Shown: positions 1 to 64,000, counted from the stretch's first letter. The stretch is 64,000 nt of DNA from Candidatus Marinacidobacterales bacterium (GCA_965224085.1 CBDCYI010000009.1:32001-96000), one strand, 5' to 3'. Made by a program: numbers and translations. Notes: a model not told the origin generated them from the letters alone.

Positions 1-382
1 CCCGGCTCGAACGACCACCCGTCGATACCCTAATCGCAAAATCTTCGAAGCACGAAAACGCGAAACAGCCGCACTGGGCGCAGGCGAGAAGCTCATGCTG
101 GGGCACCCGCTCGCCGCCACTATAGGTGATTCTGCACGGTGTATGCAGAACCTGGAAAAGGTGCTATTCACGGGGCCAAAGACCTCAGACACGGTGACGT
201 TTATTTGCGATTAGGGTTAAAAAGGGCCGCGTTTTGGCACAGGACGGGATCGCGAAACACTGACGCCGCGTGATCGCCGGGGCGCTAGTTCCCGCGAATG
301 CTGCGATAACTGAAAAACGCGCGGATCAAATCGGAAAATATGGGTTCCTGACAGGTGCGGGCGCACGTCGGCGAGTTCTGTG

Positions 383-1996
383 CTAGCCTATACTGGCGCG
401 GCGCTCACGAAGCAGGCTGGCTGGTTGTTGTCGGCGTCGCCCAACAAGGAGGTTTCGATGACTCGACGACGTAGTTGGAACGCGGTGTGCGCAATGTTTG
501 TCGAGGTCGTAATATAGACGCAGATCGAACGCGTCGCTATCCATGACGAGCCGTTCGCCTTCCAGCTCGTCGTGCTCGTCATACGCTTCCAGCGTCATTC
601 GAACGACCGTGCCCTCTTGCCGCGCCGCCGTCACAAGCACCTGGCTGTTTCGGATGACCCAGTGCGCCACGAGAACCTTCTTCTCTTCGTAGGTGCCGGC
701 TACGACACGAACGACTTCGTACTCGTTGACGAGCAGAGCCCGTCGGTAAGGAAGGATCGACCCGGGCGTAGGAATCGGGGCGCTTGCGAGCACCCGAGCC
801 TCGACGACCAGCCGGCCGCTCGCCGTTTCGGCCGTTGACGGGCGCCCTGACCCGCGCTCGATGTCGCGCACCACCCCCGCCGCAGGTTGCTCGGTTGGAT
901 CAATCCACGCATCTGGATAGAAGTCGGCGCGACGGTTGGATGTGACCCGGACCCACTCTTCGACGGACACAAAATCCGCTGCGAAGCGGCCAAGGTAGAT
1001 CTCGACTTGCTGACCACCACCACGGATCTTGTTCGCGTCGTCGCCCACGGTATAGGGGCCAGTCACAGCGAGGAACCGGGGATGGTTGGTCCAGCGTGGA
1101 TGATAAATCTCGTAGCCCTCAATCCCGGGTGCATTGTTTATGTTGACCTGCCACCGTTCGTCCCGCTCCATATCCACCATCGTCAGATTGCGGTGAGATC
1201 CGTCGAAGTACCAGAACAGTGAGCTGCCGTGACCCGCGAATGCGGTCCAGCATCCCCGTCCGATACGGCGCCAGGAGCCGTTGGGCAGCTCCACCACACC
1301 GGCACTAGGCCAGGGGAACAGGCCTCCGGCGAGGCGACCGTCGGCGGACAGCTGGAAGCTGTTGTTGTTCACCGGCCGCTTGTCCCAGACGACTTCGCTC
1401 ACGTCCCATCGGTCGATCTGGTACCGCGTGACGATTCGATACGAGGGAGCTCGGGTCGGCGCTTCATTCGTGCCCATGTAGACCCATTCGATTCGCGTCT
1501 CGGGGTCGATCCAGGTTGCGAGGGAAAACCCTTCGCCGAGCCGTCTCAGGCCGGATCCGTCCCAGTTCACGACGAAGGCGCTCTTCTGCTGATGGTCCGA
1601 GAACACCACCCGGTTGCCGAGAGGGGTGATCAGGGGTTTGGCATAGTTGGCCGGTGTGTCGAGGATAGCTCGCTCGCCAAGTCGGTCGTGGGTGTCAAAG
1701 CCCATCAAGATCAACTGCCCGCCCGCGCTGAGGATATCCGTCCCGTCGGCGACATCCTGGGTCCAGACGACCCGGGTTCGAGCCCCGGTCAGGCTCCGTA
1801 GCGCACCCGGCTCCGCCGACGCATCGTGCTTGCTCCCATCAGCCTCGTTGCGTTCGATGACACCACGAGCGCCCGCACGTGGCGTGCGAGTATCCGCCAG
1901 GCTGTCGTCACGCTGACTCTTTTGCCATGGGCCGGGGGATCCGCACGCCAGAGAGAGAACGAGCCAGGCCGCCGAGGCTACCCCCAACAAAGGCAA
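383..1996 (-). CDS. Probable lipoprotein with TolB/PD40-like beta-propeller region and an uncharacterised C-terminal domain
   Basis: The ORF track gives 383..2557, but its first ~180 aa overlap the opposite-strand amidohydrolase. A hydrophobic stretch ending in the lipobox-like LSLAC follows a TTG at 1996, so the start is approximate. Propeller-like motifs: PLITPLGNRVVFS, VVNWDGSGLRRL, YHPRWTNHP. Confidence 0.65.
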   Translation of the reverse strand: MPLLGVASAAWLVLSLACGSPGPWQKSQRDDSLADTRTPRAGARGVIERNEADGSKHDASAEPGALRSLTGARTRVVWTQDVADGTDILSAGGQLILMGFDTHDRLGERAILDTPANYAKPLITPLGNRVVFSDHQQKSAFVVNWDGSGLRRLGEGFSLATWIDPETRIEWVYMGTNEAPTRAPSYRIVTRYQIDRWDVSEVVWDKRPVNNNSFQLSADGRLAGGLFPWPSAGVVELPNGSWRRIGRGCWTAFAGHGSSLFWYFDGSHRNLTMVDMERDERWQVNINNAPGIEGYEIYHPRWTNHPRFLAVTGPYTVGDDANKIRGGGQQVEIYLGRFAADFVSVEEWVRVTSNRRADFYPDAWIDPTEQPAAGVVRDIERGSGRPSTAETASGRLVVEARVLASAPIPTPGSILPYRRALLVNEYEVVRVVAGTYEEKKVLVAHWVIRNSQVLVTAARQEGTVVRMTLEAYDEHDELEGERLVMDSDAFDLRLYYDLDKHCAHRVPTTSSSHRNLLVGRRRQQPASLLRERRASIG

Positions 1997-2071
1997 CCTC
2001 TTGGAGGCCGATTGGAAGGCGCGGCGGGAGACCCAGCATAACGGCCGGCGTTTCGCGTACAGGAGGAACCG

Positions 2072-3484
2072 ATGAAACGTGTCATTTTTCTCGCTATCAC
2101 AATCCTCGCCTTCCAGAGCAACGTGGCCCGGTCTCAATTCGCCGACGAGCTCTCGCCGGCCGTGTTGGAATTCGTGCGCGTTCGGGCTCCCGTCTTCGCT
2201 CTGACGAACGTCCGCGTGGTGGATGGCACCGGCGCCCCTCCGCAGGCCGGTCAGACGATCGTGGTGGAACGGGGTCGGATCACCGCCGTCGGCGCTACGA
2301 GTGAGGTCCCTGTCCCGAGCGGAGCCGAGGTGCTGGATCTTACCGGACACACGGTGATCCCCGGTCTCGTCGGCATGCACGATCACACCGACTACGCGGG
2401 AGCTCGGGCGCGGCTGACGTTGAGCTTCAGCGCGCCCAGGATCTACCTGGCGTCCGGTCTCACGACGATACGTACCACCGGAAGCCTGTCGCCCTACACG
2501 GAGATCAACTTGAAGAAAGGCATCGAGGCGGGCGAGTTGGTGGGTCCCCGAATGCACATCACCGGTCCGCGGCTGAGCGAGGGGCTTCGAAACTACTCAC
2601 CCTCCTCCCCCGAGGACGCTCGCCGGATGGTGCGCTACTGGGTCGAGGAGGGCGCCACGTGGATCAAAGCCCACAGCCGAATCAGCCGGGAGAACCTGAA
2701 AGCCGCGATCGATGAGGCTCATCGTCAGGGCATCAACTTCACCGGCCATCTCTGCTCGGTGACGTTCGGCGAGGCCGTCGAGCTGGGTATCGACAACCTG
2801 GAGCACGGGCTGCTCGTCGCATCGGACTTCGATCCCGCGAAGCAGTCGGACGTCTGCCCCCCCATGCAGCGGGCTAGCCTCGCGAACGTCGAGATCGGGA
2901 GCGACGAAGTGAAATCCTTGATCCAGCGCATGGTGGACAAAGGCGTGGCGGTGACGTCGACCCTGGCCGTCGTCGAGCAGATGGTCCCCGGGCGGCCGGT
3001 CGAGGATCGCGTGCTGGAGATCATGGCTCCCGAGGTCCGTGAGGCTTTTCTGGAGCGCCACCGCGCCGTGCAGGAATCGGCCCCCGAATCCTTCATGCCG
3101 CAGGTCTGGACGCGGGTGCTGGCCTTCGAAAAGGCTTTCGCCGACGCGGGCGGCCTTCTGGCGGCAGGTGTCGACCCGACGGGAAACGGGGGAGCCCTTC
3201 CGGGCTTCGGGGATCAGCGCAATTTCGAGCTGCTGATTGAGGCCGGCTTCACTCCCGTTCAGGCGATCGAGATCATGACCGCTAACGGCGCAAGGATCCT
3301 AGGAGAATACGATCGACTGGGATCCGTCTCCGAAGGCAAGCTCGCCGACCTGGTGGTCCTAAAGGGCGATCCGATCGCGAACCCGGCCGACATTCGCAAC
3401 ACCACCATTGTGTTCAAAGACGGCGTCGGCTACGACGCGCCGAAGATTCTGGAATCGGTGAAGGGGATCGTCGGCGCCCGCTGA
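2072..3484 (+). CDS. Exported metal-dependent amidohydrolase (imidazolonepropionase-like superfamily)
   Basis: RBS AGGAGG, signal peptide, PGLVGMHDH (HxH), WIKAH, GHL, NLEHG, AGVD, GSVSEGKLADLVVL. Confidence 0.9.
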   Translation: MKRVIFLAITILAFQSNVARSQFADELSPAVLEFVRVRAPVFALTNVRVVDGTGAPPQAGQTIVVERGRITAVGATSEVPVPSGAEVLDLTGHTVIPGLVGMHDHTDYAGARARLTLSFSAPRIYLASGLTTIRTTGSLSPYTEINLKKGIEAGELVGPRMHITGPRLSEGLRNYSPSSPEDARRMVRYWVEEGATWIKAHSRISRENLKAAIDEAHRQGINFTGHLCSVTFGEAVELGIDNLEHGLLVASDFDPAKQSDVCPPMQRASLANVEIGSDEVKSLIQRMVDKGVAVTSTLAVVEQMVPGRPVEDRVLEIMAPEVREAFLERHRAVQESAPESFMPQVWTRVLAFEKAFADAGGLLAAGVDPTGNGGALPGFGDQRNFELLIEAGFTPVQAIEIMTANGARILGEYDRLGSVSEGKLADLVVLKGDPIANPADIRNTTIVFKDGVGYDAPKILESVKGIVGAR

Positions 3485-3496
3485 ACCGACGCGTAA

Positions 3497-3528
3497 CGAA
3501 GCGCTGGGCTCATCGGGCGAGCGCTTCG
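3497..3528. terminator. Hairpin between convergent genes (possible bidirectional terminator or REP-like element)
   Basis: CGAAGCGCT-N14-AGCGCTTCG, a 9-bp stem with no U-tract. Confidence 0.35.
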
Positions 3529-3572
3529 AGCACGGGCCGCACGCTGTCGGCAGAGGACTCCAGTCGAGTGCT

Positions 3573-4577
3573 TCACGAGCTGGGCGTGGCGCATGGAACG
3601 AGGCCCTCACCCCGAACGAAAGGCTGTATGTGCTGGTGGACGATTTGTGCCGCCAAACGATGGCCTTCCGGGTTGAAGTGAGACTCGTCCACAAAAAGCT
3701 CGTCACGATCCCTGAAGTGCGTGTACAGATCGACCAGCGGCAGATCGAGGCGCTTGGCCACCTCCGCAGTCATGGCGTTGTACTCGTGAGCGAAGGACTT
3801 CCATCGGATCACCGGCGGCATATTGCCGTAGTAGGGCCGCGTAAGAAGGACCGGCACTGCACCGTCCGAGCGAACGCGCTTCGCCATCTTTTCCAAGTTG
3901 CTGCGATAGTCCTCTAGGCTGACGCGGCGGGTTATCTCGCCCATGCGCATCACGGTGAGTTGGGTCAGCACTCCCGTGGCTAGCCTCGCCACACGAGAAG
4001 GATAGGTGAGCCCCTCCAACCTGCGGGACCACATGGATCGGGCCATGTATTGTTTGTCCGGCACGGTAGTGGGATGGGCATCATTTGATCCGAAGCTGAT
4101 GAGCACCATATCCGGTTGAAACTTTCGTACTTCCTCGAGACGTAGGACTCCTTGGTCCGAGGTGTAGCCCGTGACGCCGGCGTTCACCACCTGAAAAAGA
4201 CCGCAAGACTCGTCAAGGATGCGGTGCAGGTCTTCCGGCCAGCTCGCCTCCGGGGATCCCAACGTGTTGGAGTCCCCGAGAGCAAAGATCCGAAATTCCC
4301 CATCACGCTTTGCGGTCTCCAACTCGGGTCCACGATAGCCCTGCCCGTTGAAGGGCTCGTAACTCGGCCTCGGACGCCAAAGAAGATCGGGATCGTAGAT
4401 GAAATGCCTATCGTCGAAGCTGTGCGAGTAGCGATGATAGGTAGTGCCGAATTTGATCTTGAGCGGCTGATACTCGTAGCCCGTCCAGCGTAACAGGATC
4501 TCGGCCGCGAACAGGCTGGCGAACACGCTCCCGATGAGGAGACAGAACTTCGAGACCCAGCGAGGAGGAGTCTTCAC
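3573..4577 (-). CDS. Membrane-anchored SGNH/GDSL hydrolase family protein
   Basis: N-terminal TM helix, GDSNTLG, NAGVTGYTS, GSND, DESHF. The GTG start at 4577 overlaps the ankyrin stop (GTGA). Confidence 0.85.
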   Translation of the reverse strand: MKTPPRWVSKFCLLIGSVFASLFAAEILLRWTGYEYQPLKIKFGTTYHRYSHSFDDRHFIYDPDLLWRPRPSYEPFNGQGYRGPELETAKRDGEFRIFALGDSNTLGSPEASWPEDLHRILDESCGLFQVVNAGVTGYTSDQGVLRLEEVRKFQPDMVLISFGSNDAHPTTVPDKQYMARSMWSRRLEGLTYPSRVARLATGVLTQLTVMRMGEITRRVSLEDYRSNLEKMAKRVRSDGAVPVLLTRPYYGNMPPVIRWKSFAHEYNAMTAEVAKRLDLPLVDLYTHFRDRDELFVDESHFNPEGHRLAAQIVHQHIQPFVRGEGLVPCATPSS

Positions 4578-5143
4578 GATCCGTTTGGGCCTGTGGAAGT
4601 GCCGTCGGATAAGAGTTGCGCCACCGTTTCGTGCCCGATGACCTTGGCCCACCAAGCCGCGTCCACACCATCGATGCTCAGGTCACGAGCTCCCGACCGC
4701 AACAAGAAACGCACCATCTGCGCATCGCCTCTCTGCGCGGCTCGAATGAGCGGGCTGAGCCCCGCCTTGCTCGCGGCGTTCGCGTCGGCGCCTGCCTCCA
4801 GCAGCGTTTGTAGAACGACGCGGTACCCTTCTATCGCGGCAAACATGGACGGAGTCCACGCGGTTTTGGTCGGTAGATTGACGTTCGCACCCGAGTGGAT
4901 GAGTATGCGAACCATCCGGTCGTTGCCGTTTCGGGCGGCGTAGGTCAACGGTGTCCAGCCGTCCAGATCGGCCACGTTCACGTCCGCCCCATGCCTGACG
5001 AGTTCGCGAATCGACCTTTGCTGTTCTCCCTCGACCGCTTGGATCAAAGCGGTCTTCCCATTACGGTTGGGCTCGTTGGGATCCACACCGACTGCAAGGA
5101 GGACTTTGAGCAAAGGGATGTGTCCTTGGTTGGCTGCTTTAGT
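4574..5143 (-). pseudogene. Ankyrin-repeat protein, 5'-truncated at the IS end
   Basis: Ankyrin repeats GKTALIQA, GWTPLTYA, GLSPLIRA. The frame continues upstream of the called TTG as TKAANQGHIPLLKVLL, mid-repeat, and runs into the IS terminus with no start or RBS. Confidence 0.75.
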
Positions 5144-6831
5144 TAGTTCCTGTCCAGAAACACCATAACTTGTGGTGTACGAGAGGCCTATCGAAGATGT
5201 GGGTATTATACGTTTTCAGTCGGCACCTCGTAGGCTCGGAAGCGAATGAAAATCTTGGACGAAACGAGAGGCGAATCGTCAGCAATCCATGGCTATAAAC
5301 GCAGTAAGAGTAATCATTATTATCGTAATAGGTGCCTTGCCATTACCAACAGGTTGCAGGTGATGATGGAACTCCATACGTAGGATTTGAAAGAAGGCAA
5401 TGAGCGCCATGTGCATCGGTCGAGACCAAAGACTCGTTTCAAGAACGAAATGACGCCTTCGATTCCGCAGCGAAATCGCCGTAGGCGTTGATAGACCCAG
5501 GAACTCTTGACCATATCGGTCACCGCGAAGTGAGCCTTGGTAAAGGCAACATCTTCAACTCCCTTGCCTTTGATGGCTTCCAAGTTTGCCTTTGAAGAAA
5601 ACGCGCCATCGTAGGCAACCTGGCGCGGGGCCCGTTCGTAGAGTTCGACTTGACGGTCGATCATGGTTTCCGCGAGAGTTGAATCGGACGGATTCCCATC
5701 CAAGATCACGCAATCCAAAATCATCGAGGACGAGCCACCAGTCAAACACACCTTGTGACCGTAGAGAGTCTCGCGCCGGTCTTTGCGAATAATGTCGGTG
5801 TGTTCTTCGAAGATCGAAACGACCTTTTCCTCCGCAGGCACACGCTCTTCATCAATCACTCTACGCCGAGTTTGGTTGATGACTTTTTCGGTGAGGACGA
5901 GAAAGTGCTTAAAATCCGCGGCGATCTTCTCCGCACTCGCTCGCTTCACCGGCTCGGTCAAGCCGGACTCGTCCAACTGGTCTGCAACGCGTTGAGCGGA
6001 GCGATAGGTTTCTTCCGACACCTTCAGTAGATCTCGATAGACGCGACGCCTTTGTTCCTTATCCTTCGCGTTTAGAACTCCCAGTCGACGTCTCTTCGCT
6101 CGACGCGTTCGATTGCCGAAGACCACTACTGTACCCAGCAGTTCGCGAGTTCGGCACATGAGGCGAGTGAGAACTCGGACGCAGTCATAAAGAAGCTCGG
6201 AGTCCGTAGGAGAATGAATATTCGACTCCACTACCGTGCAGTCCACTCGTACTTTTCTTCCTTTTTCGATCGCGGTCTTCTCGGCAACACTCACCAACTC
6301 TCGGTTGATTTTCTCCAGCGTTTCGAACTTCACGGCTTTGATGTTTGCTGCTAGGGTCGACTTCGACGGGCTCGGCTCTATGATGCCGAGCTGGCAAAAC
6401 GTCCGATAGCTTCGAGAGTCTGCCAAGTGAAACGCCAGCTCCCGATAGGTGAACTGATTCAGCTGCTTGACCAACAACGCCCGGAGAACCTGCTCCGCGC
6501 TCATTCCCCCACGACCAACATCGCTCCCTGCCGATGGGGTGACCGACCTCAGGTCTTGCAGTACCAGCTCATTCAGCTTAGGATGGGCATCGAGCAGCGA
6601 TGATATCGTTTCGAGCTCGCGTGCGTGCTCCAGCTCCAGCCAGGGCTCGCGAAGGCTTGGTTGTGGGTTGATCGTTTTTCGCATTTAGGGCTGGTCTCCT
6701 TTGGAGTTAAGTCGTTTAGAATCTGCGTTTTTGTCGACTCGATACTAAACGACACTCCCTCAGAAGGCTAGCCCTAAATTTGCGATTACCCCTTTTTTCT
6801 CAACCTCTTACACCTGTCAGGACGGGTACTA
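5144..6831 (-). mobile_element. Insertion sequence copy 1 (ISNCY/IS5-like DDE element, ~1.69 kb)
   Basis: Imperfect terminal IRs TAGTTCCTGTCCAGAAA (5144-5160) and TGTCAGGACGGGTACTA (6815-6831), 13/17 match, around one transposase ORF. The true ends may lie 2 bp inward. Confidence 0.9.
5320..6684 (-). CDS. DDE transposase (ISNCY/IS5-like), copy 1
   Basis: 454 aa; RVDCTVVESNIHSPTDS, KVVSIFEEHTDII, AYDGAF, RCGIEGVISFLKR; RBS AAGGAG. Confidence 0.93.
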   Translation of the reverse strand: MRKTINPQPSLREPWLELEHARELETISSLLDAHPKLNELVLQDLRSVTPSAGSDVGRGGMSAEQVLRALLVKQLNQFTYRELAFHLADSRSYRTFCQLGIIEPSPSKSTLAANIKAVKFETLEKINRELVSVAEKTAIEKGRKVRVDCTVVESNIHSPTDSELLYDCVRVLTRLMCRTRELLGTVVVFGNRTRRAKRRRLGVLNAKDKEQRRRVYRDLLKVSEETYRSAQRVADQLDESGLTEPVKRASAEKIAADFKHFLVLTEKVINQTRRRVIDEERVPAEEKVVSIFEEHTDIIRKDRRETLYGHKVCLTGGSSSMILDCVILDGNPSDSTLAETMIDRQVELYERAPRQVAYDGAFSSKANLEAIKGKGVEDVAFTKAHFAVTDMVKSSWVYQRLRRFRCGIEGVISFLKRVFGLDRCTWRSLPSFKSYVWSSIITCNLLVMARHLLR

Positions 6832-6833
6832 GC

Positions 6834-8521
6834 TAGTTCCTGTCCAGAAACACCATAACTTGTGGTGTACGAGAGGCCTATCGAAGATGTGGGTATTATA
6901 CGTTTTCAGTCGGCACCTCGTAGGCTCGGAAGCGAATGAAAATCTTGGACGAAACGAGAGGCGAATCGTCAGCAATCCATGGCTATAAACGCAGTAAGAG
7001 TAATCATTATTATCGTAATAGGTGCCTTGCCATTACCAACAGGTTGCAGGTGATGATGGAACTCCATACGTAGGATTTGAAAGAAGGCAATGAGCGCCAT
7101 GTGCATCGGTCGAGACCAAAGACTCGTTTCAAGAACGAAATGACGCCTTCGATTCCGCAGCGAAATCGCCGTAGGCGTTGATAGACCCAGGAACTCTTGA
7201 CCATATCGGTCACCGCGAAGTGAGCCTTGGTAAAGGCAACATCTTCAACTCCCTTGCCTTTGATGGCTTCCAAGTTTGCCTTTGAAGAAAACGCGCCATC
7301 GTAGGCAACCTGGCGCGGGGCCCGTTCGTAGAGTTCGACTTGACGGTCGATCATGGTTTCCGCGAGAGTTGAATCGGACGGATTCCCATCCAAGATCACG
7401 CAATCCAAAATCATCGAGGACGAGCCACCAGTCAAACACACCTTGTGACCGTAGAGAGTCTCGCGCCGGTCTTTGCGAATAATGTCGGTGTGTTCTTCGA
7501 AGATCGAAACGACCTTTTCCTCCGCAGGCACACGCTCTTCATCAATCACTCTACGCCGAGTTTGGTTGATGACTTTTTCGGTGAGGACGAGAAAGTGCTT
7601 AAAATCCGCGGCGATCTTCTCCGCACTCGCTCGCTTCACCGGCTCGGTCAAGCCGGACTCGTCCAACTGGTCTGCAACGCGTTGAGCGGAGCGATAGGTT
7701 TCTTCCGACACCTTCAGTAGATCTCGATAGACGCGACGCCTTTGTTCCTTATCCTTCGCGTTTAGAACTCCCAGTCGACGTCTCTTCGCTCGACGCGTTC
7801 GATTGCCGAAGACCACTACTGTACCCAGCAGTTCGCGAGTTCGGCACATGAGGCGAGTGAGAACTCGGACGCAGTCATAAAGAAGCTCGGAGTCCGTAGG
7901 AGAATGAATATTCGACTCCACTACCGTGCAGTCCACTCGTACTTTTCTTCCTTTTTCGATCGCGGTCTTCTCGGCAACACTCACCAACTCTCGGTTGATT
8001 TTCTCCAGCGTTTCGAACTTCACGGCTTTGATGTTTGCTGCTAGGGTCGACTTCGACGGGCTCGGCTCTATGATGCCGAGCTGGCAAAACGTCCGATAGC
8101 TTCGAGAGTCTGCCAAGTGAAACGCCAGCTCCCGATAGGTGAACTGATTCAGCTGCTTGACCAACAACGCCCGGAGAACCTGCTCCGCGCTCATTCCCCC
8201 ACGACCAACATCGCTCCCTGCCGATGGGGTGACCGACCTCAGGTCTTGCAGTACCAGCTCATTCAGCTTAGGATGGGCATCGAGCAGCGATGATATCGTT
8301 TCGAGCTCGCGTGCGTGCTCCAGCTCCAGCCAGGGCTCGCGAAGGCTTGGTTGTGGGTTGATCGTTTTTCGCATTTAGGGCTGGTCTCCTTTGGAGTTAA
8401 GTCGTTTAGAATCTGCGTTTTTGTCGACTCGATACTAAACGACACTCCCTCAGAAGGCTAGCCCTAAATTTGCGATTACCCCTTTTTTCTCAACCTCTTA
8501 CACCTGTCAGGACGGGTACTA
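6834..8521 (-). mobile_element. Insertion sequence copy 2, tandem direct repeat of copy 1
   Basis: Same sequence shifted by 1690 bp; every ORF in the track recurs with an identical translation. Confidence 0.9.
7010..8374 (-). CDS. DDE transposase (ISNCY/IS5-like), copy 2
   Basis: Translation identical to 5320..6684. Confidence 0.93.
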   Translation of the reverse strand: MRKTINPQPSLREPWLELEHARELETISSLLDAHPKLNELVLQDLRSVTPSAGSDVGRGGMSAEQVLRALLVKQLNQFTYRELAFHLADSRSYRTFCQLGIIEPSPSKSTLAANIKAVKFETLEKINRELVSVAEKTAIEKGRKVRVDCTVVESNIHSPTDSELLYDCVRVLTRLMCRTRELLGTVVVFGNRTRRAKRRRLGVLNAKDKEQRRRVYRDLLKVSEETYRSAQRVADQLDESGLTEPVKRASAEKIAADFKHFLVLTEKVINQTRRRVIDEERVPAEEKVVSIFEEHTDIIRKDRRETLYGHKVCLTGGSSSMILDCVILDGNPSDSTLAETMIDRQVELYERAPRQVAYDGAFSSKANLEAIKGKGVEDVAFTKAHFAVTDMVKSSWVYQRLRRFRCGIEGVISFLKRVFGLDRCTWRSLPSFKSYVWSSIITCNLLVMARHLLR

Positions 8522-8522
8522 G

Positions 8523-9542
8523 CTAGTTCGCAGTCACTTTGCGAACGCGTTCGGTCTCCTGCCGAAGGCGCTCGAGCAGCTCGTCGCCCCCTTCGAGACT
8601 AGAGGCCAGCTCTTCCCACACCCGGGGACGGACGATGGGCTCGAACGCATCGAGCGACGGGCGAGAAACCACCACGCCCGCGGATTCCATCTCCGCGATC
8701 GCGTCTCGCTCGAGCTCGCGGGCCACTTCCGACTGGTACGAGAGGGCCTCGGCGGCGGAGCGGTCCAGGCTCCGTTGCACGTCTTCGGGGAGGGAGCGGT
8801 AGAAGCGCTCGTTCACGAGCAGCGTGATCGGGTTGTAGGTGATGGAGGTGAAGCTGAAGTAGTTGCCCACCTCTGAAAAACGGTCGGTTACGAAGCCGAT
8901 GACGTTCGCTTCGCCACCGTCGATGACGCCCTGCTGGAGAGCCGAGTACACCTCACCGTAGCTCATCGGAGTCGCCTGGACACCGAAGGCCTCGTAGGCG
9001 GAGAGATAGGTAGCATTCTGGAGCACGCGAAGTTTCAAGCCCACGAGATCGGAAGGCTCGTTGATGGGCCGCTTGCTGTTGTATACGTGCCGGAATCCGT
9101 AGTCGAGAAACCCGACAGAGCGAACACCGGTTCTCTCGAGAAGCTGCTCGCGCCACCAGTTTCCCAGCGGACCGTTGAGAACCTGCAGGCCTTCGTCGCG
9201 CGTCTCGAAGGTAAAGGGCAGATCGAAGATCTGTCCTTCCGGCACCCAGCCGGAGAGCACCGGCGTTCCGGAGATGGCCATGTGCGTGGCACCCGCCTGA
9301 AGCTGCTCGAACGCTGCCCGCTCGCCGCCCAGCTGAGCCGACGGGTAGATGACGACGCGGAATCTCCCGTCTGTTCTCTCGTCCATGAGATCGCGGATAC
9401 GCTCGGCCATCAGCTGGTAGTCCGACGCGCTCGTGTAGACGTGCGTGAAACGCACGTGCCATATGTCTTCGGACACCTCCGGTTGGCAGGCGGCCTGAGC
9501 GAGCAAGCCGCCGAGCACGAGAGGAACGACTCGCTCGATCAA
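8523..9542 (-). CDS. dctP: TRAP transporter substrate-binding protein (DctP family), probable lipoprotein
   Basis: IYPSAQLGGE, FDLPF, GFRHV, DLVGLKLRV, EVYSALQQGVIDGGE; signal ending QAAC. Confidence 0.92.
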   Translation of the reverse strand: MIERVVPLVLGGLLAQAACQPEVSEDIWHVRFTHVYTSASDYQLMAERIRDLMDERTDGRFRVVIYPSAQLGGERAAFEQLQAGATHMAISGTPVLSGWVPEGQIFDLPFTFETRDEGLQVLNGPLGNWWREQLLERTGVRSVGFLDYGFRHVYNSKRPINEPSDLVGLKLRVLQNATYLSAYEAFGVQATPMSYGEVYSALQQGVIDGGEANVIGFVTDRFSEVGNYFSFTSITYNPITLLVNERFYRSLPEDVQRSLDRSAAEALSYQSEVARELERDAIAEMESAGVVVSRPSLDAFEPIVRPRVWEELASSLEGGDELLERLRQETERVRKVTAN

Positions 9543-10570
9543 CAGGCTAGCTCCTTGACATGGGCCACCCAGAAGCAGTCGGCACCAGGCTCGGTGACGC
9601 CAGCGCTCGCGACGCGGAGAACGATCCCCGAAGCCGGTGCTCGCAGTTTCTCGACGACTCGAAGACCGTCCGCAACGTACCCCACCCGCTCTGCCTCTTC
9701 CACTCGATCCCCCGGGCCTTTGTTCAGGCGCAGGATTCCGCCGCGGTTAGGCCTCAGGATGGAAACCCGATCGAAGCGGAAGCGTATTTCCGGCACGCGC
9801 GGCTCGCCGGTCAGCATTCCCACCGCGCGCATCACGTTCAAGACACCGTCGAGCGCCAGGGACACGAGATCATCGCGAAGCCGTCCTCCCTCCCCGAGCT
9901 CCACGACGAGTGTCGGTACGCCGGCGAGGCGGGCCTGCTCGGCGAACGAGAATTCGAGACCGCGAAAGACGACGTGCCGCCCCCGCTCCTTCGGCCTCAT
10001 CTCGTAGATGAGCTCGGTTCCGAACGCGTCCGCCATGAGCTTTCGCTTTGCCAGCGTTCGGTGCTCGTCGTCCAGCATCACCACTTGCGCGAAAGGAGCC
10101 TCGCTGGAACCGCTCATGCCGCCGTGAAAGTCGAGGCAGTAGTCGGCGGATGGAAGAACGCCGTCGAAGATCGCCCGGGCAATACGCGCGGTGAGCGGAC
10201 CGCTCGCGTCTCCTGGACACACCCGGTTCATATCGATGGGGCCCCTTGCTTCGAAGGGCCAGCCTCGCTGCCGGCTCATGAAAGCCGGTGGATTGGCGAT
10301 GGGAACCGAGACGAGAGTCCCCCGAATCTCGCGCGGGCGAACCCGCTCGACGATCTGTCGCGCCGCCTCTACCCCCACGATCTCGTCTCCGTGAAGGCCG
10401 CCCTGAACATACAGAGCCGGTCCGGGGGCTCCGGACGCGACGAGGATCGGCAATGCAAGGGGTGAGCCGTCGGGCCACGTGGCCACTGCAACGCGGCGTC
10501 TGAGGACGGTACCGGCGCGCGCGCGCACGCCGAGAAAGCTTCTACGCGCCCCAGATCGTTTGGCCGGCAT
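9539..10570 (-). CDS. Succinylglutamate desuccinylase/aspartoacylase family (M14-like) hydrolase
   Basis: GGLHGDE, PIANPPAF, DMNRVCPG, LDFHGG, VVELG, and a C-terminal biotinyl-like hairpin. Confidence 0.88.
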   Translation of the reverse strand: MPAKRSGARRSFLGVRARAGTVLRRRVAVATWPDGSPLALPILVASGAPGPALYVQGGLHGDEIVGVEAARQIVERVRPREIRGTLVSVPIANPPAFMSRQRGWPFEARGPIDMNRVCPGDASGPLTARIARAIFDGVLPSADYCLDFHGGMSGSSEAPFAQVVMLDDEHRTLAKRKLMADAFGTELIYEMRPKERGRHVVFRGLEFSFAEQARLAGVPTLVVELGEGGRLRDDLVSLALDGVLNVMRAVGMLTGEPRVPEIRFRFDRVSILRPNRGGILRLNKGPGDRVEEAERVGYVADGLRVVEKLRAPASGIVLRVASAGVTEPGADCFWVAHVKELAC

Positions 10571-11312
10571 CGATGAACACCGAAGCTCCGGTCACCAGTC
10601 GAGCTTCCTCGTTGCTGGCCAGAAACACCACCGCACCCACCACGTCTTCCGGGACACCAATCTCCTTCAGGGGAATTCGTGCCAGGCGGCGCTCGCGAAA
10701 TGCGGGGTCTTGGATGTCGCTCCGATTGAGATCGGTCTCGATGAGACCGGGAGCGATGGCGTTGACTCTGATGCGGTGCGGGGCCAGCTCCAAGGCCATT
10801 TGTTTGGTGAGCATCTCGATACCCGCCTTGGCCACGCAGTAGTGCGTCAAGTTCGGCGCCGCGATCGCCTGGCCTGCCGAGGACACATTGATGACCGCTC
10901 CCGCGATCTCCCGATCGATCATGCGTCGGGCCACCGCCTGGCCGACGAGAAAGTAACCTCTCAGATTCGTTTCTAGCGTCCAGTCCCACTCTTCCTGGGA
11001 AATTTCCAGAAATGGCGTTCGCTTGAGAACGCCAGCGTTGTTCACCAGTAGATCGATACCACCCAGGAAATCGTCGGCCTCCTTGACCAGGCGGTTGACA
11101 TCCTCGCTCGAATCCGTGCTCCCCTGTACCGCAGTGGCGCGCCGACCGAGCTCCCTCAATGAGCCGACGACCTCCTCCGCCGCGTCGCGACGTGACTTGA
11201 AGTTCACGACCACGTCGGCGCCTTCGCGACCGAGCGCCAGCGCAATGCCGCGGCCGATGCTTCGAGACCCTCCAGTGACCAGCGCATGCCGGGCTTCAAG
11301 GCGCATACTCAT
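10542..11312 (-). CDS. SDR family NAD(P)-dependent oxidoreductase
   Basis: TGGSRSIG, NNAG, YCVAK (YxxxK), RVNAIAPGLIET; RBS GGAGGAG. Confidence 0.93.
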   Translation of the reverse strand: MSMRLEARHALVTGGSRSIGRGIALALGREGADVVVNFKSRRDAAEEVVGSLRELGRRATAVQGSTDSSEDVNRLVKEADDFLGGIDLLVNNAGVLKRTPFLEISQEEWDWTLETNLRGYFLVGQAVARRMIDREIAGAVINVSSAGQAIAAPNLTHYCVAKAGIEMLTKQMALELAPHRIRVNAIAPGLIETDLNRSDIQDPAFRERRLARIPLKEIGVPEDVVGAVVFLASNEEARLVTGASVFIDAGQTIWGA

Positions 11313-11332
11313 TCTCCTCCGATCGAATCCAG

Positions 11333-11368
11333 TTGACGGAGAATAACGTCAAGCTCCGTAAGAAGCAA
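11333..11368 (-). promoter_or_regulatory. Sigma70-type promoter for the SDR-M14-dctP unit with an overlapping palindrome
   Basis: Minus strand TTGCTT-N17-TATTCT (11368-11340). TTGACG-N8-CGTCAA (11333-11352) straddles the -10. Confidence 0.55.
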
Positions 11369-11406
11369 GCTCGGATCCTCACAAGCATCGCTTCAGTTCT
11401 AAGAGG

Positions 11407-12945
11407 CTAACCGTCCGGAACGGCCCGCCAGCACGTCATCCCAAAGCTCTCTGCTTCGTCCGGGCAGCGAATCCGACGGAAACGATCATCGAAAGACCTA
11501 AAGAGGAACTGATTTACCTCGGCGAGGAGGCGCGAGTGCACAACCCAGAGAAGATCGGACGGTTGTAGTCTGTCGTGAAGAGCTTTGACCAAGTCTCGGG
11601 CGTCAGCCGCCATCAGACTTTTATCAGCGATCTCGTCTTCGTCTATCCAACCTCGGTGTTCGGCCGACGATGTCGGATAGGAGAAGAAGGCTATCGGGCC
11701 TTTCTGCAGTCGGACGTAGTACTCCAGCGGATTGCGGGTAAATCCGGTGCAGAGCACCGCGTCAGAAGCTTTGGCATGCGTTCGGATGATCCGCGCCTGC
11801 GCCGCAACTCCTTGAAGAGGCGGCTTGGAATAATAGAAGAACAGCGCCCAGGCGGCGAGCCCCGCCGTGAGCATTACGGCCGTCGCATAGGTAACGCCAC
11901 GGAAGCTACGGGCGCCGCTGGCACAGAGCAGAAGAAAAAGAGGCAATGCGATGACGTCATAACGAGCAACCATGTAGATAGGTAGATAGAACGATACGAG
12001 AAAGGGGACGGCCAGGATGAGCATCATATTGACGGCGAAAACTCTGCCCGCTCGACCTTCTTGCCCCGAACGTGTCAGTCCCCGCAGTGCCAGGGTGCCA
12101 AAAAGCAGGTAGGCAAGAAGCTTCGGCCAAACGGGCATCGCGGCGGATCCGGTCGGCACGTAGGCTGGTATATCCCCTCCTATCGAGAACGCGGCGAATG
12201 ATTTGACGAGGGCGAGAGCGGGCGGAGTCTCGCTCCAGATGCGCTCGAGCCAGGAGGCCGCTCCCGTCTGGATCTGGTGCCGGAGGAGTGGTGTCCATGG
12301 ACTGTAGGCAAGCAGTATCGCGGTCACGCAGGCCAGGCCGAAACGAGCGGATACTTGTCGCCGAACGACGTAGAGCAACGGAGGGATCAGGAGGAAGAGT
12401 CCATAATTGTGGGTGTATAAGGAAAGCGCGGTGACAAAGCTGTAGAGGAGTCCCACATACGAAGATTTGGATCGCTTCAACCACTCGAGGCATGAGAGGG
12501 ATCCGAGTGCGAGCAGGATGAACAGGGCGTAAGGCCGTACCTGTTGGCTATGATAGATGTGTAGCGGCGAGACGGCGAGCAGAAGAGCTCCGAGCCAGGC
12601 GACGTCGGCGCCCCACAGTCGATGGCCGAGCCGGTACGCGAGCAAGACCGCCGTGACCCCGCAAAACACCGACAGACCACGCAGTGCCGCCGGCCCTGAA
12701 CCTGCTAAAGCCCTCCACAGATATAGCAGCCAGTAGTAGAGCGGCGGCGACGAGTCGTTCTTCAGTTCCGCGAGAATTCCGGTCGGAGACGCACTGGCGA
12801 CGAGCGCTGCAAAGGCTTCGTCGAACCAAAGCTCGTTCCTCTGTAGTCCGAGTAGGCGGAGTCCAAGGGCTAGGGCGAGCACGAGCCCGAGGACAACAAG
12901 CCCCCTGCGATCCGGTGGCGACGCCGGGTCGGGACGGGGAGCCAC
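11407..12945 (-). CDS. Glycosyltransferase family 39 / ArnT-PMT-like GT-C membrane protein
   Basis: LWFDEAF, SPPLYYWLL, SQQVRPY, LYTHNYG, many TM helices. Confidence 0.88.
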   Translation of the reverse strand: MAPRPDPASPPDRRGLVVLGLVLALALGLRLLGLQRNELWFDEAFAALVASASPTGILAELKNDSSPPLYYWLLYLWRALAGSGPAALRGLSVFCGVTAVLLAYRLGHRLWGADVAWLGALLLAVSPLHIYHSQQVRPYALFILLALGSLSCLEWLKRSKSSYVGLLYSFVTALSLYTHNYGLFLLIPPLLYVVRRQVSARFGLACVTAILLAYSPWTPLLRHQIQTGAASWLERIWSETPPALALVKSFAAFSIGGDIPAYVPTGSAAMPVWPKLLAYLLFGTLALRGLTRSGQEGRAGRVFAVNMMLILAVPFLVSFYLPIYMVARYDVIALPLFLLLCASGARSFRGVTYATAVMLTAGLAAWALFFYYSKPPLQGVAAQARIIRTHAKASDAVLCTGFTRNPLEYYVRLQKGPIAFFSYPTSSAEHRGWIDEDEIADKSLMAADARDLVKALHDRLQPSDLLWVVHSRLLAEVNQFLFRSFDDRFRRIRCPDEAESFGMTCWRAVPDG

Positions 12946-12951
12946 GCCGCG

Positions 12952-14031
12952 CTATTTCGCGAATAGCCGACGGGCGAAGTCGGGGTCGTCTTTGAAATAG
13001 CGGCTGAACCGGTCCAAGGTGCCGGTCCGGTCCCGGATGACCTTCATCCGCATTTTCCAAAGCTGCTCGTAACGCGGGTTTCGCGAAGCCGCTTCGCGAA
13101 ACCACTGTATCGCCTCGTCCTTGTTGCCGAGCTGGTAGTGAACGAGGCCGAGCGCCTCGTAGGCGCGGGACTCGTTGGGGTAACGGTCAACGAACTCCTT
13201 CGCGGCGGCAATCGCTTCGTCGGGTCTCCCGTCGGCTGCAAGGCGTACCGCATTTCCGTAGAGACGGTAATCCTTCCGCTTCTGCCAGAGTCGATTGAGC
13301 TCACGAACTGGCTCTTCATGGTCCATGACGCGGAGGTCGATATAGTAGCTTATCGGATACACGTCAGCACCGACGGTGGTACTGGCATCCTCAGCCCCGC
13401 CTTTACGGTAGATTCTCAACGCCGCGGACTGCTTGCCCCGCGCGTCGCCGCCCACCGTGTCTGCCTGGAGCAGTGCCGCCATGAGACGGTCGGCCAATTC
13501 GCCCTCGGTCGACTCGAAGGTGTCACCCATCGCGTCCGTCGTCTCCTTGCCGGTGAGCATGTTCCCCTGGGTCGTGTAATACTTCCCCTGGCGGTCGCCG
13601 GAATAGAAAGTACACTCGGGACCGGTGTGGGCGGCAACACGCCCTTTCGCGTCCACCGCGCCCATCTGCCGAAACTCCCGACCGGCGTCCTTGGACATGA
13701 GCATCTGGAGGCTGTCGGCGGCCGAGAAGCCCAATTCCATGAGCTGAACGCCTTCGACGGCGGTCAAGAGGTTTTGCCCGGCAAACGAGTGCTGCATGGC
13801 GATCACTCCCACGCCGGCCTTTCCGTAAAACGACATGACGTTGAAGACGCGGGAGGCGATCGCGATACCGACGTCACCCGTCTCCGGGTCGTAGCCGAGA
13901 ATGGAGTAGGTGGTGATCAACTCGTCCGGCTCGGACGCGGGCGACGAGCTCTGCATGGCTTTTAATGACGTGGTGGCAAACAGGCTGAGGCCTGCAAGCG
14001 CGAGCAGTGTCCGTCTCGCTTTTCGAAACAT
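12952..14031 (-). CDS. Exported DUF1028 (Ntn-hydrolase-like) protein with C-terminal TPR
   Basis: ATG at 14031 with RBS AAGGAGG; signal peptide; TYSILGYDPETG, QGNML, GGDARGKQSAAL, DLRVMDHEEP; TPR-like AYEALGLVHYQLG. Confidence 0.85.
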   Translation of the reverse strand: MFRKARRTLLALAGLSLFATTSLKAMQSSSPASEPDELITTYSILGYDPETGDVGIAIASRVFNVMSFYGKAGVGVIAMQHSFAGQNLLTAVEGVQLMELGFSAADSLQMLMSKDAGREFRQMGAVDAKGRVAAHTGPECTFYSGDRQGKYYTTQGNMLTGKETTDAMGDTFESTEGELADRLMAALLQADTVGGDARGKQSAALRIYRKGGAEDASTTVGADVYPISYYIDLRVMDHEEPVRELNRLWQKRKDYRLYGNAVRLAADGRPDEAIAAAKEFVDRYPNESRAYEALGLVHYQLGNKDEAIQWFREAASRNPRYEQLWKMRMKVIRDRTGTLDRFSRYFKDDPDFARRLFAK

Positions 14032-14087
14032 GAAATCCTCCTTGAGTTCAAAACAGGGATGTTCGATCGATGGACGCATTAGGGCCC

Positions 14088-15362
14088 TCAATATCCGACG
14101 AGTCGCGGGAGAAAGAGCACGACTTCCGGGACGAAAGCGATGATAAGTGTAAAGGCGAATAAGAGTGCGAGATAGGGAATGATTGGCCGGGCGACCTCCG
14201 CCGGGGTAACCTGGCCCACGGAGCAAGCCACCAGCAAGCTCACGCCGACCGGTGGCAGGAAAACCGAGATCCCCTGCGTCGCGACGATGACGGTGCCGTA
14301 GTGAACCGGGTCAATGCCCATTTGTTTCGCGATGGGCAATAGAATCGGGGTTAGCATGACGACGGCCGGAACCCCCTCCAATATGGCGCCCAATGGTATG
14401 AAGACGAGAATCGTAAGAATGAGAAAACCCACGTCTCCCCCACCCAATTCAACCAGAGAGGCGGCCAGAGTCTGTGGCACTTGCTTCACCGCCAATGTCC
14501 AGGAGAGGAGTTTTGCGGCGCCAACGACGAAGAGCACCATACCGGTGAGGACGGCCGTGCGGACGAGCACACCCCACAGGCGACGTGGCGAGAGCTCTCG
14601 GTAGAGAGCTCCAAGTAATAGGGCGTAGGCGACGGCAATTGCGGCCGCCTCGGTGGCAGTAAAAATACCGAGGCGAATACCCCCAAGCACAATGACGACC
14701 AGCAACAGGGGGAGGGCGCCCGATAATGCCGCCCGAGCCGTAGTACCCCAGGTCTCTCGAGGTCCGCGAGGCCAGCCTTGGCGTTTCGCATGCCACCAGA
14801 TTTGGCACATCAAACCGATAGCCATGAGCAAACCGGGCACCAGACAGGCGGCAAATAGTTTTCCAATGGAGACGTTGCCGATAACGCCGTAGATGACCAT
14901 CACGATGCCGGGAGGAATCAAGATGCCCATGGCACACGCGGCGCCTACGATAGCGGTGGCACGTGCACGGCCGTATCCCTTTTCGACGAGCTGAGGGATC
15001 ATGATGCCGCCAATCACCGCCGCTTGTGCCGAAGTGGATCCAGAAACACCCGCAAAGAATGTCTCCGCGACGACCACCACATGCCCGAGTCCGCCATGTA
15101 GATGGCCCACCAAGGAATAGGCCAACGTCACCAATCGTCGGCTGATGCCTCCTATATCCATGATGAGGCCGGCAAGAATGAACAGCGGGACCGCCAGCAT
15201 GGGAAAGGAATCCATGCCGGCCACAATTTGCTGCGGGATAATCACGAGGGGTAGTTCCTCGTCGAGAACAAAAGTAAAAGCGGCTGTTCCCACCAGTGCG
15301 AAGCCGATGGGGATGCTCAGCAGCACCAGCACGATGAAAGCGACCAGAAGAAGTACAGGCAT
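14088..15362 (-). CDS. dctM: TRAP transporter large permease
   Basis: SFPMLAVPLFILAG, GVSGST, GILIPPGI, GIFTATEAA, GIDPVHYG. The ATG at 15362 is coupled to the dctQ stop (TGATG). Confidence 0.93.
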   Translation of the reverse strand: MPVLLLVAFIVLVLLSIPIGFALVGTAAFTFVLDEELPLVIIPQQIVAGMDSFPMLAVPLFILAGLIMDIGGISRRLVTLAYSLVGHLHGGLGHVVVVAETFFAGVSGSTSAQAAVIGGIMIPQLVEKGYGRARATAIVGAACAMGILIPPGIVMVIYGVIGNVSIGKLFAACLVPGLLMAIGLMCQIWWHAKRQGWPRGPRETWGTTARAALSGALPLLLVVIVLGGIRLGIFTATEAAAIAVAYALLLGALYRELSPRRLWGVLVRTAVLTGMVLFVVGAAKLLSWTLAVKQVPQTLAASLVELGGGDVGFLILTILVFIPLGAILEGVPAVVMLTPILLPIAKQMGIDPVHYGTVIVATQGISVFLPPVGVSLLVACSVGQVTPAEVARPIIPYLALLFAFTLIIAFVPEVVLFLPRLVGY

Positions 15363-15871
15363 CAGTGAGTCTTCCCCTTCAGGCCCTCTTGGCCCCCCTG
15401 CTCGGCAAGCGTGCCGCCGAGACGGGCCGCCAAATGTAACAGCATGAGCATCCCGGCCACCGGTACCGAGGCGTATACCCACGCAAGCGGCAGATCCAAC
15501 GCCGCTGAACGCTGGCCGTGGGCCAGATGCACAAGTCCAAAGCCCAAGATGATGAGGCCGAAAGCCGCGGCTGCGACGATGCCGGTGCCAAAGCGGTGGG
15601 CCCAGATTCGCGGACGACGAGGGAGCTTGGCTACCGCCAGATCGAACACAAAATGACTCTGAGACTCCAAGGCGAGCGAGGCGCCCATCATGGATAGCCA
15701 GATGAAGCAGAATCTCGACAACTCTTCGCTCCAGGGATTTGGCCGCTCGAACAGATAACGCATGGTGACCTGAAGCAGCACCACCGCGAAGACGGCGAGC
15801 ACGAGGCTTCCGGCAACTGCTGTCTCGACCGCGACCATAAAGCGGTTAAGACGTCTCACGAACTGCAACAC
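15362..15871 (-). CDS. dctQ: TRAP transporter small permease
   Basis: QVTMRY, PWSEELSRF, four TM helices. Confidence 0.9.
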   Translation of the reverse strand: MLQFVRRLNRFMVAVETAVAGSLVLAVFAVVLLQVTMRYLFERPNPWSEELSRFCFIWLSMMGASLALESQSHFVFDLAVAKLPRRPRIWAHRFGTGIVAAAAFGLIILGFGLVHLAHGQRSAALDLPLAWVYASVPVAGMLMLLHLAARLGGTLAEQGGQEGLKGKTH

Positions 15872-15946
15872 TGGTGTTGTCCACCTTCCACAAAAAGGTC
15901 GGGACCCCCCAAGTCAAAGTCAAAGAGTGTATCAGCCTCATAGCGT

Positions 15947-16927
15947 TTAAAGTAGAACCCCCGCCTGCACTCTCACCGTCTCGAGAGACTCCATGTCGAT
16001 GTGGGTTTCGGTGGGGATGACGGAAGCCAGCCGCCTCGCTTTCTCGGGAAGCTCCTCCCACAAATGTACGCTGACGATCAGAAGTCGGTACTTTCCTGTG
16101 ACAGCCAGCTCGGCAAGTTCCGGAATCTCACCGATGGACTTCGGCTCGAGGGTCACTTTGTCGCCTACCTCGCCTTGAAGGTAGTCGACGACGGCGCCTC
16201 CGAACCGCTCGCGGTCGGCGTCGGGTAGAACGAGCAGCACCGACGAGCCCGCAGGCAGTCTTCGAATCTTGCGAACAACGCGTTCGGACATTTTGAGCCG
16301 TATCGGGTAGATCCGGTCTTTCGCGCCCGTGCCCTCGACGATCTCGAGAAGTCGCTCGTAGCGATACGAGTTGACGAGGATTGCGGAGTAGCGTCCGAGC
16401 TCCTCCTGGGACAGCAGGGCAGCGTCATCGAAGCCGCGACCGGCGCACTTGATCTCCCAGGCGTGCTCGATCACAGCAGCATGCTCCTTCGCTGAGCTCG
16501 CGCTCAAGTCCACGTAGAGGTAGGACGGCGTGCGCGTCTCGTGCGCGATCGCCCGGCGCACGAGGAGACGGGCCAAGCCGATGGAGCTAACTTTCTTTGA
16601 CTTCGCCCACTCCACCATGCGATCGCACTCTGCCGTCGCCTCGGAAGCGACCTTCTCCACCTGCGGCGACGTCACGAGGTGGTCGGTCACCATCACGTGG
16701 CTTCGGCTCTTCGACGACAGGAACCCCAGATCCGTGAGCTCTCGATAGGCGCGTCGCACGACCGCCTCACCGACCTCGAGCTGCTTCGCGAGAGCGCGAA
16801 TCGATGGCAGGAGGTCGCCTCCGTGCAGCCGGCCGAAGGTGTAGGCGATCTTGATCTGCTCTTTGATTTGAATCCAGGGAGGCAACGAGCTCGAGCGGTC
16901 GACAAATAGTGACTTCAAGGTCTCCAC
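15947..16927 (-). CDS. GntR family transcriptional regulator with a long atypical C-terminal region
   Basis: N-terminal wHTH QIKEQIK...GDLLPSIRALAKQLEV...VRRAYREL; 326 aa. Confidence 0.85.
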   Translation of the reverse strand: METLKSLFVDRSSSLPPWIQIKEQIKIAYTFGRLHGGDLLPSIRALAKQLEVGEAVVRRAYRELTDLGFLSSKSRSHVMVTDHLVTSPQVEKVASEATAECDRMVEWAKSKKVSSIGLARLLVRRAIAHETRTPSYLYVDLSASSAKEHAAVIEHAWEIKCAGRGFDDAALLSQEELGRYSAILVNSYRYERLLEIVEGTGAKDRIYPIRLKMSERVVRKIRRLPAGSSVLLVLPDADRERFGGAVVDYLQGEVGDKVTLEPKSIGEIPELAELAVTGKYRLLIVSVHLWEELPEKARRLASVIPTETHIDMESLETVRVQAGVLL

Positions 16928-17020
16928 TCCGTGTCCGACTCTGGAATGACTTTAACACAGTTGTAGCAATTCGCGGGCACCGAACCTGCAAACACAACTC
17001 GATCCAACTGCTTGAATCGA

Positions 17021-17068
17021 ATAACTAGTTATAAATCAGTTACTTAATATGTGTCATCTTTACGACAC
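17021..17068. promoter_or_regulatory. Candidate operator palindromes in the divergent gntR/TBDR intergenic region
   Basis: ATAACTAGTTAT (17021-17032, perfect 12-bp palindrome) and GTGTC-N8-GACAC (17051-17068), in an AT-rich patch. Confidence 0.4.
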
Positions 17069-17087
17069 TGAAAACCAGCGAATTCGC

Positions 17088-17117
17088 TTGACATGGACGC
17101 TTATTTTCTCCTAGATT
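17088..17117 (+). promoter_or_regulatory. Sigma70-type promoter upstream of the TonB-dependent receptor
   Basis: TTGACA-N18-TAGATT. Confidence 0.6.
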
Positions 17118-17324
17118 CACTCTGTGTTCTTGGAAACATAGGCATAAATGCCATAGCGAAGGTCCGAAATGAGGGTACTGCGATGATCCGCCGACTCTTC
17201 CCCGTTCGCAGGGATGACGTGGCTGCGTTTGTTTTCGGTGCTCGCTCGGGCTTTGTGCGAAGGTTCGTGGAACGCGCCCATGTGGCCGTTCCCTATCACC
17301 GTTCATAACGGAGGACAAGAAAAA

Positions 17325-20243
17325 ATGAGGCATTGGGCTAGTTCAAAGACGTTTGTGTCCGTGGTCGTGTCATGCATCCTGCTGAGCCTTGCAGCGGTCC
17401 CCGCCTTCTCCCAGGAGATGGTGGGATCGATCGTGGGAAAGGTCTCGGACGAGCAGGGGCTGGTGTTGCCCGGCGTTGTCATCGCCGTCTCTTCGCCGAA
17501 CTTGATCGGCGGCAGTCAAACGGTGACCACCGTCAATGATGGTACCTATCGGGTGCGGAACCTGCCGCCCGGCACGTACGCCGTGTTGGCAGAACTGGCC
17601 GGCTTCACGTCCATCAACCGTGAGGGGATCATCCTCGAGGCGGCCAAAACACTCGGAGTGGATTTCCAAATGTCGATCAGCAGTGTCGAGGAGACCATCA
17701 CCGTCACCGGGGAATCGCCTCTGGTCGAGATCCGGAGCTCCCGTGTCGGCGTCACGATGGATGAGGACCTGCTCGTGAACATTCCCACCGGACGCGAATT
17801 CGAGGACATTTTGAGTTTTCAGCCTGGCATCGTGGAGAGTCCCTATTCCTTTGCGCCGGTAAACTCGGTTCACGGCGGTCATGTGCGGGCCAACTACTAC
17901 AGCATGGACGGCTTCCAGATGATCGATACGACCGTGGGATACTTTATTGGGGATATCTCGTACGATTCGTTGCAGGAAGTTCAGATCACGACCGGCGGGA
18001 TTTCTGCCGAGTTCGGCCAGGCGAGTGGAGGAGTCTTCAACTTCATCACCAAGTCGGGCGGGAACGACCTTAGCGGAGGCGTTCGATATTACTTGAACGA
18101 CGAATCCTTGAACAGGAATAATATTTCGGACGAACTCAAGGCCCAAGGGTTCACGGAGGGCACGTCCATTACCAGCCAGCACAACTGGGGCGGCGAGATG
18201 GGCGGGCCTATCTCACAAGACAAGGTGTGGTTCTACGCCGACTATGCCCGGACGGACAGAACGGAGCGGGCTCCAGCGCTGGTTGGAATCATCGATCCGT
18301 CGTTCAACATCAATAAATACATGGGCAAGGTTACCTGGCAGGTTAACGCGAACAACACCTTCGTCGGAACCGTTCAGGGGCGCCACGACGACTGGGTTCC
18401 GGCCAACGCGAATCAGCAAGTCACCGAGGACCCGGGCTCCTATATCTTCAACACCCGCAACCAGGATAACTATCTCTTCAAGTGGACGTCGACGCTGGGC
18501 CAGAATTCGATCTTGGACATCCGCTACAGTGAGAACCTCGGCGGTGGCTCCGATAGGGAAAGTTTCGACAATGCCGATGCGATCCCCGGCTTTCAAGATC
18601 GAGGAACGGGGAAGAACTTCGGTTGGTTCCGGCAAGACCGGTGGAACAAGAACCGCGATGCCAAAGTGTTCAAAGTGGATTTGACTTACTTCAACGATGA
18701 CCTTGCGGGGGGGAAGCACGATATCAAAATCGGCTATGAAAACGGGCGGGACCCTTTTCAATCCATTTTGCACACTCCGGGCTCGCTCGAACAGCATCTG
18801 CTCTTCGGCGTGCCGGATGCAGTCAGACTCATCGTTGAACCGAGAAGAGGGGCCAGGAGAAAAACGCGCAACAGTTTTTACATCAACGATCAATGGACGA
18901 TGTCGGACGTAACGCTCAATCTGGGCATCCGGTTCGATAGCACCGAAGCTTGGACACCGGAGTACACGGAAGGGGGTGGCCTCCAGGCTTCAGACAAAGC
19001 CATCCGAGATGACAGCTTCAGCATCGAGTGGTTCCCGGCGGTTACGTTTCCGGAGACGCGGGACATCTGGAATATGAATACCTGGGCGCCACGGGCCGGC
19101 GTCGTGTGGGACGTCGGTGGCGATCACACGCTGGTCGTGAAAGCGAGCTATGGTCGTTGGTATGACCGGGTCACGAGTGTGCCCGCCGGGGGTGCAGGGA
19201 ATGCTACGTACGATTGGAATGACTTGAACGGAGACGGCCTGTTTTTGACCCCAGACCGCACTGAACAGCCCGGCGAGCGAGGGGACCTTCGCTCAAGCAG
19301 CGTAATTAGTAGTGGATCCTTTGATGTGAGGCTGTTCGGAGACCCCAATCTGAGCAACCCCTGGACCGATACCTATAACTTTGGGGTCGAATGGGAGCCG
19401 CGTCAAGGCTACGCGCTGCAAGTGACCGGGATCATCAAGCGAGAGACGAACCTCATTGGCCGACGTCACCTAGCCAGGCCTCCATCGGCCTATAACCCCG
19501 TCCAGGCGGTCAACCCTCTCGACGGCTCGCCGATTACGATCTTCGCCCTGGACCCGGCCTTCCGAACGGCGAGCTCTATCAGGCAATCAACGAATATCGA
19601 ATTTGTGGACTTGAAGCGAAGCTACGACGGTGTCGAAATCGTCGCGAAGAAGCGGTTCGATGGACGTTCCCAGTTTCAACTCTCGGCCAACATTGGAAAT
19701 GCAGAAGGCAATCAGGGAACCAGTTTCGGGCAGAGCTTCGGCGGGGTCACCTATAGCAATCCGAATAACCTCACCAACTTTTTCGGGGGAACAAACCTGG
19801 ACGCGGACCTGATATTAAAGTTGGCCGGCACCTATGTGGCACCGTGGGACATCAGCATAAGCGCCTTCTACCAGTACATTTCCGGGTTTCCGCTGGACAC
19901 GTTCGAGACGAGCCAGGGCTTCCAGCCGGGTTCGCGGACCGGTCGCTTTCTTAGGTCGGATTTTCCGGGACAAATCGTGGTCGAGCGCTTCATCGACGTT
20001 CCCCTGGAGCCACGGGGCACCCTTCACCAGGACGCTCAGCACAATTTGTCATTTCGGGTGGAAAAGTCGTTCATTTTCGAAGAAACGGGAAAGCTCGGGC
20101 TCATCTTCGACGTCCTCAACGCGACCAATTCAGGCACGATAACGCACACGCAGAGTTTGCGCCTGGACTCTCCCACTTTCCTGCTGCCTGAGGTGACCGT
20201 GTTGCCCTTTACAGCGCGGCTCGGGATTCGCTACAGCTTCTAA
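17325..20243 (+). CDS. TonB-dependent receptor with N-terminal carboxypeptidase-regulatory-like domain (Oar-like)
   Basis: ATG at 17325 after GGAGG; signal peptide; GKVSDEQGLVLPGV, ETITVTGESPLV, AEFGQASGGVFNFITKSGGN; C-terminal RLGIRYSF. Confidence 0.92.
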   Translation: MRHWASSKTFVSVVVSCILLSLAAVPAFSQEMVGSIVGKVSDEQGLVLPGVVIAVSSPNLIGGSQTVTTVNDGTYRVRNLPPGTYAVLAELAGFTSINREGIILEAAKTLGVDFQMSISSVEETITVTGESPLVEIRSSRVGVTMDEDLLVNIPTGREFEDILSFQPGIVESPYSFAPVNSVHGGHVRANYYSMDGFQMIDTTVGYFIGDISYDSLQEVQITTGGISAEFGQASGGVFNFITKSGGNDLSGGVRYYLNDESLNRNNISDELKAQGFTEGTSITSQHNWGGEMGGPISQDKVWFYADYARTDRTERAPALVGIIDPSFNINKYMGKVTWQVNANNTFVGTVQGRHDDWVPANANQQVTEDPGSYIFNTRNQDNYLFKWTSTLGQNSILDIRYSENLGGGSDRESFDNADAIPGFQDRGTGKNFGWFRQDRWNKNRDAKVFKVDLTYFNDDLAGGKHDIKIGYENGRDPFQSILHTPGSLEQHLLFGVPDAVRLIVEPRRGARRKTRNSFYINDQWTMSDVTLNLGIRFDSTEAWTPEYTEGGGLQASDKAIRDDSFSIEWFPAVTFPETRDIWNMNTWAPRAGVVWDVGGDHTLVVKASYGRWYDRVTSVPAGGAGNATYDWNDLNGDGLFLTPDRTEQPGERGDLRSSSVISSGSFDVRLFGDPNLSNPWTDTYNFGVEWEPRQGYALQVTGIIKRETNLIGRRHLARPPSAYNPVQAVNPLDGSPITIFALDPAFRTASSIRQSTNIEFVDLKRSYDGVEIVAKKRFDGRSQFQLSANIGNAEGNQGTSFGQSFGGVTYSNPNNLTNFFGGTNLDADLILKLAGTYVAPWDISISAFYQYISGFPLDTFETSQGFQPGSRTGRFLRSDFPGQIVVERFIDVPLEPRGTLHQDAQHNLSFRVEKSFIFEETGKLGLIFDVLNATNSGTITHTQSLRLDSPTFLLPEVTVLPFTARLGIRYSF

Positions 20244-20257
20244 GTCGTTCATAGAGT

Positions 20258-20300
20258 AGCGCGCTGATGCAGGCACCGCGTCAGCGCGCTCTTTTTCTTT
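20258..20300 (+). terminator. Intrinsic terminator after the TBDR
   Basis: 13-bp stem AGCGCGCTGATGC/GCGTCAGCGCGCT (one G-U pair), 7-nt loop, then CTTTTTCTTT. Confidence 0.85.
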
Positions 20301-20370
20301 CTCAGGCTCATCCATCCCGCTAACGAGTACTCCCCATAACGCCTGTGGGCGTGGGTGTCGAGGAGGGGTC

Positions 20371-21972
20371 GTGAAAACTTCAAGAATGAGGAAAAGATTC
20401 GCCATTAGCTTCACCTTTCTGTCCGGTCTCGTTATTCTCGGCAGCATCGGCGTCCAGGCGCTGCAGGCGCCCGCTCCCTCGGTTTTCGATCAGGTATCGG
20501 TCGAGCAACTCGTCCAGGGGCCGCAGGGGCCTCCCTACGTGCCGCAGGGACCGATTGCGATTGTAGGGGGTTTGCTCATCGATGCCACCGACGCCCCGCC
20601 GCGGCACGATCAAACGGTTCTGATCGACGGCGAGCGGATCGTCGAGGTAGGACCGATGGAGGACGTACGCATCCCGAGCGAAGCACGCGTCATCGACGCT
20701 CGGGAGATGACGATCATGCCTGGGCTCATCGATTCGAACCAGCATTTCGTCTTGAACCCGCTGTTCTCGACGCCGGATGTGAGTTTTTCATACGAGGACT
20801 TCAAGGCGCGCTGGGAGCACAACTGGGCGCAGATGGAGTACGTTGCCTTCGTGTACTTGATGCAGGGCGTCACCGGGTTTCGGCAAACTCCCGGTCCGGC
20901 GGATCGGCAGCTGGAGGTCATTCGGAGAATTGACAAGGGCGAGATTCCGGGTCCCAGGATATATCTGGGTGGATCGTTGTGGATGAGCAAAGCGCACTGG
21001 GACCGTCATCTGAAGCAGAACAGTCAAATGGATCCTAAGGCGATTGAGTTCATCAAGCATCAGTTCGAATATAACGTGATAGAGGATATGAACAATCTGG
21101 ATCCGAATGGTTGGGGGCAGGAAGGCCCGGACTTCAACTTCTGGAAGCTCTACATGTGGCGTGAGCCCTTTGACGGGGAGAATGATTTCACCGACGAAGA
21201 GTTGAGGCAGATCATCGAGCGCGGGCACGAGCTCGGGAAGATCATCGACGTTCACGCCGGCGGCCATAACAACGGCCTCAGACGGATGCTTGCATTCGAC
21301 GTGGATACCCTGGAGCACCCCTTTTACGGAAATGAGCTGATTGACTGGGACATCATCGAGGGCTACGTAAAAAAAGGGGTCATCATCGACACCTTGCTCG
21401 AAGTGATGATCCAAAAGATCGAGCTGGCGGCGGACCCTCATCGGTTTGACGAGACGCTGTACTCGATGTCGCTTTACGGGCACGGCACGCGTCCCGCACC
21501 CTTCGAGCATCGTCTCCTGATGCAGTATCGCGACAAGCTGCTCTACAACAAGCGCCATCCCGACAAGCCGGGACTGACGGTTTACCCGCCAGATTCGACC
21601 GAGACTGGGCGTTCGTACAATGACCAGATGAAAGCCATGGAAACCTCCAAAGAAAACATGCGCCGTTTTATCAAGGCCGGTGCCAAGTTTTGGATGGGAA
21701 CCGATACCGGCGCGTTCATGACCATGCGACAAGAAGATCCCTACGCGCGGGAGATGGCTTATATGGTGGAGATGGGGATGACGCCGGTGCAAGCGATCCA
21801 GGCGGCGACCCGCAACGGGGCGGAAGGCCTTGGCCTGCTGGACGAGCTCGGCACGATCGAGGAGGGCAAACTGGCCGACGTGATCGTGGTGGCTGGAAAT
21901 CCGTTGCAGGATATGAAGGGTGCCATGAAGCGCGTCTATGCAGTCATCAAAGGCGGCGTCCGCTACAAATAG
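20371..21972 (+). CDS. Exported amidohydrolase family protein, paralog 1
   Basis: Signal peptide, TIMPGLIDSNQH, FWKLY, DVHAG, TLEHP, MGTDTG, GTIEEGKLADVIVV. Confidence 0.9.
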   Translation: MKTSRMRKRFAISFTFLSGLVILGSIGVQALQAPAPSVFDQVSVEQLVQGPQGPPYVPQGPIAIVGGLLIDATDAPPRHDQTVLIDGERIVEVGPMEDVRIPSEARVIDAREMTIMPGLIDSNQHFVLNPLFSTPDVSFSYEDFKARWEHNWAQMEYVAFVYLMQGVTGFRQTPGPADRQLEVIRRIDKGEIPGPRIYLGGSLWMSKAHWDRHLKQNSQMDPKAIEFIKHQFEYNVIEDMNNLDPNGWGQEGPDFNFWKLYMWREPFDGENDFTDEELRQIIERGHELGKIIDVHAGGHNNGLRRMLAFDVDTLEHPFYGNELIDWDIIEGYVKKGVIIDTLLEVMIQKIELAADPHRFDETLYSMSLYGHGTRPAPFEHRLLMQYRDKLLYNKRHPDKPGLTVYPPDSTETGRSYNDQMKAMETSKENMRRFIKAGAKFWMGTDTGAFMTMRQEDPYAREMAYMVEMGMTPVQAIQAATRNGAEGLGLLDELGTIEEGKLADVIVVAGNPLQDMKGAMKRVYAVIKGGVRYK

Positions 21973-22018
21973 ACTCTCGCTTACAAGATAGCAAATTCTG
22001 TCTGGCGAGGTTCGATCG

Positions 22019-23608
22019 ATGAAAATGAACAAGAGCAGTTTCACCGCGGGTTTCGCTGCACTCGGTGGCTTGGCCATGATCGTCGGTTTGGCTGTGACCA
22101 GAGTGGGGGCGCTTCAGGCGCCCGCCCCTTCGGTTCTCGATCGGGTTTCTGTCGAGCAGCTGACTCAGGGGCCGCAGGGGCCTCCCTACGTGCCGCAGGG
22201 ACCGATTGCAATTGTAGGCGGTCTGCTCATCGACGCCACCGGCGCTCAGCCGCGGCACGACCAGACGGTTCTGATCGACGGCGAGCGGATCGTCGAGGTG
22301 GGACCGATGGAAGAAGTGCCTATCCCGAGGGGAGCGCGCGTCATCGACGCCCGGGGGATGACGATCATGCCGGGGCTCAGCGATTCCAATCAACATGTGG
22401 TGCTGAACCCGTTGCTCTCAACGCCGGACGTGAGCCTATCATATGAGGATTTCAAGGCGCGGTGGGAGCGCAACTGGGCCCAGATGGAGCGGAATGCGTT
22501 CACCTACTTGATGCAAGGGATAACAAACTTCCGGCAGACTCCGGGCCCGGCGGACTTGGAGCTTGCGCTGAAGCGACGGATCGAGAAGGGGGAGATACCG
22601 GGGCCGCGCGTATTTCTGGGTGGCTCGTTGTGGATGAGCAAGGCGCACTGGGAGCGTCACCTGAAGATGAACAATCAAACCGATCCTAAGGCGATCGAGT
22701 TCATCAAGCATCAGTTCGAGTACAACGTGATCGAGGATTTGAACGATCTCGACCCGAACGGCTGGGGACAGGAAGGCCCGGACTTCAACTTTTGGAAGCT
22801 TTACATGTGGGGCGAGCCCTATGACGGGAAGAACGATTTTACCGACGAGGAGCTCGAGTACATTATCAAGCGCGGGCACGAGCTCGGGAAGATCATCGAC
22901 GTCCACGCCGGCGGAGGTGGCAATGCTGGCTTGAGGAGGATGCTGGCCTTCGACGTCGACACGCTGGAACATCCTTTTGAGCGCTATGAAATCGTTGACT
23001 GGGACATCATCGAAGGGTACGTCAAGAAGGGAGTTATCATCGATACCTTGTTGGAGGTCAAGGTCCAAAAGGTCGAGTTAGCGGCGGATCCCCACCGGTT
23101 CGACGAGACGCTCTACACGATGTCGCTCCATCCTTCCGAGCATCGCATCTTGATGCGGTACCGGGACAAGATGCTGTTCAATCAACGACATCCCGACCAA
23201 CCCGCTTTGAGGCCCTACCCCGCGGCATCGACGCGCCAGACGGACCGCTCCTACAACGAGCAGATGAAAGTGATCGAGACGGCGAAGGAGAACATGCGCC
23301 GGTTCATCAAAGCGGGCGCGAAGTTCTGGATGGGGACGGATACCGGCGCTTTCATGACCCTGCGTCAGGAAGATTCCTACGCCCGGGAGATGGCACATAT
23401 GGTGGAGATGGGGATGACGCCCATGCAGGCTATCCAGGCGGCGACCCGCAACGGAGCGGAAGGTCTGGGCATGCTGGACCAACTGGGCACGATCGAGGAG
23501 GGCAAACTGGCGGACGTGATCGTGGTGGCCGGCAACCCCCTCGAGGATATGGAAGGCGCCATGAAGCGGGTCTATGCCGTCATCATGGGAGGCGTCCGCT
23601 ACAAATAG
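22019..23608 (+). CDS. Exported amidohydrolase family protein, paralog 2
   Basis: Colinear with paralog 1 and highly similar after the signal peptide; TIMPGLSDSNQH and the same downstream motifs. Confidence 0.9.
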   Translation: MKMNKSSFTAGFAALGGLAMIVGLAVTRVGALQAPAPSVLDRVSVEQLTQGPQGPPYVPQGPIAIVGGLLIDATGAQPRHDQTVLIDGERIVEVGPMEEVPIPRGARVIDARGMTIMPGLSDSNQHVVLNPLLSTPDVSLSYEDFKARWERNWAQMERNAFTYLMQGITNFRQTPGPADLELALKRRIEKGEIPGPRVFLGGSLWMSKAHWERHLKMNNQTDPKAIEFIKHQFEYNVIEDLNDLDPNGWGQEGPDFNFWKLYMWGEPYDGKNDFTDEELEYIIKRGHELGKIIDVHAGGGGNAGLRRMLAFDVDTLEHPFERYEIVDWDIIEGYVKKGVIIDTLLEVKVQKVELAADPHRFDETLYTMSLHPSEHRILMRYRDKMLFNQRHPDQPALRPYPAASTRQTDRSYNEQMKVIETAKENMRRFIKAGAKFWMGTDTGAFMTLRQEDSYAREMAHMVEMGMTPMQAIQAATRNGAEGLGMLDQLGTIEEGKLADVIVVAGNPLEDMEGAMKRVYAVIMGGVRYK

Positions 23609-23795
23609 GGTCTTGATTCGAGCTCGGCAGGAATCCTTTTAATAGAAGCTTCGAACAGTCCCTCGGCGCGGGCCAACTCCACGAACTCTCCGACTTCAAA
23701 AAACGACCCCGACCCCACCCATCTGGTGAGTCCGGTCGGATTCAACTAAAATGGGACGCTGCCACGAAGTCATGGCTCGCCGAATTGCGTAACGG

Positions 23796-25217
23796 ATGAG
23801 GAAAAAGGCGTTACGAGTCGATAAATCGGGCAAACCCTCAATGCCTCTCTCCGGATCCAAAAAGACCGTTTTTTCTCTAGTCGCAGCGGTTCTGATATTG
23901 GCCTCTCTCGAGGGCGCGGCTCGCCTGCTGCTTCTAGCCATTGGACCACCGAAGCGAAACACCGCTCGATTCGTCTCCGGGGCGGTGTGGGCACACGAAC
24001 GTAACCCAATCCACATGGTGGACCGAGAGCTCTTTTGGAAACTGGTTCCAGGCCACTCGAGTGGACAGGTCGTTATCAATCAGGAAGGCTTCCGATCTAA
24101 AGAGCGTACCCGCCCAAAGCCCGACGGTACGCTCCGAATCGTTGTTCTCGGGGACTCTGTTACTTTCGGCTTCAACGTTGCCGAAAAGGAAACGTACGCT
24201 TATAAGTTGGCCCAATACCTCAGTGACCGATCCTTTCAGCGTCCCGGGTGGAGGTACAGGAGAACGGAAGTGATAAATGCTGGAGTGCCCGGCTATAGTT
24301 CCTGGCAGGGCAGGAAGCTCTATGAGATGGTCGTGCGCGGCTATGAGCCCGATCTGGTTATTGCCATGTTCGGCTACAATGACCACCATTCAGCCTTGGA
24401 GAGCGATCGAGAGAAGTACCAGAGACGAGACGTTGAGTCGTTCGTCCATACGTTCCGCAGCACAGGAATCTACCGGATGATTGACAGGTTTCGCGGGGAG
24501 CCCGTTGATCCGCTGCTTCGCGAAGAGCCTGTCCCCCGGGTGGGTCTGGACGAGTTCAAGGAGAACGTTCTTGATCTACAAAGTATGGTCCAAGCTGACT
24601 CTGCGGATTGCGTCTTTATGACCGTTCCCATCAGGCCCGATATTCCACTCGTGGAGAATTTTGTAGGGGTCGATTACGAGCTTGACGGGGCGACAAGAAA
24701 AGCATGGCTTCGACAAATAGACTTTGCTTCACGGATTCTGGGAGCTCAATGGTCTGAGCGCCTCACCAATCACTTCTTTCACTCCGCCGATGTGGACGAT
24801 CTCACTTTCGAAAGCGCGCCCGATGTGTGCCCGAAGGTTGTCGAGGCCTCACGCAGGTTTCCCGATCTTTCTGTCTTTCAATACCTGCTGGCAAGCTGCT
24901 TTCGGGCAGGCGGCGACGAGGATGAAGCTCAAAGGGCTCTTCTGGAGTACCGCCGCTTGGACAGAGAAAGACTGGAAATGGAAGCCTACAACGCTCTGTT
25001 GCGACGGATGGCTCAGGAGTCTCTGATCGATCTCGTTGACTTGGCGGCACTCTACGAAGCTCAGGAAGAGGGAGGGCGCCTCTTCCTCGACGTGGTCCAC
25101 CCCTCGGCAAAAGGTCACGCCCTGATCGTAGAGTCAATAGCCCAGCACCTCTTTAGCGGTGCGGAGCGCGATGACCGTGTTGAGGATGCTACGCCAGATC
25201 CGACGAGCCCACGCTGA
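23796..25217 (+). CDS. Membrane-anchored SGNH/GDSL hydrolase with a helical (TPR-like) insertion
   Basis: TM helix, GDSVTFG, NAGVPGYSS, GYND, DVVHP. Confidence 0.85.
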   Translation: MRKKALRVDKSGKPSMPLSGSKKTVFSLVAAVLILASLEGAARLLLLAIGPPKRNTARFVSGAVWAHERNPIHMVDRELFWKLVPGHSSGQVVINQEGFRSKERTRPKPDGTLRIVVLGDSVTFGFNVAEKETYAYKLAQYLSDRSFQRPGWRYRRTEVINAGVPGYSSWQGRKLYEMVVRGYEPDLVIAMFGYNDHHSALESDREKYQRRDVESFVHTFRSTGIYRMIDRFRGEPVDPLLREEPVPRVGLDEFKENVLDLQSMVQADSADCVFMTVPIRPDIPLVENFVGVDYELDGATRKAWLRQIDFASRILGAQWSERLTNHFFHSADVDDLTFESAPDVCPKVVEASRRFPDLSVFQYLLASCFRAGGDEDEAQRALLEYRRLDRERLEMEAYNALLRRMAQESLIDLVDLAALYEAQEEGGRLFLDVVHPSAKGHALIVESIAQHLFSGAERDDRVEDATPDPTSPR

Positions 25218-25239
25218 TGGCGCGACCACATAGTTCGGT

Positions 25240-28200
25240 TTGGGGGCCGCCCACCCGGTGAAGAAATCATCGAAGAACAGAAAAAAGAAGGCCGCGGTGG
25301 ATGGTCTTCCGCATGATTCGAATGATACGAAGTTTGGAAAGAAAAAGTCTGACCACGAAGTGCAACTTTTGAGAGGAACGTTCCGATCTCTGCGCGCGCA
25401 TCCGGGGACCCTGCTCGTGTTGCCCCTGGTGGTGTTGTTACTTGGTACTCAGTGGTCGTGGCAAGGGCCCGCCCTGCCCGCGCGCGCCTTCATGTACAGA
25501 GGAGGCTTGGAGCTCGGAGATGCGGCTTTTCTCGAGCTCCGTCTGGACAAACCGATCCGTGAATTCACACTCGAAGCCCAGATCGACAACGATCTTGTCT
25601 TGGCAATCTCTGCGTCGTCCGACGGGCAAAGCTTCCAACATCTTTGGACCGTTCCTGCCGGCCCGGAAGGGCAGCGGGGGCCGAGAGCGTGGAAGAGCCC
25701 CGTTTTGAAGGTTGATTCCGCGATCGGGTTTATCCGGCTGACCCAACTCGAAGGGGACGGTCGCTACCGTGTATCCGAGCTGCTGCTGAGACTGCCCCCA
25801 CGGGTCTTGGCCCACTGGCTCTTGATACCGATCGTGTGGGCCCTGTGGAGCGGCCTGCTGCTCGCCGCGCGCTCCTCGCGGTTGAGCGCCAGGGCCAGCG
25901 CAACACTTGGCTGGTGGAGACGGGCCGATCTGTGGCTCGCTGGCTTGCTCATTTATGTGGTGCTTTTCCAGGTGCCGTTCGTGATATTGCCGGCCCTCAT
26001 CTTCGTGGCGTGGATCGTGGGGATACGCCATGCCTTGAGCCGCGCGCGACCAGTCCTCGCGACACTCCTGGTATTGGTCGGCCTCTCGACGCTCTATGTC
26101 TTGCCCAAGGTGATTCACAAGATCGTGCAGGCCAAGGTTGCCGAGGCCCAGTACGCCGCGGCGGATCATCGCCTGGCTCCCGATCCTGAGAAGCAGGTCA
26201 ATGAAGACGGGATCCGCTTTGCCGGAACAGCCGATGATCTAAAGGAGGAGGACTTCGTCATCCTGTTCCTGGGAGACGCCTACACTTATGGTCTTGCCAT
26301 GCGCTATGACCAGGCGTATCCCTACGTCTTCGAAAGAATGGTCAATAACGACGCGGGAAGCCGAGTCGTTCGCGCGGTCAATTTTGGCTGGAGCAGCTCC
26401 TCACCGTTGCTGAGCTTGCGACTTTTGCAGGATATCGGGAAGAAATACAAACCCGATCTGGTGGTCTACAACCTGGACATGAACGATTTCCACGACGACC
26501 TCGTTTACGACCAGAAGCTCAGCGAGATCGACATGGCGGACGTCGCCGAGGGCGTTGAACGCTTCTACGGCAATTATCTGCCGTGGCTGCGGCTTGGCAG
26601 CGACCATGTGGAGAGGATGCAGAGGTTGCTCGGATTCGAACGCGATGCACAGGTCTCGATACCCGAGGATCGGTTCTTCGTCACCAACCAGCCACTGGAA
26701 GCGTCCCGTTCCAACATGGAACGGGGCTCCATGAAGAACTTGCTGGCGATGCACAACTACAGCGCGGACGTCCTGAAAGCGCCCATGGTGCTGGTGGTCT
26801 ATCCTCGCCACTACCAGTACTCCATTCGGGAGTCCCCCGACAATTGGGAGAAAGATGCGTACCGAGTGCAGGGGCCCTACGTCAAAGAGCCCTTTCGATA
26901 TCTCGAAGAGGTTCGAGACGAGCTCCCCTATCGCGTGATCGACTTGCTGCCGGTTTTCGAGTCCAGCGATCATTTCCCGCTCTATCTGCAAAACGATCCC
27001 CACTGGAGCGCTGCAGGACACCGCATCGCTGCGCAGGCGGTCGCGAGAGGTCTTGCCGCATATGGTCTGCTGCCTCTCAACGAAAGACTCCAGGGCGCGA
27101 TCGAAGGCGTCACGGACGCTCCAGCTGCGGGCGACCTGGTCTCTTTGCATCGCGAGGAGCACTTGGCAGCGGGTGATGCGCGATCGCCTGAAGAGACAGC
27201 TCGGGGCATGCAGTTGCCCGAGGGCTTCGACGTGACGGTCTTTGCCGGGGAGCCGGACGTCGTCCAGCCCATTGCGATGGCGATCGACGGCCGTGGCCGA
27301 CTGTGGGTCGTGGAGAACTACTCCTATCCCAATTGGAGCGAGACCGGAAGCGATCGCATCCTGATTTTTGAGGACCGGGACGGAGACGGCACGTTCGACG
27401 AGCGCCAGGTGTTTTGGGACAGAGGCGGCTTTGTTTCGGCCATCCAGATCGGCTTTGGCGGTGTCTTCGTCGGCAGTGCGCCCTACCTTCTCTTCATCCC
27501 CGACGCGAACCGTGACGATATCCCCGATGGACCTCCGCGAATACTCCTGGACGGTTTCGGCTACCAGGACACCCACGAGATGATGAACAGCCTGGTCTGG
27601 GGGCCGGACGGGTGGCTCTATGGGCTCCAGGGCGTGTTCGTCCAGTCCCTTGTCGGCTCGCCGGGAACACCTGCACACGAGCGAGTACGCATGAATGCGG
27701 GGGTCTGGCGCTATCATCCGACCCGTCGTGAATTCGAACTCTTCGCCGAGGGCGGCGGCAACCTGTGGGGTGTAGACTTCAACGACCGCGGCCAGTGCCT
27801 CGTCACCGCCAACGTCGTACCGCATCTCTATCACATGAGCCTCGGCGGAAGATACGAGCGCCAAGCGGGAGCGCACTTCAACGCCCACACCTACAAGGAC
27901 ATCTACGCGATCGCGGATCACCTCCATTCCAAGGCGGCCTACGCCGGGGCCATGATCTATCTCGCCGACCATTTCCCGGAGCGGTATCGCAACAAGCTCT
28001 TCCTGAACAATATCCACTCGAACCGGATCCACACCGACGAACTCGTGCGCCGTGGCTCGACCTACATCGGAAAGCTGGGCCCGCACGGTCGAGAGGACGG
28101 CAATTCTTCCGGCGGGGAAGACGTGCCTACTGGAGTTAGGCCCGAGTTCTGGAGAGGGGAATACGGCAACGGCGGCTTCATGGTGAGCGAAGACCTATGG

Positions 28201-30084
28201 ACGCGCGGACTCAGCCTGCAGCAAGGACCCGAGGGCGCCGTCTTCCTCAGCGATTGGTACGACAAATATGCGTGCCACGGAGAGCCGGCATATGACCGCC
28301 GCAACGGCCGGGTCTATCGGCTCAGTTATCGCGGGACGAAGCCTGTGCGCGTGGACATGGGGAAGCTGAGTGACATGGATCTGGTCAACCACCAGCTCAA
28401 TGGGAACGACTGGTACGTGCGACAGGCGCGCCGGATCCTTCAAGAGCGTTCCCACACTAATGAGCTAGGTTCGGGAGTCCACACCGCGCTACGCGAAATC
28501 CTCTACGACAACGCTGACGAGACCCGCAAGCTGCGCGCGCTTTGGGCGCTCCATGTCACGAAGGGCTTGACCGAGGCTATGGTCCTCGATCAGCTGCAAA
28601 GCCCCATGGAATTCGTCCGCGCCTGGACCGTCCAGCTCGAAGGCGAGGACAAGAAGGTGTCGGCGGCGGTGCTTCAGAGGTTTTCTGCCATGGCGCGCGA
28701 GGACGAGTCCGCCGTTGTCCGACTCTACCTGGCTTCGGCGGCCGGAAGACTGCCGCTCGAAGATCGATGGACCATCGTCGAGGGCCTCGCCGGCCGCGCC
28801 GAGGATGCATCAGACCAGGCCATTCCGATGATGCTGTGGTACGCCCTCGAACCGCTGGTCCCGGGAGAGCCAGGCAGAGCTCTGGATTTAGCTCGGCGTT
28901 CACGAATACCCATGATCCGGCAATTCATCGCCAGGCGCGCAGCTCGCGTGAGCATCCATCTCCTGGTGGAGACGTTACCCGACGTCGGTGATGCAGCCCT
29001 CAGACGTGATCTACTCGAGGGCATGAAGGAAGGGCTAGCCGGAATCCGCACGCTGGGCGCGCCGGTCGAGTTCGAAGCGTGGTCAGACGTCTATCCCATG
29101 CTGATGCGGGAAGGCGATGAACCCACGCGGGAACTGGCGTTGGAGCTGGCGCTGCGATTTGGAGACCGCGAAGCCGTAACTAGCATGAAGACGCTGGCCA
29201 GCAACCGTGAAGCCGATGCAAGCCTGAGGCGAGAAGCGATCCGCAAGCTCGTTCAAGCAGGGGTGCTGGAGCTCACCCCGTTGCTGCACGAGCTGGTCGG
29301 AGAGAGAGCGGTCCGCGCAGAAGCCATCCGGGGACTGGGTGTATACGCTGCGGCGCAAACCTCGGAGGTCCTATTGAGTGCCTATGCGTCCCTTACGCGA
29401 GAGGAGAAGCAGAGCGCCCTCGGCGTGCTCGCGACGAGGGCTGAGCACGCGCACGCCCTTCTGGAAGCACTGCGCGCAGGTCGAGTCCCGAAGGACGATC
29501 TCACCGCAGAGACCATCCAGCAACTTCGACTCCTCGAGGAGCCCCGGATCGAAGCGCTGATGGAGGCGGTTTTCGGAAGCACGCCCGGATCGAGCAAGGC
29601 GGCCGAAATCGCCCAGCACAAGCAGGTGATCGAGTCTGCGCCCAAGGGTGCGGACAGGTCCCGGGGGCGGCTGCTTTTCTCGAGGGTTTGTCAGCAGTGC
29701 CACACACTTTTTGGTCCCGGGGGCAACCAGGGCCCCGACCTCACAGGGACGAACAGGGGCGAGCTGGATTACCTGCTGCTCCACGTAGTCGATCCGAGTG
29801 CGACCGTGGGGGAACCCTACCGGACTGTGGTCGTGAAGACGACGGACCAACGGACGATTTCTGGTGTAGTGGTCGCCGAGGACGAAACGTCACTGCACAT
29901 CAGGACGGCGACCGAGACCCACTTACTTTCGCTCGAGGAAATAGCGGAGCGGAGGCAGTTGACGAGCTCGGCGATGCCCGAAGGGTTGCTCACGTTTCTC
30001 GAAGACGAGCAGCTACGCGACCTCGTGGCCTACCTTCAAAGCAAAGAACAGGTAGCTTTACCTGAGCCTGATGAGATCCCTTAG
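25240..30084 (+). CDS. Fusion: membrane-anchored SGNH-like domain + PVC-type membrane-bound dehydrogenase propeller + HEAT-like repeats + cytochrome c
   Basis: One uninterrupted 1614-aa frame; GDAYTYG...NDPHW; LPEGFDVTVFAGEPDVVQPIAMAIDGRGRLWV, WGPDGWLYG; CQQCH, GPDLT, SAMPEGL. The start may be the GTG at 25258. Confidence 0.85.
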   Translation: MGAAHPVKKSSKNRKKKAAVDGLPHDSNDTKFGKKKSDHEVQLLRGTFRSLRAHPGTLLVLPLVVLLLGTQWSWQGPALPARAFMYRGGLELGDAAFLELRLDKPIREFTLEAQIDNDLVLAISASSDGQSFQHLWTVPAGPEGQRGPRAWKSPVLKVDSAIGFIRLTQLEGDGRYRVSELLLRLPPRVLAHWLLIPIVWALWSGLLLAARSSRLSARASATLGWWRRADLWLAGLLIYVVLFQVPFVILPALIFVAWIVGIRHALSRARPVLATLLVLVGLSTLYVLPKVIHKIVQAKVAEAQYAAADHRLAPDPEKQVNEDGIRFAGTADDLKEEDFVILFLGDAYTYGLAMRYDQAYPYVFERMVNNDAGSRVVRAVNFGWSSSSPLLSLRLLQDIGKKYKPDLVVYNLDMNDFHDDLVYDQKLSEIDMADVAEGVERFYGNYLPWLRLGSDHVERMQRLLGFERDAQVSIPEDRFFVTNQPLEASRSNMERGSMKNLLAMHNYSADVLKAPMVLVVYPRHYQYSIRESPDNWEKDAYRVQGPYVKEPFRYLEEVRDELPYRVIDLLPVFESSDHFPLYLQNDPHWSAAGHRIAAQAVARGLAAYGLLPLNERLQGAIEGVTDAPAAGDLVSLHREEHLAAGDARSPEETARGMQLPEGFDVTVFAGEPDVVQPIAMAIDGRGRLWVVENYSYPNWSETGSDRILIFEDRDGDGTFDERQVFWDRGGFVSAIQIGFGGVFVGSAPYLLFIPDANRDDIPDGPPRILLDGFGYQDTHEMMNSLVWGPDGWLYGLQGVFVQSLVGSPGTPAHERVRMNAGVWRYHPTRREFELFAEGGGNLWGVDFNDRGQCLVTANVVPHLYHMSLGGRYERQAGAHFNAHTYKDIYAIADHLHSKAAYAGAMIYLADHFPERYRNKLFLNNIHSNRIHTDELVRRGSTYIGKLGPHGREDGNSSGGEDVPTGVRPEFWRGEYGNGGFMVSEDLWTRGLSLQQGPEGAVFLSDWYDKYACHGEPAYDRRNGRVYRLSYRGTKPVRVDMGKLSDMDLVNHQLNGNDWYVRQARRILQERSHTNELGSGVHTALREILYDNADETRKLRALWALHVTKGLTEAMVLDQLQSPMEFVRAWTVQLEGEDKKVSAAVLQRFSAMAREDESAVVRLYLASAAGRLPLEDRWTIVEGLAGRAEDASDQAIPMMLWYALEPLVPGEPGRALDLARRSRIPMIRQFIARRAARVSIHLLVETLPDVGDAALRRDLLEGMKEGLAGIRTLGAPVEFEAWSDVYPMLMREGDEPTRELALELALRFGDREAVTSMKTLASNREADASLRREAIRKLVQAGVLELTPLLHELVGERAVRAEAIRGLGVYAAAQTSEVLLSAYASLTREEKQSALGVLATRAEHAHALLEALRAGRVPKDDLTAETIQQLRLLEEPRIEALMEAVFGSTPGSSKAAEIAQHKQVIESAPKGADRSRGRLLFSRVCQQCHTLFGPGGNQGPDLTGTNRGELDYLLLHVVDPSATVGEPYRTVVVKTTDQRTISGVVVAEDETSLHIRTATETHLLSLEEIAERRQLTSSAMPEGLLTFLEDEQLRDLVAYLQSKEQVALPEPDEIP

Positions 30085-30126
30085 CTTAGCTCAACCGGTA
30101 TCCCAGCCCGTGCTGTACGAGCGGGT

Positions 30127-30519
30127 GTGACCACCTCCTCATTGAGCATGCGCGTGGTGTTTCGAATCATCAGCGCTGCTATGACAGGGGTGTTCGCCGT
30201 CGCTGTCGCGGTGCAGTACAACGATCCCGATCCCTTCCGATGGATGATGATCTACGGCGCGGCCGGTGTACTGTCGGCGTGGGTCGTCCTACGCGGAGGC
30301 GCGCCGCTCCCGCTGGCGGTCATCGTGGGCCTGGTCGCGCTCATCGCGGGTCTCGCCGTCGCCGGCGTGAGCGATTGGACGGCCTTCAGAGAGATGTTCC
30401 AGGCGTGGGAGATGAAGTCGTCGACGATCGAGCAAGCGCGCGAGGCAAGTGGCCTGCTGATTGTCGCCGGCTGGATGGCCGTGCTCACGATTGAGGCGTG
30501 GCGGGTGCGGCGACGATAG
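30127..30519 (+). CDS. Transmembrane 220-like small membrane protein
   Basis: VQYNDPDPFRWMMIY, IEQAREASGL. Confidence 0.8.
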   Translation: MTTSSLSMRVVFRIISAAMTGVFAVAVAVQYNDPDPFRWMMIYGAAGVLSAWVVLRGGAPLPLAVIVGLVALIAGLAVAGVSDWTAFREMFQAWEMKSSTIEQAREASGLLIVAGWMAVLTIEAWRVRRR

Positions 30520-32537
30520 TGGAGACTTCAAACTCCATATTGGAAGGCTTGGGAAAGCTCACGCTGAGCCTGTTGTGCCTGAGCGCCCTCGGCGCTCCCG
30601 TCACGGCGTCCGTTCAACAACAGGAGCGAACGGGAGACGATCGCAAGGGGGATTCCAGCCAAGAAGAGCGCGAAGCCGAGCTGCCGACGCTCGACGTCAC
30701 GATAACGGTGACGGCGCGTTCGCCCTCCTCCACGCCCCACTCGGTAACCGTCATCGATCGCGAAACGATCGATGACTCTGGCGCACGGACCGTAGGTGAG
30801 CTGCTCCCCTATGCGCCCGCCCTGTTCGTTCTCCCGAGCGGCTCTCGCGGTGGCTTGACGACCGCACAGATAAGGGGGGGAGACCCGAATTTTACTCTCG
30901 TGCTCCTGGACGGGGTGCCGCTCAACGACAGCACCGACCCGCTCGGTGGAGCCGTCAACCTCGAGAGCCTGCCCCTAAGCGGCATCGAGCGAATCGAGAT
31001 TGCCCGTGGTCCGATGTCCTTCTACCATGGCTCCGCAGCACTGGCCGGCGTGATCAATCTCGTGACACAACGGAGTGAGCGCGACGAAACCGAGGCTCGC
31101 GCTGAGATTGAAGCGGGAACCGCGTCTGCCTTCCGGACCGGGGGCTCGTACTCAGACGGCTTCACCGGCGGCGACTATTTTACCGCGGTGCAATGGGAAG
31201 AAGAGGCGGGCCGGGTGGCCGAGGATCGGTTCCGGCAACTGCACGTTCTGGGGAACCTAGGTCTGAAGCTGGGCGAACACGCCCGGCTGCGCCTGGGCAC
31301 CCGAGTGGCGAGCTGGGAGAGCGACGATTACCCGGAAGCCTCCGGCGGGCCGCTCTTCGGCTCCGGCGAGGTGCGGCGATCGGAGCACAACGAGCTGAGT
31401 CTCCGCGGCGAGCTGAAGCTCGGCGAGCCCGGGCGCCGGCGACACAAGCTGACCGCCAACCTAAACCAACACCACCTCGACCGTGCCAGCCCCAGCATCG
31501 GATTTCTCGTGCCTCGCTCGATGGAAAAGACCCGGTACACGCGTACCCGTGCGGAATGGGCAACGGAACTGCTCACTACCCGCCGCCTGCACCTTAACGC
31601 CGGCATCGACCTGGATCACGAGAATGCACGTAACGAGAGCGTGCTTGAGCTGCCTCTCTTTTTGGGCGGCGACGTTTCCGGCGACTACGCCTCGAGCCGC
31701 ACCACGCCCGGTGCGTTCGCCGAGCTCATCGTGGAGCCCGGCAATCTGGTCGTGGATGCAGGCGTGCGATTCGATTTTCCCGAGACCGCCGGTAGTCAGG
31801 GGAGCCCCCGCTTGGGAATGTCTTACGGCTTCAACGACGACGCTACCGTGCTCCGTGGCTCGGCGGCCCGAGCCTTCAAGCTGCCGAGCTTCTTTGCCCT
31901 CGCCAGTCCCGATGCCCTGGGAGGAAATCCGGCCTTGAAGCCGGAGACCTCCTGGGGCCTAGATCTTGGTATCGAGCAAGAGCTCGCTCACAGTCTCCGA
32001 GCCGGAATCAATTTCTTCTACAACCGCTACCAGGACTTAGTCGACTTCGATTTCGAGAGCTTCCAGCACATCAATCGATCGAGCGTAGGATCTCGCGGCG
32101 TAGAGCTGGCTCTCACGTGGAAGGCCACCGCGAACGTCGATTTCCAGGCGCAGGTTACCTGGAACGAGGTCGAGGACTTGACGACATCGATGACGCTGCT
32201 TCACCGGCCTCGGTGGCTGGCTAGCGGTCGCTTGCGGTGGCAGCCGACGAGCGACCTCACTTTGTGGTTCGATGCCCGCGCCGTTTCCGAGACGCTCGAC
32301 CGACAACTCCCGGTTCCGGAGCGCGAGCGCGTCGCCGGATACGGTGTCGTCGGCCTTGCCGGATCCTGGCGCTTTGCCGACCGGTGGGAGGTTCGCGGCC
32401 GCATCGACAACTTGAGCGACCGTCAGTACGAGTTACTGATCGGCTTTCCGGGTCCGGGATTGTCGGCCAGGGTTGGCTTGCGCTACACGTTTCATCGAAG
32501 CACGAAGCTAGAGGAAGCTTCGACGAAGAGCAACTAG
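30519..32537 (+). CDS. TonB-dependent receptor (BtuB/CirA-like)
   Basis: TITVTA, IRGG...LVLLDGVPLN, IERIEIARGP...GSAALAGVINLVT, GNPALKPE, IDNLSDRQY. The GTG at 30519 overlaps the upstream stop. Confidence 0.88.
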   Translation: METSNSILEGLGKLTLSLLCLSALGAPVTASVQQQERTGDDRKGDSSQEEREAELPTLDVTITVTARSPSSTPHSVTVIDRETIDDSGARTVGELLPYAPALFVLPSGSRGGLTTAQIRGGDPNFTLVLLDGVPLNDSTDPLGGAVNLESLPLSGIERIEIARGPMSFYHGSAALAGVINLVTQRSERDETEARAEIEAGTASAFRTGGSYSDGFTGGDYFTAVQWEEEAGRVAEDRFRQLHVLGNLGLKLGEHARLRLGTRVASWESDDYPEASGGPLFGSGEVRRSEHNELSLRGELKLGEPGRRRHKLTANLNQHHLDRASPSIGFLVPRSMEKTRYTRTRAEWATELLTTRRLHLNAGIDLDHENARNESVLELPLFLGGDVSGDYASSRTTPGAFAELIVEPGNLVVDAGVRFDFPETAGSQGSPRLGMSYGFNDDATVLRGSAARAFKLPSFFALASPDALGGNPALKPETSWGLDLGIEQELAHSLRAGINFFYNRYQDLVDFDFESFQHINRSSVGSRGVELALTWKATANVDFQAQVTWNEVEDLTTSMTLLHRPRWLASGRLRWQPTSDLTLWFDARAVSETLDRQLPVPERERVAGYGVVGLAGSWRFADRWEVRGRIDNLSDRQYELLIGFPGPGLSARVGLRYTFHRSTKLEEASTKSN

Positions 32538-32627
32538 GCTTACCTCCAATACGAGGCGATCAACAGCGGGACGTCGTTTGGCGCGATCGATCTGGACCGT
32601 CCGCCTTCCTCGAGCACAAACTGCGCA

Positions 32628-34079
32628 TTAGCTTTCGAGGTTCGGCACCTGCCATCGTTTGCGGCGAAGCAGCTCACCGCTGCCGGGCTTACCCGTGATC
32701 CGACCATTCTCGTACACGATTTCACCGCGACGAATCGTAATTTGGGGCCAGCCGGTCGCTTCCTGGCCAGCGTGGATGGAGAAGCCGGTGTTAGAGAGCA
32801 TATCTTCGTCTCGAATCGTTCGCGTCTCGTTCGGATCCCACACAACCAGATCGGCATCGGAGCCGACCGCGATCGTCCCTTTTCGAGGGTAGAGGCCGAA
32901 CAGCTTCGCCGGATTCGTTGCGGTCACGGCGACGAACTGTTCTTCCGTGATTCTTCCCGTCCGGACCCCTTCCGAATACAGCATCGGTCGGATCTCCTGC
33001 AGGTTGGGGATGCCGGGCCGGTGGTCGGTTACCGTTTGCGAGGGATTGAGTTTTTGCTCTTTCGTATATGGAACGTGGTCCGTTCCAAGGACGTGGACCG
33101 TTCCAGCAGCGAGTCCCTTCCAGAGCGCATCCTGGTCGTTTTTTGTGCGCAGCGGGGGGTGGTGGATATACATTCCCCGATTCGCTCCCTCGAGTTTGTC
33201 CCGTGTGAGATGGAGGTAGATCCCGAGCGCTTCGACGTAGACCGGCAACCCGCGCGCTTTGGCTTCCTCGGCGACGCGCAACGCCCGTTCCGCCGACAGG
33301 TGCACGATATAGATCGCCGCTCCAGTCGCCTCGGCCATCGCCACCGCGCGGTGTGTGGCGATCACTTCGGCGAGGACGGGTCGGCTGTCGGAAAAGTATT
33401 CGAGCGAGCCATGGCCCTCGGCCGTCAGACGCTCCTGCGTATGCGCGACGATCGCGGCATCTTCACAGTGCACCATCGTCAAGACGCCCGCTTCCGCGGC
33501 CGCGGCCATCGTCTCCAGGTAAGCGTGGCTCTTCTCATCGAATGCCGCACGGCTCATGAAGACCTTGACACTCGTCTGTCCGAGCTCAGGCAACGATGCG
33601 ATCTGCTCCTTCTGTACGTCGGGGTTGTTGATGCCCGGGTGGAGCATGACGTCGGCGATGGCCTGGGCCCGCACCAGCTCAGCCTGGCGCTCGACGGCTT
33701 CTGAGAGACTTTCTTCTGATTGCGGAAACGCAAGGCTGGAAATCGTCGTGATCCCACCGGCGAGCGCTGCCGCGGAGCCGCTGGTGAAATCATCGGCCCG
33801 GTCGATGTGGACGTGAGGGTCGACTCCCCCGGGCAAAACGAGGAGCCCGGCAGCGTCGATCTCCCGAGCGCCACTAGAGTCCGCCAGATTCTGCCCGATT
33901 TCGACGATGACACCGTCGCGAACTCTAATATCGCCTTCGGAGCGTCCGTCAACGGTCACGATGACCCCGTTGCGGATGATCAGCTCGCCTGACTGTTGCG
34001 TTGCGGCGCCAACCAGCGGTGCCACGCACAACAAGATGAGCATCGACAGCAATCGAGGATGATTTGTTTTCGAGTGCAT
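32628..34079 (-). CDS. Dihydropyrimidinase/dihydroorotase-family cyclic amidohydrolase with signal peptide
   Basis: PGGVDPHVH, SVKVFM, MVHCED, YIVHLS, GTDHVP, NPAKLFGLYPRKGTIAVGSDADLVVWDP. Confidence 0.9.
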   Translation of the reverse strand: MHSKTNHPRLLSMLILLCVAPLVGAATQQSGELIIRNGVIVTVDGRSEGDIRVRDGVIVEIGQNLADSSGAREIDAAGLLVLPGGVDPHVHIDRADDFTSGSAAALAGGITTISSLAFPQSEESLSEAVERQAELVRAQAIADVMLHPGINNPDVQKEQIASLPELGQTSVKVFMSRAAFDEKSHAYLETMAAAAEAGVLTMVHCEDAAIVAHTQERLTAEGHGSLEYFSDSRPVLAEVIATHRAVAMAEATGAAIYIVHLSAERALRVAEEAKARGLPVYVEALGIYLHLTRDKLEGANRGMYIHHPPLRTKNDQDALWKGLAAGTVHVLGTDHVPYTKEQKLNPSQTVTDHRPGIPNLQEIRPMLYSEGVRTGRITEEQFVAVTATNPAKLFGLYPRKGTIAVGSDADLVVWDPNETRTIRDEDMLSNTGFSIHAGQEATGWPQITIRRGEIVYENGRITGKPGSGELLRRKRWQVPNLES

Positions 34080-34141
34080 CCTTCTTCTCCTCAGGAACTT
34101 TTTCTCATGAAACTTGCGACGCCCCGGGTAGCGGGCGTTCT

Positions 34142-36361
34142 CTAACTTTCGGGAACGCTCGGCGGCAGATGACGGAGGAAGTAATCGGTCATCAGTGTGA
34201 ACCGATGCAGTTGGGTATTGCCGCCTCGCAGTGAGTGGTCGCGACCGTGATAGAGCATCAGATCGAACTGTTTGTTGGCCGCCTGCAAAGCCTCAACCAC
34301 CTCGACCGTGTTCTGTAACTGCACGTTGTCGTCCGCGATCCCGTGTATCAGTAAAAGGTGACCTTTCAGCTTCGGCGCGTAGGTGACGACCGCCTCCTTG
34401 TCGTAAGCTGCCATGTTCTCCTTCGGCAGGCCCATGTACCGCTCGGCCCAGGAGCTCGAGTAGAAAAGATAATTCGTGACCGGTGCGATCGAGACCCCGA
34501 CCGTGAAGTAGTCCGATCCTTCGGTCAGAGCGAAACACGTGAGGTATCCGCCGGCGCTCCTGCCCCAGATGCCCAAGCCCGATGGGTCCACGTAGGCCAG
34601 GCGGGAGAGGTATTTCGCTCCTTCGATGTGATCGCGCAGCGGCCACGTCCCGAGGTTCTGGTACATGAAGTTCTCGAAAGCTTTCCCCCGCCCGCCGGTG
34701 CCACGATTGTCGATCGTGAACACGATGTAGCCCTTGTGGGTCATGAACTGTTGCCACAGCCCTCGATCGCCTCCCCAACGGTTGACCACCGTCTGAGAGC
34801 TCACGCCACCGTAGGCGTAAACGACGACCGGATATTTCTTTTTCGGGTCGAAACCGGCCGGCTTGATCATGACGGCGTTCAAATCCACCCCGTCGCTCGT
34901 CCGTACCGTCAGGAACTCCGGCTTCACCAGCTCGAAATCTGCCAAACCGTGCATCTCGCCGTTCCTCACCGAGCGCACGAGCGTGCCATCCGATCGATGC
35001 AGACTGATCTGTGGCGGTGTGTTCACGTCGGAGAACGTGTTCACGAAATGCTTGGCATCGGGTGACACGGACGCCGCATGCCACCCCGGCTCGGTGCTCA
35101 ACCGCTGGAGCTTCTGGCCGTCGAGCTTCACGCGGTAGACGTGCTGTTCGACGACGCCGTCCTTCTTGCCGTCGAAGTACAACCAGCCATCCGCCTCATC
35201 GACACCGAGCACCGCGCGACGCGATCGTCCCGCGTTAATCTCCCACTCGCCGCTCGTGATCGGGTTCAACAAGCGGCCGTCGTAGTCGTACAGGTAGGCG
35301 TGTTTATACCCGCTCCGCTGCGACGTCCAGATGAATCGGTCAGAGTTCTCTAGAAACGTCAGATCGTCGTCGATGCGCACCCAGTACGGATCGGTCTCCG
35401 TCAAGACCACCCGGGATGCGCCGGTGGTCACGTCGGCAAAAAGCAGCTCGAGCTTGTTCTGCTGCCGGTTGAGGCGCTCGATGGCTACCTGCGTCGGGTC
35501 GCGCGTCCATTTCAGACGCGGGAAGTAGACGTCCGTGTCCGGGCCGAGCGAAAGCCAAGTCGTCTCGCCCGAGTCGAGGTGAAGGACGCCGACGCGCAGC
35601 TTCCAATTCGTTTCTCCTGCCTTCGGATACTTCTTCCAATGCACCTGGGGATGCGGCGTAAGAAAGTCGATGAGGGGGACAGTGCCCACCGCGCTCTGGT
35701 CCACCCGTACGAACAGGATCCGTTTGCCGTCGGGCGACCAGCGCCAGCCATCCGACCCGAGGCCTTTGTTCACGCCGTTCAGGATGTCATCGCTGCCGTC
35801 GAAGGTGAGCTGGGTCTCAGTGCCGGACGCCCGGTCGACTATGTAGAGGTTGCCGCCTCGAACGAATCCGATCTTGGCGGCGTCGGGCGCGAGCTTGGCG
35901 TATTGCTGGCCGCCAGCAATTCCGGACAAGGGTCTGAACGTGCGCGTCGCGGTGTCATAGAGGTAATAGCTCCGGTCGGGGGGCGGGGAGCCGCGAAAGT
36001 CGACTTGGCTCCGCGGCCCGGCAATCACGAAAAACCGGCCATCCTCGCTCGCCTGATAGTCCGTGAACGCGATGGGTGCACCGCCCGAGCCGAGCACCAG
36101 GGACTTGCCATCGACCACGACGGCGCGCTCGCCGTCGTCGACGTTCTCCCGATAGATGTTGTTGGTTTTGCCATCCGGATGGGCGTCCACGTAGAGGAAC
36201 GCAGATCCGTCAGCTTCCCACTGTAGGCTCTGCAGGGACACACCGTCCCAGTTAGCGTCTGGTGCGAAGATGTCTTCGAGCGTCAGCGTGCGCTTCGGCG
36301 CGGCGGACGCGAGAGCGGGAAGTGCCAGGAGGCACAGGACGGATACGAGTCGTCTAGTCAT
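34142..36361 (-). CDS. Dipeptidyl peptidase IV-like S9B peptidase
   Basis: Signal peptide, DPP-IV N-terminal propeller (YPKAGETN), GIWGRSAGG, HGIADDNV, RDHSL. Confidence 0.92.
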   Translation of the reverse strand: MTRRLVSVLCLLALPALASAAPKRTLTLEDIFAPDANWDGVSLQSLQWEADGSAFLYVDAHPDGKTNNIYRENVDDGERAVVVDGKSLVLGSGGAPIAFTDYQASEDGRFFVIAGPRSQVDFRGSPPPDRSYYLYDTATRTFRPLSGIAGGQQYAKLAPDAAKIGFVRGGNLYIVDRASGTETQLTFDGSDDILNGVNKGLGSDGWRWSPDGKRILFVRVDQSAVGTVPLIDFLTPHPQVHWKKYPKAGETNWKLRVGVLHLDSGETTWLSLGPDTDVYFPRLKWTRDPTQVAIERLNRQQNKLELLFADVTTGASRVVLTETDPYWVRIDDDLTFLENSDRFIWTSQRSGYKHAYLYDYDGRLLNPITSGEWEINAGRSRRAVLGVDEADGWLYFDGKKDGVVEQHVYRVKLDGQKLQRLSTEPGWHAASVSPDAKHFVNTFSDVNTPPQISLHRSDGTLVRSVRNGEMHGLADFELVKPEFLTVRTSDGVDLNAVMIKPAGFDPKKKYPVVVYAYGGVSSQTVVNRWGGDRGLWQQFMTHKGYIVFTIDNRGTGGRGKAFENFMYQNLGTWPLRDHIEGAKYLSRLAYVDPSGLGIWGRSAGGYLTCFALTEGSDYFTVGVSIAPVTNYLFYSSSWAERYMGLPKENMAAYDKEAVVTYAPKLKGHLLLIHGIADDNVQLQNTVEVVEALQAANKQFDLMLYHGRDHSLRGGNTQLHRFTLMTDYFLRHLPPSVPES

Positions 36362-36730
36362 GGGCGAATCCTTCGCTGCGGTGTAAACGCTCCATCGGCA
36401 CGAGTGCTGTTACATAACATAAGTATTTGCCAAAAACTACCTAACTTTAGCGACACGCTCTAAGGAGACAGCGCACCTTGGCGACGAACTCATCGGTCGA
36501 GGATCACGTCGATACGTTTCAAGACTTCTTCCAAACCCCAGCTGAAAGATTTGCCCGGACTGGAAGGAGCAGGACCAGCTCTCGACGCCGAGGAGCTCGA
36601 GCACCTGCGCAGACTGGCGAAACGTGCGTCAGGCTCGCCGGGCCACAGAATGAGCTTGACCCGATCGCGGAAGAATGCGATGCTATGTATGGCTGATACC
36701 ATGGAAAATCAGGTTATTTCGAGCTGAAAG

Positions 36731-39178
36731 ATGAAGCCATTCACTTTTGCGTTCCTGGGTGCGGCGCTTTTTTGTCTGGGACTGGCTCCTGACGGATCCG
36801 CCCGAGCAGTAGAGCCAGCCGTGGCCGGCGGGCAGGCGGCGGGGACGTTCTCACCCGAATCGCCGAATACGGTGATCCGTGAGTACTGCCTTGTCTGCCA
36901 CAGCGACACATTGATGACGGGAGGTCTAACTCTCGAGTCGTTTGACGTGGCGCACGCTGACCAGAACGCCGAAGTCGCGGAGAAGGTAATACGCAAACTG
37001 CAGGCGGGCATGATGCCTCCTAATTACGCGCCACAGCCGGAACCCGGGACCCGAGAGGCCCTCGCTCGGTCGCTGGCGGCGCTGATCGACGAGGCGGCCG
37101 ACGCCAGCCCGAATCCCGGCAGCCGGACCTTCCAGCGTCTCACTCGCATCGAGTATGCCCGCTCGATCCGTGACCTGCTCGCGGTCGAGGTGGACGTCGC
37201 GGCGTTTCTGCCGCCCGACACGGTGAGCGACAGTTTCGACAACATTGCCGATGTCCAGACCATGTCTGCGACTCTGATGGAAGGATATATGCGCGCGGCC
37301 CGTAGCATCAGCCGGCTGGCCGTGGGCGATCCGGAAGCGGGCCCGGTTGAGACGACCTACACCGTCCCGCGGACGGCCTCGCAAATGGAGCACGTCCAAG
37401 GTGCGCCGATGGGGACGCGCGGCGGGCTCTCCGTCGTCCACAACTTCTCGGCAGATGGCCAGTACGTCTTCAAAATACAGCTCCATGGAACACCAGAGGG
37501 CGTGCTCTTCGGGTTGACGGCGGGCAACACCGAGCAGATCGAGGTCTCGATTAACGGAGAGCGGGTGTTTCTTTTGGACATCGATCCTTTGATGTCGGAG
37601 ACGGACGCCGACGGCTTGATCCTGCAAACCGATCCCATCACCGTGAAGACAGGACCGCAGCTGGTCTCCGCCAACTTCATTCAAAGATTCGAGGGACCGG
37701 GCGACGATCTGATCGCTCCGATCGAGCACACCCTTGCCGACGGTACGATCGGTAGGGCGTTTGGTATTACGTCCCTGCCCCACCTGGCGTTTCTCAGCGT
37801 CAACGGCCCATACGACTTGACCGGGGTGTCGGATACGCCAAGCCGCCGCCAGATTTTCACTTGCCGGCCGACTTCCGCCGCCGACGAGCGGCTTTGCGCC
37901 ACTGAGATCGTTTCTAGACTGGCGAGCCAAGCGTTCCGGGGACGGGTGAACGAGCTGGACCTCGAAGGCTTGATGTCGTTCTACCAGGCTGGTGTAAAGG
38001 AAGGAGACTTCGAGACTGGAATCAGGATGGCATTGCAGGCGATTCTGGCAAGCCCACGCTTCGTGTTCCGAATCGAGCAGAGGCCGGACGTTGCGGATCC
38101 CGGCGGGATCTATCGCGTCAGCGACCTGGAGCTGGCGTCCCGGCTGTCCTATTTCCTGTGGGCCAGCGCTCCGGACGCGGAGCTTACCGCGCTCGCCCGT
38201 CAGGAAACCCTGCGAGATCCCGCGGCGCTCGAGAGCCAGGTGCGGCGCATGCTCGCCGATCCGCGCTCGGAAGCACTGGCCACCAGATTCGCTTCGCAGT
38301 GGCTACGTTTGCACGACCTCGAAGGGTTGCACCCGGATGCGTTGCTGTATCCGCAGTACGACCACAAGCTCGCCGCGGCCTTGCGTCGCGAGACGGAGTT
38401 GTTCTTCGGCAACCTCATTCGAGAGGATCGGAGCGTCCTCGAGCTTTTGACCGCCGACTACACGTTCGTTAACGAGCGCATCGCCAGGCACTACCGGATT
38501 CCGAACGTCACCGGACATCGATTCCGCCGCGTTACGCTCGAAGGCGACAATCGGAGAGGCCTACTGGGCCACGGAAGCATATTGACACTGACGTCCGTCG
38601 CCAACCGGACCTCTCCGGTGCAGCGCGGCAAGTGGGTGCTGGAAGTCCTTCTCGGAAGTCCCCCGCCGCCTCCGCCGCCCAACGTGCCGGAGCTCGATGA
38701 TACCAGCGCCGCTGCGGCCGGCAAGCTGCTCTCGGTGCGGGAGCGGATGGAGGAGCATCGCTCGAATCCCGCGTGTCAATCCTGCCACGACGTGATCGAC
38801 CCGATCGGCTTGGCGCTCGAGAACTTCGACGTGACCGGCGCGTGGCGCATCAAGGACAATGGGGTTGCCATAGAGGCTACTGGCCAGCTCTATGATGGAA
38901 CGCAGATCGACGGTCCAACGGGACTGCGGCAGGCGCTCGTGAGCCGTTCCGACACTTTCATCACGAGCTTTACCGAAAGCCTGATGACCTATGCCCTGGG
39001 GCGGAGGGTCGAGTACTACGACATGCCCGCGCTGCGCGCGATCGCCGCGGAGGCCGCGCACAACGGCAATCGCATGTCCTCTTTCATTCTTGGTGTCGTC
39101 GAAAGCTCGGCATTTCAAACGCGGAAGTCGGAATCCACACAAGAGACCACGGAGGTGGCAGCACCGAGTCTCCCTTGA
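36731..39178 (+). CDS. DUF1592/DUF1588/DUF1595/DUF1585-type multi-domain c-type cytochrome
   Basis: Signal peptide; CLVCH and CQSCH; [35 protein letters not shown]. Confidence 0.9.
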
Positions 39179-39208
39179 TTGCGAGCCGTCTCCAGAGGAT
39201 ACGAAACG

Positions 39209-40582
39209 ATGCACGTCACGAACAAACATCTCTCTCGTCGCACCATGCTCCGAGGCATGGGTACGGCGGTGGCCCTGCCGTTTCTCGAAGCCATGGTGCC
39301 GGCCCGGAGTGCTTTTGGCAAGCCGACCGGTGAGCCGGCTCGCTTGGTGTGCATTGAAATGGTCCATGGTGCGGCGGGCAGCACCAATTACGGGATCGCA
39401 AAAAACCTGTGGGCGCCGGCGGCCGAAGGCAGTGAGTTCGACCTCACGCCGAGCAGCTTGAGCCCGCTCGAGCCGTTTCGGGAATACGTGACAATCGTCA
39501 GTAACACCGACGTACGCAATGCCGAGGCGTTCGCGCTGCCCGAGATCGGCGGGGACCATTTCCGATCGAGCGCGGTGTTCCTGACCCAATCCCATCCGAA
39601 GCAGACGGAAGGCTCGGACGTCCACGTGGGGACGTCGATGGATCAGCTCTACGCCGAGCGGTTCGGTCAGGACACGCCCATTCCGTCCATGCAGCTCGCG
39701 ATCGAGAACGTGAACCAGGCTGGGGGATGCCAGTACGGTTATTCCTGTACCTACACGGACGCGATCAGCTGGGCATCGCCAACCGATCCGCTCCCGATGA
39801 TTCGGAACCCCCGGGTCGTTTTCGACCAGATGTTCGGCTCCGGCGGAACGCCGGAAGAGCGGGCTGCCACGCGCCGAACCGACCGCAGCATTCTCGATTG
39901 GGTCGCGAATCAGGTGGCTAGTTTCAAAACGAGCTTGGAGCCGGCCGACCGCAATCGGCTTGACGATTATCTCGAGAACATTCGCGAGATCGAGCGACGG
40001 ATCCAGAGGATCGAGGCACAAAACGCGAGCGGGGAGGAAAGAGAGTTGCCGGGTGCGCCCATCGGCGTGCCGGACTCGTTCGACGAGCACGTCAAGTTGA
40101 TGTTCGACCTACAGGCGGCGGCGTTCGCTTCGGACCTCACTCGGGTAATCTCGTTCAAGATGGGGCGTGACGTTTCGGGCCGCGTCTTCCCGGAGACTGG
40201 CGTCAACACGGGCTTCCACCCGGCCTCGCATCACGGCGAGCGAGAGGAGCGGATCGAAGACTTCGCGAAGATCAACAAGTACCACGTCAGCACCATCCCC
40301 TACTTTCTCGAGAAGTTGCGCGACACCCTCGAGGGCGACGCGAATCTCTTGGAAAAGACGCTGATCCTTTACGGCTCCCCAATGGGCAACCCGCACGTTC
40401 ACAATCACAAGCGCTGTCCGCTCTTTTTGGCCGGCCACGGAAATGGCCAGTTCAAGGGGAACCTCCATGTCAAAGCCGCGGACGGAACGCCGATGGCGAA
40501 CACGCTTTTGACCGTGCTGCGCCGACTCGGACTCGACGAGCTCGAGAGCTTTGGCGACAGCACCGGGGAGATGGCCATCTGA
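39209..40582 (+). CDS. DUF1552 domain protein with Tat-like signal
   Basis: ATG at 39209; LSRRTMLRGMG..VALPFLEAM, SMDQL, YLENIREIERRI, HPASHH. Confidence 0.9.
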   Translation: MHVTNKHLSRRTMLRGMGTAVALPFLEAMVPARSAFGKPTGEPARLVCIEMVHGAAGSTNYGIAKNLWAPAAEGSEFDLTPSSLSPLEPFREYVTIVSNTDVRNAEAFALPEIGGDHFRSSAVFLTQSHPKQTEGSDVHVGTSMDQLYAERFGQDTPIPSMQLAIENVNQAGGCQYGYSCTYTDAISWASPTDPLPMIRNPRVVFDQMFGSGGTPEERAATRRTDRSILDWVANQVASFKTSLEPADRNRLDDYLENIREIERRIQRIEAQNASGEERELPGAPIGVPDSFDEHVKLMFDLQAAAFASDLTRVISFKMGRDVSGRVFPETGVNTGFHPASHHGEREERIEDFAKINKYHVSTIPYFLEKLRDTLEGDANLLEKTLILYGSPMGNPHVHNHKRCPLFLAGHGNGQFKGNLHVKAADGTPMANTLLTVLRRLGLDELESFGDSTGEMAI

Positions 40583-42420
40583 TGGACCTGTCGACGGAGC
40601 GCCGCATGTCGGGAAGAGGAAACAGCACCTCGAGCGTACATTGTGCTGCAAGCGCGGTCGTTGCATTCGTGACGGCGATGTTTGCGGCCGCGCCTCTTCA
40701 CGCCCAAGGTGCCTCAGGTCGCACGGACGCCCCGATCGCCTCTGCGGCCATGCGGAGCGAGCGAGATACAGTACGAACACTTCTGAAGCAAGGCGTCGAT
40801 GTGAACGCGGCACAAGGTGACGGCATGACGCCGCTTCACTGGGCTGCCATGAACGAAGATGTGAAAATGGCCGAAATGCTGCTTTATGCCGGAGCCAACG
40901 TCAAAGCCATGACGCGTCTTGGTGCCTATACCCCGCTACTATTGGCTAGCAAAACCGGCAACGCCGTGATCGTCGAGATGCTCTTGAGGGCGTCGGCCGA
41001 CGCTAACGCCACCACGACCGTTGGAACGACCCCTCTCATGTTGGCGGCCGTTTCGGGAAGCCCGGATGCCGTCGAGGTCCTCCTGGAGCACGACGTGGAC
41101 GTGAATGCGACGGAGGTGAAGGGACGCACGGCTTTGATGTTCGCGGCGGTCAACGATCGGTCTTCGGTGATCGACGCTCTGATGAAGCACGGTGCGGACG
41201 CCACCCTGACATCGAATGTGGTGAACGTGGCGGCACTGGAAACCGCGCACGAAGCGGCTCGTCGGGAACGTGTGGAGGCGCGCGAGACCGCGGCCGGGGC
41301 GACGAAAGACCAAGGGGTAGCGCGAAACGAGGGAGACAAAGGCGGCTCAAGTACCGTTTCCAAGCTTTTTGGATGGCTCCCGGGTGTGGGTAAGAAAAAA
41401 GAAGAGAAAGTCCGTCCGGCCCGGGTGTTCTATCGGGAAACGTTTGGTGGGCTCGTCGGCAACTATGGCGGTATGACCGCCCTTCTTCTCGCAGCGCGTC
41501 AAGGCCACCGAAAGGCCGTGGAATCCATTCTCGATGCGGGCGTGGATGTCGACGAAGTGAGCGCCGGGGACCAAACGAGCTCGCTGCTCATCGCCACCAT
41601 TAATGGGCACTTCGACGTGACCGAGTTGCTGCTCGATCGCGGTGCGGACCCGAACCTTGCCAGTGAGATCAACGGGGCCACACCCCTTTACGGCGCCGTG
41701 AACGTGCACTGGGCTCCCAAATCGTTTTATCCGCAACCGAGGGCCCATTTGCAGCAGCAGTTGTCGCACTTGGATCTGATGCAGGCGCTCCTTTCAGCAG
41801 GAGCGGACCCGAACGTGCGTCTGACGAAAAAAGTGTGGTATTCGGGATACAACCGCGACAAGTCGAGTCTGAACGAGCAAGGCGCGACGCCGTTTTGGCG
41901 GGCCGCCTATGCGGCCGATGTCGACGCCATGAAACTCTTAGTGGCCTACGGCGCCGATCCGGATATCCCGACCACGACGCCGAAGCCGCGGCGCCCAACC
42001 GAGGAGAAGGACGATCCCTCCGGGCTGCCCCCGGCTCGGATCGGCGGGCCGTCGATCACACCGCTGCAGGCGGCCGCGGGCGTCGGCTACGGCAAGGGCT
42101 TCTCGGCGAACTCCCACCGCTTCGCGGCCGGAGGTCAACTCCTGGCGGTCCAATACCTCGTCGAAGAGCATGGCGCTGACGTGAACGCCGCGGACCACGA
42201 GGGTAACAGGCCGCTCCACCACGCCGCGGCCAGGGGAGACAATGAGATGATCCTCTACCTCGTGTCGAAGGGTGCCGATGTGACCGTCGTGAACCGGAGA
42301 GGGCAGACCACCGCGGACATGGCGAACGGCCCGGCGCAACGCATTCAACCATTCCCCGAGACGGTGGCCCTGTTGATGAAGCTGGGCTCGAAGAACTCGA
42401 ACAAGTGCGTGTCGTGCTGA
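40582..42420 (+). CDS. Exported ankyrin-repeat protein
   Basis: Coupled start (TGATG); many TPLHWA/TPLMLA repeats; ends KCVSC. Confidence 0.9.
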   Translation: MDLSTERRMSGRGNSTSSVHCAASAVVAFVTAMFAAAPLHAQGASGRTDAPIASAAMRSERDTVRTLLKQGVDVNAAQGDGMTPLHWAAMNEDVKMAEMLLYAGANVKAMTRLGAYTPLLLASKTGNAVIVEMLLRASADANATTTVGTTPLMLAAVSGSPDAVEVLLEHDVDVNATEVKGRTALMFAAVNDRSSVIDALMKHGADATLTSNVVNVAALETAHEAARRERVEARETAAGATKDQGVARNEGDKGGSSTVSKLFGWLPGVGKKKEEKVRPARVFYRETFGGLVGNYGGMTALLLAARQGHRKAVESILDAGVDVDEVSAGDQTSSLLIATINGHFDVTELLLDRGADPNLASEINGATPLYGAVNVHWAPKSFYPQPRAHLQQQLSHLDLMQALLSAGADPNVRLTKKVWYSGYNRDKSSLNEQGATPFWRAAYAADVDAMKLLVAYGADPDIPTTTPKPRRPTEEKDDPSGLPPARIGGPSITPLQAAAGVGYGKGFSANSHRFAAGGQLLAVQYLVEEHGADVNAADHEGNRPLHHAAARGDNEMILYLVSKGADVTVVNRRGQTTADMANGPAQRIQPFPETVALLMKLGSKNSNKCVSC

Positions 42421-42460
42421 GGCCTGTTGGAAACCGGCCCCGCCCGTTTTCGTCTCTCCT

Positions 42461-42581
42461 GCCGATGACGTCACTTGGAACTGGTCGCCGCGAATCGTAA
42501 CGGCTGCCCAAAAAGCCTTCCATGATCCGCGCCCGGCCTCGGCCGAAACTTCTGAGCCCTTCCGTTGTTCACTTCGGCCAC
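42461..42581 (-). pseudogene. 3' fragment of an NHL-repeat gene (near-copy of 44313..44433)
   Basis: Reads VAEVNNGRAQKFRPRPGADHGRLFGQPLRFAATSSK*, versus VAEVYNGRAQKFRPRPGADHGRLVGQPLRFAATSSN* in the intact gene. Confidence 0.85.
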
Positions 42582-42860
42582 ACCGCGGCGCCGAGGCGGA
42601 AGACGAGCCCGCCGCGCTCACCGTTGATGCCCGCGAGGCCAAGCTCCTCGGCGAGCATTCCTGGAGCCGTGAATATTCGAAAAACTGGAAAATACGTTCC
42701 CACGACCGCGACGACGAACCTGCGAAAACATGCCCCGACGAAAACTAGCTGGACAGAGTTGCTCGGGATCGCAACGGACTCTCCTCGCGCCTATAGAGTC
42801 ACGTATAATTCTTCCTCTTTACTGGAGTATCGTCATCTGACATTCACAGGAGGCAGCTTG

Positions 42861-43448
42861 ATGTCTGACGAAATGAAAAGCACATTTGAGACAAGAAGCA
42901 AAACACTTATCGGTCTGGCCATTTTCTGTAGTGTGGCTATCCTAGGCTGCGCGCAAGTTGATGAGGAAACTGTGGCGGCCACACCTGAAGAAGAGGTTCC
43001 GGCAGCCGCCAACCCGTTGATTGGCACTGCACAAGAGATACTCGAAGCGTTCAATGCAGACGATTGGGAAGCGTTCAAGACCCTCATGACGGATGACGCC
43101 GTCTACGAGGAGGTGGGAACATCTCAGACAATCAAGGGGGTCGATTCAATCATCGAGCAATTGAAAGGGTGGAAAGGAGCGATGCCTGACGTCAAGGGTA
43201 CCGTGAACAATTCAGAACTCACGGAAAAAGGAGTCCTCCTCGAAGTGACATGGACGGGTACCAACACGGGTCCCTTAGTCGGACCGCACACGGTTTCAAA
43301 ATATGGTCCCGAAGGCTTTCCGGCTACCGGAAAGGTCCAGACTACGCGTGCAGCCTGGGTACTGGAATTCGATGGATCAAAGCTCAGTCGGAGCCGCCAC
43401 TACTTCGACATGCTCTCATTCATGAAACAGCTTGGTGTGATCGAGTAG
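42861..43448 (+). CDS. SnoaL-like/ester cyclase (NTF2 fold) lipoprotein
   Basis: RBS AGGAGG before ATG 42861; lipobox ILGC; EAFNADDW, AMPDVKGT, TWTGTNTGPL, PATGK, HYFD. Confidence 0.85.
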   Translation: MSDEMKSTFETRSKTLIGLAIFCSVAILGCAQVDEETVAATPEEEVPAAANPLIGTAQEILEAFNADDWEAFKTLMTDDAVYEEVGTSQTIKGVDSIIEQLKGWKGAMPDVKGTVNNSELTEKGVLLEVTWTGTNTGPLVGPHTVSKYGPEGFPATGKVQTTRAAWVLEFDGSKLSRSRHYFDMLSFMKQLGVIE

Positions 43449-43680
43449 CACGTTCCGGGTTCGCATCGGTCCGATCTGCCCGTGCAACATGCGTCCCATC
43501 CTGCTCGTCGCTTGCTTTTGATCGCTCGGTAGCGTATGAGCGTCGATATTCATCGTGATCTTCACGCGCTTGTGACCTAGCCCATGTTTCCCTTTTAGGT
43601 CTCTAAGTCATTATAAACAAAGGACTGAGATCCGCGGTTTGTCTCTACGCTGACAGCACCTCCTCGTAAAAGGATGCTTC

Positions 43681-44016
43681 ATGCTCATCGTAGCTTTCGT
43701 TTTGACGCTCAACAACTTCTTCTACGCCGTCAATCCCGCTGCGGCCAAGCCCATATTCGATTGGATCGACCCTTTCGCAATCGTCGCCCTCGTACTCGTT
43801 TTCATCGAGAAAATCCTCGGTTCGATGCGGGGCGAAACCGAATGGCCTCGGCTCGAGGTGACGGTCCTGGTGGGGGCGCTGGTTCATTTATACCCTACAA
43901 TTACCTGGCGAAGATGGGCTGGACTGGAGAGCGGGACCTTGTGGCTGGTTATGGTGCCGTTTGCGGTCTCCTTGCTCATCTATGAGGGCTTTTTTCTGAT
44001 TCGTGAATCCAAATAG
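43681..44016 (+). CDS. Small hypothetical membrane protein
   Basis: 111 aa with about four hydrophobic segments; family not recognised; may be 5'-truncated. Confidence 0.5.
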   Translation: MLIVAFVLTLNNFFYAVNPAAAKPIFDWIDPFAIVALVLVFIEKILGSMRGETEWPRLEVTVLVGALVHLYPTITWRRWAGLESGTLWLVMVPFAVSLLIYEGFFLIRESK

Positions 44017-44047
44017 GGGCTTGTCTAGTCATGGATATAAGCCCCTA
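44014..44047 (+). terminator. Hairpin at the 3' end of the membrane protein gene
   Basis: TAGGGGCTT-N16-AAGCCCCTA. Confidence 0.4.
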
Positions 44048-44099
44048 ACTTAACCGGCACACCTGCTTGGAGCGCCCGTGTCGCCGCGCGTCGAGGGGC

Positions 44100-44282
44100 G
44101 CGGTGGATATGGGGAAGGTCCGAGATGCGGTGGGTCTTCGGTTCGGGGTCGAGGCCGTTGATGAAGCGCGTCTCGACACCGGTGCTCATGCAAAGGAAGT
44201 GGAGCGGGTTGACGGGCGGATTGCGCCCGGCCGGGAGGCCGCTCGCGTACTTGTCCGCTTGCAGCTCGACGCTGGTCAGGGG
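44100..44282 (-). pseudogene. hsdR: Internal fragment of type I restriction endonuclease R subunit (HsdR N-terminal region)
   Basis: A frame absent from the ORF track reads PLTSVELQADKYASGLPAGRNPPVNPLHFLCMSTGVETRFINGLDPEPKTHRISDLPHIHR. This resembles the HsdR segment ...PLPFLYxSTGVETRFxNxLDPxP...HRP. No start codon. Confidence 0.7.
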
Positions 44283-44312
44283 GTCGCAGATTCAAATCCT
44301 GCCGCTCAGACC
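44274..44312 (+). other. Degenerate tRNA 3'-half remnant (tRNA-Pro-like), possible att scar
   Basis: GGTCAGGGGGTCGCAGATTCAAATCCTGCCGCTCAGACC: variable loop, T-arm GCAG(A)-TTCAAAT-CCTGC and a ...GACC end. No 5' half. Confidence 0.55.
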
Positions 44313-44322
44313 GCCGATGACG

Positions 44323-45465
44323 TCAGTTGGAACTGGTCGCCGCGAATCGTAACGGCTGCCCTACGAGCCTTCCATGATCCGCGCCCGGCCTCGGCCGAAA
44401 CTTCTGAGCCCTTCCGTTGTAGACTTCGGCCACAAAAAGATTGCCGTCCTGATCCACGCTGATCTGATGGACGCCCCCAAGATCCCCCGGGGAGCTTCCA
44501 TAGGTCCCCCAGGAGTCTAGAAGCTTCCCGTTGAGGTCGTACTTCAATATCCTGTGGGTGGCGCCGTCGGCGACCCAAAGGTGTTGGTCGGCAGTCACGT
44601 AGAGATGGAAAGGGGAGCGGAGGTTGGGCCACTCGTCGAGGTAGTTTCCGTTCTCGTCAAAAATCTGGATCCGGTGGTTCGAGCGGTCGGATACGTACAC
44701 GCGACGCTGATCGTCGATGGCAATACCATGGAGCACGTTGAACTCGCTGGGACCCGTACCAGGCTCGCCCCACTCCATGAGATACTCGCCGTCCTTTGAG
44801 AACTTGACCACCCGCGTGTTGATGTAGCCGTCGGTTACGAAAAACGTGCCGTCGGGCAGCCAGGCGATGTCGGTCGGCCCTGCGAAATGACTTTCATCGT
44901 TGCCGGCGCTGCCCTCGCCCAGGGTCATCACCAGTTCCTCGCCGTCATTGGTGAACTTGTGGATTTGATGGGTGCCCTCCGTCGACGCTGGCGCCAGACC
45001 TGCCGAGATTATCCAAACATGCTTGTCAGGATCGTAGGGGCTTATCAGGATCTTGTGACCCCTGTAGAAGCGCTCGTCATGTTGCGTCCAACTATCGATC
45101 AGCTTCCCGTTCCCATCGACGACGAGCACGCAATGCTCCCAGCGTGGTTCCGCGTTAGTGGCCGTCCGCTGTGAAGCGCCAGGAGGCAGAACGGGTAGCT
45201 CGCCACGCTGAAGGATGAAGATTTTATCCGGCGTCTCGGCAAAGATGCCCGCCGTCGACCCCCAGGTCCACCCCTCGTGGTCTGGTAGAGGCTGCGGCCA
45301 GCCCTCTACGACTTCGTACGGGCCCGTTAAATCTTCACCACCCTTTTCATGAACTTCGGCCGAGGATTGCTGTACCTCGACTTGGCCTTGTTGATCGGGT
45401 GCCGGGGCGCACATGGCCGCCGTCAGGCCCAGAGCTACCGCCCCACCCCAAATCCGCAAATTCAT
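44323..45465 (-). CDS. NHL-repeat / peptidyl-alpha-hydroxyglycine lyase-like six-bladed propeller, exported
   Basis: RBS AAGGAGG; signal peptide with Cys; GPYEVVEGWPQP, PTDIAWLPDG, DGYINTRVVKF, HGIAID, DRSNHRIQIFD. Confidence 0.9.
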   Translation of the reverse strand: MNLRIWGGAVALGLTAAMCAPAPDQQGQVEVQQSSAEVHEKGGEDLTGPYEVVEGWPQPLPDHEGWTWGSTAGIFAETPDKIFILQRGELPVLPPGASQRTATNAEPRWEHCVLVVDGNGKLIDSWTQHDERFYRGHKILISPYDPDKHVWIISAGLAPASTEGTHQIHKFTNDGEELVMTLGEGSAGNDESHFAGPTDIAWLPDGTFFVTDGYINTRVVKFSKDGEYLMEWGEPGTGPSEFNVLHGIAIDDQRRVYVSDRSNHRIQIFDENGNYLDEWPNLRSPFHLYVTADQHLWVADGATHRILKYDLNGKLLDSWGTYGSSPGDLGGVHQISVDQDGNLFVAEVYNGRAQKFRPRPGADHGRLVGQPLRFAATSSN

Positions 45466-45497
45466 GGTGACCTCCTTCCCGTCTTGCAGTTACCTTA

Positions 45498-45553
45498 ATA
45501 TCCCAGGGAAGTGTATATATCCTAGGGAAGTTTATAAATCCAGGGAATTGTGT
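45498..45553. repeat. Three tandem ~19-bp direct repeats upstream of the NHL gene
   Basis: ATATCCCAGGGAAGTGTAT / ATATCCTAGGGAAGTTTAT / AAATCC-AGGGAATTGTGT. Confidence 0.75.
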
Positions 45554-45738
45554 GCGGCTCCGAATTCTTGGCACCAAACCACTCGAGCGGGCCCAAGGTG
45601 CCGTTCGATCCCGGTCGGTGCCGTCGCGGTTGCGAATCGAGGGGTGGTTGATAGTTTCGCTCGCGAGTGGACCCGCTCGCGCACCGCAGAGGCGATTCTC
45701 TACAACCGGGCGGATGGGCTTGATGTTGGGGAGCAATG

Positions 45739-45804
45739 CTAGTTGGCGGGGACCAGACGCTTGAGTTCTTCGTACCAGTTGAGCACGAATTCCAGGCTCG
45801 AAAA
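45739..45804 (-). pseudogene. C-terminal remnant of a Ser/Thr kinase-PD40 gene
   Basis: FSSLEFVLNWYEELKRLVPAN*, matching the tail VVQNWFQELKRLVPTDN* of the kinase ending at 54201. Confidence 0.7.
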
Positions 45805-45953
45805 ACCCCTCGATCTTCGCTGTGTGTTCGCCTAATTGCGCCGCTCCTCGTGCCTGACTGCGGCTCTGGCGATGGTTGATCGTTTTTCATCCCTTTTCGC
45901 GAGCTCCCTATCAGCACTGCTACCCCGTAACAAACACTACTCTTCGTCCACAC

Positions 45954-46200
45954 TTATTTCGTCGGTACCAGTCGTTCGAGCTCATGGAACCAGTTGAGCA
46001 CGAATTCCAGCTCGAGGGTGGCGAAATCGATGCCTCTTTTCGGTGATGGCGCGGGCCTTTCCTTGAAGATCGACTCTGACGAGGTGCGATCGAGTCCGCG
46101 TGCGCTTTGTCTTGCATAGACCAAGGAGCCGTCGCTCGCGACCGTGAACTGAGGCGCACCGCCTTCCTCTATGCAGATGGTGCCGACGTCCTGAGGTTCG
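45954..46200 (-). pseudogene. Second, internally deleted kinase-PD40 remnant
   Basis: GGAPQFTVASDGSLVY (mid-propeller motif; compare GVAFFTFSDTGTLVY) joined within ~30 aa to LEFVLNWFHELERLVPTK*. Confidence 0.65.
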
Positions 46201-46213
46201 TCACCTAAGGTTC

Positions 46214-46266
46214 GAGTGTGCAACTTTCAACCGGTGAAAATGGGCCGTTTTAGACTGGCGTTGACA
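46214..46266. mobile_element. Isolated IS21-family-like terminal sequence
   Basis: Minus strand TGTCAACGCCAGTCTAAAACGGCCCATTTTCACCGGTTGAAAGTTGCACACT: a TGT tip plus two internal AAA...CACT/CATT repeats. No istA/istB. Confidence 0.6.
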
Positions 46267-46396
46267 CTCCTCCGTGATCAGCTTCTCTGGCACGGCGAGG
46301 CTGACCAGGAGCGTCGCCAACGGATTCTTGCGACGCTGCGGCATGTAAATCGAACGAGCACTCGGGCAGCCACCTAACACGCCGATGAACCGGACG
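46267..46396 (+). other. 3' end of a probable integron gene cassette with the 5' half of an attC site
   Basis: A 36-codon open frame ends at TAA 46375-46377 inside ACCTAAC (RYYYAAC), followed by ACGCCGATGAACCGGACG. The complementary half ending GTTRRRY is missing. Confidence 0.5.
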
Positions 46397-46541
46397 TGGT
46401 CTTTCTCTTCGTGTGACGATTGGGTACCAGGCGATCTCAAAGGGATGTTCGGTGCGTCAGCAACTCGGTGAAACGCAGGTGCACGAACCGTTGCAACCGG
46501 TCGACGGCGTACTCATGTAGCGGTGTCGCATGCTGGTCCGG

Positions 46542-48131
46542 CTAGAAGCCAGCCGCTTCACCATCGCTGCGTGGATCGGACGCGCCTTCCAGAAGACCGG
46601 ACGGATGGTGCACCACGGCGCCGGCATGACCCATCAACTCGTCGTACGGGCCCACGACTTCGATGTCGTGACCAGCGTCGCGAAGCCGATCGATGAGATC
46701 TATTTCGAAACGACTCTCCATCCTCAGACGGGTGATTTCGGTTCCCCAGGTCCGCCCCAGCAGCCAGCGCGGTGCGGTGATCGCTGCTTGCAACTCCTGG
46801 CCGTAGAGCACGTGACGAGTGAACACTACCGCTTGCGTCTGAGGCTGGCCGTCACCACCCATAGTGCCGAACACCAGGGTACGCCCGTCGTTCAGCAGCG
46901 CGAGTGGAGGTTGAATGGTGTGAAACGGCCGGCGGCGCGGTTTGAGCTCATTCAGCGAGTGCTTGTCCAGCGCAAAACTGCAGCCGCGGTTCTGCCAGGT
47001 GATGCCGGTATCCGGCAACACCACCCCCGAACCGAACTCCCAGTAGAGGCTCTGGATCATGCTGACCGCCCGACCAGTGGCATCGATTGCGCCCAGCCAA
47101 ACCGTATCGCCCGCCGTCGCGGGATGGGGCCAGGGTGCCGCTCGCTCGCGATCGATGTCGGCCGCCATGGCATCGAGTGCCTGCTCGGTGAGGAATTCGG
47201 CCGGGTCCCGAGGCATGTAATCCGGATCCGTGACCTCTGCATCCCGCACCCGGATTGCCTGTTTGGTGGCCTCGACCAGACTGTGAACGAAATCGAAGCT
47301 CTCCACCTTGCTGACACCTAACCGATCGAACACCCCCAGCAGTATCAGCGACGCCAGTCCTTGGGTGGGGGGTGGCAGATTGAAAATCCGGCCGCAGTCG
47401 AGCGCCAAACAAAGCGGCAAGACGTCACGGCAACGGTAGCGTTTGAGGTCTTCGTGCCCGAGCGGGCTTCTGGCTGCCTGCAAGCCGGCCCCGATGCGGC
47501 GAGCCAGCTCGCCGCGGTAGAAATCATCCAGACCGTTGCGCACCAGCAGTTTCAGGGTTTCCGCAAGTGCGAGGTTCCTGAACAGCTCACCGGCAACCGG
47601 GATCCGTCCGCTCGGCATGTACAGGTCGTGGAACCCGACCGTATCCGCCATCTGATTGTGCTTTGCTGCGGTGCAACTGCTTTGACTGGCCGATACGGCA
47701 AAACCGTGTTCCGCGTAGAACACGGCATCTTCGAGCAGGCGGGCAAGTGGCAGACGGCCACCCCAGGTCCTGCCGACTTCGAAGGCGCGCTGCCAGCCGG
47801 AAACCGCGCCCGCTACCGTGAGGGCGGCACCGGGACCACGCGCCGGTATCGCCGCATCGCCGTGGTCGAGATAGTAGCGGGTATCGGCGGCATCGGCAGC
47901 GCCTCCGCAGGCATCGATACCAGCCGGCTCACTGCCGGGGGCATGGAACAGCCAGAAGTTGTCACCGCCCAGACCGTTCATGTGCGGGTACACGACGGCG
48001 ATAGTACTGCATGCTGCCAGCATTGCTTCGATGGCATTGCCACCTTCGGCCAGCACGCGTTGCCCCGCGCGCGCGGCGAGGTAGTGCGGCGCCGTTACCA
48101 TGCCCTGGTAGGCACGTCGGGTCTGCAGCAT
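46542..48131 (-). CDS. hpxW: Gamma-glutamyltransferase-family Ntn hydrolase, oxamate amidohydrolase (HpxW)-like
   Basis: ATG at 48131; GMVTAPHYLA, IAVVYPHMNGLGGDNFWL, PPTQGLASL, GDTVWLG (Thr nucleophile), IQSLYWEFGSG, GTMGGDGQPQTQ, PRWLLGRTWG. Confidence 0.82.
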   Translation of the reverse strand: MLQTRRAYQGMVTAPHYLAARAGQRVLAEGGNAIEAMLAACSTIAVVYPHMNGLGGDNFWLFHAPGSEPAGIDACGGAADAADTRYYLDHGDAAIPARGPGAALTVAGAVSGWQRAFEVGRTWGGRLPLARLLEDAVFYAEHGFAVSASQSSCTAAKHNQMADTVGFHDLYMPSGRIPVAGELFRNLALAETLKLLVRNGLDDFYRGELARRIGAGLQAARSPLGHEDLKRYRCRDVLPLCLALDCGRIFNLPPPTQGLASLILLGVFDRLGVSKVESFDFVHSLVEATKQAIRVRDAEVTDPDYMPRDPAEFLTEQALDAMAADIDRERAAPWPHPATAGDTVWLGAIDATGRAVSMIQSLYWEFGSGVVLPDTGITWQNRGCSFALDKHSLNELKPRRRPFHTIQPPLALLNDGRTLVFGTMGGDGQPQTQAVVFTRHVLYGQELQAAITAPRWLLGRTWGTEITRLRMESRFEIDLIDRLRDAGHDIEVVGPYDELMGHAGAVVHHPSGLLEGASDPRSDGEAAGF

Positions 48132-48349
48132 TGAGGCCGTTTTCGAATACTCAGCGGACGATTCCGCTCCTGCAACTGCAATTGTGAATGCGCCAGGCCG
48201 CCGACGCAAGCCGTCTCACTCCCGCGACACGTGATTCATACGCGACGCATCCGCCGCCGTGAAGGCTATGTGCGTCGCTGTTGCGTGGCACGATGCGCCT
48301 GGTAACGTCACTGGACAGTATCGCGCGGATTGTGGTGGGATCGTTTGCT

Positions 48350-49606
48350 ATGGATGACATGACGAGCAGTCGGACCCCCGCCCTTTTCGACGCTCTGGAC
48401 CCGCCACCAAGACTGCTGATGGGTCCGGGTCCGGTCGACGTCTATCCGCCGGTATTGCGTGCCATGGCAACACCCATGCTGGGTCAGTTCGACCCACAGT
48501 TTACCGCCTACATGAACGAGGTCATGGTGTTGTACCGGCAGGTGTTTCGTACCGACAATCAGTGGACGCTTTTGGTCGACGGCACGGCCAGAGCCGGTAT
48601 CGAAGCCTGTCTGGCATCCCTGATCACGCCGGGGGATACGGTGCTGGTGCCGGTGTTCGGGCGTTTCGGGCACTTGCTGATGGAGATCGCGGCGCGCTAT
48701 GACGCGCGCGTCGAATCGATCGAAACCGAGTGGGGGAGCGTGTTCGAGCCCGACCAGATCGCCGACGCGGTGCGTCGACATCGGCCCAACGTACTGGCGA
48801 TGGTTCATGGTGACACCTCGACGACCATGGCGCAGCCGCTCGCCGAAATCGGGGCGTATTGTCATGACGCGGATGTCGTGGTTTACGTTGACGCCACGGC
48901 GACGCTCGGTGGCAATCCGCTGGAAGTCGATGCGTGGCAGCTCGATGCGGTGACCGCCGGATTGCAGAAATGCATGTCAGGCCCCCCGGGTTCTGCGCCG
49001 GTCACTTTCAATGAACGCGTGGCGGACGTCGTCAATACGCGTAAACACATCGAACTCGGCATTCGCCCGCAAGGAGCCCGGGACGCTGCAGGGGCCCGTA
49101 TACGCTCGAACTATTTCGACCTGCCGATGCTGATGGACTACTGGTCGCCGACACGCCTGAATCACCACACCGAGGCGACCAGCATGCTCTACGCAGCGCG
49201 CGAGTGCGCCCGCGTAGTATTGGCCGAGGGTCTGGAGCAGGGGTTTCAGAGACACGCCGTTACCGGTCGCGCGTTGCGTGCCGGTCTCGAGGCCATGGAC
49301 CTGCAACTATACGGCGACCCGGGTGCGCGGATGGCGAACGTGACCGGCGTAGTGATTCCAGATGGCATCGACGGTGATCGGCTGCGAACCGAAATGCTGG
49401 AGGATTTCGGTATCGAGATCGGCACCTCGTTCGGCCCGTTGCACGGCAAGATCTGGCGGATCGGTACGATGGGTCACGTGTGTCGCCGAACGAGCGTATT
49501 GCGCTGTCTTACTGCACTGGAAGCCGTGCTCCGTCGGCAGCACTATACTTCGAGCCCTGGTGCGGCGGTGGATGCCGCCTACGCCGCCTACGAACAGCCG
49601 AGCTGA
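48350..49606 (+). CDS. pucG: (S)-ureidoglycine-glyoxylate aminotransferase (PucG/HpxJ-like, PLP class V)
   Basis: RLLMGPGP, LGQFDP, DGTARAGIEA, HGDTSTTMAQPL, AGLQKC, SNYFDL, RLNHHTEATSMLY, EIGTSFGPLHGKIWRIGTMG. The start could also be 48359. Confidence 0.88.
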   Translation: MDDMTSSRTPALFDALDPPPRLLMGPGPVDVYPPVLRAMATPMLGQFDPQFTAYMNEVMVLYRQVFRTDNQWTLLVDGTARAGIEACLASLITPGDTVLVPVFGRFGHLLMEIAARYDARVESIETEWGSVFEPDQIADAVRRHRPNVLAMVHGDTSTTMAQPLAEIGAYCHDADVVVYVDATATLGGNPLEVDAWQLDAVTAGLQKCMSGPPGSAPVTFNERVADVVNTRKHIELGIRPQGARDAAGARIRSNYFDLPMLMDYWSPTRLNHHTEATSMLYAARECARVVLAEGLEQGFQRHAVTGRALRAGLEAMDLQLYGDPGARMANVTGVVIPDGIDGDRLRTEMLEDFGIEIGTSFGPLHGKIWRIGTMGHVCRRTSVLRCLTALEAVLRRQHYTSSPGAAVDAAYAAYEQPS

Positions 49607-49618
49607 GCCGTCGCGCCC

Positions 49619-51064
49619 ATGTCGAAACCGCCAGATCGTAAACGCCTCGATCAGGTAACCGGCGTCATCAACGTGGGTCTCGAAGCGTTCGCCAGTGACC
49701 TGTCAGAGCTCGGTGTCGATGTGGTGCACGTGGACTGGGCTCCGCCCGCTGGTGGCGATCCGGAGCTGGCGTCGCTGCTCGGGAAGCTCGATGACGTGTC
49801 GGCGAGCGGCCTGAGTTCGCGCGTCGAGACGGCCAATCGGGAGGCATTGCAGCGCATCCTCGCTTCCGACCCGGTGCTGATCGATGTCGTGCCGGCGACT
49901 GAATGCATTGCCGGGCTGGGGCCGCAAATGATCCTGCATGCCGGCCCGCCAATCGACTGGCAGCGTATGTGCGGGCCGATGCGGGGTGCGGTGGCCGGGG
50001 TCGCGGTTTTCGAGGGCTGGGCGGAGGACCTGGCCGCGGCGGACCGCATGGCGGCGCGCGGTGCTTTCGACTTTCAGCCCAACCATCACTTTGCCGCCGT
50101 TGGACCGATGACCGGTCTGACCACGATGTCCCAGCCAGTGATGGTTGTAGAGAACCGTGCGTTCGGCAACCGTGCGTATTGCACGATCAACGAAGGCCTG
50201 GGAAAAGTCATGCGCTTCGGTGGCAACGACGCGGATGTCCTCAGCCGGCTCGCGTGGCTGCGTGACGTGCTCGGTCCGGTGTTGGGCGATGCTTTGCGTG
50301 ACATGGGGGGCGTCCCAGTCAAGAACCTGGTGGCCCGCGGTCTCGGGATGGGTGATGAGATGCACCAGCGAAACGTTGCCTGCACGGGACTGCTGTTGCG
50401 AGCATTGGCGCCCGCGCTGGCGCGGCGTTGTAACGATAGCGAAACGCTCGCGCAAGCACTGACGTTCATCGCTGGCAACGACCAGTTCTTCCTCAATATC
50501 GCGATGGTGCTCAGCAAGGCGATGATGGATCCGGTGCGCGGTATCGAGGCGAGCACGGTGGTGACCGCCATGTCCAGAAACGGTACCGATTTTGGCATCC
50601 GAGTGAGTGGCACCGGCGATGAGTGGTTCACAGCACCCGTGGAGATGCCGCAGGGCCTGTACTTCCCGGGGTTCAGCGAGGTCGACGCCAACCCGGACAT
50701 GGGTGATTCGACGATCGTCGAGACCGTCGGGCTTGGCGGATTTGCGATGGGCGCAGCGCCAGCGGTGGCAGGGTTCGTAGGGGCCGGACAAGCATCCGAA
50801 GCGGCGCTCGTCACACACCGTATGCGAGAGATCACCGTCGGTGGGAACCCCGAGTGGACGATACCCGCGCTTGACTACCTGGGCGTACCAACCGGCATCG
50901 ATATTCGCCGCGTCGTCGCGAGGCGCATCGCCCCGACCATAAACACCGGCATTGCGCACCGCGAACCCGGGGTAGGGCAGGTCGGCGCCGGGGTTGTCGA
51001 AGCACCGCTCGGCTGCTTTGAGCAGGCGTTGCGTGCCTTCGCGGCGAGGATGGGTATCCGATGA
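49619..51064 (+). CDS. DUF1116 protein (YahG/YlbE-AllG family) with YahG-type N-terminal extension
   Basis: VINVGL...DWAPPAGG extension, then ILHAGPP, MGDEMHQRN, MSRNGTDFGIRVSG, NPDMGDSTIVETVG, INTGIAH. Confidence 0.88.
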   Translation: MSKPPDRKRLDQVTGVINVGLEAFASDLSELGVDVVHVDWAPPAGGDPELASLLGKLDDVSASGLSSRVETANREALQRILASDPVLIDVVPATECIAGLGPQMILHAGPPIDWQRMCGPMRGAVAGVAVFEGWAEDLAAADRMAARGAFDFQPNHHFAAVGPMTGLTTMSQPVMVVENRAFGNRAYCTINEGLGKVMRFGGNDADVLSRLAWLRDVLGPVLGDALRDMGGVPVKNLVARGLGMGDEMHQRNVACTGLLLRALAPALARRCNDSETLAQALTFIAGNDQFFLNIAMVLSKAMMDPVRGIEASTVVTAMSRNGTDFGIRVSGTGDEWFTAPVEMPQGLYFPGFSEVDANPDMGDSTIVETVGLGGFAMGAAPAVAGFVGAGQASEAALVTHRMREITVGGNPEWTIPALDYLGVPTGIDIRRVVARRIAPTINTGIAHREPGVGQVGAGVVEAPLGCFEQALRAFAARMGIR

Positions 51065-51654
51065 GCATATCCCTGCACCGAGTACGGAGCGGTTTTTTTC
51101 TCGACTCGGTCGCCCTCATGCGCATCTCGCGAGCCGTGGCCGACAGCGACGGTGTCGATGACGCCGCACTGATGATGGGTTCGCCAACCAATCAACGACT
51201 CATGCTCGATGCGGGACTCCTGAGTGGTGACGGAATCGACGCGAGTGGTGGTGATCTGGTGATAGCGGTTCGCGCGCGCTCAAGGGCTGCGGCGGAACAG
51301 GCGCTCGAAGCGGCCGAGTACGCGCTTGATGCGGAACGCGGTTCGCGCGGCCAGCAGAAGACTGGCGGCTTTCGACCGCGCGACCTGCGCGGTGCCTCGC
51401 AGGTGCTGCCGGCTGCCAACCTGGTGTTGATTTCGGTGCCGGGTTTGTACGCCGCTTTCGAAGCGCAGAAGGCACTCGCAAGCGGCCGGCATGTGATGAT
51501 CTTCAGCGACAACGTGGCGCTGGCCGATGAGGTGGCGCTCAAACGCCAGGCGCGGGATCTCGGCTTGCTGGTGATGGGGCCGGACTGCGGCACCGCCATC
51601 ATCGATGGCGTGCCGCTGGCGTTCGCGTGTATCGGTAGCCGGGGAGGCGGCTAG
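51061..51654 (+). pseudogene. fdrA: FdrA/YahF (AllF) family protein, truncated to 197 aa
   Basis: FFLDSVALM, LISVPGLYA, MIFSDNV, LLVMGPDCGTAII. It stops 8 residues after PLAFA, whereas family members are ~500 aa. Confidence 0.8.
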
Positions 51655-51656
51655 CT

Positions 51657-52619
51657 ATGGTGTTCCCGATCCCTGATCGTCTGCTGGTCGCGATCGGCGG
51701 CAACGCGACTCACCCCGAGGACATCGAAGGGACCGGAAACGAGCAGAAGGCGATAGCGGCTCGTACCGCGACTTCGCTGCTGCCGCTGTTGCTTTCGGAC
51801 AACGAGTTGATCATCACGCACGGCAACGGTCCGGTGGTTGGCAAGATACTCATGCGCCAGGCGCTTACGCGCGATCGCATCGCGCCGATGCCGCTCGATA
51901 TCTGCGTCGCCCACAGCCAGGGCGGTATCGCTTACCTGCTCGTGCAGGCACTGGAGAGCGCGCTGCGCAGGGCGGGCAATGAGCGCCATGTCGCGTGCCT
52001 GCTTACCCAGGTCGAGGTCGACGGCGAGGACCCGGAGTTCTCACAGCCGACCAAACCGATCGGCCCGTTTTTCAGCGCGGCAGATGCCGCCGCCGTACAG
52101 GCCGAACTCGGCTGGTTGATGAAACCTGACGGCGCTCGTGGCTGGCGCCATGTTGTGCCGTCACCCGAACCGCTGCATATCTGTGACATTTCACTGGTCG
52201 AGGAGCTGGCGCAACGGGGTACGGCGGTGATCGCCGGTGGCGGTGGCGGTATTCCGGTCGTGCGCGCCCCCGATGGCGCGCGATGCGGTGTCGAAGCCGT
52301 CATCGACAAGGATCGGACATCAGCGCAAATGGCCAATATTCTGGGCATCGAGACGCTTCTGATCCTCACCGCGGTGGAGCGAGTGTCAGTGGATTTCGGC
52401 GGGCCCAACGAGCGCTCGCTCGATACCGTGAGTCTGCAAGAGATCCGCCGCCTGCGTGCCGAACATCAGTTTCCACCGGGCAGCATGGGTCCGAAGATCG
52501 ACGCCGCGATTCACTTCATTGAAGGTGGCGGCGAGCGGGCAGTTATCGGTCATCTGAATGCTGCGCTGAGCGCATTACGCGGCGAAGCCGGCACCCATAT
52601 CGTGCGAGACGATGCTTGA
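51657..52619 (+). CDS. arcC: Carbamate kinase
   Basis: VAIGGNA, THGNGPVVG, PTKPIGPF, RHVVPSPEP, GGGGIPV, EAVIDKD, GSMGPKI. Confidence 0.93.
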   Translation: MVFPIPDRLLVAIGGNATHPEDIEGTGNEQKAIAARTATSLLPLLLSDNELIITHGNGPVVGKILMRQALTRDRIAPMPLDICVAHSQGGIAYLLVQALESALRRAGNERHVACLLTQVEVDGEDPEFSQPTKPIGPFFSAADAAAVQAELGWLMKPDGARGWRHVVPSPEPLHICDISLVEELAQRGTAVIAGGGGGIPVVRAPDGARCGVEAVIDKDRTSAQMANILGIETLLILTAVERVSVDFGGPNERSLDTVSLQEIRRLRAEHQFPPGSMGPKIDAAIHFIEGGGERAVIGHLNAALSALRGEAGTHIVRDDA

Positions 52620-53544
52620 TTCTAGCCAGCGTCTGGCGATCCGTGCTATCGAAGTCGGTTGTATTGCGCAGCCGAGTCTGATGCAGGGCACCGAGTTTCG
52701 GGTGGCTTCGGTGTTCACGCGCAGTTGCTACCTGGTGTCCGTGACCGGCGACTGGATCTGCCTGCTGCCCGAGACGGCTACGGCCGACCCGCTGGGTATG
52801 CGGCTCCGCGTGTCTGGCGGTGTGGACTGGCACGCAAGCGGGGTGGCCGCCGGCATGCATTGCTGGTGCGGCGTATCGGCACTTCATGTCGGCGCGCGAC
52901 TGGCGATACACCTCAGTGATGCACCCACCTGGACTCCGCCGGCACCGCCGCCATGCAACAGGGTGTCGCTGATGCGGGGCTTGACGTGTCTCGATGCAAG
53001 CGCGATGACACGGGATGCCGGCGAGAAGCAGGGGTTGCTGTCGCTCGTCTACCCGGAAGCGGGGTATGCTGACCGTCTTGCTCACGCCGCGGACCCGACG
53101 GTCCGGGCATTACGCGCGTGGTTGAGGCAGTCGCTGCCGGCGGCGACGGTCATGGCTCCGCCTGCGCTCGACTCGCTGGTCGGACTCGGTCCGGGTCTCA
53201 CCCCATCAGGTGACGATTTCATCGGCGGCGTTCTGGCCACGTTGTATCAACTGGGCTACCAGCCGGTTGCCGAGCGGCTCTACGAGACCGCCGCGCCGCT
53301 CGCGGCGCAATCCGGCAATCCGATCAGCGCCGCCTACCTTGCCGCTGCTGCGCGCGGCGCGGCGAATGCTGACATTCATCGAGGATTGCACGCAGTGCTC
53401 GACGGTGACATGGACGAGATTGGCGAAGCGTTGCGGGCGATTGGCGGTATCGGGCACACGTCGGGATTCGATACGTTTGCCGGTGTCATCGTGACGCTGC
53501 GTTGCATAGCCGAATTCGAGTTCGGCGGGTGCCCAACCAGATGA
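52612..53544 (+). CDS. DUF2877 protein (YahE/YlbF-AllH family)
   Basis: LVGLGPGLTPSGDDFIGG, IGHTSGFD. Confidence 0.88.
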   Translation: MLDSSQRLAIRAIEVGCIAQPSLMQGTEFRVASVFTRSCYLVSVTGDWICLLPETATADPLGMRLRVSGGVDWHASGVAAGMHCWCGVSALHVGARLAIHLSDAPTWTPPAPPPCNRVSLMRGLTCLDASAMTRDAGEKQGLLSLVYPEAGYADRLAHAADPTVRALRAWLRQSLPAATVMAPPALDSLVGLGPGLTPSGDDFIGGVLATLYQLGYQPVAERLYETAAPLAAQSGNPISAAYLAAAARGAANADIHRGLHAVLDGDMDEIGEALRAIGGIGHTSGFDTFAGVIVTLRCIAEFEFGGCPTR

Positions 53545-53625
53545 ACGAACCAGGTCTTTTTACGGCCGATTACAGGAGTGAACCCGGTAGGGTCGAGGGC
53601 TGGCGCGGTACTCCGTAGGTGTGGC

Positions 53626-54135
53626 CTATAGTGCGCCGCGAATTCGTGTATAACCCCACTTCGGATTCGACTTCGCCATGGCCACGACGAGCTCGGTAAT
53701 CTCGACCATCACCCGGGGTCGTCCGAGCTGTTTCCACCGCTCCGCTTTCGTCCCACTTCCGCGCAATGAGCCTTCGGTGCCACGCCAAGAGAGTGTCCGC
53801 GGTGACGATACCAGCGACTTCGGCCAAGAGTTTCCGGCCAAGCTCCTTACCCTTTACCGCGAGCCGACGTCGCTCGTTATCGGTGAAGCGAAGTTTACTC
53901 CCGCGAAGCCGAGCTTTGAGGACTCTGTTCTCCTCGAGCAAGTAGACGATACCGGCCTGTTGGTCACGCTGGATCCAACCAGCCACGGCGACGACCAACA
54001 ACGTCCAGGGTTGGATCGGCGTGCTCATGACGGAGCATTCTAGCTTCCCTTGGCGAAGTAAGCGTTAGACGCGTCTATCCGAAACGCCCCGGCTGACGCG
54101 GGTCTTGAGTTCGTTCGTGTTTTTGGACAGGACGC
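53626..54135 (-). mobile_element. Degenerate IS remnant (integrase-core/rve-type transposase N-terminus) with its left end
   Basis: ATG at 54028: [10 protein letters not shown]...[10 protein letters not shown]...[16 protein letters not shown], frameshifting into GRPRV...[16 protein letters not shown]. The catalytic core is absent. Candidate end CGTCCTGTCCAAAAACAC (54134-54117). Confidence 0.75.
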
Positions 54136-54200
54136 GGACGATTCTTCCCGTTCAGTCCGCGTCGAGTGCTTGCCGCACCCAACGTACGGCCAACATTTTC

Positions 54201-57085
54201 TCAGTTGTCGGTGGGGACGAGGCGCTTCAGCTCCTGAAACCAGTTCTGGACGACCTGAAACTCAGGTGGCCCTTGGCTCTCGACCTGGATAAAGACGAAC
54301 CTCTTGCCGTCGGGAGCGAGATCGTACAGTCGGGGGAAGGCCGGGAGATGACGCAAATACCCCTCCTCGAAAAGCAATTGTGGTGGTCCCACAGACAGCT
54401 CAGGACGGGAGACTTGCACTCTCATCATCCCGTTCTCGGTCCGGTAGTAGAGTTCTGCCTGATCCGGCGACCACACCGGGGCACTCCCGCCGTCTGTCGA
54501 CACCTGCTGCCTTCCACCGGGCCGCTCGTAGGGCGTGATGTAGACCTGCCTCCGGCCCGATTCATTGGAGGTGTATGCCATCCAAAGCCCATCGGGTGAC
54601 AAGACCGGCTGGGCCTGCATTCCCCTAGGGTCGAGGACGGTCCGCGAGGTTCGGTCCGCTAAAGTTAGCTCAAAGATCCCCCAGTCTTGGTGGTGAGTGT
54701 CCGTGTAGAGAAGGCGCTCCCCATCCGCGGACAAGGCATCGGGAATCTGATGGCCAGCGCTCTCGGTCAGTCGTTCCGCAGGCCTGCTTCCGTCAACCGC
54801 TAAAGAGAAAAGGTTCACGTCCTGACCGGGAGCCGTGGCGCTGACCGCCAAGCTCTGGCCGTCCGGACTCCACGCAATACCTTCAAAAAAGAAGCCCTCG
54901 CCCGATGGACCGTCGAAGCTGGAAGCCACGAGGCTCAAACGCTCTTGCTCCAGCTCGTAGACATAAATCTCATGGGGTGTCGCGTCCGCCCCCACGGACA
55001 CGGCGAGACGACGGCCATCGGGTGAGAAGCGAGCTCGCCAGTAGGGCATCAGTGGAGCGGCGAGCGGAGCAGCCGTTCCTTGAAGATCCACGAGGACCAA
55101 ACGGGATATCGGGAAACGCCGGGCAAAGTAAACGAGCGTTCCGGTGTCGGAAAACGTGAAGAAGGCGACGCCGTTTCCGAGTGAGCGTACAGTGACGCCT
55201 GTCTGAACGGGAATTCCCGTGCCTCTCACCTCCATGCGGTCGAGATCGAACGGATGGCGTACAGAGTATCCTCTCTTGCGTAAATCAGGTGTCCTGTCGG
55301 TGCGTAGCGAGCGTAGCTCGCATTGAGCAAGAATCTACGCTCGCCGGTCTCCAAGGATTGCACCACGATGTTGGAGTCATCATGGTTTTGGCCGGTCACG
55401 GCGCAAAAGATGACGCCCTTTCCGTTGGGCAGTGCGTGCGGCCAGTAATGTAATCTTTCACCTTGATCGGGATTAATGCTCGCCAAGACTTCCGGCGTCC
55501 CTCCCGAGGCGGGAACTCTCATGAGGCCCGTCGTATAGTTGGCAAAGACGATCGTCCCGTCGACACTCCAATCGGCGCCCCGGTAATTAGGAGCATCGCA
55601 GAGGACGGCGGCCCCCGCTCCATCGAGACGCACTTTCTTGAGCTTCCCACCCGCGACGAATCCCACCCACTGGCCGTCCGGTGAGAAGAACGGGCCCTGA
55701 CCGCCCTCGGTTCCAGGAATCGGCGTCGACTCGTTCCGGTCGAGTTCTCTGAGGTAAAGTTGGAATCCCTGCCCTTCTATGAATACCCCGTACACCAGTT
55801 GAACGCCATCGGGCGAAAGTGCCGGAGGAAAATGGGTTACATACGTCTCCGCAGGCAGGTTGATGCTCGTTCGAAAGAGCGTCTGGTTTTCAGCGGGACC
55901 GGTGCGCCAGGAAGCCCACAAGGCAAGGCCAGCAAGAACGGCCATCAGCGCTACCAGAACCCAGGGCAGGACGGTCCTCGGGGAAGCAGCGGTCGCGCCA
56001 GCGGCCGGTACGCTTTGTGCTTCGTCCAGCTCGATACGCGCGTCGGCGATGTCATGGAGGCGCCGTCGAGGATCTTTCTGGAGGCATCGACGCAGCAAAC
56101 TTCGGGCAAGCAGCGGCACGTGCTCCGGCAATGCCCCCCAATCCGGCTCTCCTTCCAGGATCTTGGCAATGGTGTCCGAGACCGTCTCTCCAAGGAACGC
56201 AGTCTTGCCCGTCAGCGCTTCATACAAGCAGCATCCGAACGACCAAATGTCCGTGCGCTTGTCCAGAGTCTTGCCACGAGCCTGCTCGGGACTCATATAC
56301 GCGGGCGTTCCGAGAATGACTCCGGTCTCGGTTTCTTGCCGAGTGACGGTTGGTGACTCGGACTTCACGTCCTGAACGAATTCCCCCTTCGCCAAACCAA
56401 AGTCCAAGATTTTTGGGCTTCCTTCGGGTCCGATCTTGATATTGGCGGGCTTCAAGTCACGGTGGATCACACTCTTCTCGTGCGCGGCCTCGAGACCCGT
56501 GGCGATTTGTAAGAACAGCCGGAGAGCTTCGTCGATCGGTATCGGCCCTCGAGCGATTCGTTCCGCCAGCGTCTCGCCCTCGACGAGCTCCATGACGAGA
56601 AAGCGGATCCCGTCCGCGTCTTCGAGCCCGAAGAGGGTCGCGACATTGGGATGGTTCACCGAAGCAAGAAGCCGCGCCTCGCGCTTGAACCTCGCCAAGC
56701 GCTCCTTGTGCTGTGAGAACTCCTCGGGCAGGACCTTGATCGCGACGTCGCGCCCGAGCTTCCCGTCTCGTGCCCGATAAACCTCTCCCATGCCGCCTTT
56801 GCCGATTGGGGAGAGGATCTCGTAGGGGCCGAGGCGCGTTCCGGGGGCAAGTCCCATGCTATCTGTCTCGGTCCCTCTTTGTTTTAGGAGCGAGGAAACT
56901 GGAGCCTGAGCGAGAAAGCCGTTCGCTTCCGCCTCCTCATGGTTGGCCAAAAGCTCCTTGACCTGCTGTTGCAGCTCGTCCTGTTTGGGACAGGCTTTCT
57001 CCAAGAAAGCGCGCCGGTCCGCTGGGGCGAGCTCGAGCGCGGCTTCGAACAGGGCTGTGACACGCTCCCAAGAATCCGACTTCAA
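54201..57085 (-). pseudogene. Hanks-type Ser/Thr kinase with TM helix and PD40/TolB propeller, split by a -1 frameshift
   Basis: GKGGMGEVY, VAIK, HRDLKPAN, DFG, GTPAYMSPEQ. At ~55251 GCC ATC CG TTC GAT CTC restores TLYAI(P)FDLDRMEVRG if one base is added. Confidence 0.88.
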
Positions 57086-57674
57086 GAGACTTGCCTCTTA
57101 ACCTCACCGTAGAGCCAAGCTCGTGCGGCACGCCATTCCCTCTTGACCGTTCGGATGCTGGTGCCCATCAGCTCCGCGATCTCCTGCTGCTTCAGGCCTC
57201 CAAAGAATTGAAGCACCACGATCCGTTCCTGGCGGGGAGATCGCTTGCTCAAGCCGCAGAGCAGTTGAGAGCAAGAACGGTGTCCGATTGCTCGTTCAAC
57301 AGAATCGAAGCGTCGTCGAATGTGAAGTGCGGTCGGCCACCGCCGCGCTTTTCCGCTTTTCGCCGGCGGGCGTGGTCGACTAGGATCCGTCGCATGGGCT
57401 CGGACGCTGCCGCGAAAAAGTGAAGTCGGTTCCGCCAGGATTTGTCACGCTGCTCGACGAGCTTCTCGTAAGCCTCGTGCACCAGCGCCGTCGCCTGCAG
57501 CGTGTGGTCGCGAGGCTCGCGAGCCATGTAGTACCTAGCCAGACGACGTAGTTTCGGATAGACGGCCTCCATGAGCATCGACTCCGCGTTGGGATTCCCG
57601 TTGCTCCAGGCTTTGAGAAGTTGCGTAATCGTGCGCTGCTCGGGGTCCGCTGTGACGGATCTAGTGGGTGCCAA
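57082..57674 (-). pseudogene. Kinase-associated ECF sigma factor (TIGR02999/ECF43-like), frameshifted
   Basis: TLQATALVHEAY, FFAAA, MRRILVDHAR, KRGG. Region 4 (LSKRSPRQERIVVLQFFGGLKQQEIAELMGTSIRTVKREWRAARAWL) is in another frame after ~57255. Its stop overlaps the kinase TTG (TTGA). Confidence 0.88.
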
Positions 57675-57799
57675 CGCTAGCCCTCGCTGTTGGACTCATC
57701 CTACAGCACTCCGTAACTGAGCCGCAAACCCACCTTTATCTCCAACCGTGGCCCTTTGGGCAATTGGTCTGCGCGATTCAAGGCGGAGGGCAAAAAGCG

Positions 57800-58495
57800 A
57801 TGGAAAAACGAATTGGCCTTGATGGAACACACATCCCGGCAACATCGCTCGGTCAGATCCTGTTGATCGCGATAATGAGCGCCCTGGGTTGCCTCGGGCA
57901 AACGATCGCTCCAGGGGAAAGCGTACCCGCTTCAGCTACAGCCCAAAGCCTCATCGTTGTCTGGCACGACCCGGAGGGGTTGTTCCGTACGGGATCGGAA
58001 AGGCTCGCTCGACAGGTGAAGGACTTTTTTGCGGCCATCGCCGTAGAGACCGCCTGGGAGCAGGGAGAGACGAACCCGTCAGCCGACTCGAGTGCGGTAC
58101 AAGTGCGCGTCGTCCTCCGGCCTTCGGAGCCTTCGAGCTGGGGGTTGTCCAAAAACGTGTTGGGCGTCTGCTTTATTCGAACTTCTCCACCGGATGCGGC
58201 TTACATATTCTTCCCCGCCGTGGCGCGAACTTTGGGTTACCGGCCGCAAAACCTCGTCAAGTACGGATTGACTCCGCGACAAAGGGTGGCGATGGCCCGG
58301 GCCTTGAGCCGAGTGGTTGCCCACGAGGTTGTCCACGCCATTGCCCCGGGGCTGGACCACGCGCCCAATGGCTTGACCATGAATAGTCTCGACAGCGTCT
58401 GGCTCGGAAAGGGCACCAAGTCGCAAATCCACCCCCGCGCGGCGGCGGTTTTTCGGAGGGAACTGAGAAAATTGTCCTCACCGGCCGATCGATAG
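57800..58495 (+). CDS. Hypothetical exported protein with HExxH motif
   Basis: GGAGG before ATG 57800; hydrophobic segment with Cys; SRVVAHEVVHAI...HAPNGL. Confidence 0.65.
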   Translation: MEKRIGLDGTHIPATSLGQILLIAIMSALGCLGQTIAPGESVPASATAQSLIVVWHDPEGLFRTGSERLARQVKDFFAAIAVETAWEQGETNPSADSSAVQVRVVLRPSEPSSWGLSKNVLGVCFIRTSPPDAAYIFFPAVARTLGYRPQNLVKYGLTPRQRVAMARALSRVVAHEVVHAIAPGLDHAPNGLTMNSLDSVWLGKGTKSQIHPRAAAVFRRELRKLSSPADR

Positions 58496-58531
58496 GGGCA
58501 CACCAGAACCCCTGGCGGCCAGGCCAGCCTC

Positions 58532-58568
58532 ATAACGCTTGCCGTTATATAACGAGTGACGTTATAAT
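58532..58568 (+). promoter_or_regulatory. higBA promoter with two tandem operators
   Basis: TTGCCG-N18-TATAAT (58539-58568); ATAACG-N5-CGTTAT at 58532-58548 and 58549-58565. Confidence 0.8.
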
Positions 58569-58574
58569 TTCTGT

Positions 58575-58859
58575 GTGATCAAATCCTTTCGAGATCGCGA
58601 CACCGAGAGGATATGGCTCGGAGAGTCGTCGAAGCGCCTGCCGCCGGATATTCAGCGGCCTGCGAGACGAAAGCTTAGAATGCTGAACAACGCGCGTGAT
58701 TTGACGGATCTGCGTGTTCCGCCGGCGAACCGGTTGGAACGTCTCGAGGGCCGGCGCCGCGGTCAGCGCAGTATCCGAATCAACGATCAGTGGCGAGTCT
58801 GCTTTCGTTGGTCGCGCGGCGACTCCTACGACGTCGAGATCGTCGACTACCATCGGTGA
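58575..58859 (+). CDS. higB: HigB toxin (RelE superfamily)
   Basis: MIKSF, ARRKL, DLRVPPANRLERL, SIRINDQWRVCFRW, VEIVDYH. Confidence 0.93.
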   Translation: MIKSFRDRDTERIWLGESSKRLPPDIQRPARRKLRMLNNARDLTDLRVPPANRLERLEGRRRGQRSIRINDQWRVCFRWSRGDSYDVEIVDYHR

Positions 58860-58869
58860 GGAGAGTGAT

Positions 58870-59175
58870 ATGGCAAAGAAACTGCCCAACGTTCATCCGG
58901 GCGAGGTACTCCTGGAAGAGTTCCTCGAGCCCCTCGACATGAGCCAAAACCGCCTGGCGCGAGAAATCGGGGTTCCACCTCGACGGATCAACGAGATCGT
59001 CTTGGGCAAGCGCTCGGTGACACCCGATACGGCGCTGAGACTATCGCGCTATTTCGGGACTTCGAGTCGTTTCTGGCTGGGGCTTCAGATGGACTACGAC
59101 TTGGAAGAGACCGAAAGAGAAAAGTCCGCAGAGATCGAGCGCGAGGTACGACCTCGAGAGAAAGTTGGTACTTGA
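58870..59175 (+). CDS. higA: HigA antitoxin
   Basis: RBS GAGGAG, ATG at 58870; HPGEVLLEEFL, RRINEIVLGKRSVTPDTALRL, FWLGLQMDYDL. Confidence 0.93.
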   Translation: MAKKLPNVHPGEVLLEEFLEPLDMSQNRLAREIGVPPRRINEIVLGKRSVTPDTALRLSRYFGTSSRFWLGLQMDYDLEETEREKSAEIEREVRPREKVGT

Positions 59176-59200
59176 CCGCATCGCTGAACGGAGGCGAGAG

Positions 59201-59491
59201 TCATGGAGCCTGTCCGCCTTCACCCTCCGGGCTACGACGCGGCAGGCCGATACGCTGCCCTTCCCGTCGCCTCGACTCCTCGAGTCCCTTTCGGATTCCG
59301 GCGGTCGCCTCCAGGCGGTCCACGAGCTCCAAAAGCTTCTGATACGAACCCGCGTCCTGGACGACGAGCTCGGCCCGACCATTGATAGTCAGGACAATCG
59401 GATCACCGCTCTGCTTGAGCTGGCGCACAAGCCCGGTCGTGTTCCGCTTGAAATCGGTGAGGGGATGGATGTCCTTAGTAATGTCCAGCTT
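59201..59491 (-). pseudogene. Orphan Phd/YefM antitoxin lacking a canonical start; 3' end disrupted
   Basis: LDITKDIHPLTDFKRNT...PIVLTINGRAELVVQDAGSYQKLL. The RBS GGAGG is followed by CTAAG-CTG rather than ATG. No toxin gene follows. Confidence 0.7.
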
Positions 59492-59746
59492 AGCCTCCGC
59501 ATCAAATTCGCATCTTTTGTAATGCTAACCTGCGAGGCCCTTGAATGCAAGCGAGGACGTTGTCCGGCAAGCCAAAAACGTAAGACTGGTCGCGCAGGCG
59601 TCTGTGAGGATAGCGTCGTTGTCCGAGCTCCGGTCAAGCCGACGGCGCACCCAGAGCGGCCTCGCACCCAAATCGGGAGCCGCTGGGTTTTTGGGCCACC
59701 ACTCGATGCGTAGATTAGTGCCGCCGGGCCGGCCCTCCTCCGCCGT

Positions 59747-62700
59747 TCACGGCTGCCGGCCGGTTGAGGACTCTCCGTTACTCGACTCGGTGGCTCCCAG
59801 GATTCCGTCGAGCTTTTCCACTTGCTCCCGAAGTGCGCCTTCCAGTTGCTCGTAACGCTCGTAGGCGTCTCGTCCGGGCCGCTGGTCGGTGCGCCTCAAG
59901 TTCTGGTAGAGGTAAACGAGCTGGTCCAGGATCATGGGCTCGGCCTTCCACACGCTTCCAGCTTTGGGCAGCGCGGGGAGCAGCGCCTTTTTGATCTCGA
60001 GGAGAGTCTCGTCGTCGGGCCGTTGTTCGAGCGCCTTGTCGAGTCGAGTTGCTGCCCGGCGCGCGCTGCTGAGGGCATCGCGCGCTTTGAGAACGAGCTC
60101 CACCTGAGCGGTGACGTCCGCCTCGGTGACCGTGCCTTCCTTGACGATTCGGGGATCCATCCTTGTTTCGAACGAGACGGTTTGCGTCCAATCTCCTGAA
60201 GTGAGTCGCGCCCGGTAAGTTCCCGGCGCCGCCATGGGTCCGTCTCGGCCGGATCGCTTCTCATCGGAATCCCAGGGACCGTCATGCAGAAGATCCCAAA
60301 GGAAGCGATGCATCCCGGCGCTTTTCTCGAGCGCCGGCCGTTCGAGCTCCGACTCGTTCATGCTGGCCTGCTCGGGCACTACGTTCTGCTCGCCTGACGT
60401 CTCGCTCGAGTAGGCACGGATGACGTTTTCCTGCCCATCGAGAATCTCGAGCTGGATCTCTCCCGTGGGCTCGGCGGCCAAGTAGTAGTCGATGTTGGCC
60501 CCGGGGCGTGGGTAATTAGGCTCGCTGGGTTCTTTAGTGCGGCTGAATCTGGGAGGATAGAAAAGACGATAGGCATCCTTGACCTCGAAGAGATGTCTCT
60601 CCGCCGACGCCACTTTATCGTCGATCTCGTGAAGCGGCGTCACGTCGTACAAGATCCAGAAACCCCTGCCCATCGTGGACAGCACCAGATCCTGGTTGAC
60701 CACCTTGATGTCGGTCACCGGTGTGACGGGCAAGTCGAGCTGAAACGACTGCCAGTGTGCTCCGTCATCGAACGAGAGGAACATCCCGAACTCGGTTCCC
60801 GCGTAGAGCAGCCCCTCTCGATCCGGATCCTCCCGGACCACCCGGACCGGGTGGTCGTTGGGAATGCCGTTCTCCCCGGTTGTGATCCGTGTCCAGCTCT
60901 CCCCGTAATCCTCGGTTTTGTAGACGTGCGGGGTGAAGTCGTCGAGCATGTACCTCAGGATGGAGACGTACGTCTTGGATGGCTCGTGGGGGGACACCTC
61001 GATCTGCTGAACGCGGCCATAGGGTCCGAGCCCGGGAGGGGTCACGTCCTTCCAGTTCTTCCCGTTGTCCCGGGTGATGTGGATGGGCCCGTCATTGGCT
61101 CCTACCCAGACGACCCCTCGCTCATGTGGCGACTCCTGGATGTCGTAGATGGTGCTGAAGTGCTCCTCCCCGGTTGCATCAATGGTGATCGGTGTGCCCG
61201 AGAGCACCTGGGTTTCCGTCGTGAAGGCGGTGAGGTCAGGGGAGATGGTCTGCCAGGACCTGCCGGCGTCCTCGGTCACGTGCACGTAGTGCGAAGTATG
61301 GTAGACGCGATTCGGATCGTGCGGAGAGACGTGGATGGGCGCCACCCTCTGGAAGCGGAATCGGAGGTCTTTGGGGTTGAAACCGTTGATGTTCCAAAAA
61401 CCTACATAAAAATGTTGCTCCTGGCCCGTTCGCCGGTTGTGGAGGCTGAAACGGCCCTTGCATTCGGCGTAGACAAGGTCGGCATCACCCGGCTTGGGAA
61501 CCACCGGTCCGGTCTCGCAGCCGCCGTGCGTTTCCCACAGCGCCGTGTGCCCGCCGGGCATGCTCCGTGGCGGAAGACTGGGAAGGGAGATGGTCGTGTT
61601 GTCTTGCTGCCCCGCGTACATCCGATAAGGGAACTCATCGCTCACGTCCACCTGATAGAGCTCGGCGGTCGACTGGTTGTGCATACTGGACCAAGTCTTG
61701 CCGCCATCGAGGGTGACGACCGCCCCTCCGTCGTTCGCTTGGATGAAGATGTGCGGGTTATCGGGGTTGATCCACATGTCATGGTTGTCACCGTGGGGTA
61801 TGGTCTGGCGATCCCAAGTCTTGCCGCCGTCCTCGGATTTGTAGTACCCCTCGGCCATCGCCCACAGCGTGTCCGGATCCTTCGGATGAGCATCGAGGTT
61901 GCAGAAGTAGAAGGGGCGGTAGAGGATCTCTTTGTGGTCCGAGACTTGAGACCAGCTCCCGCCGCGATCGTCGGAGCGGTAAACGCCGCCCTCGTCGCCG
62001 GGCGCTTCCATCAACACATAAACCCTATCGGGGTCGGCCGCCGAGACGGCTAGATCCGCTTTTCCTCGGAGGCCGTTCGGGAGGCCGTTCGTCAACTGGG
62101 ACCAGTGATCCCCTCCGTCAGTGGATTTATAGACCCCTCCCTCGTCGCCGCCGCTGATGATGGTCCAGGGCTTGCGCTCCGCGAGCCACATGGTGGCGTA
62201 GATCTCATCCGGATCGTCCGGGGTGAACTCGAGGTCGACGGCGCCCGTTCTCTCCGATATGTACAGCACCTTCTCCCAGGACTCTCCTCCGTCCCTCGAC
62301 CGGTAGACCCCACGCTCGGGGTTCGCGCCGAACGGGTTGCCGATGGCGGCGACGTATACGAGATCCGGGTTGCGCGGATGGATGAGGACCGCTCCACTAT
62401 TGCCCGTCTTCTCGAGGCCGATATGCGTCCAGGTCTTCCCGGCGTCGGTGGACTTGTAAACACCCTTTCCGATGATCACGTTGCTTCGGATTCCGTCCGA
62501 GCCGGTGGCGACGTAGACGATATTGGGATCCGACTCGGCAACCCGGATGGCGCCAATCGAGCCGGTGGCAAAGTAGCCATCGGAGATGGGGTGCCAGTTG
62601 TGGCCGTAATCGGTGGTCTTCCAGACGCCGCCCCCGCTCGCTCCCATATAGAACGTCGACGGCTGGTCCCGGTGGCCGGCAACCGCGGTCACTCGGCCTG

Positions 62701-62854
62701 CCCGGGACGGTCCCACCGTCCGATAGGACAGACCAGAGAAAAGTTCCGGAGCGTAGATCTCGTTGCCGGACGCGGGAAGAGTTTCACCGACAAGCATCGG
62801 GACCTGAGTGATTGCCAGCAGGGCGAGCGCGCCCACGACCCACTTCATCTGCAT
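59747..62854 (-). CDS. VPS10/BNR-repeat (WD40/YVTN-like) exported glycosyl-hydrolase-like protein
   Basis: Signal peptide; GPSRAGRVTAV, repeated S/TxDxGxTW Asp-boxes, HGDNHDMWINP, LYAGTEFG, STMGRGFW. Confidence 0.9.
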   Translation of the reverse strand: MQMKWVVGALALLAITQVPMLVGETLPASGNEIYAPELFSGLSYRTVGPSRAGRVTAVAGHRDQPSTFYMGASGGGVWKTTDYGHNWHPISDGYFATGSIGAIRVAESDPNIVYVATGSDGIRSNVIIGKGVYKSTDAGKTWTHIGLEKTGNSGAVLIHPRNPDLVYVAAIGNPFGANPERGVYRSRDGGESWEKVLYISERTGAVDLEFTPDDPDEIYATMWLAERKPWTIISGGDEGGVYKSTDGGDHWSQLTNGLPNGLRGKADLAVSAADPDRVYVLMEAPGDEGGVYRSDDRGGSWSQVSDHKEILYRPFYFCNLDAHPKDPDTLWAMAEGYYKSEDGGKTWDRQTIPHGDNHDMWINPDNPHIFIQANDGGAVVTLDGGKTWSSMHNQSTAELYQVDVSDEFPYRMYAGQQDNTTISLPSLPPRSMPGGHTALWETHGGCETGPVVPKPGDADLVYAECKGRFSLHNRRTGQEQHFYVGFWNINGFNPKDLRFRFQRVAPIHVSPHDPNRVYHTSHYVHVTEDAGRSWQTISPDLTAFTTETQVLSGTPITIDATGEEHFSTIYDIQESPHERGVVWVGANDGPIHITRDNGKNWKDVTPPGLGPYGRVQQIEVSPHEPSKTYVSILRYMLDDFTPHVYKTEDYGESWTRITTGENGIPNDHPVRVVREDPDREGLLYAGTEFGMFLSFDDGAHWQSFQLDLPVTPVTDIKVVNQDLVLSTMGRGFWILYDVTPLHEIDDKVASAERHLFEVKDAYRLFYPPRFSRTKEPSEPNYPRPGANIDYYLAAEPTGEIQLEILDGQENVIRAYSSETSGEQNVVPEQASMNESELERPALEKSAGMHRFLWDLLHDGPWDSDEKRSGRDGPMAAPGTYRARLTSGDWTQTVSFETRMDPRIVKEGTVTEADVTAQVELVLKARDALSSARRAATRLDKALEQRPDDETLLEIKKALLPALPKAGSVWKAEPMILDQLVYLYQNLRRTDQRPGRDAYERYEQLEGALREQVEKLDGILGATESSNGESSTGRQP

Positions 62855-62885
62855 GGTTCCATGTCTCCTTTAGAAGTCTCGCGTG

Positions 62886-62915
62886 ATGCTAGATGGCCCA
62901 GAGATGGAAAGTCAA
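62886..62915 (-). promoter_or_regulatory. Possible sigma70 promoter for the VPS10/BNR gene
   Basis: TTGACT-N18-TAGCAT on the minus strand, ~30 bp before the ATG. Confidence 0.4.
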
Positions 62916-63152
62916 GGGATAGACGCGATGCTCAGCTCACCACCACCCCGCTGAGCTGCTCCTCGCAGCCGCCAGCTTGATCTGGAAGGGACTCGCCGAC
63001 TTCCTTCCAACTTGACGACTGGGGTATAGTCGTCGTCAAGGGTCCGCGCAAAGAATAAGTTCGCATTTTCCGGCGTCGAGGCGCCCGTCTGGCAAGGCGC
63101 GAGGCGCGAATAATATCTAGATATGTGAGCGCGTCACGAGAGGAAAAACCAG

Positions 63153-63935
63153 ATGCCCAACCTCAAAGACCGGTTCCGCGACGGTGAGATTCTGGTCGGA
63201 ACCTGGCTCAACGGGCCGGTCGCTTCGCAAGTCGAGATCATCGGGGGCGCCGGCTTCGACTTCGTGATTCTCGACTCAGAGCACAGCTCCTACGGCCTTG
63301 ACCAGTGTGAGGACCTCGTGCGCGCCGCCGATGCTGTGACGTTGCCTTGCCTCGTCCGCGTGGCTCCGGGCGATGCGCGAGAGGTCGGCAAGGCGCTCGA
63401 CTTCGGAGCTCAGGGCATCATCGTTCCTCACGTGAGCTCTGACGAAGAGGCACGCGCTTGTGTTCGGTACGCTCACTTTGCGCCACTGGGCGCGCGCGGC
63501 GCGGCGCCGACGGTGCGAGGCGCCCGCTTCGGACGCACGGCCTGGAAAGACTACCTCGCCCAGGCGACGTCCGAAACGATGGTGGTGCTCCAGATCGAGG
63601 GCCAGGAGGGGATCGATCAGCTCGACCGCATCATGTCGGTGGAGGGCGTGGATGTTCTCTTCGTCGGCACGTTCGATCTTTCGGAATCGCTGGGGGTCTC
63701 GGGTCAGCTCGACCATCCGAAGCTTCTGGACGCCGTCGCCCATATCGTCCGTCGGGCGCGGGAGAAAGAGATTGCGCTGGGTCTGTGGATGCCGAAGCCC
63801 GAACAGGTGGGGCCGTGGATCGAGCGCGGCGTCCAGATGATCACCGTCGCCAACAACGACATGATCTTCTTCGAGGCCTGCCGGGCCGTTGCGGAAGCGG
63901 TGAAGGCCCGCATCGCGGATCGGTCGGCGTCGTGA
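63153..63935 (+). CDS. HpcH/HpaI aldolase family protein
   Basis: GFDFVILDSEH, ALDFGAQGIIVPHV, PLGARG, LQIE, LFVGTFDLSESLG. Confidence 0.92.
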   Translation: MPNLKDRFRDGEILVGTWLNGPVASQVEIIGGAGFDFVILDSEHSSYGLDQCEDLVRAADAVTLPCLVRVAPGDAREVGKALDFGAQGIIVPHVSSDEEARACVRYAHFAPLGARGAAPTVRGARFGRTAWKDYLAQATSETMVVLQIEGQEGIDQLDRIMSVEGVDVLFVGTFDLSESLGVSGQLDHPKLLDAVAHIVRRAREKEIALGLWMPKPEQVGPWIERGVQMITVANNDMIFFEACRAVAEAVKARIADRSAS

Positions 63936-64000
63936 CGGACCCGACGCTGGCGAGAATCGGATTCGCAGCGCCGTTGACGGGCGACCAGGCGATCGTGGGC

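Follow-up and report, generated by a model that had tools for sequence, protein, structure and literature searches.

Genes of HPX-type transamination and oxamate hydrolysis joined with an ALL-type phosphorolysis module: a probable member of a widespread operon, rearranged in a Candidatus Marinacidobacterales genome

To our knowledge, the three-subunit enzyme AllFGH was identified in 2024 and in E. coli only, and work on the Bacillus subtilis aminotransferase PucG is reportedly that of Ramazzina et al. from 2010. In the ALL system of E. coli, AllFGH is the oxamate carbamoyltransferase (EC 2.1.3.5), for which three genes are needed and which shares its operon with allK; oxalurate phosphorolysis by the purified enzyme is shown for E. 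coli only, and K. pneumoniae is described as being without allFGHK (PMC11326118). The HPX system of Klebsiella has a hydrolytic enzyme at its middle step, the oxalurate amidohydrolase named HpxY in PMC12625717 (citing Huynh and Stewart, 2023). The structure 5HFT is given as HpxW, the oxamate amidohydrolase of Klebsiella, in PMC12360370, and the structural work is that of Hicks and Ealick (2016), as cited in PMC5270733 and PMC12360370. Outside the enterobacteria, comammox Nitrospira and ammonia-oxidising archaea likewise carry the allFGHK module together with a different upstream module; in the accessible part of the source these clusters contain biuH/trtA/atzF (biuret/triuret) without upstream purine genes, and neither pucG nor hpxW is named as a partner (PMC12625717).

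The locus described here lies in a window, namely the whole 64,000-nucleotide stretch of DNA analyzed, from a genome assembled in 12 contigs and estimated as 95% complete. It resembles the E. coli ALL system in that members of the FdrA, DUF1116 and DUF2877 families stand beside a carbamate kinase, and in its predicted chemistry, in which oxalurate and phosphate would give oxamate and carbamoyl phosphate, and the latter ATP. The differences are several: the entry enzyme is a PucG/HpxJ-type transaminase instead of AllE plus AllD, the gene order is allG-allF-allK-allH instead of allF-allG-allH-allK, approximately 50 C-terminal residues of AllF sit at the N-terminus of AllG, the allF gene is a remnant, and an HpxW-type gene is added, whereas E. 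coli metabolizes oxamate no further according to PMC11326118. From the Klebsiella HPX system, whose HpxJ (3NNK) and HpxW (5HFT) are the nearest solved structures to the enzymes that open and close the predicted route, the locus departs in its predicted middle step, which would be phosphorolysis by AllFGH with a kinase instead of HpxY hydrolysis, so that the cell could save one ATP for each oxalurate. In the literature searched, we found no report of a pucG gene, such as that of B. subtilis, sharing an operon with allFGH, allK and hpxW, and no description of the pucG-allFGH-allK-hpxW combination as such. We think it likely, with some reserve, that the cluster is a member of a widespread and conserved catabolic operon, which joins the transaminase and oxamate hydrolysis of HPX with the phosphorolysis of ALL and has been rearranged in this genome. 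The cluster recombines known modules; it is not a new system, for which the initial annotation had considered it the best candidate in the window.

That annotation described an operon diverging from an hpxW-like gene at 46542..53544; all six ORFs were found exactly there and in the families proposed, with the correction that the fdrA-like gene is a remnant and not a whole allF. The five plus-strand genes (48281-53544) are packed in an operon-like manner, with a gap of 12 nt between the pucG-like gene and allG, a 4-nt overlap of allG with the allF remnant, a gap of 2 nt between the remnant and the carbamate kinase gene, and an 8-nt overlap of the latter with allH. The minus-strand gene (46542..48209) encodes a candidate HpxW-like oxamate amidohydrolase of the GGT / Ntn-hydrolase family, which matches PF01019 at 400 bits in a profile search and scores under the cut-off of the gamma-glutamyltransferase equivalog TIGR00066 (318.6 vs 357.85). 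Its best matches among solved structures are 5HFT_A (301.6 bits) and 5HFT_B (263.8 bits), followed by 2NLZ (251.7 bits) and 2I3O (212.2 bits). The ORF of 555 aa starts at a TTG; an ATG at codon 27 gives a 529-aa form, which is the usual gene call and the length of most members of its protein cluster. A threonine is present at the predicted autoprocessing site, T369 being aligned to the threonine that opens the small chain of 5HFT (residue 1), and in this family the threonine at that position is the Ntn nucleophile. The genome holds a single hpxW-type copy, and its remaining GGTs are at most 35% identical.

The pucG/hpxJ-like gene (48281..49606, plus strand) encodes a class-V aminotransferase (PF00266) and is a candidate (S)-ureidoglycine-glyoxylate aminotransferase. 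Its product aligns over the full length with 3NNK (549.5 bits) and with 3ISL, the B. subtilis PucG (471.8 bits), the next solved structure scoring 278.6, and a QKC lysine motif is recognized by eye; the likeness to PucG predicts that oxalurate and glycine would be formed from ureidoglycine. None of the NCBIfam equivalogs reached its cut-off; the highest score, 190 bits, was for a model of unrelated name whose cut-off is 600. Among solved structures both terminal enzymes are closest to HpxW and to HpxJ/PucG, as the initial annotation proposed, and on this measure they do not fall outside these groups. The allG gene (49619..51064, plus strand; DUF1116), for a subunit of the putative oxamate carbamoyltransferase, gives PF06545 at 298.7 bits (cut-off 27) and matches 3CLQ from residue 64 at 392.6 bits. 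Upstream of this part, residues 8-57 match positions 505-554 of the FdrA model NF004760, and residues 14-57 match 3DMY 430-473; as judged from these alignments, the N-terminal residues 8-57 of AllG correspond to the C-terminal ~50 residues of an E. coli-type AllF. The allK-like carbamate kinase (51657..52619, plus strand) passes NF009007 (310 bits, cut-off 266) and stays under the cut-off of the equivalog TIGR00746 (327 vs 358 bits), and the AllH subunit (DUF2877; 52612..53544, plus strand) matches PF11392 over residues 189-295 (81.1 bits, cut-off 25). The kinase gene and allH are each single-copy in the genome, with one tblastn match.

The allF (fdrA) gene of the window (51061..51654, plus strand) encodes 197 aa, covers the 555-position model NF004760 from 6 to 194 only (184 bits vs a cut-off of 433) and shows no Pfam domain in the profile search. 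An in-frame deletion of residues 190-494 (305 codons, 915 bp) has joined residues 1-189 to the last 8 residues and stop of a 502-aa gene, where an imperfect microhomology of 13 nt marks the junction (after 51627), and the CoA_binding and Ligase_CoA domains are missing. By any reasonable reading of its sequence, the window's own allF is non-functional, and because of this remnant the window operon cannot encode a complete AllFGH. In E. coli without allF no oxamate is made, and allGH alone restores 16% (PMC11326118, Tables 1-3). For this genome, a call of "pathway present" from gene content would mask the deletion.

The genome's only intact allF lies on a second contig, C4, where the segment 48265..51657 (plus strand) is duplicated in opposite orientation (~1182414-1186721, G000:C4). 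The duplicate shows one mismatch in 3363 bp followed by an identical 30-bp tail, its left border at 48265 falls inside the hpxW-pucG intergenic region, and it terminates at an IS transposase. It comprises an identical pucG-like gene, an identical allG, and an allF of 502 aa with PF02629 at 196-275 and PF00549 at 341-492 (NF004760, 469.5 bits). Beside it stands a 98.7% identical remnant of the hpxW 3' end (46524..46997, minus strand), where the tblastn match spans HpxW residues 405-547 only. Since the C4 locus is without carbamate kinase, allH and most of hpxW, and the window without an intact allF, the full enzyme set exists only across both loci. The flanks of the window locus are syntenic with the congener G003, and the window locus is thus considered as the ancestral site. 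A 570-aa GGT beside the C4 copy was weighed as a possible substitute for HpxW but discarded, being a member of a distinct GGT family with 7 more copies (61-68% identical to it) and absent from the HpxW tblastn matches above 100 bits.

A single base difference in 3363 is unusual for true paralogous loci, and together with an assembly in 12 contigs it raises the question whether deletion and second copy are artefacts of a genome that really has one intact cluster. We regard this as very improbable. The reading frame is kept across the junction, which lies at a microhomology and not at a contig end, the flanks of the two copies are unrelated, and in the protein collection the exact 197-aa remnant is found on 4 contigs (longest 8.70 Mb) and the exact full-length AllF on 3. 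In Logan assemblies of three runs from three studies, the contig over pucG-allG-5' allF stops at 51627 (X18, X20) or 51597 (X17), and the following contig begins at 51627/51628; breaks at 51627 are what an assembly graph that branches at the junction would give. These breaks at the duplicate borders argue against an artefact, although some of the runs may be the source of the assembly and so are not fully independent. In one of the runs, 46997 is joined to 48268 as in the C4 form. On the other side, no contig among those listed for Logan bridges the junction at 51627 by 31 letters on both sides. Depth figures from Logan do not represent copy numbers and played no part here, and runs with less than half of the words were left out of habitat claims.

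The arrangement is not unique to this genome. Both congeners that bear allG carry all six genes as hpxW / pucG-allG-allF(502 aa)-CK-allH, intact in G002, and in G003 with an HpxW product of 486 aa and a pucG split over two reading frames; of the 4 other congeners (93-94% complete), 2 showed no allG. Beyond the genus, we surveyed the neighbourhoods of the best 80 of 550 allG relatives found in species-representative genomes. Among these best 80 loci, 66 have allF, 52 allH, 48 the carbamate kinase, 29 pucG and 27 hpxW, and all six genes are together in 13; for the 53 loci with enough flank the counts are 13 with six genes, 26 with hpxW and 22 with pucG. The hpxW gene mostly follows directly after allH on the same strand, and 9 of the 80 have, on one strand and in fixed order, allantoate amidohydrolase-pucG-allG-allF-allK-allH-hpxW. 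The co-location that the initial annotation proposed to look for is thereby borne out, and its linked route is supported by the conserved cluster of relatives, yet not for the window's own operon, which is without a complete AllFGH. Among Alphaproteobacteria from the sea and from soil the six-gene cluster is common, and the AllG of this genome nests among proteobacterial sequences in the AllG tree, which suggests that the cluster was acquired from Proteobacteria. Distant allG genes of acidobacteria of the same order (L019-L021, L023; ~40% identical) served as the outgroup of this tree and for that alone; none of the other five genes is nearby at E<1e-8.

For the operon of these relatives we infer a route of four steps. 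The PucG/HpxJ-like enzyme would transaminate (S)-ureidoglycine with glyoxylate as the amino acceptor, yielding oxalurate and glycine; AllF-AllG-AllH would convert oxalurate and phosphate to oxamate and carbamoyl phosphate; carbamate kinase would turn carbamoyl phosphate into ATP, NH3 and CO2; and the HpxW-like Ntn-hydrolase would split oxamate into oxalate and NH3. Because the operon usually begins with an allantoate amidohydrolase in Alphaproteobacteria, the real input there would be allantoate. An AllC-like gene lies at most 600 bp upstream on the same strand in 14 of the 29 pucG loci among the best 80, and in 5 of 5 loci scanned it passes the allantoate amidohydrolase equivalog NF006775 (522-549 bits, cut-off 479), which fits an entry by ureidoglycine. 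The chances seem about even that this is a previously undescribed operon, common in Granulosicoccaceae and in Alphaproteobacteria of sea and soil, that has also been transferred to a genus of acidobacteria. It would take allantoate to oxalate and recover all four nitrogens, one in glycine and three as ammonia, along with one ATP from substrate-level phosphorylation, and its sister form would hint at a second source of oxalurate. In this sister arrangement, 11 of 79 loci have a cytosine-deaminase/AtzC-like amidohydrolase in place of allC-pucG, and 16 of 79 have a Liv/Urt-type ABC transporter.

The same sister loci lend something to another reading, in which the operon's substrate, oxalurate or some other ureido compound, has an origin other than ureidoglycine (e.g., oxalurate formed from parabanate or acquired by uptake), with the aminotransferase serving a different amino/oxo-acid pair, such as in the detoxification of glyoxylate to glycine. 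In line with it, pucG is missing from 51 of the best 80 allG loci, a linked allantoate amidohydrolase was not found in this genus, and the title of an old report ties parabanic acid to the induction of oxamate transcarbamylase. We hold this reading unlikely, given that the aminotransferase scores against two characterised ureidoglycine aminotransferases at 549/472 bits, double what any other solved class-V enzyme scores, and directly follows the allantoate-amidohydrolase-like gene in about half of its loci.

Here the route would work only if the window and C4 loci complement each other in trans, and the genome shows no evident source of ureidoglycine. No allantoate amidohydrolase above the equivalog cut-off was found in this genome or its four congeners, and none is linked to the window cluster; the best candidates here are 34% identical to the proteobacterial operon enzyme, and two distant amidases pass the subfamily model only. 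Within the 95% complete genome, OHCU decarboxylase, HIU hydrolase and ureidoglycine aminohydrolase were not found, xanthine dehydrogenase, allantoinase and PuuE gave nothing above cut-off, and a PuuE-like gene is split into three frames. AllE was likewise not found and AllD had no match above cut-off. As for the fate of oxalate, a formyl-CoA transferase is present and no oxalyl-CoA decarboxylase scores above cut-off in the genome. The pathway is probably impaired or eroding in this genome.

A stronger form of this view, to which we give a clearly minor share of belief, less than to the conserved, rearranged operon yet more than to the reading with another substrate, is that the cluster is a horizontally acquired relic under loss in this lineage, where the pathway has stopped and the intact ORFs have merely not decayed. 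The allF deletion, the hpxW remnant beside the C4 copy, the IS elements that flank both the C4 copy and the G002 cluster, the broken PuuE-like gene, the missing urate-to-allantoin genes and linked allantoate amidohydrolase, the patchy occurrence of allG among congeners, its proteobacterial affinity and the damaged G003 genes would all fit such a relic. Against it, hpxW, both copies of pucG and of allG, allK, allH and one allF are open and full length, and the two loci jointly retain a predicted working copy of every gene; the G002 cluster is intact, most members of the allF 90% cluster have 502 aa, and G003's frame break may stem from a sequencing error. A conserved operon that has been rearranged here is still the reading we favour.

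If the operon works as read, many environmental bacteria would strip all nitrogen from allantoate while conserving energy, HpxW-type and PucG-type enzymes could be assigned to a partner pathway in organisms other than Klebsiella and Bacillus, and oxalate and glycine would be predictable by-products of ureide use. For annotation, clusters of DUF1116, DUF2877 and FdrA carry interchangeable entry and exit modules. Across 46000-54200, the divergent intergenic region included, no sigma-70-like promoter site was found, and terminator-like sites number 4 against 4.3 expected, an uninformative result overall. This intergenic region, between the hpxW-like and pucG-like genes (48210..48280, 71 bp), grows to ~218 bp if both genes use internal ATGs; its counterpart is ~311 bp longer in G003 and carries a 2.8-kb insert in G002.

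All six genes that the initial annotation placed at 46542–53544 are found exactly there in the ORF list of the window, and family and structure matches agree with their identities; what did not hold is the reading of the fdrA-like gene as a whole allF, since it is a remnant of 197 amino acids. Apart from this condition of allF the observation is real. On the minus strand, 46542–48209 encodes an hpxW-like protein of the GGT fold (PF01019, 400 bits). Its top solved relatives in a structure search are the two chains of 5HFT (301.6 and 263.8 bits, with the next entry at 251.7), described in PMC12360370 as the Klebsiella oxamate amidohydrolase HpxW, and in the alignment its Thr369 pairs with the first residue of the 5HFT small chain. 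The other five genes are on the plus strand. They begin with a pucG/hpxJ-like class-V aminotransferase (48281–49606), which aligns over its full length with 3NNK (HpxJ, 549.5 bits) and 3ISL (PucG, 471.8 bits), the third-ranked solved enzyme reaching only 278.6 bits. There follow allG (AllG/DUF1116, 49619–51064, 298.7 bits), the allF remnant (51061–51654, a partial match to the FdrA model), a carbamate kinase (51657–52619) that passes NF009007 (310 bits against 266) and stays below the TIGR00746 equivalog (327 against 358), and allH (AllH/DUF2877, 52612–53544, 81 bits). The ORF coordinates leave spacings of 12, −4, 2 and −8 nt between these five genes, which is compatible with a single operon.

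The allF ORF of the window covers positions 6–194 of the 555 in the FdrA model in a profile search (184 bits, cut-off 433), and a Pfam scan of the 197-aa product gave no domain. A search of the whole source genome located a second locus on contig C4, comprising pucG, allG and an allF of 502 aa that has both CoA_binding and Ligase_CoA domains; this locus is the same as 48265–51627 of the window at 3362 of 3363 bases. In the window gene, codon 189 is joined in frame to the final eight codons and stop of the full gene, so that 915 bp (residues 190–494) are absent, and the join is located at an imperfect 13-nt microhomology. The C4 duplicate retains just the final 475 bp of hpxW on its pucG side and terminates 4 nt past the stop codon of allF, with an IS transposase gene next to it (DDE_Tnp_1, 7538–8239 of L007, the stretch of C4 around the duplicate). 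Since the flanks of the window locus are syntenic with the congener G003, this locus is the ancestral one and that on C4 the derived one. Intact allF exists in one copy in the whole genome, on C4, and the kinase, allH and the HpxW-type GGT are likewise single, all in the window; the cluster in this genome is divided over two loci and possibly eroding. In E. coli, loss of allF is reported to leave zero oxamate, and allGH alone to restore 16% of the wild-type amount (PMC11326118), therefore the window operon with its remnant is incomplete by itself.

Several data bear on whether the deletion is real. The exact 197-aa remnant protein is present on four contigs, of which the longest measures 8.70 Mb, and the full-length allF protein, also as an exact match, on three; in the 90% cluster to which they belong, most of the members listed have a length of 502 aa. 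In Logan contigs from three runs of three studies, the contig spanning pucG, allG and 5′ allF stops at 51627 (runs X18 and X20) or 51597 (X17), and the following contig begins at 51627/51628. Further breaks at 46997 and 48268–48297 correspond to the borders of the duplicated parts, and the joint of 46997 to 48268, as in the C4 form, is present in the contigs of one run. None of the Logan contigs listed bridges the deletion junction, and some of the runs are possibly the assembly's own source, so that the breaks are indirect support in favour of a real deletion and duplicate.

Among 61 related genomes, eight possess AllG, the source genome counted. Two congeners show the intact arrangement, with hpxW divergent from pucG-allG-allF (502 aa)-carbamate kinase-allH and with cluster proteins 94–98% identical to those of the window. 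In G003 hpxW is shortened and pucG lies in two reading frames, and in G002, whose record is titled Candidatus Marinacidobacterales bacterium, transposase genes stand on both sides of the cluster. An insert of 2.8 kb, several ORFs of which carry PAS-domain and histidine-kinase fragments, is also seen between hpxW and pucG of G002 (5824–8650 of its cluster region L024). Outside the genus there are many AllG relatives of about 70% identity. Scanning species-representative genomes gave 550 of them, and the best 80 loci were retained, which are nearly all from Alphaproteobacteria together with Granulosicoccaceae and some Betaproteobacteria. The co-location of pucG, DUF1116, FdrA, DUF2877, carbamate kinase and hpxW to which the initial annotation had pointed does recur across genomes: by tblastn with the six window proteins, the whole set is found at 13 of these 80 best loci (13 of the 53 with enough flank), one of them in a congener. 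Taken singly, allF is present at 66 loci (48 of those with enough flank), allH at 52 (40), carbamate kinase at 48 (42), pucG at 29 (22) and hpxW at 27 (26). At the loci of Proteobacteria, hpxW comes after allH and shares its strand. In all five loci scanned, the gene preceding pucG passes NF006775, the equivalog for allantoate amidohydrolase (522–549 bits, cut-off 479), and an allantoate-amidohydrolase-like gene lies at most 600 bp upstream in 14 of the 29 pucG loci. The order allC-pucG-allG-allF-allK-allH-hpxW on one strand is observed at nine of the 80 loci, with a minimum identity of 50% required for AllC.

A quick maximum-likelihood tree of AllG was built from 63 of 86 candidates, leaving out 23 whose best match had at most 380 query residues or contained a stop, and was rooted on the approximately 40%-identical AllG of acidobacteria of the same order. 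The window, G002 and G003 sequences form one clade (SH-aLRT 100), nested in a 41-row clade (SH-aLRT 97) in which the rest are 34 Alphaproteobacteria, three Granulosicoccaceae and one Flavobacteriia. The nesting is compatible with acquisition of the cluster from Proteobacteria; this direction is likely and not proven, because the outgroup branch is very long.

The PDB titles of 3NNK and 3ISL assign to PucG/HpxJ the conversion of ureidoglycine and glyoxylate to oxalurate and glycine. AllFGH is reported to convert oxalurate to oxamate and carbamoyl phosphate, from which AllK yields ATP (PMC11326118), and hydrolysis of oxamate by HpxW is cited in PMC5270733. The conserved operon would chain these steps, with allantoate as the probable input where allC is carried. 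Such a route would differ from the E. coli ALL route, described as entered by AllE and AllD and ending at oxamate (PMC11326118), and from the Klebsiella HPX route, which is described with the hydrolytic oxalurate amidohydrolase HpxY as its middle step (PMC12625717), where the operon has AllFGH. The hybrid route proposed initially finds good support as an interpretation of a widely distributed operon. The cluster itself is a recombination of known modules. A literature search, thin on subscription journals, found no publication in which pucG, allFGH, allK and hpxW are treated together as a single cluster or pathway, and the combination is probably undescribed in print; closest to it come the E. 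coli papers and, from 2025, a description of allFGHK next to biuret/triuret genes in nitrifiers (PMC12625717).

The two subunits AllF and AllG differ in layout from the E. coli type. In the AllG subfamily of the window, the N-terminal residues 8–57 match the C-terminal stretch of approximately 50 residues in AllF/FdrA of the E. coli type (model positions 505–554; 430–473 of 3DMY), the shifted segment being encoded at 49619–49810 of the window (residues 1–63); the C4 allG is at 9922–11367 of L007. The partner AllF of 502 aa ends at about model position 493, and the gene order is allG-allF, whereas it is allF-allG in the E. coli type. A segment has thus passed from one subunit to the other, and this sequence pattern speaks for AllF and AllG being in physical contact. 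A sister operon lacks allC-pucG and has a cytosine-deaminase/AtzC-like amidohydrolase immediately 5′ of allG, with a Liv/Urt-type ABC transporter in the vicinity, as in locus L026 (8755–9984 and 6098–8758); hpxW is often retained. Among 79 proteobacterial allG loci, such an amidohydrolase is seen at 11 and such a transporter at 16. The top solved relatives of this amidohydrolase are 1K6W and 2QT3 (about 170 bits), and as a guess its substrate could be a cyclic ureide opening to oxalurate, such as parabanate.

The capacity of the source genome itself for the route is doubtful. In this genome, which is 95% complete, no allantoate amidohydrolase scores above an equivalog cut-off, neither OHCU decarboxylase nor HIU hydrolase nor AllE was detected, and XdhB, allantoinase, PuuE and AllD gave no match over the cut-off. 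Its best allantoate amidohydrolase candidates share 34% identity with the enzyme linked to the operon, and NF006771, a subfamily model, is the only one that they pass; similar amidases occur in congeners with and without the cluster. A PuuE-like gene (polysaccharide-deacetylase-type allantoinase; C4:1411594–1412454) lies in three different reading frames, contains TAG and TGA stops and is possibly a pseudogene of an upstream ureide step. Downstream, a formyl-CoA transferase (C4:1529141–1530379) passes its equivalog (683 bits against 504), and no oxalyl-CoA decarboxylase in the genome is over its cut-off (top score 196 bits against 739).

Other genes of the window and genome were also recorded. 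At 5320–6684 and 7010–8374 on the minus strand, a pair of IS transposase ORFs, each of 454 aa, stand in tandem and have the same Pfam scores (DUF772 and DDE_Tnp_1). On the same strand, 8523–16927 encodes a GntR regulator, a TRAP transporter (DctP, DctQ, DctM), DUF1028, an AstE/AspA-like deacylase and an SDR, and looks like a unit of acid uptake and catabolism. In the plus-strand stretch 17214–23608, the gene of an outer-membrane beta-barrel protein that has a CarboxypepD_reg domain precedes a tandem pair of paralogous amidohydrolases, each about 530 aa long, and a 524-aa amidohydrolase resembling this pair is close to the C4 duplicate (L007 1251–2825). The stretch 54135–59607, with PD40 beta-propeller and Ser/Thr kinase genes among its contents, finds no equivalent in G003 at the syntenic position, and is an insertion in the window or a deletion in G003. 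Adjoining the C4 duplicate is a 570-aa GGT with seven more copies of 61–68% identity, three of them in tandem on contig C5 (e.g., C5:2025320–2030659); this eight-member paralogue family, distributed over contigs C4, C5 and C11, is separate from HpxW.
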